64,000 nucleotides of DNA, taken from NCBI GenBank assembly GCA_950097015.1, contig CATNEN010000038.1, forward strand, positions 9,238,001 through 9,302,000. The letters are read 5' to 3'. The translations under genes were made by a program, and so were the position numbers. The stretch comes from Macrostomum hystrix. Lineage: Eukaryota > Animalia > Platyhelminthes. Each line of letters begins with the position of its first letter. The first letter of the stretch is position 1. Below, one piece after another: positions 1 to 64,000 of the stretch. The notes below the pieces were generated by a model. The model saw only the letters and a program-made list of their open reading frames with translations, was not told the origin of the DNA and made no database searches.

Positions 1-1250
1 TCTACCTGAGGGTGGATTCAGGGGCGGATTTGATTTCTAACTGAGGGTGGATTCAGGGGCGGATTTGATTTCAAACTGAGGGTGGATTCAGGGGCGGATT
101 TGATTTCTAACTGAGGGTGGATTCAGGGGCGGATTTGATTTCTAACTGAGGGTGGATTCAGGGGCCGTCTGGATTTCTTTGAGGACGGAGGATAAAGGGT
201 CGGTTGGGATTTCTGTGTGGAGGGCGGATTCAGGAGCGGATGGGATTTCTAACTAAGGGGGGTCGGGATTTCTGTCAAGGGGGCGGATGGGATTTCTAAA
301 AGATGGCGGATTCAGGGGCGGATTGGATTTCTACCATAGGGTGGATCAGGGGCGGATTCAGGGGCGGATGGGATTTCTAAAAGATGGTGGATTCAGGGGT
401 GGATTCGATTTCTGCGATAGGGTGGATTCAGGGGCGGATTCAGGGGCGGATTCAGGGGCGGATTCGATTTCTGCGATAGGGTGGATTCAGGGGCGGATTC
501 AGGGGCGGATTCGATTTCTGCGATAGGGTGGATTCAGGGGCGGATTCAGGGGCGGATTCGATTTCTGCGATAGGGTGGATTCAGGGGCGGATTCAGGGGC
601 GGATTCGATTTCTGCGATAGGGTGGATTCAGGGGCGGATTCAGGGGCGGATTCGATTTCTACCTTAGGGCGGATTCAGGGGCGGATTCGATTTCTACCAT
701 AGGGTGGATTCAGGGGCGGATTCGATTTCTATCATAAGGTGGATTCAGGGGCGGATTCAGGGGCGGATTCGATTTCTACCATAGGGTGGATTCAGGGGCG
801 GATTCAGGGGCGGGTTAGATTTCTACCTTAGGTCGGATTCAGGGGCGGATTGGATTTCTGAGGGCGGATTCAGGGGCAGATTGGATTTCTGAGGGGCGAA
901 TTGGATTTCTGAGGGCGGATTCAGGGGCGGATTGGATTTCTGAGGGCGGATTCAGGGGCGGATTGGATTTCTGAGGGCGGATTCAGGGGCGGATTGGATT
1001 TCTACCTTAAGTCGGATTCAGGGGCGGATTGGATTTCTACCTTAGGTCGGATTCAGTGGCGGATTGGATTTCTGAGGGCGGATTGGATTTCTAACTGAGG
1101 GCGGATTAAGGGGCGGATAATATTTCTACCTGAGGGCGGATTCAAGGGCCGATAGTATTTTATGGAGGGGGTTTACGGGCGGATTGGATTTCTAACTGAG
1201 GGCAGATTTACGTGGAGGAGAGGATTTATCACGGGGCGGATTCAGGGCCG
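1..1250. repeat. Degenerate G-rich minisatellite A (core GGATTCAGGGGC interleaved with GGATTCGATTTCTAC)
   Basis: Directly visible tandem units; second copy at 16456-16925. Confidence 0.95.
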
Positions 1251-1769
1251 GAAATCGTTTGCCTCTTCGGTCGGATGCCAATTAGTTTAGTGATTTGTTT
1301 CCGAGTGTCTAATTCTGTCGCGCGGCAAGTGATTTCCAAGTGCATTTAGAACTGGCAATGTTTCAGCCAAAGTCCAAAAACCGTTTGAGCAATTGAAGGC
1401 CACGCAGCTGTTGGAGTTGTAAAACTTCTATGTTTTTAGCGGCCAAGGATTAGCCAGCCCTGCAAACAGTAAGGCAGTAAACACTGGCTGCTTATACAGG
1501 CGCCAATCGAGGCATGCTTTATCTGCTGCTGCTGATTCTAAACTGTGCGCGAAGAGAACGAGGCATATGGCTGCCGTCTAGACTGAGGTGCCTCCGCTCT
1601 GCTAGCGATCGTAATCAGTTTCGACGCACTTCAACTTCGTCCACCAGGAGATTAGCGCCGCCGCCACCCGCCCCCTCCACCCTCGAAGCCAGTTTAGAGC
1701 CATCTAAGCTCGTGCTTTTTTCTGAATGAAAGAGCAATGTGCAATTTGAATTTGATTCCAGTCGTGGGA

Positions 1770-2675
1770 ATTTTTAGCGGTTGGTAGAGAGCGGAATTTT
1801 TAGGGGTTGGTAGGGAGCGGATTTAGGAGTTGGTAGGGGGCGGATATTGTGTTTGGTAGGGAGCGGATTTAGGAGTTGGTTGGGAGCGGATTTCGGGGTT
1901 GTTAGGGAGCGGATTTTGGGTTTGGTAGGGAGCGGATTAAGGAGTTGGTAGGGAGCTGATTTTGGGATTGGTAGGCAGCGGATTTAGGAGTTGGTAGGGA
2001 GCGGATATTTTGTTTGGTAGGGAGCGGATTTAGGAGTTGGTTGGGAGCGGATTTTGGGATTGGTAGGCAGCGGATTTAGAAGTTGGTAGAGATCTGATTT
2101 TGGAGTTGGTAGGGAGCGGATTTTGGGGTTGTTAAGGAGCGGATTTTAGATTTGGTAGGGAGCGGATTTTGGGGTTTGTAGGGAGCGGATTTAGAAGTCG
2201 GTAGGGAGCGGATTTAGGAGTAGGTAGGGAGCGGATATTTTGTTTGGTAGGGAGCGGATTTAGGAGTTGGTTGGGAGCGGATTTTGGGGTTGTTAGGGAG
2301 CGGATTTTGGGGTTGGTAGGGAGCTGATTTTGGGATTGGTAGGCAGCGGATTTAGAAGTTGGTAGGGAGCTGATTTTGGAGTTGGTAGGGAGCGGATTTT
2401 AGGTTTGGTATGGAGCGGATTTTGGGTTTGGTAGGGAGCGGATTTAGGAGTTGGTAGGGAGAGGATATTGGGTTTGGTTGGGAGCGGATTTTGGAGTTGG
2501 TAGGGAGCGGATTTAGGAGTTGTTAGGGAGCTGATTTTGGGGTTGGTAGGGAGCGGATTTAGGGGTTGTTAGGGAGCGGATTTAGGAGTTGGTAGGGAGC
2601 TGATTTTGGGTTTGGTATGGAGCGGATTTTGGGTTTGGTAGGGAGCGGATTTAGGAGTTGGTAGGGAGCGGGATT
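1770..2675. repeat. Degenerate G-rich minisatellite B (~24-25 bp, TTGGTAGGGAGCGGATTTAGGAG-like)
   Basis: Directly visible; second copy at 16935-18100. Confidence 0.95.
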
Positions 2676-3751
2676 TAAAAAGGATAGTCGCAGGTTTTTG
2701 GATTGGGTTTGAGAACTGATTTAGCATTTGTCGGAATGGGATTTCTTGGTAAGTTAGGGAGAGGATTTTAGGAGCCGATAAGCTAGGAAGCGGAATATAG
2801 GGGTGAATAGGGAACGAATTTTAGGGTTATATATGCGGGTAGAGGACTGCAGAGGGTAGGGACATTATTTAGAAGGGTGCAACTGGTGATGATTATCTGA
2901 TAGATAGTCAGATGACTTCCCTGACGCCGGCGCCATGATCAAATAAATTTCACTGAGAGCATTTATCAGACACTCAGACAAAGCATTGTATTTTACTAAC
3001 ACAAATGCAGCTGTTTCCGATGCTCAAATATAGTTGTCAACGACCTTAGCGATTCAATCGAAAATTTGTTGACGACTGTCAAAAGAATTCCGCGTCTGGC
3101 CGTTGTTGCCCGGCGTAAAAGTACAAACGCAGCCGCCCAGTCGTGGGACCTCGTGCGCCCCGCATGGCAAACACGCAGCAGCGAGGCTGCGTGTTAAAAC
3201 AAACCAGTTTGTCCCAAGGCCGCTTCCGCTTTGAGTCTCTCAATTTTTTGCTTCCTAGCTCGGTGGGCAACTGCCAGCCAGTCAGTCAGATCAGCATGCA
3301 CCGTCTGGCATGCATGCCCTGGAAACCCCACGCTGTGCCATTGTTTCGCCACTTTGCATAAATTGGCATGGCGGAAAGGGGAGTTGAGGTGCTAGACCCG
3401 CTGCCGCTGCTCACTGCAGCATTGAGATCCGAGACAGCACGATCTGTCAGAGTGGAAAAGTACAACCCCCAGGACTGGAATCAATACCCAATGTCTGGCA
3501 TTGATTTTGCCTTCCGCTCTCACATCAGCGCATACAGCACTAGCTCACTACTGTCTTGGTTGCTTGCTTTCGCTAGCTCAACACGAAATTCACGGCGCTA
3601 CCCAATCACATCTAGTCCCGAGTCCCGACTACCAGCGATTATACATCTACGCTCGTATTTCTGCTCTGCTCGGTTTTTTCAGCACCGTTCTGTTTCTTTT
3701 CCTTAATTGCAATCTTCCTTCCCATTCATACTTCCCTTCCCCTCATTCATT

Positions 3752-4975
3752 CTCCCCTGGCTCTTTCTTCCTCTCCCCTGGCTCTTTCTTCCTCTCCCCT
3801 GGCTCTTTCTTCCTCTCCCCTGGCTCTTTCTTCCTCTCCCCTGGCTCTTTCTTCCTCTCCCCTGGCTCTTTCTTCCTCTCCCCTGGCTCTTTCTTCCTCT
3901 CCCCTGGCTCTTTCTTCCTCTCCCCTGGCTCTTTCTTCCTCTCCCCTGGCTCTTTCTTCCTCTCCCCTGGCTCTTTCTTCCTCTCCCCTGGCTCTTTCTT
4001 CCTCTCCCCTGGCTCTTTCTTCCTCTCCCCTGGCTCTTTCTTCCTCTCCCCTGGCTCTTTCTTCCTCTCCCCTGGCTCTTTCTTCCTCTCCCCTGGCTCT
4101 TTCTTCCTCTCCCCTGGCTCTTTCTTCCTCTCCCCCTGACTATTTCTTCCTCTCCCCCCTGACTATTTCTTCCTCTCCCCCTGACTATTTCTTCCTTTCC
4201 CCCTGGCTCTTTCTTCCTCTCCTCCCTGTCTCTTTCTTCCTCTCCCTCTGACTCTTTCTTCCTTTCCCCCTGGCTCTTTCTTCCTCTCCTCCCTGGCTCT
4301 TTCTTCCTCTCCTCCCTGTCTCTTCCTTCCTCTCCCCCTGACTATTTCTTCCTTTCCCCCTGGCTCTTTCTTCCTCTCCTCCCTGTCTCTTCCTTCCTCT
4401 CCCCCTGACTATTTCTTCCTTTCCCCCTGGCTCTTTCTTCCTCTCCCCTGGCTCTTTCTTCCTCTCCCCTGGCTCTTTCTTCCTCTCCCCTGGCTCTTTC
4501 TTCCTCTCCTCCCTGGCTCTTTCTTCCTCTCCCCTGGCTCTTTCTTCCTCTCCCCTGGCTCTTTCTTCCTCTCCCCCTGACTATTTCTTCCTCTCCCCCC
4601 TGACTATTTCTTCCTCTCCCCCTGACTATTTCTTCCTTTCCCCCTGGCTCTTTCTTCCTCTCCTCCCTGTCTCTTTCTTCCTCTCCCTCTGACTCTTTCT
4701 TCCTTTCCCCCTGGCTCTTTCTTCCTCTCCTCCCTGGCTCTTTCTTCCTCTCCTCCCTGTCTCTTCCTTCCTCTCCCCCTGACTATTTCTTCCTTTCCCC
4801 CTGGCTCTTTCTTCCTCTCCCCTGGCTCTTTCTTCCTCTCCTCCCTGGCTCTTTCTTCCTCTCCTCCCTGTCTCTTTCTTCCTCTCCCTCTGACTCTTTC
4901 TTCCTCTCCCTCTGGCTCTTTCTTCCTCTCCCTCTGACTCTTTCTTCCTCTCCCTCTGACTCTTTCTCCTTTTCG
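3752..4975. repeat. 21-bp pyrimidine-rich minisatellite (CCCTGGCTCTTTCTTCCTCTC)
   Basis: Perfect units to ~4135, then degenerate variants; explains the SPGSFFL and LPWLFLP ORFs. Confidence 0.97.
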
Positions 4976-6098
4976 GTCTTTTCTTACAAATAAAGAAAGT
5001 TCATATTTAATTTCAGCATTCTGCAATAACCTTTATTTGTCTAGGCCTAGGGCCTAGGCTCCAAACTTTCAAGTTAGTTTGCGACTTCGCGTGTTAGTCT
5101 GCCAATTGCCAACTTCAATTTAACTTATCATATTTAATCGACTATGTTTTCAACTAGTGTTTCTTGCCTTAAAAACTGGTTGTTTCTCAGAAAATGCACT
5201 TTTAAAATGCCTTGTTCTTGCGTACACAATTCTGGCTGGCAGCCCCCCCTGTGGCTGTGGCCCGTCTCCCGTCTGTCTAGACTCGCTGCCACACACCACC
5301 CCCCTGTAAAAGCAGACGACAGCAATTGCTGCCAGCCAGCCAGCCAGCCTATTATTTCTTATTCTGCCCCTACATGCTGCAGCTTTCAAATCGTTTATTA
5401 TTAAGAGAAAACTGGTCGTTGCTTGCGAAAGAAAATTCAAATTTGACCTTAAACAACTGGGCAGTTGGCAGTTCGGAGTGCGGAGGGGGGTTGGCATACA
5501 GAGAACTCTTATCGCTTCACTTATCGGCTTCAGTTGAAGCTGAACCAGACCAACAGAGTCCAGAACATTTGCAGTCGCATGAGCTGTGAGAGTTGAATTT
5601 TGAGTGCCAGTCTGCCAGATAAAGTCAAGGCCGATCGTATATTATTTACTGTCTGTCTGCCCACTCCCAGCAAGCCAAACCAAAGCATTTTTATTACCTT
5701 GAAGAGTACGCATAACCTTGCAAAGTGTATCGCCAATTGAATCGACACAATACTGTCCACACTGAGAGAGAAATACGTCAAAGTTCGATTTATTTCACCG
5801 CAAATCTGCACTGCAGACTTATAGTCTCTGACTCTCTATAGTCTCCTTAGTCCTAACTCAAAATGTTAATTCTGCCCGCAGCCACAGCCCACAGCCAGTC
5901 TTATCGATAATATTACCGCTTACGTCAGCGCCATGTCTGCCTGGCTGCAGGTAGTCGCATTGGCAAGTCTCTTCTGCGAGTTCCAGACAATGCCAGATTG
6001 CATTTATATAGTGCACTGCGTACCTTAACAATACTGCCTGTGCCAATGCCAATCGACTAATCTTAACCGTATGCTTGCTGCCTTATTGTTACTTTACG

Positions 6099-6836
6099 TG
6101 TCTACTCTACTCAAAGCTCAACTTACTTCTCAAACCTGTCTACTCTACTCAAAGCTCTACTTCTTGAACCTTTCTACTCTACTCAAAGCTCTACTTCTCA
6201 AACCTGTCTACTCTACTCAAAGCTCGACTTACTTCTCAAACCTGTCTACTCTACTCAAAACTCTTCTTCTCAAACCTGTCTACTCTACTCAAAACTCTTC
6301 TTCTCAAACCTGTCTACTCTACTCAAAGCTCGACTTACTTCTCAAACCTGTCTACTCTACTCAAAACTCTTCTTCTCAAACCTGTCTACTCTACTCAAAA
6401 CTCTTCTTCTCAAACCTGTCTACTCTACTCAAAGCTCGACTTACTTCTCAAACCTGTCTACTCTACTAAAAACTTTTCTTCTCAAACCTATCTACTCTAC
6501 TCAAAACTCTTCTTCTCAAACCTGTCTACTCTACTCAAAGCTCGACTTACTTCTCAAACCTGTCTACTCTACTCAAAGCTCGACTTACTTCTCAAACCTG
6601 TCTACTCTACTAAAAACTTTTCTTCTCAAACCTGTCTACTCTACTCAAAGCTCGACTTACATCTCAAACCTGTCTACTCTACTCAAAAATTTTCTTCTCA
6701 AACCTGTCTACTCTACTCAAAGCTCGACTTACTTCTCAAACCTGTCTACTTTACTCAAGGCTCTACTGCTCAAACTTATCTTCTCTACTCAAAGCTCTAC
6801 TGCTCAAACCTATCTACTCTACTCAAAGCTCTACTT
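6099..6836. repeat. 34/38-bp minisatellite family C (CTCAAACCTGTCTACTCTACTCAAAGCTCTACTT), array 1
   Basis: Tandem units; same family at 7848-8392, 9088-9613 and 18218-18975. Confidence 0.95.
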
Positions 6837-6969
6837 TTCCTATCTGTTTACTCAACTCATACCAGAACTCTCTGACTGTGTGAATCGTGCTGTCTGAATC
6901 GCTCAGACTTTCTAGTCACAGTCCAGTCACAATCAACAGCATGTGGAGAAGCCAGTGAAATGTGGTCCC

Positions 6970-7065
6970 AACCGACCAATGCGACGCTTTTCATTGGCCG
7001 TGATAGCCGTGCCAGGGGGGCGGCGGGTGGGTGACTCTTGTTTTTCTGTCCTATAAGAGCTGGGG
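6970..7065 (+). promoter_or_regulatory. Candidate Pol II core promoter of gene X
   Basis: CCAAT (~6977), inverted CCAAT (~6993), GC-box-like GGGGGCGGCGGG (~7016-7027) and TATAAGAG (7052-7059), about 160 bp upstream of ATG 7215. A possible 5'UTR intron ends at TTCTACAG (~7191). Confidence 0.5.
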
Positions 7066-7214
7066 CCGCATGGACCACTGTCTGGTCCAAAGTAACTCCC
7101 TGTTAGAAACTAATTAAATAAGCTTAAGCAGCTAGACCTGACCACTGCCAGCTGTTAATTTGATTTGTCCTACCTGATTTTCATTCTACAGTACGCAGTT
7201 GACTAAAATTAGTC

Positions 7215-9816
7215 ATGAGTTTGCGAAAATTGTTCTCCTGCGTTTCACAGCAGAACACCCGGCGCGACCAACAGGAGCGAGACAATGACGCCTACGCCGA
7301 AGGCCGCGTCGGATGCGGCACAATACAGACGTCCAAAGTTAGACGGCGCAGTCGAGAGCGCTGCCCAAAGTGCAAGGGCGTTCTGCCGCCATCGCGGGAC
7401 AAGACAGGCTCCCGTCCGCAGCAGCTGTTGCTTCAAAGCCATGCAGCGGTGCCGCCAATTTTAATTCCAGCCGCGAAGTGCGTCAAAGAAGACTCGGGCT
7501 GCTTTGAAGCCAGGGTAAATGATCACTTGTTTAGACTGGCTTATAGAAGAGACTCGACTAATTTTCTGTGTCTGTCTGCGCTCAAAAGAATCCGGATTAG
7601 CTCGTAGCTATTAGATTGCGAAACACATGGGATTTACCTGAGGCCGCGATTAAAATTGGTTCCCAATCAGAGACAGCACCTGATCTCTGATTGCTGTCTT
7701 CTGATCTCATAGATCTGCTTTAAGTTTACAAGCACGATTGCACTAAAGGATTATGTAAGTCCAACCGCACTTATCCTCTCAAAGGAACAGCTAAGTCGAT
7801 CGACTAAAAGTGACTCACGCAATTGGGTGAGATGGTACAATGAAGCTCAACTACTCAAAGCTCTACTTACTTCTCAAACTTGTAACCTGTCTACTCCACT
7901 GAACGCTAACCTATTCTCGATTAACCTTATTAACCTTAAGCTCTACTTTCTTCTCAAACCTGTCTCAAACCTGTCTTCTCTACTCAAAGCTCTTCTTCTT
8001 AAACCTGTCTTCTCTACTCAAAGCTCTACTTACTTCTCAAACCTGTCTACTCTACTCAAAGCTCTACTTACTTCTCAAACCTGTCTACTCTACTCAAAGC
8101 TCTACTTCTCAAACCTGTCTACTCTACTCAAAGCTCTACTTCTCAAACCTGTCTACTCTACTCAAAGCTCTACTTCTCAAACCTGTCTACTCTACTCAAA
8201 GCTCTACTTCTCAAACCTGTCTACTCTACTCAAAGCTCTACTTCTCAAACCTGTCTTCTCTACTCAAAGCTCTACTTACTTCTCAAACCTGTCTACTCTA
8301 CTCAAAGCTCTACTTACTTCTCAAACCTGTCTACTCTACTCAAAGCTCTACTTCTCAAACCTGTCTTCTCTACTCAAAGCTCTTCTTCTCAATCACTTCT
8401 CAAGAGTCAATTTGTGCCACAATCTTCCAGCAGCTGCATGCAGAACCAGAAGCGGCGCGACCAGCTCAGGGCGATCAGGAAGACTCTGGTGTTGGTCTAG
8501 GCGATACCGCCGACTGCCCAGGTCCGTCGACGCAACCTCGGCGACAGCAGCAGCAGCAGCATCAGCAGCCGGCTCCATTTAAATCAGGAGCGGACAGCCG
8601 GAGCACCGACCTGTTTCTGCTGCAGCTCAGGGAGCAGACCAGGTGGGTGCCGAGGCTGCCAAATCAACAGGCGCCCTGCGACCGGGCCAGTCAGAACCGA
8701 TTTCGAGAGCTCAAGGCTGCCTGTACCATGCAGGTACGCCTACAGCCATTAGCCGCTAGTAAGTGATAACTATCCAGCTGTGTCACAATTAGTATTTTTT
8801 AGTATCATATGAGTATTCTTAAACGATTTTGTCTTTTTCAGACTTTTATTAACGCCATCAAACCAGCAATTTGTTAAAATTTTCACACTGTCCAACTCTA
8901 GATATACGAGACTCTTTACACAGATGTGAATTTTGAAGTTATTGTGCCACAATATTGTTGTCTCCTTCACTCTACACTAAAACCCTCGTTTGCGTGTCGT
9001 CTTGCTTTTTCAGCCAGTCGCACCAATATCTTGAAATTCATTTAGCAAGTCATATGCGTCATATCTTTCATTTTTCTTATTCAGACCCGTCTTCTCTACT
9101 CAAAGCTCTACTTCTCAAACCTGTCTACTCTACTCAAAGCTCTACTTCTCAAACCTGTCTTCTCTGCACAAAGCTCTACTTCTCAAACCTGTCTACTCTA
9201 CTCAAAGCTCTACTTCTCAAACCTGTCTACTCTACTCAAAGCTCTACTTCTCAAACCTGTCTACTCTACTCAAAGCTCTACTTCTCAAACCTGTCTTCTC
9301 TACTCAAAGCTCTACTTCGCAAACCTGTCTACTCTACTCAAGGCTCTACTTCTCAAACCTGTCTACTCTACTCAAAGCTCTACTTCTCAAACCTGTCTAC
9401 TCTACTCAAAGCTCTACTTCTCAAATCTGTCTTCTCTACTCAAAGCTCTACTTCTCAAACCTGTCTTCTCTACTGAAAGCTCTACTTTTCAAACCTGTCT
9501 ACTCTACTCAAAGCTCTACTTCTCATACCTGTCTACTCTACTCAAAGCTCTACTTCTCAAACCTGTCTACTCTACTCAAAGCTCTACTTCTCAAACCTGT
9601 CTACTCTACTCAATGCTAACCTATTCTCGTTCGTAGTCATATGCGTCATATCTGTCAATTTTCTTAATTCAGATTGCATCCTTCAAACTAGTTTGTTCCC
9701 TGGTTGGATATCGAGCTGTGAAAATTGACGGGCAAATGTGTTTGTTTGTCTGTACCGGTGACCTTCGCGATGATTCACCAGGTTCTTATTTAACAAGCAA
9801 TTTTTTAGTTTGCTAG
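7215..9816 (+). CDS. Unknown protein ('gene X'), predicted 3 exons: 7215-7514, 8431-8733, 9673-9816 (~248 aa)
   Basis: GT-AG junctions AGG|gtaaat, ttccag|CAG, CAG|gtacgc and attcag|ATT are all phase 0, and the frame is stop-free. Exon 2 reads QLHAEPEAARPAQGDQEDSGVGLG...ELKAACTMQ. Contains a CPKC motif, poly-Q and two EDSG motifs. No homologue recognised; exon 3 is the least certain. Confidence 0.55.
7848..8392. repeat. Minisatellite family C, array 2 (intron 1 of gene X)
   Basis: Tandem 34/38-bp units. Confidence 0.95.
9088..9613. repeat. Minisatellite family C, array 3 (intron 2 of gene X)
   Basis: Tandem 34-bp units flanked by an imperfect ~38-bp direct repeat (9048-9085 / 9635-9672). Confidence 0.95.
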
Positions 9817-10553
9817 GCTCTTGGTTTTCTTTATTTAAATAAACTTTCTGTCTCGTTCTTCATATATAATTATGCTGTGTAAAACTCGTGCAGAAGCTTT
9901 TTGAACTCGCGCCAAATTGGATCATTTGTTTGTCTTTATTCAAGCCGGAAAACTGGCACAGTTGTGGCAATGGCAACTCCAGCATTTTTACAATCTGTTT
10001 AGAGCCACAAATCAGAGTTACATTTTTCATTTTGTACTTTTCAATGCATTCGCGCTTTCATTTGCCTGTGTACAATTTGCATTATTATTTGAGTCATTTC
10101 TGACTATAAATAGATTTGCCTACTGTCCTGCTGGATGTACTCATGTGAGATAATGTCAGTATAATATATATTATTAACTATTCCCCCATTGAAATCCCGA
10201 GTACTAACGAGTTTATTAGCTCAATCAGGATTGGATCAGTTTTTGGACAGTCCCTCTGGTCTTGTTTCATTTCTGTGTTAAAAGTATGAACTTTTTTTTC
10301 TGTCTACTGGTGAATGTGCAATAAATAAAAGACTGGACTTCAACCTCTAATACGAAATAAATTGGAAACAAAAAATCTGGCTTCATGGACTATAGAAGCT
10401 ACAATTATATTGCTATAAGACTCGATAAATATTAAATACAAATTTTCCATAGAGACTCACTGCCTAAAAACGTAAACAAAGTACAGGACGTAAAAAGTAT
10501 TGTGTTATTACTATTTTTTGTCATTGGTACTAAAAGCTAGATTCCACATATGC

Positions 10554-10662
10554 GAAGGCTTGCTGGCTTTTCGTGCAATTTATACGCCCTTCAGAAGGCC
10601 AAAGGTAAGACTGCCCCTTACTGTGTCTGAGGGGCAAAGTAAGAGTGTTCACTGCCTGGCAC
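10554..10662 (+). mobile_element. Partial SINE family 1 fragment (duplicated at ~19777-19886)
   Basis: GAAGGCTT..TCGTGCAATTTATACGCCCTT..GAGTGTTCACTGCCTG resembles the body of the SINEs at 54315 and 61690. Confidence 0.55.
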
Positions 10663-10666
10663 CCCA

Positions 10667-11263
10667 TCTCTGCCACTCTCACCCTCTGCCACTCTCACCC
10701 TCTGCCACTCTCACCCTCTGCCACTCTCACCCTCTGCCACTCTCACCCTCTGCCACTCTCACCCTCTGCCACTCTCACCCTCTGCCACTCTCACCCTCTG
10801 CCACTCTCACCCTCTGCCACTCTCACCCTCTGCCACTCTCACCCTCTGCCACTCTCACCCTCTGCCACTCTCACCCTCTGCCACTCTCACCCTCTGCCAC
10901 TCTCACCCTCTGCCACTCTCACCCTCTGCCACTCTCACCCTCTGCCACTCTCACCCTCTGCCATTCTCACTCTCTGCCACTCTCACCCTCTGCCACTCTC
11001 ACCCTCTGCCACTCTCACCCTCTGCCACTCTCACCCTCTGCCACTCTCACCCTCTGCCACTCTCACCCTCTGCCACTCTCACCCTCTGCCACTCTCACCC
11101 TCTGCCACTTTCACCCTCTGCCACTCTCACCCTCTGCCACTCTCACCCTCTGCCATTCTCACTCTCTGCCACTCTCACCCTCTGCCACTCTCACCCTCTG
11201 CCACTCTCACCCTCTGCCACTCTCACCCTCTGCCACTCTCACTCTCTGCCACTCTCACCCTCT
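10667..11263. repeat. 16-bp minisatellite (TCTGCCACTCTCACCC); short paralogous array at 19893-19980
   Basis: Near-perfect tandem units. Confidence 0.97.
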
Positions 11264-11377
11264 CTGTGTGTGAGACTGAGACTGTGAATCTACAAAGCAT
11301 AACTGTGTGATGCTTTTTACCTAAAGCATCTAAAACCCAAACCTGGTCTAAAACCGTAGCTTGCGACGCTGGTAGAT

Positions 11378-11781
11378 TGGATAGTGTGTTGCAGAGTTGC
11401 AGAGTTGAATAATGGCCAATGGATAGTGTGTTGCAGAGTTGCAGAGTTGAATAATGGCCAATGGATAGTGTGTTGCAGAGTTGAATAATGGCCAATGGAT
11501 AGTGTGTTGCAGAGTTGCAGAGTTGAATAATGGCCAATGGATAGTGTGTTGCAGAGTTGAATAATGGCCAATGGATAGTGTGTTGCAGAGTTGAATAATG
11601 GCCAATGGATAGTGTGTTGCAGAGTTGAATAATGGCCAATGGATAGTGTGTTGCAGAGTTGCAGAGTTGAATAATGGCCAATGGATAGTGTGTTGCAGAG
11701 TTGAATAATGGCCAATGGATAGTGTGTTGCAGAGTTGAATAATGGCCAATGGATAGTGTGTTGCAGAGTTGAATAATGGCC
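11378..11781. repeat. 34/42-bp minisatellite (GGATAGTGTGTTGCAGAGTTGAATAATGGCCAAT)
   Basis: Tandem units with an optional 8-bp GCAGAGTT duplication. Confidence 0.95.
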
Positions 11782-11799
11782 AAAACACGAGTTCGCGTA

Positions 11800-13020
11800 G
11801 CGAACATTGTGTGTCGAGGAAATGAACTCTTTTTAGGCCCGAGCTCTTCCTGTCGGTTATTTTTTAACGCCAGCGCATTGCCTCTGCGCATAAACGAACT
11901 GCTTTGAGCTTGGCTTCCATGGATACATCGAAGACCATCGGCACGAACTGTGCAAATTAGCAGCGTGCAGCAGATACATCGCAAGACGATACGATCCGAA
12001 CCAACAATCGCAGAAGACATGATAACCTAAATCAAATTCGTACCTAACTGCTTCCACCAGGACCCTTTCACTCAGAGACAACCCGCCACACCCGAGACCT
12101 CGACCGATTCTCAGTTCTCAGCCCTGCTAGAGTGTACTAAGAAGTTGCTGACGTAACCGGATCTAGCTTCGCAAATGCAATACAGTTTTATACCATATCG
12201 CGCTCTCTTAGATGGAATATTCTGACGAAACATGACGCGACCCCTGCACAGGACTAGCTCTTCATCGACGCTAATTTCCTTTTCTGGCATGCAAACGTTG
12301 CGACAAATCTCAGCTACACGCGCAATTATTGGTCTCGCCTTTGCTAGTGGGTCGTTTCCATCGAAGTTGTTGCAGTCATAGAATCGCAGTAGGCTACTGA
12401 TCTGTTGGTACCTGTCTCTTGTTAGGCAAACGAGTTTTTTAAAAAAGGTGTCGCGTAGAAATCATCGTTGCTCCAATAGCTGGCTACGAGTATCTCTGGC
12501 TTTTCAACTATTCCCATGTAAAGCAACATAGCGACAAACTGTTTTATCTTGTTGCGGAAGGTTCTGCATCGGCGCTTGACTCACTTCACTTAGCTGCAGG
12601 GGGCATCCTTCGGATGCAGTGGGGAGGCGTTGCCGCCCATTCCGCTAGCCCGTGGTGCATCGACGCTTGCAGCTTATCGAATTTATGCCATTTGGTCCCA
12701 TTGCAGAGTTGTTGCAGCAGACCAACGGTCAGAAATAGCTTTAAAAACGCTGCTGGATCGTCATCGGCGATCTCTGGCCTCGGCAAGTCAGTGTCCAGGC
12801 CGGGCATTCCCAAGAACTCGGGTTCTACATCAGGCCGTTGATCCTGCCCAGGTTCCCGTGCCGCCCAAGCATCATTCAGAAAGTTGTCGACAACTTCATT
12901 TGGCTGGAGATAGATGTCCTCCACTATCTCCCCTTCATCCTCGTCCGCAGTTAGCCATTCTTCCTCCTTCTCAAATTCGGAGTCGGTATCTGGATCAAAA
13001 TGTACTTGAGCCGCAGCCAT
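11800..13020 (-). pseudogene. piggyBac (PGBD-like, DDE_Tnp_1_7) transposase relic, frameshifted and 3'-truncated
   Basis: Minus-strand translation gives an acidic N-terminus, then PAAFLKLFLT, KIKQFVAMLLYMGIV, SYWS, LTRDRYQQISSLLRF, DPLAKARPII, ISVDEELV, FRQNIPSKRARYGIKLYCICEARSGYV and GYHVFCDCWFGS. These are the piggyBac motifs around the first two catalytic Asp. Several frameshifts; no TTAA-CCC termini seen. Confidence 0.9.
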
Positions 13021-13445
13021 GACGAACACGTGGACTACTAAATTGTCGTTATATCTACTTGGGTAGCCCGAAACTGTCAAATACTGTAATTATACTAAGT
13101 TAAAAAGGTGCTGAGCACCAAATTACTCAAAACTAATTTGCACTTGTTCTTGATTCGATTCAAACTTTATTTCAAAAGGTCAATCACATCAACTCATATC
13201 TACTCACCCACCCACCCATTACCCGCGCCCACTCTAATCTGTTCTTTGCTTTCATGGTTATCCTAAGCAGTTTAGGGGTAGTGCAAACTGCTTGTTTGTT
13301 TAAGGCAAGATTCGGTCGCTCAGTGATTTTGGCCATAGACTAAAGGCAGCTGAGTGAGCACGTACAGGCACAGCGGATGGTCTATCTATATTAGCGTATT
13401 TAGCTCGAAACAGCTTAATGACAAGACCAAAAATATTTTTGTAAA

Positions 13446-13731
13446 ACTAAACTCAGTAATCAACCCCAGCAATAAATCACTAAACTCAGTAATCAACCCC
13501 AGCAATAAATCACTAAACTCAGTAATCAACCCCAGCAATCAATCACTAAACTCAGTAGTTAACCCCAGCAATCAATCACTAAACTCAGTAGTTAACCCCA
13601 GTAATAGATCACTAAACTCAGTAGTTAACCCCAGCAATCAATCACTAAACTCAGTAGTTAACCCCAGTAATAGATCACTAAACTCAGTAGTTAACCCCAG
13701 CAATCAATCACTAAACTCAATAGTCAGCCCC
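13446..13731. repeat. 33-bp tandem repeat immediately 5' of the Ly6-like copy 1 ATG (~8.5 units; ~2.5 units at 21190-21272 in copy 2)
   Basis: CTAAACTCAGTAGTTAACCCCAGCAATCAATCA units. Confidence 0.93.
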
Positions 13732-13735
13732 AAAG

Positions 13736-14416
13736 ATGAACAAGCTGCAGGCACTGTTACTGATTGCGCTAGTGCTGCTCGTCTTTGGTGAGTACTAAAG
13801 CTTTGTATCTATTTAACTAGAGTTCCAGAACTGATTAATGTTGGTCTACTCTTCTCGGAGTTTGACACTGTAAGCTTGACTATTGCAGTTTTAATTTTAT
13901 ATTTCAGAATTTCAGACTGTGAGTGGTCTTAAGTGCTACGTGTTCACATCGTCGAATGCGGGCTATCGTACACAAACATGCGCAAAAAACGAGCATTGCA
14001 TAACTATCTCTTTAAAAAGCAATACAGTAAGCTGCTGCTTTTATTAAGCCGTGCCATGGTTACTAATTAACTCTGAAAGGTTGAACTGCGAATTCTTTCA
14101 GCGACTCTCTCACTCCGACTCCTTTCAGAGTGCACAACTCCTTTCGACCGGCATATGTGCACAACAATTCTATTGCACCATTACGACAAATGTTTTAGAC
14201 CTGAGTGTCCATAATGGCTCCTGCGTCGCATGTGCTACTAACTTGTGCAACACACCGCCCAAAAACATCGCGGCCTCCACCACCATCGTGGCCTCCAACA
14301 CCATCGCGGCCTCCAAAGCGGCCTCCAAAGCGGCCTCCAAAGTCGGCGTGGGCCTGACTGTCAACCCAAAAATCGCCGCATTCGCCGCAGTGGCCGCAGT
14401 GGCCACCCTGTGGTGA
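13736..14416 (+). CDS. Ly6/uPAR (three-finger)-like secreted, probably GPI-anchored protein, copy 1; exons 13736-13787, 13908-14026, 14129 (alt 14102)-14416
   Basis: Signal peptide MNKLQALLLIALVLLVF with a phase-1 intron. Mature region LKCYVF..QTCAKNEHCITI..GICAQQFYC..GSCVACATNLCN has 8 Cys, an LxC start and a CN end. It is followed by an Ala/Ser/Thr stalk and a hydrophobic C-terminus (IAAFAAVAAVATLW*). Splice sites are conserved in copy 2. Confidence 0.85.
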
Positions 14417-15148
14417 AGCTCAGCTGAAGCTCAGTATACACACTCCATCATAGATTTCATCATCGACCCCATCAAAGACTTTATAAAAAATTCCTGTTAA
14501 AAACTGAATCAACTGGCTCGCATACTTTGTTTCTATAACAGATCATAAACTTTTCTTACTTAAAGTAAAAATGAAAACGTAAAATAAATTGTTCGCCCAG
14601 TTTGCTGATTGCGTGAAAACCAACAAGTCCTTAAAAATCCTTCTATTTGGTTGAAGCTGCGGTCTCGCAGTATCAAAACACACGGAACAAAAAACACTCG
14701 TACAAAGGACAGAGCTAATCTTAACGACAAATATAAAATAGTCAAGAATGGGGTGGGTGACAAGCAGAGGGGTAGAACCACAGAATACACCAGAATGCTC
14801 AATCAGCTTCCAAATCTAAAGCCGAAATATAAAGCCATAGACACTACTCCTGAGGTGAAGAAGAGTTAAGTAGTACTAAAATTTGAGAAGTAGTCACCCT
14901 TTTGTATGTCTATTCAAGTTGGAAATTTTTATGGACAGAGAGGCCCGATTGTATATTTGCAGCTGTAGCGACATAAAAATGCTGATATTATTTTTGAGCA
15001 TTCAACGCAAACTAGAACAGTTAAGAAACAGCAGAATGAGCAGCAGTTTAAGCAATTGGGTACGTGATGCAGCTGTACATAAAAATTGAACATGAAATTT
15101 GCAAACTAGAACAGTTTAGAAACAGCAACATGAGCAGCAGTTTAAGCA

Positions 15149-16455
15149 TCAAACAACAGGCATCCTATACTTTAGCGGATAACAGGCGCCGCAGCTTTCG
15201 TTGTTCTGCTGAAGCTGTACTCGTACTCGGAGCTCCGCGCTTCCTGGCAGCTCGAAATATTGCCTGTTGAGCTTTGCACCAGTGATGTAACCGCCGTTTT
15301 CAGTGTGTTGCATATTCCTTTTTTCTAGGAAACGCATGCCCTCATTGCAACCATCGCGACTTAGGAGACCCATTTTGCAGTCCTGGCAAGCGGTGCGCAA
15401 CCGCAACAAGCAATGAAGCATCCAACCTCCAACATAGGAACTGATAGGGAACTTCTCACCATCCGCTTTGATTTCATCGGTGATTGGCTGAATGAGATTG
15501 GTTAACATGGGAACTGAACTGTCGGGTTTGCAGTTGTTAGCAAACGATGGGCAGCCAAGTAACTGGTTGACGGCCAGTGAGCGGAATGCCGCAGCAGCTT
15601 CTTTATACTCCGGACAGTCATTGAAGCCGCCTCGTCGTCGGATGCATGCAAAGCCATTCTCTACATGATCTTGAGTAAGATTTCTGGACAACACAGATTT
15701 GCAGTCTCCACTGGAAAGCATTTGCATAGACACAACCTTTAGTGATCTCAAACTGAGCTGCCAACCTTCGTGAAAGCTGAGACCATGATACTGTTTTCCA
15801 ATTCTTTTTAAGAACCTCAGAGAGTTCAGCCAGCCGATCCAATAATCAATTTCTTGACTTTTTGCCTGCAGGTTCTCAGCAGTAATGGCCTTGAATGATG
15901 CTGCGTTATTGGTGAGGTCAAAAAGCTTGTCTACTTGCTCACAGAACTTAGCCGTACCAGAAGAGGTTGGAGAAGAAAGCAATCCGTGTTCCTGGTACAC
16001 AGCAATTGCGTGCGCCATGGTACGGGAAAGAACTTGCGCTGCAGTCTTAGTTGGGCACCTTGGGCACCAGTCTTAGTTGGTCAGGCTTTGCAAATTCGAA
16101 TCCAGACACCGAGAGAATGTCATCCCAACTAGCTGCCAGCCTTGTACTACCAGAGTCAAATTCAATGGTGTACTTCTGCAGCGCGTAGCGCTGTTTTTGA
16201 TGCAGTGGGGAACATCGATCAGGACAGGTATTTCTGTCTCAGTTCTGTCGCTCAGCTTTATTGCCACATTCGAATGGGCTGCAGTGGCTCCTAGTTTCTT
16301 CAAAGACTTCCACTGCGTCGGCTGTTGGTCGCAGACGAGGGCACAAACTTTGAGTCTCATTCTTTTGGCCGCAGTCAAAGATTCCGACAGAATCTGCAAA
16401 AACCTTGGTTGACCAGGAGAATGGTGAACCAAGTAGTGTCCAATGGGCTGCTTCC
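15149..16455 (-). pseudogene. P-element/THAP9-type transposase relic
   Basis: Motifs WKQPIGHY, ALVCDQ, LIDVPHCIKN, AAQVLSRT, TAKFCEQVDKLFDLTN and LTQDHVENGFACIRRRGGFND. Frameshifts, an apparent internal deletion near 16045-16085, and the 5' part replaced by minisatellite A. Confidence 0.9.
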
Positions 16456-18100
16456 AGGGGCGGATGGAATTTCTAACTGAGGGCGGATTCAAGGGCGTAT
16501 GGCATTTCTAAAAGATGGTGGATTCAGGGGTGGATTCGATTTCTACCTTAGGGTGGATTCAGGGGCGGATTCAGGGGCGGATTCGATTTCTACCATAGGG
16601 TGGATTCAGGGGCGGATTCAGGGGCGGATGGGATTTCTAAAAGATGGTGGATTCAGGGGTGGATTCAGGGGCGGATTCAGGGGCGGATTCAGGGGCAGAT
16701 TCGATTTCTACCTTGGTCGGATTCAGGGGCGGATTCAGGGGCGGATTCGATTTCTACCTTGGTCAGATTCAGGGGTGGATTCAGGGGCGGATTCGATTTC
16801 TACCATAGGGTGGATTCAGGGGCGGATTCGATTTCTACCATAGGGTGGATTCAGGGGCGGATTCGATTTCTGCCATAGGGTGGATTCAGGGGCGGATTCG
16901 ATTTCTACCTTGGGCGGATCCAGGGGTTTTTTTTGGGGTTGGTAGGGAGCGGATTTTTTAAGGATTGGTAGATAACGGATTGTTTAGGTGTTGGTAAAGA
17001 GCGGATTTTTTTGGGGTTGGTAGGGAGCGGATTTTGGTGTTGGTAGGGAGCTTATTTTGGGATTGGTAGGCAGCGTATTTAGAAGTTGGTAGAGAGCGGA
17101 TTTAGGAGTAGGTAGGAAGCGGATATTGGGTTTGGAAGGAAGCGGATTTAGGAATTGGTTAGGAGCGGATTTTGGACTTGTTAGGGAGCGCATTTTAGGT
17201 TTGGTAGGGAGCGGATTTAGGAGTTGGTAGGGAGCGGATTTAAGAGTTGGTTGGGAGCGGATTTTGGGGTTGTTAGGGAGCGAATTTTGGGTTTGGTAGG
17301 GAGCTTATTTTGGGATTGGTAGGCAGCGGATTTAGTAGTTGGTAGGGAGCGGATTTAGGAGTGGTTAGGGAGCGGATTGGGTGGTTGGTAGGGAGCTAAT
17401 TTTTGGGTTGGTAGGGAGCGGATTTAGGAGTTGGTAGGGAGCGGATTTAGGAGTTGGTAGGTAGCGCATTCTGGCTGCCATCTGGTTATGGTTGGTAGGG
17501 AGCGGATATTGTGTTTGGTAGGGAGCGGATTTAGGAGTTGGTAGGGAGCGGATTTAGGAGTTGGTAGGGAACGGATTTAAGAGTTGGTTGGGAGCGGATT
17601 TTGGGGTTGTTAGGGAGCGGATTTTGGGCTTGGTAGGGAGCGGATTTAGGAGTTGGTACGGAGCGGATATTGTGTTTGGTAGGGAGCGGATATTGGGTTT
17701 GGTAGGGAGCGGATATAGGAGTTGGTTGGGAGCGGATATTGTGTTTGGTAGGGAGCGGATATTGTTTTTGGTAGGGAGCGGATATTGTTTTTGGTAGGGA
17801 GCGGATTTAGGAGTTGGTAGGGAGCGGATATTGTGTTTGGTAGGGAGCAGATATTGGGTTTGGTAGGGAGCGGATATAGGAGTTGGTAGGGAGCGGATAT
17901 TGTGTCTGGTAGGGAGCGGATTTAGGAGTTGATTGGGAGCGGATTTTGGGGTTTGTAGGGAGCTGATTTTGGGGTTGGTAGGGAGCGGATTTAGGAGTTG
18001 GTAGGGAGCGGTTATTGTGTTTGGTAGGGAGCGGATATTGGGTTCGGTAGAGAGCGGATATAGGAGTTGGTTGATAGCGGATTTTGGGGTTGTTAGGGAG
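16456..18100. repeat. Second copy of G-rich minisatellites A (16456-16925) and B (16935-18100)
   Basis: Same units and order as 1-2675, without the 1250-1770 spacer. Confidence 0.95.
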
Positions 18101-19039
18101 CCGTCCGCAGCAGCTGTTGCTTCAAAGCCATGCAGCGGTGCCGCCAATTATAATTCCCGCCGCGAAGTGCGACAAAGAAGACTCGGGCTGCTTTGAAGCC
18201 TGGGTAAATGATCACTCAACTCTACTCAAAGCTCTACTTCTCAAACCTGTCTACTCTACTCAAAGCTCTACTTCTCAAACCTGTCTACTCTACTCAAAGT
18301 TCTACTTCTTGAACCTGTCTACTCTACTCAAAGCTCTACTTCTTGAACCTTTCTACTCTACTCAAAGCTCTACTTCTCAAACCTGTCTACTCTACTCAAA
18401 GCTCTACTTCTCAAACATGTCTACTCTACTCAAAGCTCTACTTCTTGAACCTTTCTACTCTACTCAAAGCTCTACTTCTCAAACCTGTCTACTCTACTCA
18501 AAGCTCTACTTCTCAAACCTGTCTACTCTACTCAAAGCTCTACTTCTCAAACCTGTCTACTCTACTCAAAGTTCTACTTCTTGAACCTGTCTACTCTACT
18601 CAAAGCTCTACTTCTTGAACCTTTCTACTCTACTCAAAGCTCTACTTCTCAAACCTGTCTACTCTACTCAAAGCTATACTTCTCAAACCTGTCTTCTCTA
18701 CTCAAAGCTCTACTTCTTGAACCTGTCTACTCTACTCAAAGCTCTACTTCTCAAACCTGTCTACTCTACTCAAAGCTCTACTTACTTCTCAAACCTGTCT
18801 ACTCTACTCAAAGCTCTACTTACTTCTCAAACCTGTCTACTCTACTCAAAGCTCTACTTACTTCTCAAACCTGTCTACTCTACCTAAAGCTCTACTTCTC
18901 AAACCTGTCTACTCTACTCAAAGCTCTACTTCTCAAACCTGTCTACTCTACTCAAAGCTCTGCTTCTCAAACCTGTACCGGTGACCTTCGCGATGATTCA
19001 CCAGGTTCTTATTTAACAAGCAATTTTTTAGTTTGCTAG
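18101..19039 (+). pseudogene. Deleted duplicate of gene X: 3' part of exon 1, family C array (18218-18975), 3' part of exon 3
   Basis: 18101-18215 matches 7412-7526 and 18974-19039 matches 9751-9816. Start codon, exon 2 and the exon 3 acceptor are missing. Confidence 0.85.
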
Positions 19040-20594
19040 GCTCTTGGTTTTGTTTATTTAAATAAACTTTCTGTCTCGTTCTTCATATATAATTATTTTG
19101 TTTAAAACTTGTGCAGAAGCTTTTTGAACTCGCGCCAAATTGAATCATTTGATTGTCTTTATTCAAGCCGGAAAACTGGCACAGTGGTGGCAATGGCAAC
19201 TCCAGCATTTTTTACAATCTGTTTAGAGCCACAAATCAGAGTTAAATTTTTCATTTTGTACTTTTCAATGCATTCGCGCTTTCATTTGCCTGTGTACAAT
19301 TTGCATTATTATTTGAGTCATTTCTGACTATAAATAGTTTTGCCTACTGTTCTGCTGGATGTACTCATGTGAGATAATGTCAGTAGAATATATATATTAA
19401 CTATTCCCCCATTGAAATCCCGAGTACTAACGAGTTTATTAGCTCAATCAGGATTGGATCAGTTTTTGGACAGTCCCTCTGGTCTTGTTTCATTTCTGTG
19501 TTAAAAGTATGAACTCTTTTTTCTGTCTACTGGTGAATGTGCAATAAATAAAAGACTGGACTTCAACCTCTAATACGAAATAAATTGGAAACAAAAAATC
19601 TGGCTTCATGGACTATACAAGCTACAATTATATTGCTATAAGACTCGATAAATATTAAATACAAATTTTCCATAGAGACTCACTGCCTAAAAACGTAAAC
19701 AAAGTACAGGACGTAAAAAGTATTGTGTTATTACTATTTTTTGTCATTGGTACTAAAAGCTAGATTCCACATATGCGAAGGCTTGCTGGCTTTTCGTGCA
19801 ATTTATACGCCCTTCAGAAGGCCAACGATAAGACTGCGCCCCTTACTGTGTCTGAGGGGCAAAGTAAGAGTGTTCACTGCCTGGCACCCCATCTCTGCCA
19901 CTCTCACCCTCTGCCACTCTCACCCTCTGCCACTCTCACCCTCTGCCACTCTCACCCTCTGCCACTCTCACCCTCTGCCACCCTTTCCACTCCCAGGATT
20001 TTGATTCCAATCCCAGGATTTAGAATCCAATCACAATTACAGGACCCACAATGACAGTGAAATATTAGTTTTATAGTGAGTCCAGTTTTTTAGTAAAATG
20101 TTTTAAGAATCAAAGCAATTGTGGTTTTGTTTATTTCATTCTCCATCGTGATTTTTTCGCAGCCTCTATTATTACCAAAGGCTAACGCTCGTATTACTAA
20201 TCTAATTTCACAATTATATTCATCTTTGTACATTTCAACCTGTCACTGTGGTCCGGTTTCGCTAGTCTCACCAAATTTTGCAGCTGAATTAACTGCTTTA
20301 GTCTCATTTAATTCTAATGCATTGATTTAGTCACACGCGCAATACAGACTACTGACCATTTTATTGGTGAGTAGAGTCATCAGCATTGTTGTTATCTCTT
20401 TAGAAATATATATTTCTCTTAATTTTTTCAACTTTTTTTCATCTGTACTTCTTTTAACCGTTAAAAGCGATTTTCACACCTGCTTAACTTCACTAAGCAC
20501 CGAATGAGAGTAACAGGTACTCAAGACTCGACACAAGAAGTACATAACTTCCTCGATTAACTAAGCTGTTCTTGGTGGCAAAATAATTCACATA

Positions 20595-20855
20595 GACACA
20601 GGAGAGGTGAGACACGGGAGAGTTGAGACACGGGAGAGATAGACACGGGAGAGATGAGACACGGGAGAGATGAGACACGGGGTAGAGGTGAGACACGGGA
20701 GAGATGAGGCACGGGAGAGATGAGGCACGGGGTAGAGGTGAGACACGGGGTAGAGGTGAGACACGGGGGAGAGATGAGATACGGGAGAGATGAGACACGG
20801 GTAAGATGAGACTCGGGAGAGATGAGACACGGGAGAGATGAGGCACGGGAGAGAG
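20595..20855. repeat. Degenerate 18-bp purine-rich repeat (GAGATGAGACACGGGAGA)
   Basis: Tandem units; the reverse complement resembles the internal repeats of the hAT MITEs at 24854 and 29037. Confidence 0.9.
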
Positions 20856-21277
20856 GTGCTGAGCACCAAATTACTCATTTCTAATTTGCACTTGTTCTTG
20901 ATACGATTCAAAATTTATTTCAAAAGGTCAATCACATCAACTCATATCTCCTCACCCACCCACCCATTACCCGCCCCACTCCAATCTGCTCTTTGCTTTC
21001 ATGGTTATCCTAAGCAGTCCAGGGGTAGTGCAAACTGCTTGTTTGTTTAAGGCACGATTCGGTCGCTCATTGATTTTGGCCATAGACTAAAGGCAGCTGA
21101 GTGAGCACGTACAGGCACAGCGGATGGTCTATCTATATTAGCGTATTTAGCTCGAAACAGCTAAATGACAAGACAAAATATATTTGTAAAACTCAGAAGT
21201 CAACCCCAGCAATAAATCACTAAACTCAGTAGTCAACCCCAGCAATAACTCCCTAAACTCAGTTGTCAACCACAAAG

Positions 21278-22027
21278 ATGAACAAGCTGCAGGCACTGTT
21301 ACTGATTGCGCTAGTGCTGCTCGTCTCTGGTGAGTACTAAAGCTTTGTATCTATTTAACTACCGCGCCCATTGGCTTTCCAGCTGCCTTAATCGTTTCCG
21401 GTGATCTTGTGTGCGTGCTTTCAGCTTGATTGGCTGCGGCAATCGCTTCGCTCGCTCTTTCTCGCTATCTCTAACTAGAGTTCCAGGACTGATTAATGTT
21501 GGTCTAGTCTTCTAGGAGTTTGAAACTGTAAGCTTGACCATTGGGGTTTTAATTTTATATTTCAGAATTTCAGATTGTGAGTGGTCTACAGTGCTACTTG
21601 TTCGAATCGTCGAAACCAGGCTATCGTACACTTACATGCGCAGCAAACGAGCCGTATTGCGTAACTCTCTTTTCTAATAGCACTACAGTAAGCTGCTGCT
21701 TTTATTAAGCCGTGCTGGTTACTAATTAACTCTGAAAGGTTGAACTGCGAATTCTTTCAGAGTGCACAAGTCTATTCGATCGGCTCATGTGCACTACTAT
21801 TCGATTGCGACAAGTTCAAAAATCAGCACCAGAGAGACCATCAGCGCTCCTGCGTCGAATGTTTTACTGACTTGTGCAACACACCGCCCAAAAACATCGC
21901 GGCCCCCAACACCATCGTGGCCTCCAAAGCGGCCTCCAAAGCGGCCTCCAAAGTCGGCGTGGGCCTGACTGTCAACCCAAAAATCGCCGCATTCGCCGCA
22001 GTGGCCGCAGTGGCCACCCTGTGGTGA
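21278..22027 (+). CDS. Ly6/uPAR (three-finger)-like GPI-type protein, copy 2; exons 21278-21329, 21566-21687, 21761-22027
   Basis: Spliced translation: MNKLQALLLIALVLLVSEFQIVSGLQCYLFESSKPGYRTLTCAANEPYCVTLFSNSTT|SAQVYSIGSCALLFDCDKFKNQHQRDHQRSCVECFTDLCNTPPKN...VATLW*. Intact frame with GT-AG introns of phase 1 and 0. Confidence 0.87.
21362..21471. mobile_element. 110-bp insertion in intron 1 of Ly6-like copy 2 with a 6-bp target-site duplication
   Basis: TAACTA at 21356-21361 and 21472-21477; copy 1 has the empty site (TTTAACTAGAG). Confidence 0.75.
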
Positions 22028-22247
22028 AGCTCAGCTGAAGCTCAGTAAACACTCCATCATAGACTTCATCATAGACCCATCAAAAACTTTATAAAAAATT
22101 CCTGTTAAAAAACTGTAGTAGAGGGTTGTAAGTAGTAAAAGAGGTTGAGAGCAAGGCGGTGGTTCTTTTGGTTTATTTGATTGGTCTTGTAACCAAGTTA
22201 AAGGGGGGAAAGGAGAGGCGTAAAGATTATCCACAGTGGCCGTCGTT

Positions 22248-22502
22248 TATTTATAAGTCAGACGGAGCATCGCCGGAAACTTCTAGAACATTCTGCGCAT
22301 TAAAAAAAATAGGTGTAAATTATTTTTTCTAATTAGTTCTGTATTATTTGTTTGATGTACTAAACTACTATAATTAATAAAACATAGAAATAATATAAAT
22401 GCGAGTATTGAAATTAAATCATAGAAAACTCAAAAGTATTAAATCGCAATTTACCGAAGAAGTTTCTAGAAATTAATTATTATCAAACTTTCGCGACGTC
22501 AC
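22248..22502 (-). promoter_or_regulatory. Heat-shock-type promoter facing leftward: TATA plus two HSEs
   Basis: Perfect 4-unit HSE gGAAa-cTTCt-aGAAc-aTTCt (22275-22294), 3-unit HSE aGAAg-tTTCt-aGAAa (22458-22472), minus-strand TATAAATA (22248-22255) and a CRE-like GACGTCA near 22495. Confidence 0.6.
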
Positions 22503-24853
22503 TACAAGCGTACCTATCCCCCAAGCACGCCAACACGTCTTGCCCCCCCTGGCTACCCTGCTGGCCACTCTTTTGGCCAGCCCACGCTGCTGGTCAAAAA
22601 CAGTTTTTGTTTTACTTACACCGTTTTCTTTAGTCTAGACTCGTTTCATGGGAGACAGTGTTCGGCTTTTGTTCAATGATTCTGACGAGTAGAAACTGAG
22701 GAGGTTTGCGATTGCGTGATCGCACGCGCATGCTTATATTTATTCTTGTTTGAATGGAATATTTTACAAACTGCAAGAACGCTCTGGAAATGCCGAATTC
22801 GACTTTACAATATTTTGATCTCAATATGGTATCGAAAGTTTGCGAGGGTCTCTACACGTTCACAAGTGATAATTTACGTATCATTTTACGCATGCAAGAC
22901 TAGTTGAGTAAAACTGTACAACAGGAAATCAGGAAATCCATTTCTCGTATATGCAGCGAATATCTTAGACTGCTAGCTCAGCAGAGCTCGACGTCTCATT
23001 TTTCACTTCGAGTCCAGTTGACTGTTCTCACAAATGGGAAATTTAGCCAATCAAGAAAACGAATTATTTTTTATTCTGCAGTAACGCTAACTAAACCAAA
23101 AAGTAGAAATGACTATTTATTCGATTTCAAACAGAAACATCGGATGAAAAATAAACTGGTAACTACAGTTTGCAAAGCCTGTATATTGCCTAAAGCAGCA
23201 GTTAACAGCAGTAAATTGCCTAAAGATGTAGACATAGCCCACTGTAGTACGCAACCTCAAATAGTAGGCAAGGTGGTAGGCAGAGTATTGGCTCAGAATC
23301 AAGCAGTGAAGCGAAGAAGCCTCTCTCTGAAGTTGGTCCAATATATAAATTGTTCATTACCAAAATATGACGTCAGAGGGCAAGTTCTGGTCGACTAAAT
23401 AAATGCAGTTTATTTAGTACAGCATAAATAAGAACATATTAGTTATCAATAAACTGTCAATTAAAGTTTTTCATAACTATACGAGCGCAGAATCGTGTAG
23501 GCGAGCCTAAAGAAGCTTATGGAAGATTAAATTTATAACTAATGGTAAAAAAGCAATTGTGCCTGGATTAAAGGACTAAATTAATTTTGGCAATAAACGT
23601 GATTTTTAATATAGCACAACTAGCTACTCGGTTTGGTCATTGTGAGTAGTGAATTTAGTCTGGATTGTAAAATTTTGCCAATTGGAGTGCTCCCATGATT
23701 AATTTGACTGGGACGACAGGACAGGTTTGGCCATAGGACCCCAGTGGCTCTGTGAGTTCGAATGAGGCATTTCAATTTATGATTGATTTGACTGCTCGAG
23801 CATGATCGAAATTGCATGATTGGGAAAAGGCCATACTAAGATTGCCGACTGAACCGTGAATCGATAACAACGCAAAGTTACTTTAACTTGTTGTATTCCG
23901 TGCTGAATCGCCATTGGCTTCCACAGGAATTATCAAACAAAAAATTATTGCTAAGTTGACAGGCACAAATATATTAATGTCAACCAAAAACGGACAAAAA
24001 GTAGCAAGGCTACAGAGATTGAGCAGCAGGCATCGAGTTCAGGTTAGAAGAGTTTAGATCATTGCCAATGCCCAATAAGTCACTAAGTGGTACAAACCAT
24101 TCGTCTGGCTCGCTAATGGTTATAGGCGCCGTTACGGAACTTGTGGAAGCAGTGGAATTGCCAATAACAAAAAATTGTGCATTTGGCGAAGATACCGCTT
24201 GGCAACCAGATTAGCTGCAATCAAATCGGTAGCTGTCACGCAGACCTTTCTGTTGCATCCGTTAGCCCGGCCGTGGAAGGTGATGTGCTTCTTAAGAAAG
24301 AGAGTGAAGTCAGAGACAGTGCGGGCAGAGACAGCTATGTTCAGATGCTTTTCCAAATTGTGCTCAAAGCGACAATATTTTAAATAGGCAGCGATGAGCT
24401 CCTGCTGAGTTCGAGCTGGAAGAGAACGCCGATAGTGTGCCGTCAGTCCGGTACCCCTTCCACTCCAGGAGTTGCATAAGAGACAAGTGATGCGAATGTG
24501 CCTTGCTGTCGAATTGATTTTTATTGCTAGGCAAGATACTAGACTAGACAATGATAGATAAGAGAGTGAATAGATGACACGAGACCAAGATTTGACAGAG
24601 AAGAGATGAGATAGGAAACGGGTGAGAATCCAAATGCTGAAAGATGTTTTTTAAATGTAAAATTCAGGTTAATGTAAATGACCTACTTAAATTCCCCTTG
24701 GTGTAAATTACCCTTATAACATTAATAATACTTTCTAAATGTAATTAGAATTTCAGACCTAGACAGCCTGAGTGTGAAAAGTCTTTGTTATTGGGTGTGA
24801 TTATAAACAGGGGTAACAATTAAGGCCATAGCCTATAACCACAAATAGAGCTG

Positions 24854-25371
24854 CAGGGGTTGTCAAACTCCGCCCCACACGCCAGATGCCACCCTCGAAA
24901 CTCCCAAATCCGAACTGGCCAACAACTATAGTATCCTGTCTTCTCATCTCTCTCATTAGGAGATTAGAGACTCCTATTTCTCTTTAATTGTCTCTCCCCT
25001 GTCTCATACCTTGTCAAGCTCGTCTATACCCTGTCTTGTCTCTCCCCTGTCTCATATCTTCTCTAGCTCATCTCTCCTATGTCTCCTGTCTCTCTCATCT
25101 GAAGATGGAGAGTCTCATCTCGCTCGATCCCGTGCCTCCCATCTCATATATTCTGTCTCTACATCTCTGACTCATCCCTCCCCTGTCTTGTCGATCCCGT
25201 GTCTCATCTCTCTCTCCTGTCGTATCTCTTTTCTGTGTTATCTATCCATGCCAGTGTCTCATCTCACATATAATTCCTACCAGATTCTCATGTTCCTACA
25301 GTTAATGTGGCCCACTGTCGCCTTTTAGCTTTTCTCTGCGGACCACACACTAATAAGTTTGCCAACTCCTG
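24854..25371 (+). mobile_element. Non-autonomous hAT (Charlie-like) MITE
   Basis: TIRs CAGGGGTTGTCAAACT ... AGTTTGCCAACTCCTG; internal degenerate TCTCATCTCTCCC repeats; homologous to 29037-29434. Confidence 0.8.
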
Positions 25372-25434
25372 ACCTAAAGCAACTCTATAAGAACATGCAA
25401 ACATTAAAAAAGTTTTTAAAAGTATATTTACAAG

Positions 25435-25917
25435 TTGTATTCGAATTTGTTTTTATGTTTTTATGTTAAAAAGCAAAAATAGTAAGGTTGCAGTGCTAGA
25501 TACAAACAAAAAGTTTGAATAAAACAAACGAATTTTTTCGAAGTATTTTTCATAGACTCCAAATAAGTGTATAATGACTCTAAATAACTCCTAATTTGGT
25601 GAAAGCCTATAAAGTTATTTATAATGTCATAATGATTTCTTTTATAGACCTTATTTTTTTCTGGAAAAGTTTAATTCCGGATTAAATCAGAGTTTTGTAG
25701 CAGTTTTGCGTTACTGAGCTGCTTTACCATTTCATATGGACTCGCATAAATGTAAACTTGAACTTAACTTTCACTTAGACGCCAGCTGCATGGGTAGTAG
25801 GCCGCCAATCACACTCAAATATATTTAAATACAAGCTGAGCCAATCAGCTTACAGAGTAACTTCGCTATGACGTGCAGTTATCTGAGTAACAAACATAAA
25901 AACAAATTCGAATACAA
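25435..25917. mobile_element. Candidate MITE/foldback bounded by a perfect 26-bp inverted repeat
   Basis: TTGTATTCGAATTTGTTTTTATGTTT (25435-25460) and its reverse complement (25892-25917); no clean TSD. Confidence 0.5.
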
Positions 25918-28900
25918 GTTCATTACACGAATACAATATAAGACTACGGTGTACAAAATTACATCCCGAATTTCGGTGTAAATCTGGAAAGTTACCGTAA
26001 ATGCGCACATTCAAATGTTGCAAGAAAATCGCACTAGGCCCTACGCAGTTCTCCGTTTTGTACAATCAACTGTTTGAAATAATTCATGAATCCTACTCAT
26101 TGAATATCTCAAGTAAACCTATGCTGCAGCTATTGGCATACTTCAGTAATTAATTTATTACACTCTAAACATGCTATAATCCAGTGAATTGGATTATTAG
26201 ACGTTACACGCTACTGTAGATTTTTCCTAAACTGTTAACTATAGGCCTAGCTATATATTATAGGCCTATGATGTGATTTGATTTGATTTGACACAGGCCT
26301 TCTTTGTGTAATTTCTAGTTAGGCCTACTATTGATATAAAAATATTTTATAAAAGAAAGGGGAAAATTGCTAGTTTAAGTTATTTAGCTTTTTAGGCTTG
26401 TTGTCATGGAAAGTTAGGCCTAGTCAGTTTTTAAATGAATTAAAAATATTTTTTGCCTATCATTTTTACAGTATAGATCCACAGGCCTATCAGAGCAAGT
26501 TAAAGAGGAGTGTTGCAGTATCTGTCTCCATACAAAGTATTCACCAAAACTTTAGCTTGTTTCTAAAGTAGGCATAATGTAATTGTAATAATGGGAAAAT
26601 TCTAGTATCTCTACCCTATTCCTAGAGTCTCCCTCTAGCAAATAGGCCATAGTTCACTAAAAATAAACTAAAATTGCAGTAAAAACTGACAAGGAGATCC
26701 TGACTAGTTGACTAGCTGGTTCTTACATTTTTATCAATAGGCCTATTTGTAAAGATTTTTTGGCCTAGTTTTTTAGGGGGTCCATGTAAACACAAAAATG
26801 AACTAAGACTGAGAGACCACAACAGGACTCCACCATACTGGACCAAGAAAGCAGTTTTTTAAATATATATTTTTATATGGCCTCAAAGGTTGTTGATGTC
26901 TGGTTGATATTATGAAATCTCTAATGTGATTTTTTGCAAATTTTGTGTTACATTATAATTTATATTAGTAAATGTTGTGCCAATTCAGACTTTATACATG
27001 ATATAATTTATAGGCCTAGTAAAAAAATAAAACAAAATGTCATTTGACCAAGATAATAAAAATCAAGTTTCTAAAAACTGTTATAGACTTTTGTCAGTCT
27101 AAAGTAAGCAAAAAGTTTAATAAAAGCAAAAACAAAAAATGTAAATTCCTAACTTTACCTAGCTACTATATATGTGTATAAGCTTTCATATGGACCCTTT
27201 TTAGTGTAACTTGGCTGAAACTTGTGAGTTAGATACTTTTTTGATGAGACCTTTTTGGTCAGAGCTTTAAGGTCCAATACAAAAATGTATAACATATTTC
27301 CAAATTAAGAGTAAACATATACCAACAACTTAATTGTTTGTTATAGTTGTATTCTTGCATTATTATAAATCACAATGTAAGAATAATTATACCACTTAAG
27401 CTTTGGACAATCTTAAGAGGGTATTTGCTAGTAGGCACTTTGCTAGCTAATTGAACTTGTAATGAACAGTATAGAAGAAAACAATAATCACTAAGCAATA
27501 TTATTGTATTTAACTTATATTATACTTTTTTTGATTTGCATCTCCCTTTAATGGGTTCCCTTAGATGTTGCAGCCCTTTAGGCCATATAAATTTTTCATG
27601 CTTTTTGCTCATAAGTTTAATTGTTGTACGTTGTGTTGAACATATAAAAACTGCAATTCTAGTACATGTTAAACTATTAGTTTGTATTCTTAGACTTAAT
27701 AACTATAGTAAAATGGAATTTAATTAGAAAGTTAATCAGATAAGCAATTCTATAGCCTTAATTTAGCTAGTCTGCATGTATATTCCACAATGTGTGTGAC
27801 ATAAATAACTATAAAATTCCACATAAAAAATTCCTTTAGCTAGGACTAGGCCTTGGCCAAGTAGGCCTACCAAAAATACATAGACCAACTTTCTAAAACA
27901 GTTTTGCTAATTTATGTATTTTTTTTAAATTGTGGTTAAACCCTTACCATATTGTAGGCCTATCATTTGTTTTAATTACTAAAGCTTAACTGTTTGGAGG
28001 TGGCAAGCTTTAATTAAAATTCAAATATTCTAATTATTTTTAATTCTGCATTTATTCATTATTGCATTCTTGCACACTATATTCTATAGAACTGAGTAGT
28101 AACAATTTAAAAGTATGATAGGATTGATTATCTGTTGATTTTGTTTTTGTATGGTAGTAATGAGCAACTTGGTATAGTGGGTTCTCAGACATAGTTACTA
28201 TAATAATAATATAGCAGTTCAAATTATAGCTAAGTGACATGGTTGGCATTTCAGCATAATTAAAAAAATTAATGCAAAAATTATAAGATTACCCAATGCT
28301 TTCATTGCAAAGGTAATGGGTTCAGAATTATAGCTAGGCCTTCTTATATGATTCACTTTCATTTTTTGTGTCACAAACAGTAGTTGAGTAGCTGTTCAAA
28401 AGAACAGTCAAAAGTTTAGATTTTGACTAAAATGTTCCTAAATTCAGATTTTTGTTCCAAAATGTTGTATGTTTGAATTGATTTTAAAGCTGTGTCTGAT
28501 TAAACATTAGGTTGTAAACTTTTTATATGAAAATTGATAGTGTAAGGCATACAATAAACCCAGTTTAATACACGACAGCAGACATAAGTTATGACAGTGT
28601 TGTAAATGAGATGTCAATGTAAATAATGTGTGTACTGTGCTCAGTTTTATTTGTATTCAACAATTTCACTGAGAGTTTAATTGATGTTTTAGTAGGTGCT
28701 CCAAGCTTTAAATTTCTTGCTTTGTGAGGCTTAGCTAACAGAAACTCAGTGACAAGTCATGTGGGTGTGGTGCATGTTGATAGGGCAGGATTAGCTTCTG
28801 TGGCTTTGTCATCAGCAGGAACTCCACTATAGGCTAATAATAACTGTCCATTGGTTCCAGGGGTCGAGAGCTTGAGTTACATGACTTAAATATATGTAAA

Positions 28901-29036
28901 TATTCAAGGAACAATAAGTTTTAGACTAGTTTATATTATCAATGTGTAATTTCAGCTCACCAACAACAAAAAGGTGGAGTGATGTCAATAAACTTAGTCA
29001 TAAAATACTAGTTTACAAGTATATTGCTCTTTAGAA

Positions 29037-29434
29037 CAAGGGCTGGCAAACTGGCCCACGGGCCAGATGCGGCCATTGAAGCTGCGTTTCCCATTTCCCC
29101 TTCCAACACCAATAGTATCCTGTCTCATCCTCTCCGTGTCTCATTTGTCATCTGTCTTATCTCTCCCCCGTCTCATGGCTACCGTCTCTCTCATCTTATC
29201 CCCATTATCCTCATCTCTCCCTGTCTCACTCTTCTGTCTCATCTCATCCTGTCGTCTATTTCATGCCTCATCTCTTACCTGTCTCATTTCCCCGTCTCAC
29301 CCCCGTGTCTCAACTCTAGTGTGTTTCATCTTTCCCCTCTCTTATATTTCTACAGTTAATGCGGCTCACTGCCGTCTTTTAGGTTCTCTCCATGGCCCGC
29401 ATGCTAATAAGATACGCTAATAAGCCACCCCCAG
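29037..29434 (+). mobile_element. Non-autonomous hAT (Charlie-like) MITE, second copy
   Basis: Starts CAAGGGCTGGCAAACTGGCCCACGGGCCAGATGCGGCC; 8-bp TSD CTTTAGAA / CTTTAGAC; degenerate right TIR. Confidence 0.8.
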
Positions 29435-29571
29435 CTTTAGACTGTAATTTCTAAAAGCATTCATACTTTACAATATACATATATTTGTTATTTCATATTT
29501 TGTATATATATTAAAAATAGTGTGTGTGTGTGTGCGCTGTTTATTATCATTAGCAACAATCGCGCCTTCAG

Positions 29572-31037
29572 CAGCCAAAGGCGACGCCACTGCTCCCAGA
29601 GTCTTTGTCCAGCCTGCTAGGCGCTGGCCGCCGTGCCGCCGCACCCTCTCCTAGCCTGCCGGTGCTTCAGCTGCAGCCGGAGCAGCGGCTGGGTCGGCTT
29701 GGCCGCATTCAGCAGGTCAACCGGGCCCTGCTGCTCATGCTGGCCTGCGGCTTGAACTTTCGCACAGAAAGTCGGCGCCTGATTGGCCGCATCGTAACCG
29801 CCGGCAGGCAGCTCAGCCGCGGCGAGCCGCTAGACGGTCTTACAGCCGACTGCGCCAGGCAGGCCGCAGCCAGCTATGCGGCTATGAGCGCTAGCCAGAA
29901 GGCCACTGTCCGAGCCTGCATTCCTCTGCCTGCCTCCTTCACCCGTCTGGACCTGTGCGCCTTGGACCTGCAACATGCCGGCCCGAGCTCTGCTAACAAC
30001 TTCTTGATGAGGTGCGCTTCCTTAGCTTTATTACCTGACAGTAGGACTACCAAGCTATTTTTCACCCGTTTTTATACCAGGAAGATTTTTTGGTAGCGCC
30101 CGAATGCTTGCAGCGTTGGGTGGTGACTGATTGGTTGACAGACTTGGCGATGGTGTCCTGTGGTTGAGCTGCGCCTAATATTTAGGCTTGATCAGTCAAA
30201 GGAGAAATTCGCGTCAGGGTGTCCATAGTAGCCTATTTCCACCAGTTGTAGCCCTTGAAGGTCCAGCAAATCCGTCTAGATAAAGGTAGGTGACCACCGA
30301 AGACGGAGATGATGCAGGCACATTCGAATGACATAGTGATACATTTTGAAGGCCTGGCAAGGCGCAGTGCTAATTAGTGTATAGGGGTGAATGAAAAACA
30401 CAAGCGCTTATGGGAAAAATCAAACATTTAGCCCTTAAGAACGCAACCAATTTGCCATCAGAAGGCAGCCAATGTCCCCACAGAAGGCAGCCAATGTCCC
30501 CACAGAAGGCAGCCAATGTCCCCACAGAAGGCAGCCAATGTCCCCACAGAAGGCAGCCAATGTCCCCACAGAAAGCAACCAATATACACCCCTAACAGGC
30601 AACGAATTCCACATTTTAGCAACTCATATCCTCCCTTTAGCAGCTAACAATGTCCCCACTCATCGCAGATTCGAGCTCAGGTAGTTCAGTACATTTCTCA
30701 TTGATTGACTTATATTTGTGCTACCAGATGCGTCCGTGTTGGCGTCTCACTCCGCCTGTTCGGCTGTCACACCGTGCCAAAAGCCCAACTGAAGCTGTCT
30801 GACAAGAGTTACATCGCCGGCGTGACTTCAAGGTTCATGCCTAGTCCGGAGGTGGTCGCCGGGTCTTACATTTGGTCAGTCAGTGCTCAAAGAGTCCTGG
30901 TATTTAACGGCCTGAAATTGTGCGGTCCGGAGCGAGTGTTTATTGACACAGACGGCAGCGCATTGAGAACCGGCGATTGGACTATTAACTATCTGAATCT
31001 TATGCTACGTACAGATGCACAGTTTACTAATCAATAG
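29572..31037 (+). CDS. Hypothetical gene, last two exons ~29572-30011 and 30728-31037; start unresolved
   Basis: GC-rich open frame after CCTTCAG. Donor AG|gtgcgc (phase 2) joins in frame to ctaccag|A TGC (..NNFLMR|CVRVGVSLRLFGC..). AATAAA at ~31082. No homologue recognised. Confidence 0.4.
30459..30572. repeat. 22-bp tandem repeat (CAGAAGGCAGCCAATGTCCCCA), ~5 units
   Basis: Directly visible. Confidence 0.92.
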
Positions 31038-31277
31038 ATGGTTTGGACTTATATTAGCTATATATTAGTTAGTTCGATCTAAATAAATATTTTTGTCAAC
31101 TTGTAAATATCAGCCTCTTAAACTGGTCGCTTTCTATAAAGATAAAAATCTATTGGTAATTTGAAGCATTTTGTTCACAATCAGTGTCTTCTGCCTTAAA
31201 TAAATTATGATAATTACACAATTAAATTCCGTTATCAGGTTTGCGTGTTGCGTATTTTGACATTGAGTTTAGTTTTA

Positions 31278-32976
31278 TGTGCCTATTACTAACAGTCCAT
31301 TTACCTGTCCTGTCTGTGCCTATCACTAACAGTCCATTTACCTGTCCTGTCTGTGCCTATTACTAACAGTCCATTTACCTGTCCTGTCTGTGCCTATCAC
31401 TAACAGTCCATTTACCTGTCCTGTCTGTGCCTATTACTAACAGTCCATTTACCTGTCCTGTCTGTGTCTATTACTAACAGTCCATTTACCTGTCCTGTCT
31501 GTGCCTATCACTAACAGTCCATTTACCTGTCCTGTCTGTGCCTATTACTAACAGTCCATTTACCTGTCCTGTCTGTGCATATTACTAACAGTCCATTTAC
31601 CTGTCCTGTCTGTGCATATTACTAACAGTCCATTTACCTGTCCTGTCTGTGCCTATCACTAACAGTCCATTTACCTGTCCTGTCTGTGCCTATTACTAAC
31701 AGTCCATTTACCTGTCCTGTCTGTGCCTATCACTAACAGTCCATTTACCTGTCCGGTCTGTGCCTATTACTAACAGTCCATTTACCTGTCCGGTCTGTGC
31801 CTATTACTAACAGTCCATTTACCTGTCCTGTCTGTGCCTATTACTAACAGTCCATTTACCTGTCCTGTCTGTGCCTATTACTAACAGTCCATTTACCTGT
31901 CCTGTCTGTGCCTATTACTAACAGTCCATTTACCTGTCCTGTCTGTGCCTATTACTAACAGTCCATTTACCTGTCCTGTCTGTGCCTATTACTAACAGTC
32001 CATTTACCTGTCCTGTCTGTGCCTATTACTAACAGTCCATTTACCTGTCCTGTCTGTGCCTATTACTAACAGTCCATTTACCTGTCCTGTCTGTGCCTAT
32101 TACTAACAGTCCATTTACCTGTCCTGTCTGTGCCTATTACTAACAGTCCATTTACCTGTCCTGTCTGTGCCTATTACTAACAGTCCATTTACCTGTCCTG
32201 TCTGTGCCTATTACTAACAGTCCATTTACCTGTCCTGTCTGTGCCTATTACTAACAGTCCATTTACCTGTCCTGTCTGTGCCTATTACTAACAGTCCATT
32301 TACCTGTCCTGTCTGTGCCTATTACTAACAGTCCATTTACCTGTCCTGTCTGTGCCTATCACTAACAGTCCATTTACCTGTCCTGTCTGTGCCTATCACT
32401 AACAGTCCATTTACCTGTCCTGTCTGTGCCTATTACTAACAGTCCATTTACCTGTCCTGTCTGTGCCTATTACTAACAGTCCATTTACCTGTCCTGTCTG
32501 TGCCTATTACTAACAGTCCATTTACCTGTCCTGTCTGTGCCTATTACTAACAGTCCATTTACCTGTCCTGTCTGTGCCTATCACTAACAGTCCATTTACC
32601 TGTCCTGTCTGTGCCTATTACTAACAGTCCATTTACCTGTCCTGTCTGTGCCTATCACTAACAGTCCATTTACCTGTCCTGTCTGTGCCTATTACTAACA
32701 GTCCATTTACCTGTCCTGTCTGTGCCTATTACTAACAGTCCATTTACCTGTCCTGTCTGTGCCTATTACTAACAGTCCATTTACCTGTCCTGTCTGTGCC
32801 TATCACTAACAGTCCATTTACCTGTCCTGTCTGTGCCTATTACTAACAGTCCATTTACCTGTCCTGTCTGTGCCTATCACTAACAGTCCATTTACCTGTC
32901 CTGTCTGTGCCTATCACTAACAGTCCATTTACCTGTCCTGTCTGTGCCTATCACTAACAGTCCATTTACCTGTCCT
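31278..32976. repeat. 37-bp minisatellite (TGTGCCTATTACTAACAGTCCATTTACCTGTCCTGTC), ~46 units
   Basis: Highly homogeneous array. Confidence 0.98.
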
Positions 32977-34149
32977 CCTTGCCTGCTTGTATAACTATGC
33001 TTTCGAGGCATTCAAATCGTTTTGTTTGGCAGTTTTTAGTAGAAAGGTTGTAAAGACTGCATTCTTGTATATAGTTGGTACTTTAGGTAGCCATTGCAGC
33101 AAATTTACTTTTGAAATATTTTCAGCCAATATGACAATTATGCTGTTCCACTGACTGCTGGTCCAGATCTATGCGGGCTACTCAAGCGGAGCTTCTAGAA
33201 GAAGACGACCCGCTGCTTTCTTAGACATACTCAACTATCCGTTTATCGTCAGGTTTTTTAGAAGATATTCTTCATACAAATTCGCTGCTGGATCAAACGC
33301 CAATCTAGTAACGCGAGACGAGATTGGCAACAAAATTGATCGTCTGGGTGAGTGAAGCGCCGACTTTTCTACTCGTGTTAGTAGTAACGATGAAATTTTT
33401 TATGCGACTATAAATTTGTTTATATGATTTCAACGATTACGTTTGACTGTCTGTCTGTCAGTCTGTCGGTCTGTCTGCCTGTCTGTCTTTCTGTATTCTG
33501 TCAGTCTGTTCTGGGCCTGTCAATGATTTCTTCATCCATCAAGTTGTCTTCATCGTATCAGAAGTATATTTTATCTTCTTCCTTTTGGTATTATTTGGCC
33601 TATCCAGTCCAGAAAGTGTGGCCCGCCAGGCGCAGTACGGACGCACAATATATTCGTATCCTAATACGGAAGCAGAATCTAGTAAGCTGGATAGGCAGAT
33701 TTTTTTTTGTCTATACTTTTATGGATATTTTCTGCTGCTGCTGCTGCACATGTTAAAATGCCGAAAGCTGGTTATACGAGGCGGGATTCCTGGAACGACC
33801 GTATCCCGTGCTGCTTGGATGCTAAAGGCACCAACCGCTACGTAATTTAGACCGATAAGTTTCTTCTGTTGCTTCATCGTAATCCCGTCTCTGTTGCCCC
33901 GGCCCCAGTTAGATAGATAATTTATCTCCCAGGTGGTCGCTACAGCACCTATTCCTGACCTAGCATTTATTCGTTAACTTGCCGAATAATTAAAAAAATG
34001 CTTGTTTAGCAACTCACCCAAATTTTCTTAATGTCGAATAGCCACGTATCGAAGCTGCACAAGCTTTAAAACTATTCAAAGATTTCGTGGTGCTTTTCAA
34101 AGCTAGGAAAATTTAGTCAGCAGCTTTTTTAGGAGCCCATTGTAATCTC

Positions 34150-34360
34150 AGCTGAGGGGAGGCCGTTTAAGTACTTAAGCAAGACGCGCTTAACTCAGCA
34201 TTGTTCTGTTCGTGTAGCTCTAAAATAGCTTATTAGCTTGGTTGCTTGAGGCTGGGTGTAGCGTCCCACCAGTCCATGGACTGAACAACCGTTCGCAGCC
34301 TTCAGATGCGCCGCGCAATAGCTGCGGCTGTGCTGTCGGCTGCAGATGTGGCCCAATTGG
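34150..34360 (+). mobile_element. SINE family 2, degenerate or partial copy
   Basis: Shares CAGTCCATGGACTGAAC..CCTTCAGATGCGCCGCGCAATAGCTGCGGCTGTGCTGTCGGCTGCAGA with 42412-42681. Confidence 0.8.
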
Positions 34361-34974
34361 GTCAGGTTTAAGTAATTCTTAGTTATTATAATTTCATTAT
34401 CAGAAGGTGAAACTCATGGATTATGAAAAAAAATTCCCGAGTTTGACATTATGAAGTCCGGGCTTTGTGATTAATGCGACTCGTTTTTTTAGTTTAACCC
34501 AATGCAACGATCCGTCAATACCGTAAGCCTTGAACTTTGAAAATGGTTTTGATTAACCACCCGATTTTTAACGCAATTTCTTCAAAAGTCGGCAGTGGGA
34601 CAGAATTATTTGATTCTTCTGCAAGATTTTCCGCAGATAAAAATTATTTTTTGACTGCATATCGTTGTAAATTTTTGCGTCCATTATGCGGTTCTTCGCA
34701 GTTCGAGTCAACAAAAAAGTGAGAAAAATGCTTGGCTTAAGTGCCGCCTCGTCTGACTCACCACGATGAGACGTCGTCGAGAAGAATTAATGAAAAAAGC
34801 AATGCAATTGCTTTTCAACCCTCTCTGGCTCTTGATATATATATTTCACAATGTCTTTATGTCGCCTTGCATATTGACGCTAAGCGAAAAATTGTTAACC
34901 AGCTTTATAATCGTGTTCTTGTGACTCACCGAACTCGAAAATCGTCGATCGTAAATCCACGAACTAGTGAAACA

Positions 34975-35215
34975 CCAAACTGGTGAATACACGAACTTGT
35001 GAGTCATTGAACTGGTGAATACACGAACTTATGAAACATCGGGCTGGTGAATGCACGAACTTATGCAACATCGAGCTGGTGAATGCACGAACTTATGAAA
35101 CATCGAACTGGTGAATCAGGGAACTTGTGAATCGTGGAACTTTTAAATAAAGAACTCGTAAATCAAAGAACACTGGAAGCACCGAACTTATGAATGATCG
35201 AACTTGTCAATCAAC
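34975..35215. repeat. Degenerate 16/32-bp repeat (GAACTGGTGAATACAC-like)
   Basis: Visible imperfect tandem units. Confidence 0.75.
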
Positions 35216-37505
35216 GAGCATGTGAATCCCCAATCTTTTGAATATCGAAACTGTTTAATCACTCAGCATTTAAGTAAAAAAGTATTGAGTTTTCCGACTT
35301 GCGAATTTTGATGATTATTGAACTGAAAAAAGGGCAAAGGGTTATATGCCAAATTAAGGACTAGTATTGTCATAATGAAAACGTTGACTGAACTCCATAT
35401 CGAGTGATTTAGCTAAGCATCATTTCGCTTTGCAATTGTGTACGGAACTTAACAGAAGTCAATAGATAGCATTTGAAGAAACAAACGAAAAGAAAAATGT
35501 TAAAACACAGTTACGTAACTTTTAATGATAAATGCTATGATGATGCTGCTGCTTTGTAGAAAGAGATTGTCAGCTGTTCGTCATTTACAATAGCCAATAA
35601 GCATAGTTCTAGAACACGTAGCAGCATTATTTTACTTTTAATTTCATTCTATTCTTTTGTCCAGCTGTGCGAAAGAAAATTTAATTTCTCAACTCGTAAT
35701 TCAGTAAGAAGAAACTAGAATTTTAACTAGAAGTAATAATACATTTTGAAGGACCGTTAGTTTTTTAGTCGCTGCAGCCATGCTGCCCAGCAAGCAAAAA
35801 GCAATTCAAACCTTGTGCTGCGTTATGGAATGACTCATCGCCAATGCGCAAACCGCTTCTTGGGTCCAACGGCCCAATTGGAGTGCTTCTCGGCTTCAGC
35901 TGTTCTTTATAGATCCGTCCCTCGCTCCACCAGCGTTCATTTATCTGTTTAGCCTTTCCTTTCTTCCCTATCCGTTGCTACTGCATTTTGCGTTATATTT
36001 TATCTGAATCGCAGACAAGTGTTAGCAGATTATATTCTTTATAATAGATAGCAGACAAGGGAAAAAAGTGCTAGGAAGTTAAGAAACATGATCACATCAA
36101 CTTCGTTCAGTTATCAGCACCATGCGGACTGGCCTTTGCCACAGCAGCAGCAGCAACAGAAGCAGAAATTGCAAAAAACACCAGACCAGTTAAAGAAGCT
36201 TGAGTACTCTTATTCGTTGTATTATCCTAGATCCGATCGTAAGCTGAGCTGTTTTAAATTTTCTGATTGCTTGTCTTTATTAATTTAGTTAATCTACTTA
36301 CTATTTTAGTCTGTACGAATTCTTTTGTCCCTATAATCTTCTTATCCAATCTTTTGATCTCTATCTTATCCCCTTAACAGTAGAAAGACCACAGAAGTGT
36401 GGCATATTTTTTTCCGTATCTTCAAAAAAATTACTTCAAAAGCAATCGCCATGAAAATACAGAACGCGGGCTAAAATTTTCCGATGTATCCGATAAAACA
36501 GCTTGCTAAATCAGAAAAATTGGCATCCTCGAGATAATTACCGATATTCTCGTCGTGTTTTCTACAAGAATAGCTGAAAATAGTAATAGTCATTTAAAGT
36601 AAATGAGCGGAAAATATTGATACATATGGTGGACTTTCACGAACATCCGTCATTCAGTTTGGGACTTATCGTGAAGTAAGCGGTGGGTATTTGAGATACC
36701 CACCTGGTCTTTCCACAGGGGGAAAATAGTTGGGCCTTGCTACTGTTAATCCATGTTTAATCCATATAATCTTTGTCCTATTTCTCCAAGTATAATCTAT
36801 CCACTAATTCCCACTATTTAGGTTAATCTCCTCAGCTGATTTCTAATCTGTAGTCATATGTAAGGTGGTAGTTAATGTAGTTTCTTTAGGTGGATATTTA
36901 GGTGGAATTTAATAAGTGTTGACCATCATCATCATCATTTAGAAGAAAGGGTCACGCGAGAATCGATAACGAAACCAGAGCGGGAATGGAATGTCGCTTT
37001 GCGTACACTTTAATACATACATCATTTGCTGAGGTGTCACAGTCAGTCAAGTTGTTAGTCAGGCAATCGATCGCTATTGGTAGGAATGCTAATTGCCATG
37101 CCGTTTTTAGGTCGATCCGTTTTTGAAGCTGCCAAAATGTAGCTTAAGATAGCTTAGCGATAGCAATACCAGTAAATGTTCAGTTGCTGTGACCCATGAC
37201 TGACCTGCGGTCCAACTTTCCCTTTTGATCTCTTCCTATTTCTCCTTTAGAATATCTTTCCTACTCTCCTTTCTTATCTCTTCCTTAGTCTCCTTTATTA
37301 TCTCATTCACACTCTCCTTTCTTAAGTCCTCTCCACTCTCCTTTCTAATCTCTTCCCTAATCTCCATTCTTATCTCTTCCCTACTCTCCCTTTTCCTATC
37401 TTGCCCACTTTCCTTACGCAAGCTGTCTAAACTAGAACTCATAAATATAATTTATCCTCCTCTGCAGGCCTCTGTTTCTCCACAATCGACTGTCGCAGCA
37501 GCAGC

Positions 37506-40500
37506 ATGACCGGCTCCGCTGGCAACTCTGCGGCAGGTGGCAGCGGCGGTGGCGGCGGTGGCGGAGGCAGCGGCAGCGGTGGCGGCAAAGGCATCTGCAG
37601 AGATCTTTACGAATTTCTGAAGGAGGCAGAGCTAGATCACTATTACACTTCGATGACGCACACCTTAAAGGTAAGAACCAGCTGCCCTTCCTATTCTGAT
37701 TCAGACTTGACAACTTTTTAAATATCATGTTCACACATCTGCCAGGTGACCAGCATTAATCAGTTAAAGTACGTAGAAGACGAAGATTTGGCGGACATCG
37801 GCCTGACAAAGCCGGAGATGCGGCGCCTTAGAAAATTCTTTCTCCGCGAATGCCCCCAGTCCGCTGTTGGTCGACTGCGCAAACGGCTGACCAATGCCCG
37901 CGGTGGCCGCGGCGGCGGAGGCGGCGGCGGTGCGGGCGATGATGACTTCGGAGGCGCAGCCGGCGGCGGTGTCGGCGGTGTATGCGCCGGCGGTCCGGAC
38001 CTTCTGGTTGGCGCTCTCAGGCTGCCTCCATCCACCAGCTACCTGATACCGCCGGACCAGATCGAGCTGGGCAAAGTGCTTGGCGAAGGCGAATTCGGCC
38101 GCGTCTACCAGGCCGTGTGGAGTCCCGGCGGCGACCGTGGGCAGCGCATCCAGGTGGCCGTGAAGGCCATGGATAAGGACCGTCTGTCGCCTGGACAGGC
38201 GGCTGACTTTCTCAAAGAGGTCACAAACATGCACGGCATTGAGCACAGGAATATTGTGCGACTGTACGGCCTGGCGATTGGCGAGGACAAATTCCAGATG
38301 GTTACAGAGCTGGCGCCGCTGAGGTGAGCCTCTGATAGTACAGAGTGGCTTTGCACTGATTGTACCTGCTGGGATTGCTGCGAGTTTCAGTCTCAGAATT
38401 CGGCAGCTTCAGTTTCAGAATTCGACAGCTTCAGTATCAGAATTCGACAGCTTCAGTTTCAGAATTCGACAGCTTCAGTTTCTGAATTCGACAGCTTCAG
38501 TTTCTGAATTCGACAGCTTCAGTATCAGAATTCGACAGCTTCAATTTCTGAATTCGACAGCTTCAGTCTAAGAATTCGACAGCTTCAGTCTCAGAATTCG
38601 ACAGCTTCAGTTTCTGAATTCGACAGCTTCAGTTTCAGAATTCGACAGCTTCAGTTTCTGAATTCGACAGCTTCAGTTTCAGAATTCGACAGCTTCAGTT
38701 TCAGAATTCGACAGCTTCAGTTTCTTAATTCGACAGCTTCAGTTTCTGAATTCGACAGCTTCAGTTTCTGAATTCGACAGCTTCAGTCTCAGAATTCGAC
38801 AGCTTCAGTCTCAGAATTCGACAGCTTCAGTCTCAGAATTCGACAGCTTCAGTTTCAGAATTCGACAGCTTCAGTCTCAGAATTCGACAGATTCAGTCTC
38901 AGAATTCGACAGCTTCAGTTTCAGAATTCGACAGCTTCAGTTTCAGAATTCGACAGCTTCAGTTTCTGAATTCGACAGCTTCAGTTTCAGAATTCGACAG
39001 CTTCAGTTTCAGAATTCGACAGCTTCAGTCTCAGAATTTGACAGCTTCAGTTTCAGAATTCGACAGCTTCAGTCTCAGAATTCGACAGCTTCAGTCTCTT
39101 AATTCGACAGCTTCAGTTTCTGAATTCGACAGCTTCAGTTTCTGAATTCGACAGCTTCAGTTTCTGAATTCGACAGCTTCAGTTTCTGAATTCGACAGCT
39201 TCAGTTTCTGAATTCGACAGCTTCAGTTTCTGAATTCGACAGCTTCAGTTTCTGAATTCGACAGCTTCAGTCTCAGAATTCGACAGCTTCAGTCTCAGAA
39301 TTCGACAGCTTCAGTCTCAGAATTCGACAGCTTCAGTTTCAGAATTCGACAGCTTCAGTCTCAGAATTCGACAGATTCAGTCTCAGAATTCGACAGCTTC
39401 AGTTTCAGAATTCGACAGCTTCAGTTTCAGAATTCGACAGCTTCAGCCTCAGAATTTGACAGCCCTTTGTTTCTAACCCTTTAGACCAATCAAACGTTTG
39501 ATTGGACAGTGAAATCCACATAATTAATTACGTATTGATATCGCACTAGCTCTAATGTCCACTAACTGGAACTTGTTGCCCTAAAACAGCAATTTGGCAG
39601 TCTTTGGTAGAATTTAGTAATGGTTACTAAATTCCCGCCTACTTTTTTGTTGCATTAGTTGTTTGCGTTGCACTGATTTTTAATTCACGGGCCTCAGTTG
39701 GCGAAAGGATCTTGCGCAGTTTCATAGCGTAAGTCCGCCTCCAACTGCTTTCAAAATGAGGCTTTCATTTCATATTAGCCCGAGACTGCAAAATGATACA
39801 ACAGTGCCAATTCGCAATTGAATTTGTAGCCACTTATTAACTAAGCATAAACTTATAATTGCGAGAACATTTTTCTTGGAATTAAATACGCCTTTCAACA
39901 ATTACCATACTAGTAGGGCAGAGTCTGTTTACTTCTTGCTAGCTGCTTCATTGTTTATATTTTGGTCTCGGGAAGGGAAATGTGTTAAATTTATTCAATG
40001 ACCAGATAAATACCGGAATCTAAATAAAATATTGTAGTCAAAAAGTCAGAAAGAAGAACGAGATTTCATAATAAGGACCAGAACATGATAAGTAGGACTG
40101 CAATTCGATAAATCAGGACCAGAATATTTCTAAATCAGGACAAAATTCTGATAAATCGGGACAATAATCTAATAAACCAAGACCAGAATCTGATATATCA
40201 GGACCAGAGTATGATATATCAGGGCCAGAATCTGATATTTCAGGACCAGAGTATGATATATCAGGGCCAGAATCTGATATTTCAGGACCAGAGTATGATA
40301 TATCAGGGCCAGAATCTGATATATCAGGACCAGAGTATGATATATCAGGGCCAGAATCTGATATTTCAGGACCAGAGTATGATATATCAGGGCCAGAATC
40401 TGATATTTCAGGACCAGAGTATGATAAATCAGGACCAGAATATGATCCATCAGACCCGAATATGATCCATCAGGACCAGAATATGATCAATCAGGACCAG

Positions 40501-43500
40501 AATATGATCAATCAGGACCAGAATATGATCAATCAGGACCAGAATATGATCAATCAGGACCAGAATATGATCCATCAGGACCAGAATCTGATAAATCAGG
40601 AACAGAATATGATCAATCAGGACCAGAATATGATCAATCAGGACCAGAATCTGATCCATCAGGACCAGAATATGATCCATCAGGACCAGAATCTGATAAA
40701 TCAGGATCAGAATATGATCAATCAGGACCAGAATATGATCAATCAGGACCAGAATATGATCCATCAGGACCAGAATATGATCCATCAGGACCAGAATATG
40801 ATCAATCAGGACCAGAATATGATCAATCAGGTCCAGAATATGATCCATCAGGACCAGAATATGATCAATCAGGACCAGAATCTGAGAAACATGGACTTTT
40901 ACCCGAATAAGGACCATATAGATGGGCATTATATTGCCACAATGTAAATACGAGGCCGAGCAGTGAGCTGAGCAGCATCCCATCTACCGCTCACCTCCCA
41001 GATCCCTTCTCGAGTGCGTGCGAGAAGCGGCCCTCCGCTGCAGTTTCCACGTTGGCGCATTGTGCAACTTTGCCCAGCAGATAGCCGAGGGCATGTCTTA
41101 CCTGGAGAATCAGCGCCTCATTCATCGCGACCTAGCCGCGCGTAACATTCTCGTCTTCACCAAGGACCGCGTGAAGATATCCGACTTTGGCATGAGTCGC
41201 GCTCTTCAGCTTGGCAAAGAGTATTATCAAACAAATTTTAATGTCAATCTGAAATTGCCAATCGCCTGGTGCGCGCCTGAGAGCATCAATTATCTGAGAT
41301 TCACCTCGGCCTCGGATGTCTGGGCCTACGCTGTCACCCTCTGGGAGATGTTCTCATACGGCTTCCAGCCCTGGGCGGGCCTGACCGGTCAGCAGATTCT
41401 CGAGACAATCGACGAGCCCCAGTTCGGCCGTCTGGAGAAGCCCGACGCCTGCCCAACGGCGCACTACGCCCTGATGCTGAAGTGCTGGGATCACGAGGCC
41501 AAACGGCGTCCAACATTCGCCGAGATAGCCGCCCACCTGCCCAAGATCATCCCGGAGAAGCACGTGGCTCTGGAGGCCAGCCCCAACCCGCCGGCTGTGC
41601 GCGACCAGTTGCATTTCTCAGCCGGCGACACTCTCTACGTGCTGGACAAACGGATGGGCGGCGAGCCCTGGCGCGGCATCGGCCTCAGCGGCAACTCCGG
41701 CTTCTTCCAGCCGCACTTGACTAGGCCTGTCCTGCACGAGCTGGAGGCCGCCGCTGCTGCGGCTGCTGCAGCCGCCGCCTCTCCGTCTAAGAAAGTTTCT
41801 AGGCGAGGTAAGCTCATACACTGTCACTGTACCTTAGCCTTGGTAATTCGTCGATTCGAACCCACGACCTTTTCTATTAGTTTGATATCCTTGATTTATC
41901 AGTTGCGCTCTTTGCACTTACTAAACATTTTTGTTGCTTTCCTAAGCAGCATGCGAAATAGCTAAAGCCTTGTTTTTTTATCGTTGAAAAATTAAGTCGC
42001 TATGTTTAACTGTCTTTTAATACGAGCGTAGTTAACTCTTATCCACAGTGAGATCCCTGTGTTTTGTCCACAATGAGAACCATGGGAAAATAATCAGATA
42101 TCAGAAGGTGCAAATAAGTTTACGGAATTTATTTCTACATCTATGTTCCAATTGTTTTGTTCACTCATTTGCAGCAACACTTGGTAGCTCGTATGCCAAA
42201 GAGTTCAGCGCTAAAGTTAGCTTAGTAAAGAGTGAGTATGATTTGTTTATAATTTGCTTTCGGTAATACGTTTGTGTGTAATCCATTTTCTAATTACTAA
42301 ACGCATGATTGACAGCTTGTTGTAGTTTTGTTTACTAATCAAAAGTTATTTACCTCTGTTTTGTGGGTTTTTTAAGTACCTTTACTTAACATTTAGGTGT
42401 TCAAATATAATAATTGGGCCAGATCTGCAGCCGACAGCACAGCCGCAGCTATTGCGCGGCGCATCTGAAGGCTGCGTACGGCTGTTCAGTCCATGGACTG
42501 GGGGACGACACACCCACCTTCAGTTATCCCAGCTGATGCTGGCACCCATTTAACAGCTGGGCGAACTGAAGCAATGCAGGGTTAAGTGTCTTGCTAAAGG
42601 ACACAAATTGTTCCAATGGGGAATCGAACCCCCGACCATTAAGTCTTCAGTCCGGTGCTCTATCCCACTTGGCTACGAACCCTTTTATCGTTGATAATAT
42701 TTGAATAGTGATTCATGATTTAAGATAAGAAATCTAAAGTCTAAGAACAAAAAGGTTGTGTTGTATAAAACCTAGTCCATTATATTTACATTATGTACTC
42801 AATCCATGTGTGTGCTCAATACTAATTGCTGCGCTTTGTCACACTGTCACTTTCACACCGTTTTTCTAACTCGCTACTAACTCAGCTTAATAATTTCAAA
42901 TTGCTTTTTTGAGTGACATTGCTTTATAATAATATATTCTGTGTCTTGGTATTTGGATCATTGCTACAAATCTTAGAATATATATTATTTAAGGTTTTAA
43001 TTTTTTAGATAAAATACCAACCTTATATGAGCCATTTTCGCCATTTGACAATATTTATCCTTTGATATTTAGAACCATCCTTCACATCCTTATTTCCCAT
43101 CATTTCTTCTTGTCTATTACTCAACCTTCCTTCACGTCTATTACCCTTCAGTAACACAGGTCCCCATTCTTCAGTTCCCTTCCACATTCTTCAGTTCCCT
43201 CCCACATTCTTCAGTTCCCTTGCACATTCTTCAGTTCCCTTCCCCATTCTTCAGTTCCCTTCCACATTCATCAGTTCCCTTCCACATTCATCAGTTCCCT
43301 TCCACATTCTTCAGTTCCCTTCCACATTCATCAGTTCCCTTCCCCATTCTTCAGTTCCCTTCCCCATTCTTCAGTTCCCTTCCACATTCTTCAGGTCGCT
43401 TCCACATTCATCAGTTCCCTTCCCCATTCTTCAGTTCCCTTCTACATTCTTCAGGTCGCTTCCACATTCTTCAGTTCCCTTCCCCATTCTTCAGTTCCCT

Positions 43501-44178
43501 TCCACATTCTTCAGTTCCCTTCCGCCTTCTTCAGTTCCCTTCCCATCCCTCGTTTAAATTCTGTACACATCTCAATCATCCGTGACCGTCGCGCTGCCCT
43601 CCCTCGTCCTTCAGAAGCCGCCCAGTCGTCTAGGCCGCAGCCGCGAATCCGGCCAGACATGATTTCCGCGCCGCAGGACGATTTTCGCCACACTGGCCAC
43701 GTCGGTCACGACGGCTCCGTCTTTGGCGACGTCTCCTTCATGTCGGCCGCCGGCGTCTCCCTGACGCCATCGGCGCCCGCCACCCCGACGCCGCCGCCGA
43801 AACCGACACCGCCTGCCCTCAGCATCATCGCGGGCTGTCCCCCTGGCAACGCCGGGCCCGGGTCGTCTCCCAGCCCCAGCAACATGTCGCTCGGCAGCGT
43901 CACCTCTGTCAGCACAATGGACACCTTGCAGCACCAGCCAGGCTACTGCAAGCTTGGCTCCAGCCTTAGCCTTGGCGTGGACACCTGCACCCTGGCTTCC
44001 GAGGCGCTGGCCGAGGCGCCCGAGGAGGACGAAGAAGAAGCCGAAGACGAAGAGGACGACTACGAGAGATCCGGCCCAGTGTCCTCGGAGCTCGACCTGT
44101 TTGCTGACTTCAACTTTGGCGGTCTCGGCGGCGGCAGTACTGACAGCGGCGCCGGAAGCGAAGGCGGAAGCCGAATCA

Positions 44179-44225
<47 letters not shown>

Positions 44226-46927
44226 AGTGGCGGAAGCGATCTCACTGACGGATTAGGTAAATAATAATCTAAATTGAAGATTCTAGAATTCATGTATTGT
44301 AGATCTTTAGTAGGATTGTAGATCTCAGGTGAGATTGTAGACCTCAGGTGAGATTGTAGACCTCAGGTGAGATTGTAGATCTCAGGTGTGATTGTAGATC
44401 TCAGGTAAGATTGTAGACCTCAGGTGAGATTGTAGACCTCAAGTGAGATTGTAGACCTCAGGTGAGATTGTAGACCTCAGGTGAGATTGTAGACCTCAGG
44501 TGAGATTGTAGATCTCAGGTGAGATTGTAGATCTCAGGTGAGATTGTAGATCTCAGGTGAGATTGTAGACCTTAGGTGAGATTGTAGATCACGGGTACTA
44601 AATTCCTGCCATTTGATTTTTCAAGGTCTGACTGGCGGCAGCTCGCTGATGGATGAAATCTTCAAGTCGTGGTCGTTAAGCGGCGGCGACTCAGACAGCG
44701 GCAGCAACACCCTCACCCTGACCAGCTGCCGGCAGCCGTTTAGCGGCAACGGCGGAGGCAATAAGAACGGCGCCGCTGGTAGCTATAGCAACGATGACGG
44801 GGATGACACAGATTCTATTAGCGCCGCAATTCTCAACTTGGGCTGCGGCGGCAGGGAGAAATCCTCCCTGTTGCTAGGCGATGATACCACGCCGACGGAC
44901 GAACGGCCGCCGGCGATAATTTCTGCGAAGAGAAACGGGGGCGCTGGCAGCCTCAGCAGTACCAGCAGCAGCAGCGGCGGGGGCGAGCAGGGTCTGTTTC
45001 GTCAGCCGCAGCAGCAGCAGCAGCTGCCTGCCCCGGCATTGAAGCGGCCAGGCTCCACCAACTCAAGCACCAACTCCACGGCTTCAAATGTGAGCTCTCT
45101 GGCCGATTCACCGTCTCGACAGCACCACCTGCAGCAGCAGCAACTCAGTCTGCAAAAGCGCAGCAATCAGTCGTTGAACTCGCAGGGCAGCGGTGACAGT
45201 GTCGGGATGGCTGCCAACAAAGCCCGGACTCTGCCCACCGAGCAGCAGCAGCAGCAGGTCACCGCCCCGCCGTCCTCTGGAAGTCCCAGGCGATCTTCGC
45301 GCAGTTCATTCCTGAGCTTCGCTTCCGGCCGACGCTCGAAGGCCGCAGCCGCGACCGCCTCCTCGACAGACGCCGCGGCCGGCGGCATCTCTAAGCCGAT
45401 CCTGATCTCCGGCCCGATCAGCCTGCAATCTTCGTCCAACTCTAGCATCAGCACCGTGGCCAGCGGGGTTGGCGAGCCACCGGCCGGCGTTGCCACCATC
45501 GGGGCCGTCACCGGGCACACCACGCTGCGTGCGCTGCGCGGCAACCAGGTGTTCAGGGCTCCCGCACCCACAGCGCCAGGTAATTGCTTTTTGGCAAGTT
45601 ATCGCTAGGAGTACAGAGGAGTTTAAATATTTTAGCCTTGTGTGTTAGAGCGTCGATCCCTCGACTTTACGGTCGGGGGGTTCGATTCCTGACTCCATTG
45701 GAACGATTTGTGTTCTTTAGCAAGACAATTAACTCTGAACTGCTTCAGATCACCCAGCCATTAAATGGCTACCAGCATTAGCTGGGATAATTGAAGGTGG
45801 GGCGTGGCGTCCCCCCAGTCCATGGACTGAATCTATTAGGTTCTCAAAAGTAAGATTTTTTATTGGAATTCTCCGATTTTGCTCACAGGCCCCATCGGCG
45901 GCGCCAAGTCGACGGCCTCCACTGCCACGGCGATAAAATCCGTCAATTTCGGCGATGTCCGCACCGCCGGCAGCGTCTGCTCGCAGCGGCTGTCCACCGC
46001 CTCCACGGCCTCTTCCGAGACCTCCCCCTCCTCGAATATCTGCGGAATCTCCCTCGGCGGCGTCGGCGACTCGCCAGCTGCTGCCGGCGCCGCTGACGAC
46101 AGTTTCTGGGGCTCCGGCTTCAACCTGGGCGACTTCGGCCTGGGCAGCGCTGGCAAAAAACAGGACGAGGATGATTCGGCGGCTGTGATTGACAGGCCCG
46201 GGAACTACAGGTGATTTTCAGCTGGCTGGCTGTTGCTGAGTGGATGGACATATGGGTTAGAGCTGGTGCTAAGTGGATGGACCTGAGGGTTAAGACTGTT
46301 TCTGAGGGGATTGTCCTGAGGGTTAAGACTGTTTCTGAGGGGATTGTCCTGAGGGTTAAGACTGTTTCTGAGGGGATTGTCCTGAGGGTTAAGACTGTTT
46401 CTGAGGGGATTGTCCTGAGGGTTAAGACTGTTTCTGAGGGGATTGTCCTGAGGGTTAAGACTGTTTCTGAGGGGATTGTCCTGAGGGTTAAGACTGTTTC
46501 TGAGGGGATTGTCCTGAGGGTTAAGACTGTTTCTGAGGGGATTGTCCTGAGGGTTAAGACTGTTTCTGAGGGGATTGTCCTGAGGGTTAAGACTGTTTCT
46601 GAGGGGATTGTCCTGAGGGTTAAGACTGTTTCTGAGGGGATTGTCCTGAGGGTGCAACATTAATTTTTCATATTTGAGTGAGTTTGGCAGGCAAGTCTGT
46701 GCAGGTGTGATTTCATTTGGCTGTTGAATCCCCCCTACTCGCATTGCAGCAATGTTCCGTCCAACTCGCGCAGTTCCCAGCTGTACGCCTCTTCGTCTCG
46801 CCGGCGGTACATTATGAACGAGGTCAGTCTAATCGCTGTTTTTTGCTAGGTGCTGGCACTAAATAGCAGTTTTGTCTGATTTCTATTGCAGGATGAAGAT
46901 GACGATGACGAGATCATGAATATGTGA
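37506..46927 (+). CDS. Ack-like: Ack-like/PR2 (ARK-1 type) non-receptor tyrosine kinase (SAM-kinase-SH3-CRIB); exons 37506-37670, 37746-38323, 41002-41807, 43615-44256, 44626-45579, 45889-46210, 46750-46822, 46892-46927
   Basis: SAM (LYEFLKEAEL..DLADIGLTKPEMRRL), GEGEFG, VAVK, HRDLAARN, DFGMSRAL..YYQTNFNVNLKLPIAWCAPE (PR2-type activation loop), SH3-like segment and CRIB ISAPQDDFRHTGHVG. All introns are GT-AG with compatible phases. A possible in-frame upstream exon lies at 36088-36238. Confidence 0.93.
38386..39462. repeat. 22-bp intronic minisatellite (CAGTTTCAGAATTCGACAGCTT), ~49 units
   Basis: Tandem units, most containing GAATTC. Confidence 0.97.
40075..40885. repeat. 21-bp intronic minisatellite (ATCAGGACCAGAATATGATCA)
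   Basis: Tandem units with a degenerate left edge; source of the QDQNMIN ORFs. Confidence 0.95.
42412..42681 (-). mobile_element. tRNA-derived SINE family 2 with CORE-like central domain, near full length
   Basis: Minus strand shows A box TAGCCAAGTGG and B box GGTTCGATTCC. The centre TGTGTCCTTTAGCAAGACACTTAACC..GCTTCAGTT..CTGTTAAATGGG resembles the MIR CORE domain. AT-rich tail. Confidence 0.85.
43162..43545. repeat. 20-bp intronic minisatellite (TCCACATTCTTCAGTTCCCT)
   Basis: Directly visible. Confidence 0.95.
44315..44590. repeat. 19-bp intronic minisatellite (GATTGTAGACCTCAGGTGA)
   Basis: Directly visible. Confidence 0.95.
45632..45832 (+). mobile_element. SINE family 2, 3'-truncated intronic copy
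   Basis: GGTTCGATTCC B box, CORE-like region and CAGTCCATGGACTGAA. Confidence 0.8.
46282..46652. repeat. 33-bp intronic minisatellite (CCTGAGGGTTAAGACTGTTTCTGAGGGGATTGT), ~11 perfect units
   Basis: Directly visible. Confidence 0.97.
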
Positions 46928-47706
46928 CCCGCACGGCGAAGATTCTAATGAAAAATGCGGACCTGGTGTGACTGTCGTATTTTTTCTATCTAGTTACTCA
47001 ATTATTATTCAATTTAATAATACATGTTAAAATATATTAGTGTCAATGTTGTATCCGCTTCTGACTACTTATCTGTATATAGGGTATCAGTAGTAGGCGA
47101 CATGTTTCTTACTATAATTTTCTTTAGTTTTAATAATTTTTTTGTTTTCGCTGTTTTTAGTGGCTTTTGAAAACACTCACTCTATACTACTGAGGCGATT
47201 AGTGAAGTAGTGTGAATCGGAAATTAATTCAAAGCTTCAGTTTATTACACACCTGTTAGGAATCAATTTTTGAACTATTCCACCATCGAATTTGTTGTCA
47301 TTGACTACGGGAACAAAGACGGAAACATTTTTTCCTCTCTCTCCGTAGGTCCAGCTGTTTCGCAATCAACTTTACCTGCTTTTTATGTTGTTTTTTATTA
47401 TTGTTTTCGTTTTTTCGCATAATTATCGTCTGCACACGAATTGTAAAGCATATAATATATAATTTTTAATACTTGCTTGCCCTCTTGATAAGTTGAGTCA
47501 GTGCTTAACAAGAGTACATTTGTGTGTGCTCAAGTAAAACTTTTTAGATGCGCAGAATAACAATCTGAAGTGTTGAAATATATTTTGTCATCAGTTACGA
47601 GACACAGTTGTGCCTCTGCGCGTTATTGCATTCATTGGCTTGTTTAAAGTTAATCGGTAATTGTATTAACAATAGAAAGATTAGGGGGGGGGCTTTTCGA
47701 AAATCC

Positions 47707-48233
47707 CCAGGGTCAACCACTTGTCGCCAGGGTCAACCACTTGTCGCCAGGGTCAACCACTTGTCACCTGGGTCAACCACTTGTCGCCAGGGTCAACCAC
47801 ATGTCGCCAGGGTCAACCACTTGTCGCCAGGGTCAACCACTTGTCGCCAGGGTCAACCACTTGTCGCCAGGGTCAACCACTTGTCACCAGGGTCAACCAC
47901 TTGTCGCCAGGGTCAACCACATGTCGCCAGGGTCAACCACTTGTCGCCAGGGTCAACCACTTGTCGCCAGGGTCAACCACTTGTCGCCAGGGTCAACCAC
48001 TTGTCGCCAGGGTCAACCACTTGTCGCCAGGGTCAACCACTTGTCGCTAGGGTCAACCACTTGTCGCCAGGGTCAACCACTTGTCGCCAAGGTCAACCAC
48101 TTGTCGCCAGGGTCAACCACTTGTCGCCAGGGTCAACCACTTGTCGCCAAGGTCAACCACTTGTCGCCAGGGTCAACCACTTGTCGCCAAGGTCAACCAC
48201 TTGTCGCCAAGGTCAACCACTTGTCGCCAAGGT
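47707..48233. repeat. 20-bp minisatellite (CCAGGGTCAACCACTTGTCG), ~26 units
   Basis: Directly visible. Confidence 0.97.
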
Positions 48234-48371
48234 CTTCGAAAAGAATCACTGAATATGTCGACGGTGCTGACTCGGGCTGCTTTGAAAGTTAGTTGATCTT
48301 AAAGGGCGGAAAATTTTGATTTGAAAAGTGGCGTGCTCTTTCTACTGTTAAGAAATTTACTAGATTGATTG

Positions 48372-48528
48372 TACCCTAGTAGTTAGGGGTGTCTGACTCA
48401 CGACTTGAAGGTCGGGGGTTCGATTCCTAACGCATTTTGTCCTTCAGCAAGACACTTAACTCTAGGTTGCTTCAGTTCACCCAGCTGTTAAATTAGTACC
48501 AGTAAGTATTAGCTGTGCTGAACTGAAA
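48372..48528 (+). mobile_element. SINE family 2, partial copy
   Basis: GGTCGGGGGTTCGATTCC followed by TGTCCTTCAGCAAGACACTTAAC..TTGCTTCAGTTCACCCAGCTGTTAAAT. Confidence 0.8.
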
Positions 48529-49617
48529 CAGTCTTTCATAGGTGTCTTGTCCGTGTTAGGTGTCTTGCTTAATGACACGAACAGTTCTCATACGGTTTAG
48601 ATTCGAACTCCCGACCTCTTAGTTAGAACAACTGGATTACTAGTTACAATGAAATATTTAACGATGGTTTTGACTATACTATATTCACAATTAAAAAACT
48701 TTTTAATAGTCGATTGATCTAACTTCCGATTAAAATACACATATATACGTTTGAAATTTATTTTCTTAGCTTTTCGTGTTTGGTATTTTTGTTTACAATT
48801 TGAGCACATATTCCAAGACACTACTTACTATAAATCATTATTAGTAGTCTCTGTTGCGTCTGATGTAAAATCCATTTAACACCAGATTTCACTGAAGTGA
48901 GAGAATCTTAATATTGGAGTTCAGCTGCTTCAAAGTCAAGAAATATTTCTTCGTCTTTATCTATTCATTTATTTTAATATTTCCTTTCTAGCCATTTTTT
49001 ACTATTTGATCTGCACTTTTATGAATTTCTACGCATCTGTGACTTTTATTCTAGTCCCATTCGTCTCTATGACTCTAGTAATTATAATCTCATTGATGCT
49101 GCTGTTGCTAAGACAAGTCCGTGTGTCCAGTTAACTGATATTAATTTCTAATTTAGCAATAAGATTGTGTTATTTCTGCTGGCTACCTGGCATAATTCAA
49201 ATTTCTTGCTTATCCGGCTTGGCACAATTGTGTCAGCAGTTTCTACCCAGTGCAGTCAATTGATTAATTGTTTTTTCTCTACTTTTTTACTTTAATCGCT
49301 TCAGCATTCAAATACGGTTATGCATTATTATTCTGCAATTATTTCGCTTCATTCTAGCCTAATAGTTTTCTAGTTGTCTGACTGACCGATATAAATGCAC
49401 TTTTTCTTTGTCCTTCTGTTTCTCACGTATTTTTTATGTTAAACAACTTCCATTATTGCTGCGGATGTTGCTTTGAGTGCGCGTTTCCTGCTCTGCGAAT
49501 TCCTTTACAAATATAATATTTGAGTCTTATTATTAGCGTAATCTGAGCTAGCTAGTCACATTGTGAGTTTGTGATTATTTGCAAAATTAATAGAACATAA
49601 ACATTCAACTGACACAT

Positions 49618-52553
49618 GTCACAATCTGGCAGACTAGAGTCACAATCTGACAGACTAGAGTCACAAACTGACAGACTAGAGTCACAAACTGACAGACTAG
49701 AGTCACAATCTGACAGACTAGAGTCACAAACTGACAGACTAGAGTCACAAACTGGCAGACTAGAGTCACAATCTGACAGACTAGAGTCACAATCTGACAG
49801 ACTAGAGTCACAAACTGACAGACTAGAGTCACAATCTGACAGACTAGAGTCACAATCTGACAGACTAGAGTCACAATCTGACAGACTAGAGTCACAATCT
49901 GACAGACTAGAGTCACAATCTGACAGACTATAGTCACAATCTGACAGACTAGAGTCACAATCTGACAGACTAGAGTCACAATCTGACAGACTAGAGTCAC
50001 AAACTGACAGACTAGAATCACAAACTGGCAGACTAGAGTCACAATATGACAGACTAGAGTCACAAACTGACAGACTAGAGTCACAATCTGACAGGCTAGA
50101 GTCACAATCTGGCAGACTAGAGTCACAAACTGACAGACTAGAGTCACAATCTGACAGACTAGAGTCACAATCTGGCAGACTAGAGTCACAAACTGACAGA
50201 CTAGAGTCACAATCTGACAGACTAGAATCACAAACTGGCAGACTAGAGTCACAATCTGACAGACTAGAGTCACAAACTGACAGACTAGAGTCACAATCTG
50301 ACAGACTAGAGTCACAATCTGACAGACTAGAGTCACAAACTGACAGACTAGAGTCACAATCTGGCAGACTAGAGTCACAATCTGACAGACTAGAGTCACA
50401 AACTGGCAGACTAGAGTCACAATCTGACAGACTAGAGTCACAATCTGACAGACTAGAATCACAAACTGGCAGACTAGAGTCACAATCTGACAGACTAGAG
50501 TCACAATCTGACAGACTAGAGTCACAAACTGACAGACTAGAGTCACAATCTGGCAGACTAGAGTCACAAACTGACAGACTAGAGTCACAATCTGACAGAC
50601 TAGAGTCACAAACTGACAGACTAGAATCACAAACTGGCAGACTAGAGTCACAATCTGACAGACTAGAGTCACAAACTGACAGACTAGAGTCACAATCTGG
50701 CAGACTAGAGTCACAATCTGACAGACTAGAGTCACAATCTGACAGACTAGAGTCACAAACTGACAGACTAGAGTCACAATCTGACAGACTAGAGTCACAA
50801 ACTGACAGACTAGAGTCACAATCTGGCAGACTAGAGTCACAATCTGACAGACTAGAGTCACAATCTGACAGACTAGAGTCACAAACTGACAGACTAGAGT
50901 CACAATCTGACAGGCTAGAGTCACAATCTGGCAGACTAGAGTCACAATCTGACAGACTAGAGTCACAAACTGACAGACTAGAATCACAAACTGGCAGACT
51001 AGAGTCACAATCTGACAGACTAGAATCACAAACTGGCAGACTAGAGTCACAATCTGACAGACTAGAGTCACAATCTGACAGACTAGAGTCACAATCTGAC
51101 AGACTAGAGTCACAATCTGACAGACTAGAATCACAAACTGGCAGACTAGAGTCACAATCTGACAGACTAGAGTCACAATCTGACAGACTAGAGTCACAAT
51201 CTGACAGACTAGAGTCACAATCTGACAGACTAGAGTCACAATCTGACAGACTAGAATCACAAACTGACAGACTAGAGTCACAATCTGACAGGCTAGAGTC
51301 ACAATCTGACAGACTAGAGTCACAATCTGACAGACTAGAGTCACAAACTGGCAGACTAGAGTCACAATCTGACAGGCTAGAGTCACAATCTGACAGACTA
51401 GAGTCACAATCTGACAGGCTAGAGTCACAATCTGACAGACTAGAGTCACAAACTGACAGACTAGAATCACAATCTGACAGACTAGAGTCACAATCTGACA
51501 GGCTAGAGTCACAATCTGGCAGACTAGAGTCACAATCTGACAGACTAGAGTCACAAACTGACAGACTAGAGTCACAATCTGACAGACTAGAATCACAAAC
51601 TGGCAGACTAGAGTCACAATCTGACAGACTAGAGTCACAATCTGACAGACTAGAGTCACAATCTGACAGACTAGAGTCACAATCTGACAGACTAGAATCA
51701 CAAACTGGCAGACTAGAGTCACAATCTGACAGACTAGAGTCACAATCTGACAGACTAGAGTCACAATCTGACAGACTAGAGTCACAATCTGACAGACTAG
51801 AGTCACAATCTGACAGACTAGAATCACAAACTGACAGACTAGAGTCACAATCTGACAGACTAGAGTCACAAACTGACAGACTAGAGTCACAATCTGACAG
51901 ACTAGAGTCACAATCTGACAGACTAGAGTCACAAACTGACAGACTAGAGTCACAATCTGACAGACTAGAGTCACAAACTGACAGACTAGAGTCACAAACT
52001 GACAGACTAGAGTCACAATCTGACAGACTAGAATCACAATCTGACAGACTAGAGTCACAAACTGACAGACTAGAGTCACAATCTGGCAGACTAGAGTCAC
52101 AATCTGACAGACTAGAGTCACAAACTGACAGACTAGAGTCACAATCTGACAGACTATAGTCACAATCTGACAGGCTAGAGTCACAAACTGACAGACTAGA
52201 GTCACAAACTGACAGACTAGAGTCACAATCTGACAGACTAGAGTCACAATCTGACAGACTATAGTCACAATCTGACAGGCTAGAGTCACAAACTGACAGA
52301 CTAGAGTCACAAACTGACAGACTAGAGTCACAATCTGACAGACTATAGTCACAATCTGACAGACTAGAGTCACAAACTGACAGACTAGAGTCACAATCTG
52401 ACAGACTAGAGTCACAAACTGACAGACTAGAGTCACAATCTGACAGACTATAGTCACAATCTGACAGGCTAGAGTCACAAACTGACAGACTAGAGTCACA
52501 ATATGACAGACTATAGTCACAATCTGACAGGCTAGAGTCACAAACTGACAGAC
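49618..52553. repeat. 21-bp satellite (GTCACAATCTGACAGACTAGA), ~140 units
   Basis: Directly visible; produces the 1007-aa and 1057-aa minus-strand pseudo-ORFs. Confidence 0.98.
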
Positions 52554-52636
52554 TGAGGCAAACAGTCCATCCCACTTGCAGGTATTATGTCTCGCAAACA
52601 CACACCGTGACACCAGTCGAAGGATCCGACTGAGAA

Positions 52637-55600
52637 ATGCTACGTCAGCTGTCAACCCTGCGTTGCACCGGCTTTCTGCAGCAACAGCAGGAGCGGCGGG
52701 GACAGCAGCTTGTGCTGCAAATCCAACGCCGGTTATCGCAGCCAGCGAAGCAGCAGCTGCAGCCGAAGCCGCGGCCAAAGCTAAGCGACCTTCGCCGCCT
52801 GGCTGCCCAGTCCCGTCCTGAGCGCTGGCACATCTCCGCCGGCATCGGCCTGCTGGCCTTCTCCAGCGGCGTCACCGTCTCGCTGCCATTTTTCATCGGC
52901 CGCATTGTCGACGTTATCGACGCTGAGAAAGACGACAAGCTAGCGTTACGTCGGTCCCTGACCCGCCTATCGGGCGGCCTGGCCGCGCTGTTCCTGCTAG
53001 CTGGTGCGGCCAATGCCGCCCGGGTCTACCTCATGCGCGCAGCCGGTCAGCGAATCATCAAGAGGATGCGGGACTCCGTGTACAGCAGCACTCTCTGCCA
53101 GGAGGCTAGTGCCTGGGGATAACTTTTTGATTGATTACACCTGCCCCGCGATTGGGTCAGATGTGTGAGTCGGCAGCACAGCCGCAGCTATTGCGCTGCG
53201 CATCTGAAAGCTGCGTACGGCTGTTCAGTCCATGGACTGGTTGGACGCTACACCCACCCTTCACAGATTTTTCCAGTAGAGTCGAGAATCGAACCCCCGG
53301 CGTTTGAGTCGTGATTCCGACTTAATAGGGAGATAAAGAGGGAGACTGGATATATAGTTTTGTAAAGATAGAGAAAAACCTACAAAAAAGGAACTCTAAA
53401 AAACAGCTGATCAGTTGAGCACTCGCCGCGCTCCAGGTGGCCTTCTTCGACCGGAGCCGCACCGGCGAGCTGGTGAACCGGCTGAGCGCCGACACGGCTC
53501 TGGTTGGCGAGTCGCTGACGCTCAACGTCGCCGACGGCATGCGGTCGACTTTCATGGCCGCCGCGAGCGTCGGCATGATGATCTACGTGTGCCCCCGCCT
53601 AGCCGCCGTCTCGCTGGCCGTTGTGCCCCCGGTGGCAGTCCTGGCCGTGGTTTATGGCCGTTATGTAAAGCGGATCTCCCAGCAGGTGCAGGACCGGCTG
53701 GCGGCCGCCACCCAGCTGGCTGAGGAGCGGCTCAGCGGCATCCGCACCGTTCGCGCCTTCGCCCGGGAGGCCGACGAGATCGCCAGGTGGGCCGCAGGTC
53801 TCAAATCCTCAGATCCCACTGATCCTCAGATCCCACTGGTCCTGAGATCCCACTAATCCTAAGATACCACTGTTCCCGAGATCCCACTGATCCTCAGATC
53901 CCACTGATCCTCAGATCCCACTGGTCCTCAGATCCCACTGGTCCTGAGATCCCACTAATCCTAAGATACCACTGTTCCCGAGATCCCACTGATCCTCAGA
54001 TCCCACTGTTCCTGAGATCCCACTAATCCTCAGATCCCACTGATCCTCAGATCCCACTGTTCCTGAGATCCCACTAATCCTCAGATCCGACTGGTCCTCA
54101 GATCCCACTGATTATTGAATCCCACGGGTGCTCAAATACCACTGATCCCTAGATCCCTTTAGTCCAATTTTTCCCCTTATGTCCCACTTATCAGTATATC
54201 ATTTTTATCTTCAGATTCCAATTATCATCAGATCCCTCTGATCCTGCCCTACGCTGCCTCCTCTGAAATCCTAAATCTAAGTCTTATAAATCCCCTCCGT
54301 ATCCCCTGCAGCTAAGAAGTCGGTGGCAGAGCGGTTAACGCGTTTGCCTCTCGCACCAAGGTCCCTAAGTTCAATTCCGCGGCAAGGCCATATTTATTTG
54401 GGGCGCAGCCGCGGAGAGAAGGCTTTGGGGGCTTGTCGTGCAATTTACACCCTTAAGGGCCAACTTCCAAGGCACAGTGAGAGTGTACACTGCCTGACGA
54501 TGAGAAAGTCAGGGCAGATGTACACACGTGTGTGAGCTTGTGCCTGCGTACAGTATCTGTGTGCGTGTGTGCTCAGGAGTCAGAAAAATGGGCAGAATTG
54601 CCTCCTCGCTAGCTGCGTGTCTAGTGTCACCAAATGATGTGCCATTGCCCGCAGCCGTCCTGCAATTATTATTATTATTATCCCGTGCAGCTACTCCCAG
54701 GAGACCCAGTCCGTCTACGAGACCACGCTCAGCGAAGCCCGCGCCAGGGCGGTGTTCTTCGGCTCCGTGACCGCGGCCGGCAACCTGGTGGTGCTGAGCG
54801 TGCTCTACTCGGGCGGCATCATGATGTCTGACGGCCAGCTCAGTGTGGGCAGTCTGTCCGCCTTCCTGCTCTACGCTGTCTACGTTGGCATCTCAATTAA
54901 CGGCGTGAGCTCCTTCTACTCGGACCTCATGCGTGGCCTTGGCGCCAGCCAGCGCCTCTGGCAGCTCATCGATCGCCGGCCGAGCATTCCGGCTCTGCCC
55001 GACTGTGAGTCAGCGAAGAGGCCGGCCTCGGTGCTCGGCGAGATCGCCTTCCATCAGATGTCGTTCAGCTACCGCAGCTCCGGCGGTGGCGTCGCCGACA
55101 GTCAGGACAAAGCGGAGGCGAGCCGAGTCCAACTGTTTAACGGCCTGGACCTCAAGGTGCCCGCAGGCAGCAGCCTGGCCATCGTCGGACCGTCGGGCTC
55201 GGGCAAGTCAACGCTCGGCCACCTGCTGCTGCGCTTCTACGACCCCGACAGCGGCAGCGTGACTCTGGACGGTCTGGACATTCGCCAGCTGGACCCGGTG
55301 TGGCTGAGGAGTCAGGTTAGTCTGTTGACTTTCTGGCTGATTATGTGACTTAGGGTTCGATTCTTAGTGAGCCTATATGTATCGAAAATTCTAAATTCAA
55401 AAGTTGCAAAAAACTATTTTCTAAATGCCGCACGATCAGATCGGCTGCGTGCCCCAGGAGCCGACGCTTTTCTCCTGCAGCGTGGCCGACAACATTCGCT
55501 ACGGCGCAGTCGACCAGTCGCCAGTCTCTCTGGCCGAAGTTGAAGCCGCGGCCCGGCTGGCCAACGCGCACGCATTCATCTCGGCACTGCCGCACGGCTA

Positions 55601-56042
55601 CGACACGCTGGTTGGCGAGCGCGGTGTCCTGCTGTCCGGCGGCCAGCGTCAGCGGGTGGCTATCGCCCGGGCCATTGTAAAGAATCCGCGAGTGCTTCTG
55701 CTTGACGAAGCGACCAGGTAAGCAATAACTAGGTCCTCAATAATTGCTGTCCAATTAAGCCCCACAAAGTCCGCTGACCCCTGGGCACACGAGCTATTCC
55801 TCGCCTACCCATTTATTAGCGCCCTGGACGCGGAGAGTGAATTTCTTGTGCACGACGCCCTGCTGAAAGTAGCCAAGGGCAGAACTGTCATCACCATCGC
55901 CCATCGGCTGTCCACCATCCGGTCAGCTGACTTCATCGGCGTCCTGGCCGACGGTCGCCTAGCCGAGCTGGGTAGCTACGCGGAGCTCATGGCCAAGCCG
56001 GATGGCGCGTTTCGTCGCCTAATTGAACGGCAGACTCTCTGA
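52637..56042 (+). CDS. ABCB10: Mitochondrial ABC half-transporter ABCB10; exons 52637-53104, 53437-53786, 54691-55315, 55440-55717, 55820-56042
   Basis: Arg-rich presequence; QE|[20 protein letters not shown]; [44 protein letters not shown] (ABCB10-typical); Walker [10 protein letters not shown]; LSGGQRQR; LLLDEATS|ALD; IAHRLST. Intron 1 requires a GC donor. Confidence 0.93.
53150..53322 (-). mobile_element. SINE family 2, internally deleted copy in ABCB10 intron 1
   Basis: GCAGCACAGCCGCAGCTATTGCGC..CAGTCCATGGACTG..GAATCGAACCCCCG. Confidence 0.8.
53808..54155. repeat. Degenerate 17-20-bp intronic minisatellite (CCTCAGATCCCACTGAT)
   Basis: Directly visible. Confidence 0.92.
54315..54678 (+). 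mobile_element. Full-length tRNA-derived SINE family 1 with (TTA)n tail and 15-bp TSD
   Basis: A box TGGCAGAGCGG, B box GTTCAATTCC and tail TTATTATTATTATTA. TSD TATCCCCTGCAGCTA (54300-54314) / TATCCCGTGCAGCTA (54679-54693). Homologous to 61690-62000. Confidence 0.9.
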
Positions 56043-56654
56043 ATGGATTTTTAATAGACTTTGCAACCCGATATGTATCGAAAAATGCAAAACTTTTAAG
56101 GCAAGCTATGCAATGTATTTTTTAGATTTTCGGGCTGGGCGGTTTTGCTGTCTTGCTGTTTTACAATATTCGTCAATCATGCCTATTCTATTGCTCCAGC
56201 CGATATTATATTTACTGGTGCTGTTTTTATTCAATGCTTTTTGGATCACAAAATCTGGCTTGAATTTGAGATTAGCTGGTGAGCTTGTACATTTCTGCAC
56301 TTTTGCTGTTGTGTTTTTTTGCATTCGTGTTACTGTTAGTAGTATGCTTTTAGCATTTTCCCGATTCTTGTTTCTTGCTTTTTCAATTTTTTGGATGTCT
56401 AACCAGACGCTCTATTGGCTAATACTGATAAATGATTTCCTTCTTAACTAAAGAGTACATAATCGGATAGCTATTTCAGTTTCAAGCTGGTCTATGAATT
56501 ATTTACGGTAATCAAATATATTTAATTATTGAGTATTTCACTTTCAGACAGCGGCTTGGATTTTTCTCATTTCCCTAATCCCAACTAGTTCAGATCCAAC
56601 AATGAGTAATCTCCACGCTGCTCACTGATTTGCAGATTGCTCAGCAGGTAACCA

Positions 56655-57479
56655 ATGACTCAGTGCGCCAATTGTGCCTCCCTGGCCAGCATGTGCGCCC
56701 AGCTGGCGGCCCGGGTGGCCACCCTCGAGGCCGCTCTGGAGGCTGCCGTAGCCGCCGCTCCCGCTGTGGACGTCATGGACTCGGACGGTGACGTCAAGCA
56801 CGAGCCGCTCGAGTTGTCGGAGCCTCTAGCTGAGTCGCCTGAACAGTCTGACAGCGTCAGACTTCCTGAGCTACTGGACGACGGCGACTCGTTCGGCGAT
56901 GTTGCCGACTGCGGCGCCGAGCTGCCCACCTGGCCCCTGTCCGACCTGGCCGAGGAGTTCAAGAGCTTCCCGGTCACCAAGTCGCAGCGGGATCAGGTGC
57001 ATCGGCGAGTCCGCGAGTTCCAGCTGGCCGCTCAGGCCCAGGCCGAGTCCGCCGACAGCGTCAAGGCCGCCGCCGATCTGGCCAAGGCCGAGACCCGCCT
57101 GGTGCGGTCCGTTCTGAGAAGCCTCATCAGCGACGATGAGTTTATCGCCACCAACTTCACGGGCCGCAAGTCCAGCAGCTCCTGCGGCCCAGCCCAGGCT
57201 GCAGCCTGTCCGGCCAAGATCAGCCTGGCCAAGGACTTCTGCCACTCGGCAGCCGGTCTGAAAGTCAGCCGCGAATCGCTTCAACGGGCCTACAAGCAGT
57301 GCCGCGAGACCGCTTTGCTGGCGCGCAAGCCGGACCTGCGCGAGGCTAGGCGCGTCAGGACGGCCGTGTGGAAGCGGAGCCGCAAGGCCGCTGTGGCCTG
57401 CGGCGCTTCGGTCTCCGTGGAGCCTGCGCCGTATGGCGACCTGAGCAGCAGCCATATCTCAACAGACTCGACCTCCTAG
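56655..57479 (+). CDS. Single-coding-exon protein: N-terminal CxxC and coiled coil, C-terminal BEN-like domain (274 aa)
   Basis: GC-rich coding-style ORF. ETRLVRSVLRSLISDDEFIATNFTGRK...KISLAKDF...RAYKQCRE followed by a basic tail fits the BEN pattern by eye only. Contains a SUMO-like VKHE motif. Confidence 0.7.
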   Translation: MTQCANCASLASMCAQLAARVATLEAALEAAVAAAPAVDVMDSDGDVKHEPLELSEPLAESPEQSDSVRLPELLDDGDSFGDVADCGAELPTWPLSDLAEEFKSFPVTKSQRDQVHRRVREFQLAAQAQAESADSVKAAADLAKAETRLVRSVLRSLISDDEFIATNFTGRKSSSSCGPAQAAACPAKISLAKDFCHSAAGLKVSRESLQRAYKQCRETALLARKPDLREARRVRTAVWKRSRKAAVACGASVSVEPAPYGDLSSSHISTDSTS

Positions 57480-57982
57480 CTGCTGTGACTGATAATCCCA
57501 ATATATCCCTATTCCCAGTATCAAGCTAGTGCATTATTGGTTACATTTTGGGGGTTTCAAACGCTCTGACAAAATCAATTGTATTGTTTGCTTCTGTGTC
57601 TCAAGCAGCATAGTTCGGCTGCAGCAATTCAATATTTTATGCCAGTTTTTTTAAGTCGATCTGATCGAATTTTTTTCTGTTGACGATTCTGTAGACGCAG
57701 ACAAAAATTACTCTTGTACAGTTGGCACCCTCTGTGTTTAATATATAATACAAGTGTAATAAGTGCTGTCTAAAGCTATTTAGATATGAGCGGTACAGTG
57801 TTCTAGGTGACCTAGCATCGTTAGTTCTTTAGCATCTTTGTCGGTTTAACTAAATATGCTAAAGTTACTTCTAATATATTGGTAGGAAAAAGAAAATATT
57901 TTTTAAAACAGCACTGAAGAGAACATTCAATTACTCAATTCAACTCAATTATTGAGGAACATCTCTGTAGGCTCCGTTTGGT

Positions 57983-60865
57983 ATCGAAGCAGAACCTGAT
58001 GCTAGAATCGAAGCAGAAGCTGTTGCAAGAATCGAAGCAGGAGCTGATGCTAGAATCGAAGCAGAAGCTGATGCAAGAATCGAAGCAGAACCTGATGCTA
58101 GAATCGAAGCAGGAGCTTATACTGGAATCGAAGCAGAACCTGATGCTAGAATCGAAGCAGGAGCTGATGCTAGAATCAAAGCAGGAGCTGATGCTAGAAT
58201 CAAAGCAGGAGCTTATACTGGAATCGAAGCAAAACTTGATGCTAGAATCGAAGCAGGAGCTGATGCTAGAATCGAAAAAGCAGGAGCTGATGCTAGAATC
58301 GAAGCAGGAGCTGATGCTAGAATCGAAGCAGGAGCTGATGCTAGAATCGAAGCAGGAGCTGATGCTAGAATCGAAGCAGAACCTGATGCTAGAATCGAAG
58401 CAGGAGCTTATACTGGAATCGAAGAAGAACCTGATGCTAGAATCGAAGCAGGAGCTGATGCTAGAATCAAAGCAGGAGCTGATGCTAGAATCGAAGCAGG
58501 AGCTTATACTGGAATAGAAGCAGAACCTAATGCTAGAATCGAAGCAGAACCTGATGCAAGAATCGAAACAGAACCTGATGCTAGAATCGAAGCAGAACCT
58601 GATGCTAGAATCGAAGCAGGAGCTGATGCTAGAATCGAAGCAGGAGCTGATGCTAGAATCGAAGCAGGAGCTGATGCTAGAATCGAAGCAGGAGCTGATG
58701 CTAGAATCAAAGCAGGAGCTTATGCAAGAATCGAAGCAGAACCTGATGCTAGAATCGAAGCAGGAGCTTATACTGGAATCGAAGCAGAACCTGATGCTAG
58801 AATCGAAGCAGCAGCTGATGCTAGAATCAAAGCAGGAGCTGATGCTAGAATCGAAGCAGAAGCTGATGCAAGAATCGAAGCAGAACCTGATGCTAGAATC
58901 GAAGCAGGAGCTTATACTGGAATCGAAGCAGAACCTGATGCTAGAATCGAAGCAGGAGCTGATGCTAGAATCGAAGCAGGAGCTGATGCTAGAATCGAAG
59001 CAGGAGCTTATACTGGAATCGAAACAGAACCTGATGCTAGAATCGAAGCAGGAGCTGATGCAAGAATCAAAGCAGGAGCTTATACTGGAATCGAAACAGA
59101 ACCTGATGCAAGAATCGAAGCAGGAGCTGATGCTAGAATCGAAGCAGGAGCTTATACTGGAATCGAAACAGAACCTGATGCTAGAATCGAAGCAGAAGCT
59201 GTTGCAAGAATCGAAGCAGGAGCTGATGCTAGAATCGAAGCAGGAGCTGATGCTAGAATCGAAGCAGGAGCTGATGCTAGAATCGAAGCAGGAGCTGATG
59301 CTAGAATCAAAGCAGGAGCTTATGCAAGAATCGAAGCAGAACCTGATGCTAGAATCGAAGCAGGAGCTTATACTGGAATCGAAGCAGAACCTGATGCTAG
59401 AATCGAAGCAGCAGCTGATGCTAGAATCAAAGCAGGAGCTGATGCTAGAATCGAAGCAGAAGCTGATGCAAGAATCGAAGCAGAACCTGATGCTAGAATC
59501 GAAGCAGGAGCTTATACTGGAATCGAAGCAGAACCTGATGCTAGAATCGAAGCAGGAGCTGATGCTAGAATCGAAGCAGGAGCTGATGCTAGAATCGAAG
59601 CAGGAGCTTATACTGGAATCGAAACAGAACCTGATGCTAGAATCGAAGCAGGAGCTGATGCAAGAATCAAAGCAGGAGCTTATACTGGAATCGAAACAGA
59701 ACCTGATGCAAGAATCGAAGCAGGAGCTGATGCTAGAATCGAAGCAGGAGCTTATACTGGAATCGAAACAGAACCTGATGCTAGAATCGAAGCAGAAGCT
59801 GTTGCAAGAATCGAAGCAGGAGCTGATGCTAGAATCGAAGCAGGAGCTGATACTAGAATCGAAACAGAACCTGATGCTAGAATCGAAGCAGGAGCTGATG
59901 CTAGAATCGAAGCAGAACCTGATGCTAGAATGGAAGGAGAAACTGATACTAGAATCGAAGCAGGAGCTGATGCTAGAATCGAAGCAGGAGCTGATGCTAG
60001 AATCGAAGCAGGAGCTGATGCTAGAATCGAAGCAGTGGCTGATGCTAGAATGGAAGGAGAAACTGATACTAGAATCGAAGCAGAACCTGATGCTAGAATC
60101 GAAGCAGAACCTGATGCTAGAATCGAAACAGAACCTGATGCTAGAATCGAAACAGAACCTGATGCTAGAATCGAAGCAGGAGCTGATGCTAGAATCAAAG
60201 CAGGAGCTGATGCTAGAATCGAAGCAGGAGCTGATGCTAGAATCGAAGCAGTGGCTGATGCTAGAATGGAAGGAGAAACTGATACTAGAATCGAAGCAGA
60301 ACCTGATGCTAGAATCGAAGCAGAACCTGATGCTAGAATCGAAGCAGAACCTGATGCTAGAATCGAAACAGAACCTGATGCTAGAATCGAAGCAGAACCT
60401 GATGCTAGAATCGAAGCAGAACCTGATGCTAGAATCAAAGCAGGAGCTGATGCTAGAATCGAAGCAGAACCTGATGCTAGAATCGAAGCAGGAGCTGATG
60501 CTAGAATCGAAGCAGGAGCTGATGCTAGAATCGAAGCAGGAGCTGATGATAGAATCGAAGCAGTGGCTGATGCTAGAATGGAAGGAGAAACTGATACTAG
60601 AATCGAAGCAGAACCTGATGCTAGAATCGAAGCAGAACCTGATGCTAGAATCAAAGCAGAACCTGATGCTAGAATCGAAGCAGGAGCTGATGCTAGAATC
60701 GAAGCAGTGGCTGATGCTAGAATGGAAGGAGAAACTGATACTAGAATCGAAGCAGAACCTGATGCTAGAATCGAAGCAGAACCTGATGCTAGAATCGAAA
60801 CAGAACCTGATGCTAGAATCGAAACAGAACCTGATGCTAGAATCGAATCAGGAGCTGATGCTTGA
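57983..60865. repeat. 24-bp satellite (GAATCGAAGCAGGAGCTGATGCTA), ~120 units, with higher-order structure
   Basis: Directly visible; 58621-59220 is repeated at 59221-59820. Confidence 0.97.
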
Positions 60866-61689
60866 ACCGAAGCAAGGGTTGATACTCTTAGTCGGCGAAT
60901 CCCATTGCGCCTTGACTCACCGAGGAAGTGCGGCTTGTCTGAGGCAGCTGTTGTCCGTAGCATCAGAGCGGAGTCGGTTTGACTCCCTAAGGCATATTGG
61001 ACAACTACATGCTGCAGATGCTCAGTCTCTCACAAGCGTCTCCATGGAAACAGCTAAAAGCAAAAAACACATTTGTCTAAGTAAAGTGTTTTCCGCGCAC
61101 CCGAATCTTAGTGTGACACCGACACGAGCGTCAATCAGTGCCTAGTCGCACTAGTCGAGACTAGTGGAATCTCAAAGTGAATCCAAGTGCAATTTCAAAT
61201 CTGATTAATTATGATACGATATTTTTTACGATAACAGCGCGTGGCCCCCTCTGATTGGCAGTAGCGGCAGCAGCCAATAGGAGCTGAGCGCGATCCGCAG
61301 AAGGCAGCCGCAGCTCTCACTCGCGTAACGACGCCTCGACGCAGACGACACAGCGCTGTCGAAATATATAATATTTTTAAATATTATAATGTCAAGTGAC
61401 TTTAAACTAGTACGAATATATATAACTTATTGATTATATTGATTATTGAGAAAAAATTTTTTGATTTTACGTAGTGTTACAACCATATTATCGATTAACA
61501 TTTTAAGTTTTAGCAAAGCTATTTAGAACTAAGGAGGTTATAATTGGTCTTCGAAAGACCGAGAAATAGAAAAAAAGCTTCATTAATTAATCAATAGTTG
61601 AAATGACTTTTTGATGCAGTCAATTTTCAGCAGTCGATTGTTGTATAGAACCAGCTGCAAAGTGGCTAACAGCTTGTTTACACCTTGTT

Positions 61690-62000
61690 CGCCTCTCGCA
61701 CCAAGGTCCCTGAGCTCGATTCCGCGGCGAGGACACAATAAATTGGGGCGCAGCTGCGAAGAGAAGGCTTGGGGCGTGTCGCGCAATTACGCACTTGAGG
61801 GCCAACCTCCAAGGCACAGTGAAGTGTACACTGCCTGACGATGAGAAAGTCAGGGCAGATGTACACACCTGTGTGAGCGTGCGTAGTATCTGTGTTCGTG
61901 TGTGCTTAGGAGTAATCGAAATGGGCAGTGATTGCCTCCTCCCTGGCTGCAGGTCTGTCGCCATTTCCTGCAGCCCTCCAAACTGTTATTTTTATTATTG
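61690..62000 (+). mobile_element. SINE family 1, slightly 5'-truncated
   Basis: Aligns with 54345-54678 (GCCTCTCGCACCAAGGTCCCT..GTGTACACTGCCTGACGATGAGAAAGTCAGGGCAGATGTACACAC), degenerate TTA tail. Confidence 0.88.
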
Positions 62001-62274
62001 CCCAGAGACACGGCGGGGGCTGCTGTTTCTCTCGAGTCCCCAGGAGACTCGGGCAGGTAGATTAATCAGAGCCTGAGCACTGGCAGCCACAGACACTCAG
62101 CTTGAGCTCGGCGCACCTGTGAGAACCCGCCATTGTCGGCTAATCTATTTGTGTTTTGACTCACCGAGTGGCTGCCAACATCCGCTGAGTTCGCAGCTCC
62201 TGAATGGGAGGCTGAGGAGTTCCCACTGGGATCTGCAACGCCTCATCAGAGCTGATTGGCAGAGATATGCATAG

Positions 62275-62507
62275 GCGGTGCATATGGCGTAGGCGGCAGC
62301 GGAGGTAGCGGAGGCGGCGGCGGAGGTAGCGGAGGCGGCGGCGGCTTCAGCGGCGGTGGAGCTGGCACGGAAGTCGGTCAGGCGGGAGGTGGCGGAGGCT
62401 CCTTCTGCTCCGGCAGCCGCTGCAACGCCACAGCCGGTGGCAACTCGGCAAGCCAGCACGGTCGAGTCGTCGTAGCGGCCGTCGGCATCGATAACTGCTA
62501 CGGCTGA
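62275..62507 (+). CDS. Terminal exon of an ALK/LTK-type glycine-rich-domain protein; upstream exons not identified
   Basis: GGAYGVGGSGG..GGGGGFSGGGAG..AGGGGGSFCSGSRC..GGNS..HGRVVV resembles the C-terminus of Gly-rich domains. Acceptor CATAG at 62274; AATAAA at 62596. Confidence 0.55.
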
Positions 62508-63170
62508 CGGCACCAGCGACTGCCTCTGGGCCAACTGAAACTGCTCAGCACACAGAGAACTCAAGCACAGAGTTCGAAATTTCGCTTGCGCTCGAAATAA
62601 AAATGTGTAAATTTTATTCCTGTCTCGAAAAAGCAAACAATAGTTTCCTGGTTCTCTTTTATCAGCACGCCTTTGTCTTAGTCGAATATTTCAATTCATT
62701 TTTTAAAACAAGGAGTAGTCCAAGCTACACTTGATACGTTGAGTTATCGAATCCTGAACCTCGCGAAAAACACTCTAATTTCCTTCACACGTCACTGGCT
62801 GCTTCACACCCGATAGACTTTAATTGTCGAATTACTCGTATTAGCTTGAATAGCATTCATGGGCAGGAAAATCATATTGATGTGCACGGAAACACGCGTT
62901 TAAAATTTAGAGCAGGAAGTAAATAGAAATGGATATAATAATATCTATGTAAATTATATTTTATTGAAAAGAACTACAAGTCACAGCATTCACTGTACTT
63001 GACATGTAATCTCGAGCAGATGAATAATATAAGCAAATGATTGAGTTCAAAATCTTGGGAGCAGCGCATTTTAGATCCTTCCGGTTCGGGGGTTCTCACG
63101 CTTGAAGACCCTGAGGGCCCATTCGGTGGTCGCATGAGCAAAGATGTTGCTCTTGTAAGAGAAACGAGGC

Positions 63171-63998
63171 TCAGTTAGCGAAGGGAAAGTACAGCGGTTT
63201 CCTCAGCGTCGTCACGGACTCGACCACCTGCCTGCCGTCGGTCTCGCGAAACACCCGCCCCGCGATTTTCGGCAGCAGCTGGGTGAACTCCACGGATCTC
63301 AGATCAGCCTCCAGGATGGCGTCCCGGAGCGCCTGGCTGAAGATGCCACCGTTAGTCGGGCATCTCTCTGACTTCAGGCCCTCTGAGGTGCTGTAGATGT
63401 ACAGACAGTCCTCCAGACCCTGCAAGCAGCTCCTGGGCTCCAGATGGGGTCCAGCCTCGCGACAGGCTTGAATAACAAAGATCTTCGGCTTCCCAGATAG
63501 CCCGGGACACTCTCTCACCTGGCGAAACAAAGACTCGAGGCCTGCCCTCTCATCGTCGGAGCCGTACACCCAGCCGTACTGGCCGTGGCTCATAACGCAC
63601 AGCAGGAAGGCGTCATGCTGCGCATAGTCTGACACGGGTCTGTTCAGACTGGGCAGGTGTTTGCTCAGGAAGTGGCTGGTCGTATTCTCGTGAATCTCTA
63701 CCTGCAGGCCAAGCCGCTTGAATGCCTGGTACAGTCCTGTCTCGTGTGTATCGGCCTTGGCGCCGTCCCTTCTGTTTAACTCCGGGCCTTTAAAGTCAAT
63801 GTTGTTAATCACAATCGCTACGCCTCGTGTGCGACTGAGCATGCTGTACCTGAGGTCCTCGCCAGCCAGGGGGTCAAGCAGCTGCGATGGGTGGAGCGGC
63901 TGCCCGGTGCCGACCTCCAGCGCTTCGCTCCACGGCTGCAGTTGCAGAGACTCGTCACCAGCGGCTGCCGTCGACTCGCTCGATGCGTCCAATTGATG
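63171..63998 (-). CDS. Caspase (peptidase C14A), atypical QACRE active site; 5' end outside the window
   Basis: RGVAIVINNIDF, RDGAKAD, CVMSHG (catalytic His), GKPKIFVIQACR (catalytic Cys), DCLYIYST and TTLRKPLYF. The frame is open to the window edge; minus-strand AATAAA at 62960-62965. Confidence 0.92.
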   Translation of the reverse strand, partial: HQLDASSESTAAAGDESLQLQPWSEALEVGTGQPLHPSQLLDPLAGEDLRYSMLSRTRGVAIVINNIDFKGPELNRRDGAKADTHETGLYQAFKRLGLQVEIHENTTSHFLSKHLPSLNRPVSDYAQHDAFLLCVMSHGQYGWVYGSDDERAGLESLFRQVRECPGLSGKPKIFVIQACREAGPHLEPRSCLQGLEDCLYIYSTSEGLKSERCPTNGGIFSQALRDAILEADLRSVEFTQLLPKIAGRVFRETDGRQVVESVTTLRKPLYFPFAN

Positions 63999-64000
63999 TC

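Follow-up and report, generated by a model that had tools for sequence, protein, structure and literature searches.

A tandem pair of predicted Ly6/uPAR-like surface protein genes with a rapidly diversified domain in the flatworm Macrostomum hystrix

Two three-exon genes, referred to as A and B, were identified as tandem duplicates in a 64-kb window (the whole stretch of DNA that was analyzed; 64,000 nucleotides). Of the 55 coding differences between them, 51 fall within a Cys-framed domain, which was likely diversified by positive selection, as judged from the comparison of the two sequences. In the reading that we prefer, with a probability of roughly 65%, A and B are recent duplicates belonging to a small flatworm family and encode predicted GPI-tethered Ly6/uPAR-like surface proteins, whose loops have been positively selected for a changing partner.

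Gene structure, duplication and transcription

The positions and exon structure proposed for the gene pair in the initial annotation were reproduced. Gene A encodes 152 aa and gene B 146 aa, the reading frames are open in both, and all introns are of the GT-AG type, the first in phase 1 and the second in phase 0. Intron 2 of B is placed after residue 58, halfway between Cys49 and Cys68. The two genes comprise the following features.

13736..13787, + strand: gene A exon 1, signal peptide (hydropathy maximum 3.66 over 11 residues), followed by the phase-1 intron
13908..14026, + strand: gene A exon 2, end of the signal peptide and Cys1-Cys3 (predicted finger I and first half of finger II)
14102..14128, + strand: 27-nt insertion at the intron-2 acceptor of A
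14129..14416, + strand: gene A exon 3, Cys4-Cys8-Asn, Ser/Thr/Ala stalk and hydrophobic GPI-signal-like tail
21278..21329, + strand: gene B exon 1, signal peptide, joined to exon 2 in contigs of runs X1 and X4
21566..21687, + strand: gene B exon 2, found in transcript contigs; LU/three-finger features in the ESM Atlas, best 0.88
21761..22027, + strand: gene B exon 3, Cys-Asn, stalk and hydrophobic tail, found in transcript contigs; Atlas features 0.83-0.90

The 27-nt insertion in A gives rise to a second in-frame AG (14100-14101), a candidate acceptor that would add nine residues at the predicted tip of finger II. The stalk encoded by exon 3 of A contains 18-nt and 12-nt repeats.

The tandem duplication was larger than the gene-bearing block, because the same minisatellite series and 914-nt stretch precede both genes. 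The 914-nt stretch is 98% identical to positions 9754-10667 (1.8% diverged). The duplicated blocks and the associated repeats and insertions are as follows.

13106..14503, + strand: gene-bearing duplicated block, copy A, with upstream region, gene and start of the 3' UTR
20854..22111, + strand: gene-bearing duplicated block, copy B; transcript contigs reach at least 22200
16445..19981, no strand: repeat arrays and the 914-nt unique stretch, matching the order seen upstream of A in 1-11263
13446..13732, + strand: 33-nt tandem repeat, 8.7 copies, leader region of A
21189..21271, + strand: 33-nt tandem repeat, 2.5 copies, leader of B; B contigs cover from about 21200
21356..21471, + strand: 116-nt insertion in intron 1 of B, flanked by a TAACTA direct repeat

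Elsewhere in the window, an ACK-type kinase (37722-41965) was 95% identical to a Macrostomum lignano protein (193-aa query), and the remaining matches, among the matches listed, were at most 75% identical.

Part of gene B was present in 20 sequencing runs, none of them recorded as RNA, including eight from organism A (the same organism as the window) and 12 from organism B. Gene B was compared with contigs from two of the eight organism-A runs and two of the 12 organism-B runs. Contigs of the organism-A runs, X1 and X4 (two studies), skip both B introns precisely at GT-AG, and B is therefore spliced as modelled in both organism-A runs examined, which bears out the exons first drawn for B from the letters. 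The contigs spanning exons 2 and 3 showed no differences from the window in either run. Gene B is real and expressed. The 116-nt insertion in its first intron resembles a high-copy repeat of organism B (run X9).

At least two other tail types were found in X1 and X4, each in both runs, with 9 to 14 differences in 94-121 nt over three listed pieces. The same runs held contigs with a B-like leader and signal exon (8 to 15 differences) that are unlike B thereafter. In addition, in one contig per run the match to B breaks off after the 5' part and resumes in the tail, with a dissimilar middle. These B-like transcripts are most simply read as additional paralogues, divergent alleles being the alternative. 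Counting A and B together with the additional transcripts, two or more, that have a similar signal exon or tail, the family has at least four members so far, as the earlier proposal of a family beyond the pair had anticipated.

Divergence of the mature domain

Codon alignment reproduced the counts of the initial annotation: exon 2 differs at 15 replacement codons, one codon indel and one synonymous codon (CTT/CTA), and exon 3 up to Cys-Asn differs at 21 replacements and one indel with no synonymous codon. In the mature domain, 35 replacement codons and one synonymous codon were found over 73 aligned codons, and A and B are 52% identical. All eight Cys codons are identical. The signal exon differs by a single nucleotide, and the predicted GPI-signal end, described earlier as identical over about 30 codons, is the same over the last 33 codons, with an identical run of 115 nt in the tail. 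Intron 2, described earlier as near-identical, is free of substitutions over 73 aligned nt, but 27-nt and 2-nt indels are present. The earlier count had missed the 27-nt acceptor insertion of A and the 116-nt intron-1 insertion of B, as well as an indel in the stalk, where the copies differ by a 6-codon repeat indel and two replacements. Differences were denser in finger III (18 of 42 nt) than in the remaining domain (33 of 177; P = 0.002). In the non-coding DNA, 25 of 611 sites differ (4.1%).

For the mature domain, NG86 counting gave dN 0.350, dS 0.083 and omega 4.2 (Fisher P = 0.0014; 73 codons, one pair), and a pairwise ML codon model gave omega 5.1-5.7 (LRT p = 0.002-0.004 under three frequency models), estimates that come from a single pair with about four synonymous changes, chosen because of this very pattern. 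When the ambiguous finger-III stretch was left out, ML omega was about 4.5 (p = 0.013-0.014). Replacement sites were far more divergent than non-coding DNA (47/168 vs. 25/611; P = 3e-17), and the synonymous sites of the domain (4/51) did not differ from the non-coding rate (P = 0.27). Among codons with a single change, one of 23 was synonymous, against an expected fraction of 0.22-0.28 (P = 0.006-0.022). When neutral change was simulated with Cys fixed, one synonymous codon or fewer resulted in about 0.3% of 5000 runs (P about 0.003). Codons with multiple changes were not in excess (13 observed vs. about 10 expected; P = 0.12-0.13).

The count of synonymous codons understates dS, because pathway counting finds four synonymous changes (maximum six) on 51 synonymous sites as against one codon. 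If the pathways were chosen to be maximally synonymous, the test weakened (P = 0.017, or 0.058 when finger III was omitted). The central claims of the initial annotation stood: the domain has evolved faster than the introns, omega is above 1, and dS is unsaturated (dN 0.35 vs. dS 0.083). Of the outcomes set in advance as contrary to it, neither an omega at or below 1 nor a saturated dS nor a lack of spliced transcripts was observed.

Part of the contrast between domain and flanks could reflect age, if the domain exons came from older paralogues and the signal exon, introns and tail were homogenized recently by gene conversion. This mosaic origin, which we consider unlikely, would account for the identical 115-nt tail run and the 73/73 match in intron 2, both of which exceed the expectation at a rate of 4.1% (P about 0.016 for 99 nt and 0.047 for 73 nt). 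It would also fit the divergence of the neighbouring duplicated stretch (1.8% vs. 4.2% upstream of the genes), the existence of other paralogues as possible donors, and the maximal synonymous count (6/51), which is above the non-coding rate (P = 0.026). However, an older domain under constraint is expected to have changed more at silent than at replacement sites, whereas dS is only 0.083; moreover, 37 of the 38 domain codons matching in amino acid are identical, and one of 17 fourfold sites differs. The lack of change in the tail and in intron 2 may be a sign of conversion or constraint acting locally; conversion may add to the contrast, but it leaves dN > dS unexplained. Positive selection on the domain is the reading retained below.

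Predicted fold and anchoring

The assignment of the pair to Ly6/three-finger proteins was upheld in part: the exon layout, the Cys pattern and the Atlas features agreed with it, but the Pfam, PDB-sequence and half-domain fold searches came back empty. The LU archetype is described as a signal exon followed by two domain exons, which are separated by an intron at the tip of loop 2; exon 3 also encodes the anchor signal, the last Cys is followed by Asn, and the 2-3 disulfide is often missing (PMC6600238). The LU domain spans 60-90 residues with 8-10 spaced cysteines (PMC4476152, PMC6600238). A and B have three exons, a phase-1 first intron and a second intron midway between Cys3 and Cys4. Their domain is 74 aa long with eight Cys (gaps 14, 5/6, 18, 5, 15/14, 2 and 4), and Asn directly follows the last Cys in both copies.

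The ESM Atlas language-model features of exons 2 and 3 of B, used as separate queries, both retrieved LU-clan clusters. The first matches scored 0.90 for exon 3 and 0.88 for exon 2, and the LU-clan matches 0.77-0.88, with every family-bearing match below 0.9. For exon 3, QVR/UPAR_LY6 clusters appeared from rank 3. All ten family-bearing matches fell into one clan, a result to be read against the third of shuffled proteins that also give ten one-clan hits. In a Pfam scan, none of four exon pieces (half-domains) matched an LU profile. No relative was found in a PDB-sequence search with the exon halves or in a search with exon pieces among 1.84 billion representative proteins, and a fold search with half-domain models of B gave no significant match. 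Of these single-sequence half-domain models, that of exon 2 has an N-terminal hairpin (strands 3-7 and 13-18; pLDDT 71, pTM 0.31), and that of exon 3 has a hairpin and helices and no half three-finger sheet (pLDDT 81, pTM 0.54).

Some invertebrate LU proteins have spaced cysteines where vertebrates have CC. Both copies carry the C-terminal motif CxxC-x4-CN, unlike the CC-x4-CN of vertebrate-type TFP (3FTx, PMF, SPF; PMC8904931). On the gene layout, Cys pattern and Atlas features, a three-finger LU fold of the domain is a highly probable lead. At the C-terminus, a small-residue stalk, a spacer and 14 hydrophobic residues (mean hydropathy 2.18) run up to the stop with no cytoplasmic tail. The hydrophobic stretch is Ala-rich and looks like a predicted GPI signal, a likeness judged on hydropathy only.

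It is quite unlikely that selection is real and acts on another small disulfide-rich fold, or on a protein that is secreted or spans the membrane rather than being GPI-anchored. The want of a profile or sequence match, the partly helical exon-3 model and CxxC in place of CC would suit such a protein. Conversely, the exon layout, intron position, Cys spacing and Cys-Asn agree with the LU archetype, both exons separately retrieve the LU clan, and the exon-2 model has the expected N-terminal hairpin.

Also very unlikely is that constraint on one of the copies (probably A) was relaxed after duplication, or that this copy is decaying, and that new binding was not selected for. A is flanked by a decayed piggyBac-like transposase just upstream and a P-element-like fragment between the genes; it shares the 3' UTR of B only to 14503 and carries the insertion at its acceptor, all of which would be in keeping with decay. 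Neutral change, however, should give omega near 1 and about 4% divergence everywhere, but 28% was seen at replacement sites; the eight Cys codons, frame, signal and tail are all intact, and the neutral simulation also argues against it. Finally, earlier Macrostomum assemblies held separate haplotypes before purging (PMC10468722) and the region is rich in repeats (34% of the window masked), but that A and B are divergent alleles assembled in tandem and held by balancing selection is highly improbable, given one continuous sequence with differing insertions and downstream DNA, and a B identical to the window in both organism-A runs examined.

Candidate partners and comparison with known systems

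If A and B are positively selected, anchored LU proteins, the signal peptide would be cleaved after Gly24, four core disulfides would hold the three-finger scaffold, and the Ser/Thr/Ala stalk and GPI anchor would present the scaffold and its three loops at the cell surface. The duplicates would have been freed from constraint and selected for new loop surfaces, most of all in finger III, and the rewriting of loops in each copy would follow or escape a partner. A mate's receptor or gamete surface is a tentative candidate for this partner; microbes or parasites at the epidermis or gut are a slightly weaker one, and a partner of another kind is less probable again. Reproduction is slightly favoured because reproduction-related genes evolve fastest in the genus (PMC7336406) and anchored LU proteins act on gametes (10.1101/354688). 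More doubtfully, an anchored three-finger family evolving at venom-toxin speed on sperm, egg or female-tract cells might constitute a variable partner-recognition code, which, if true, would open sexual conflict or self/non-self discrimination in flatworms to study at the molecular level, the animal being a simultaneous hermaphrodite. RNAi is available in Macrostomum. The genus serves as a laboratory model (PMC10468722).

An omega near 5 over the whole domain of two young paralogues would mark an arms-race molecule. Families of this kind are already known, since hypervariable three-finger families with a conserved frame are well documented (3FTx, PMF). From the sequence, the apparent novelty lies in a fast-diversifying set of the CxxC type that keeps its predicted anchor and belongs to a free-living flatworm. 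A literature search found no Ly6 family and no such fast-diversifying set described in Macrostomum. The exon pieces had no relative among the representative proteins, yet the neighbouring kinase is nearly the same as its M. lignano counterpart. The hypervariable families compared here (snake toxins and PMF) are secreted vertebrate products, and an anchored CxxC version in a flatworm would extend the pattern. LU proteins are reported from every animal phylum surveyed, flatworms included (PMC13719153), and recent gene duplicates in flatworms are enriched in genes for secreted proteins (10.1101/2024.02.05.578899; for further background, see PMC12236594 and PMC4839075).

Among flatworms, the Ly6/CD59-like proteins of the trematodes Fasciola and Schistosoma form, like the predicted family of A and B, a multigene family with a signal peptide, Cys-Asn and a GPI signal, and respond weakly to domain searches (PMC8763315). 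These proteins of the parasite tegument (PF00021 type) have ten cysteines with C1-xx-C2, whereas A and B have eight and no N-terminal C-xx-C; the word 'selection' is absent from the main text of that report (PMC8763315). Dipteran Ly6 clusters are also tandem invertebrate duplicates with a conserved exon-intron structure, but they are described as old duplications with expression divergence (PMC4476152), whereas A and B are young with a whole-domain omega above 1. Bouncer/SPACA4 resembles the predicted A and B products as a small GPI-anchored LU protein of surface recognition, divergent save for its cysteines; it has ten Cys, and its 40% identity spans species more than 150 My apart (10.1101/354688), in contrast to the 52% between young paralogues of one genome.

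Snake 3FTx share with A and B the three exons, the loss of the 2-3 disulfide in derived forms and fast coding change after duplication (PMC10421932, PMC2711939). They are secreted venom-gland products that radiated after the membrane-anchoring region was lost (PMC10421932), whereas in A and B the anchor-like tail is retained, identical in both copies and the most conserved part. Salamander PMF are, like the predicted A and B products, an eight-Cys three-finger family with kept cysteines and greatest variability in finger 3, and they have many paralogues and are under pervasive positive selection; but they are secreted by a vertebrate gland, number more than 30 isoforms in each male and play an established part in courtship (PMC4029566, PMC8904931). 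A and B differ in keeping the stalk and anchor-like tail and in CxxC-x4-CN, with no homology to PMF beyond the inferred fold. A and B resemble PMF and 3FTx in tempo and are members of neither.

Insertions and borders of the duplicated pair

Small insertions were found in both genes of the tandem pair (genes A and B), and transposase remnants were located around gene A.

14095-14128, 27-nt insertion in gene A with its bounding direct repeat, CTTTCAG
21356-21471, 116-nt insertion in intron 1 of gene B, bounded by TAACTA
11850-13020, minus strand, decayed piggyBac-like transposase (DDE_Tnp_1_7, E 7e-24)
15149-16072, minus strand, P-element/THAP9-like transposase fragment between genes A and B (TNP-like_GBD, E 1e-8)

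The 27-nt insertion, at the intron-2 acceptor of gene A, created two in-frame acceptors, so that alternative splicing could give two lengths of finger II, the predicted second loop. The 116-nt insertion, present as one copy within the 64-kb window, had no match in Rfam; since related contigs in one DNA run from organism B, another source of sequencing runs, reached a summed depth of ~5e5, it resembles a very high-copy repeat of that organism. The piggyBac-like remnant lies immediately upstream of the gene A block in head-to-head orientation, and its 3′ part enters a 34-nt repeat array. The sequence GTTAAAAA was found at either side of block A, the duplicated block bearing gene A (13098-13105 and 14496-14503), and a 13-nt near-palindrome forms the start of the shared block (13107-13119 in A, 20855-20867 in B), for which microhomology at a breakpoint is a possible reading.

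C-termini of the further tail types

In both of the probably paralogous tail types from X1 and X4, same-organism runs with gene B transcript contigs, the stop codon of gene B was altered (region 21972-22025), and their C-termini would therefore be longer than that of gene B. One of the two carried a polar residue close to its C-terminal end, which may alter anchoring by the predicted anchor.

Other features of the window

49618-52554 and 57983-60874, long tandem arrays of 21-nt and 24-nt units
56652-57479 (plus), 29554-30096 (plus) and 24132-24650 (minus), open frames of 170-275 aa
52634-55348, plus strand, ABC transporter exons (ABC_membrane, ABC_tran)
37722-41965, plus strand, gene for a tyrosine kinase of the ACK/PR2 type with SAM, kinase and SH3 domains

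The stop-free frames of ~1000 codons on both strands of the arrays are probably non-coding, and a Pfam scan of the three open frames returned no significant family. We read the transporter as ABCB-like. The introns of the kinase gene were filled with minisatellites, and its product shared 95% identity with an M. lignano protein.
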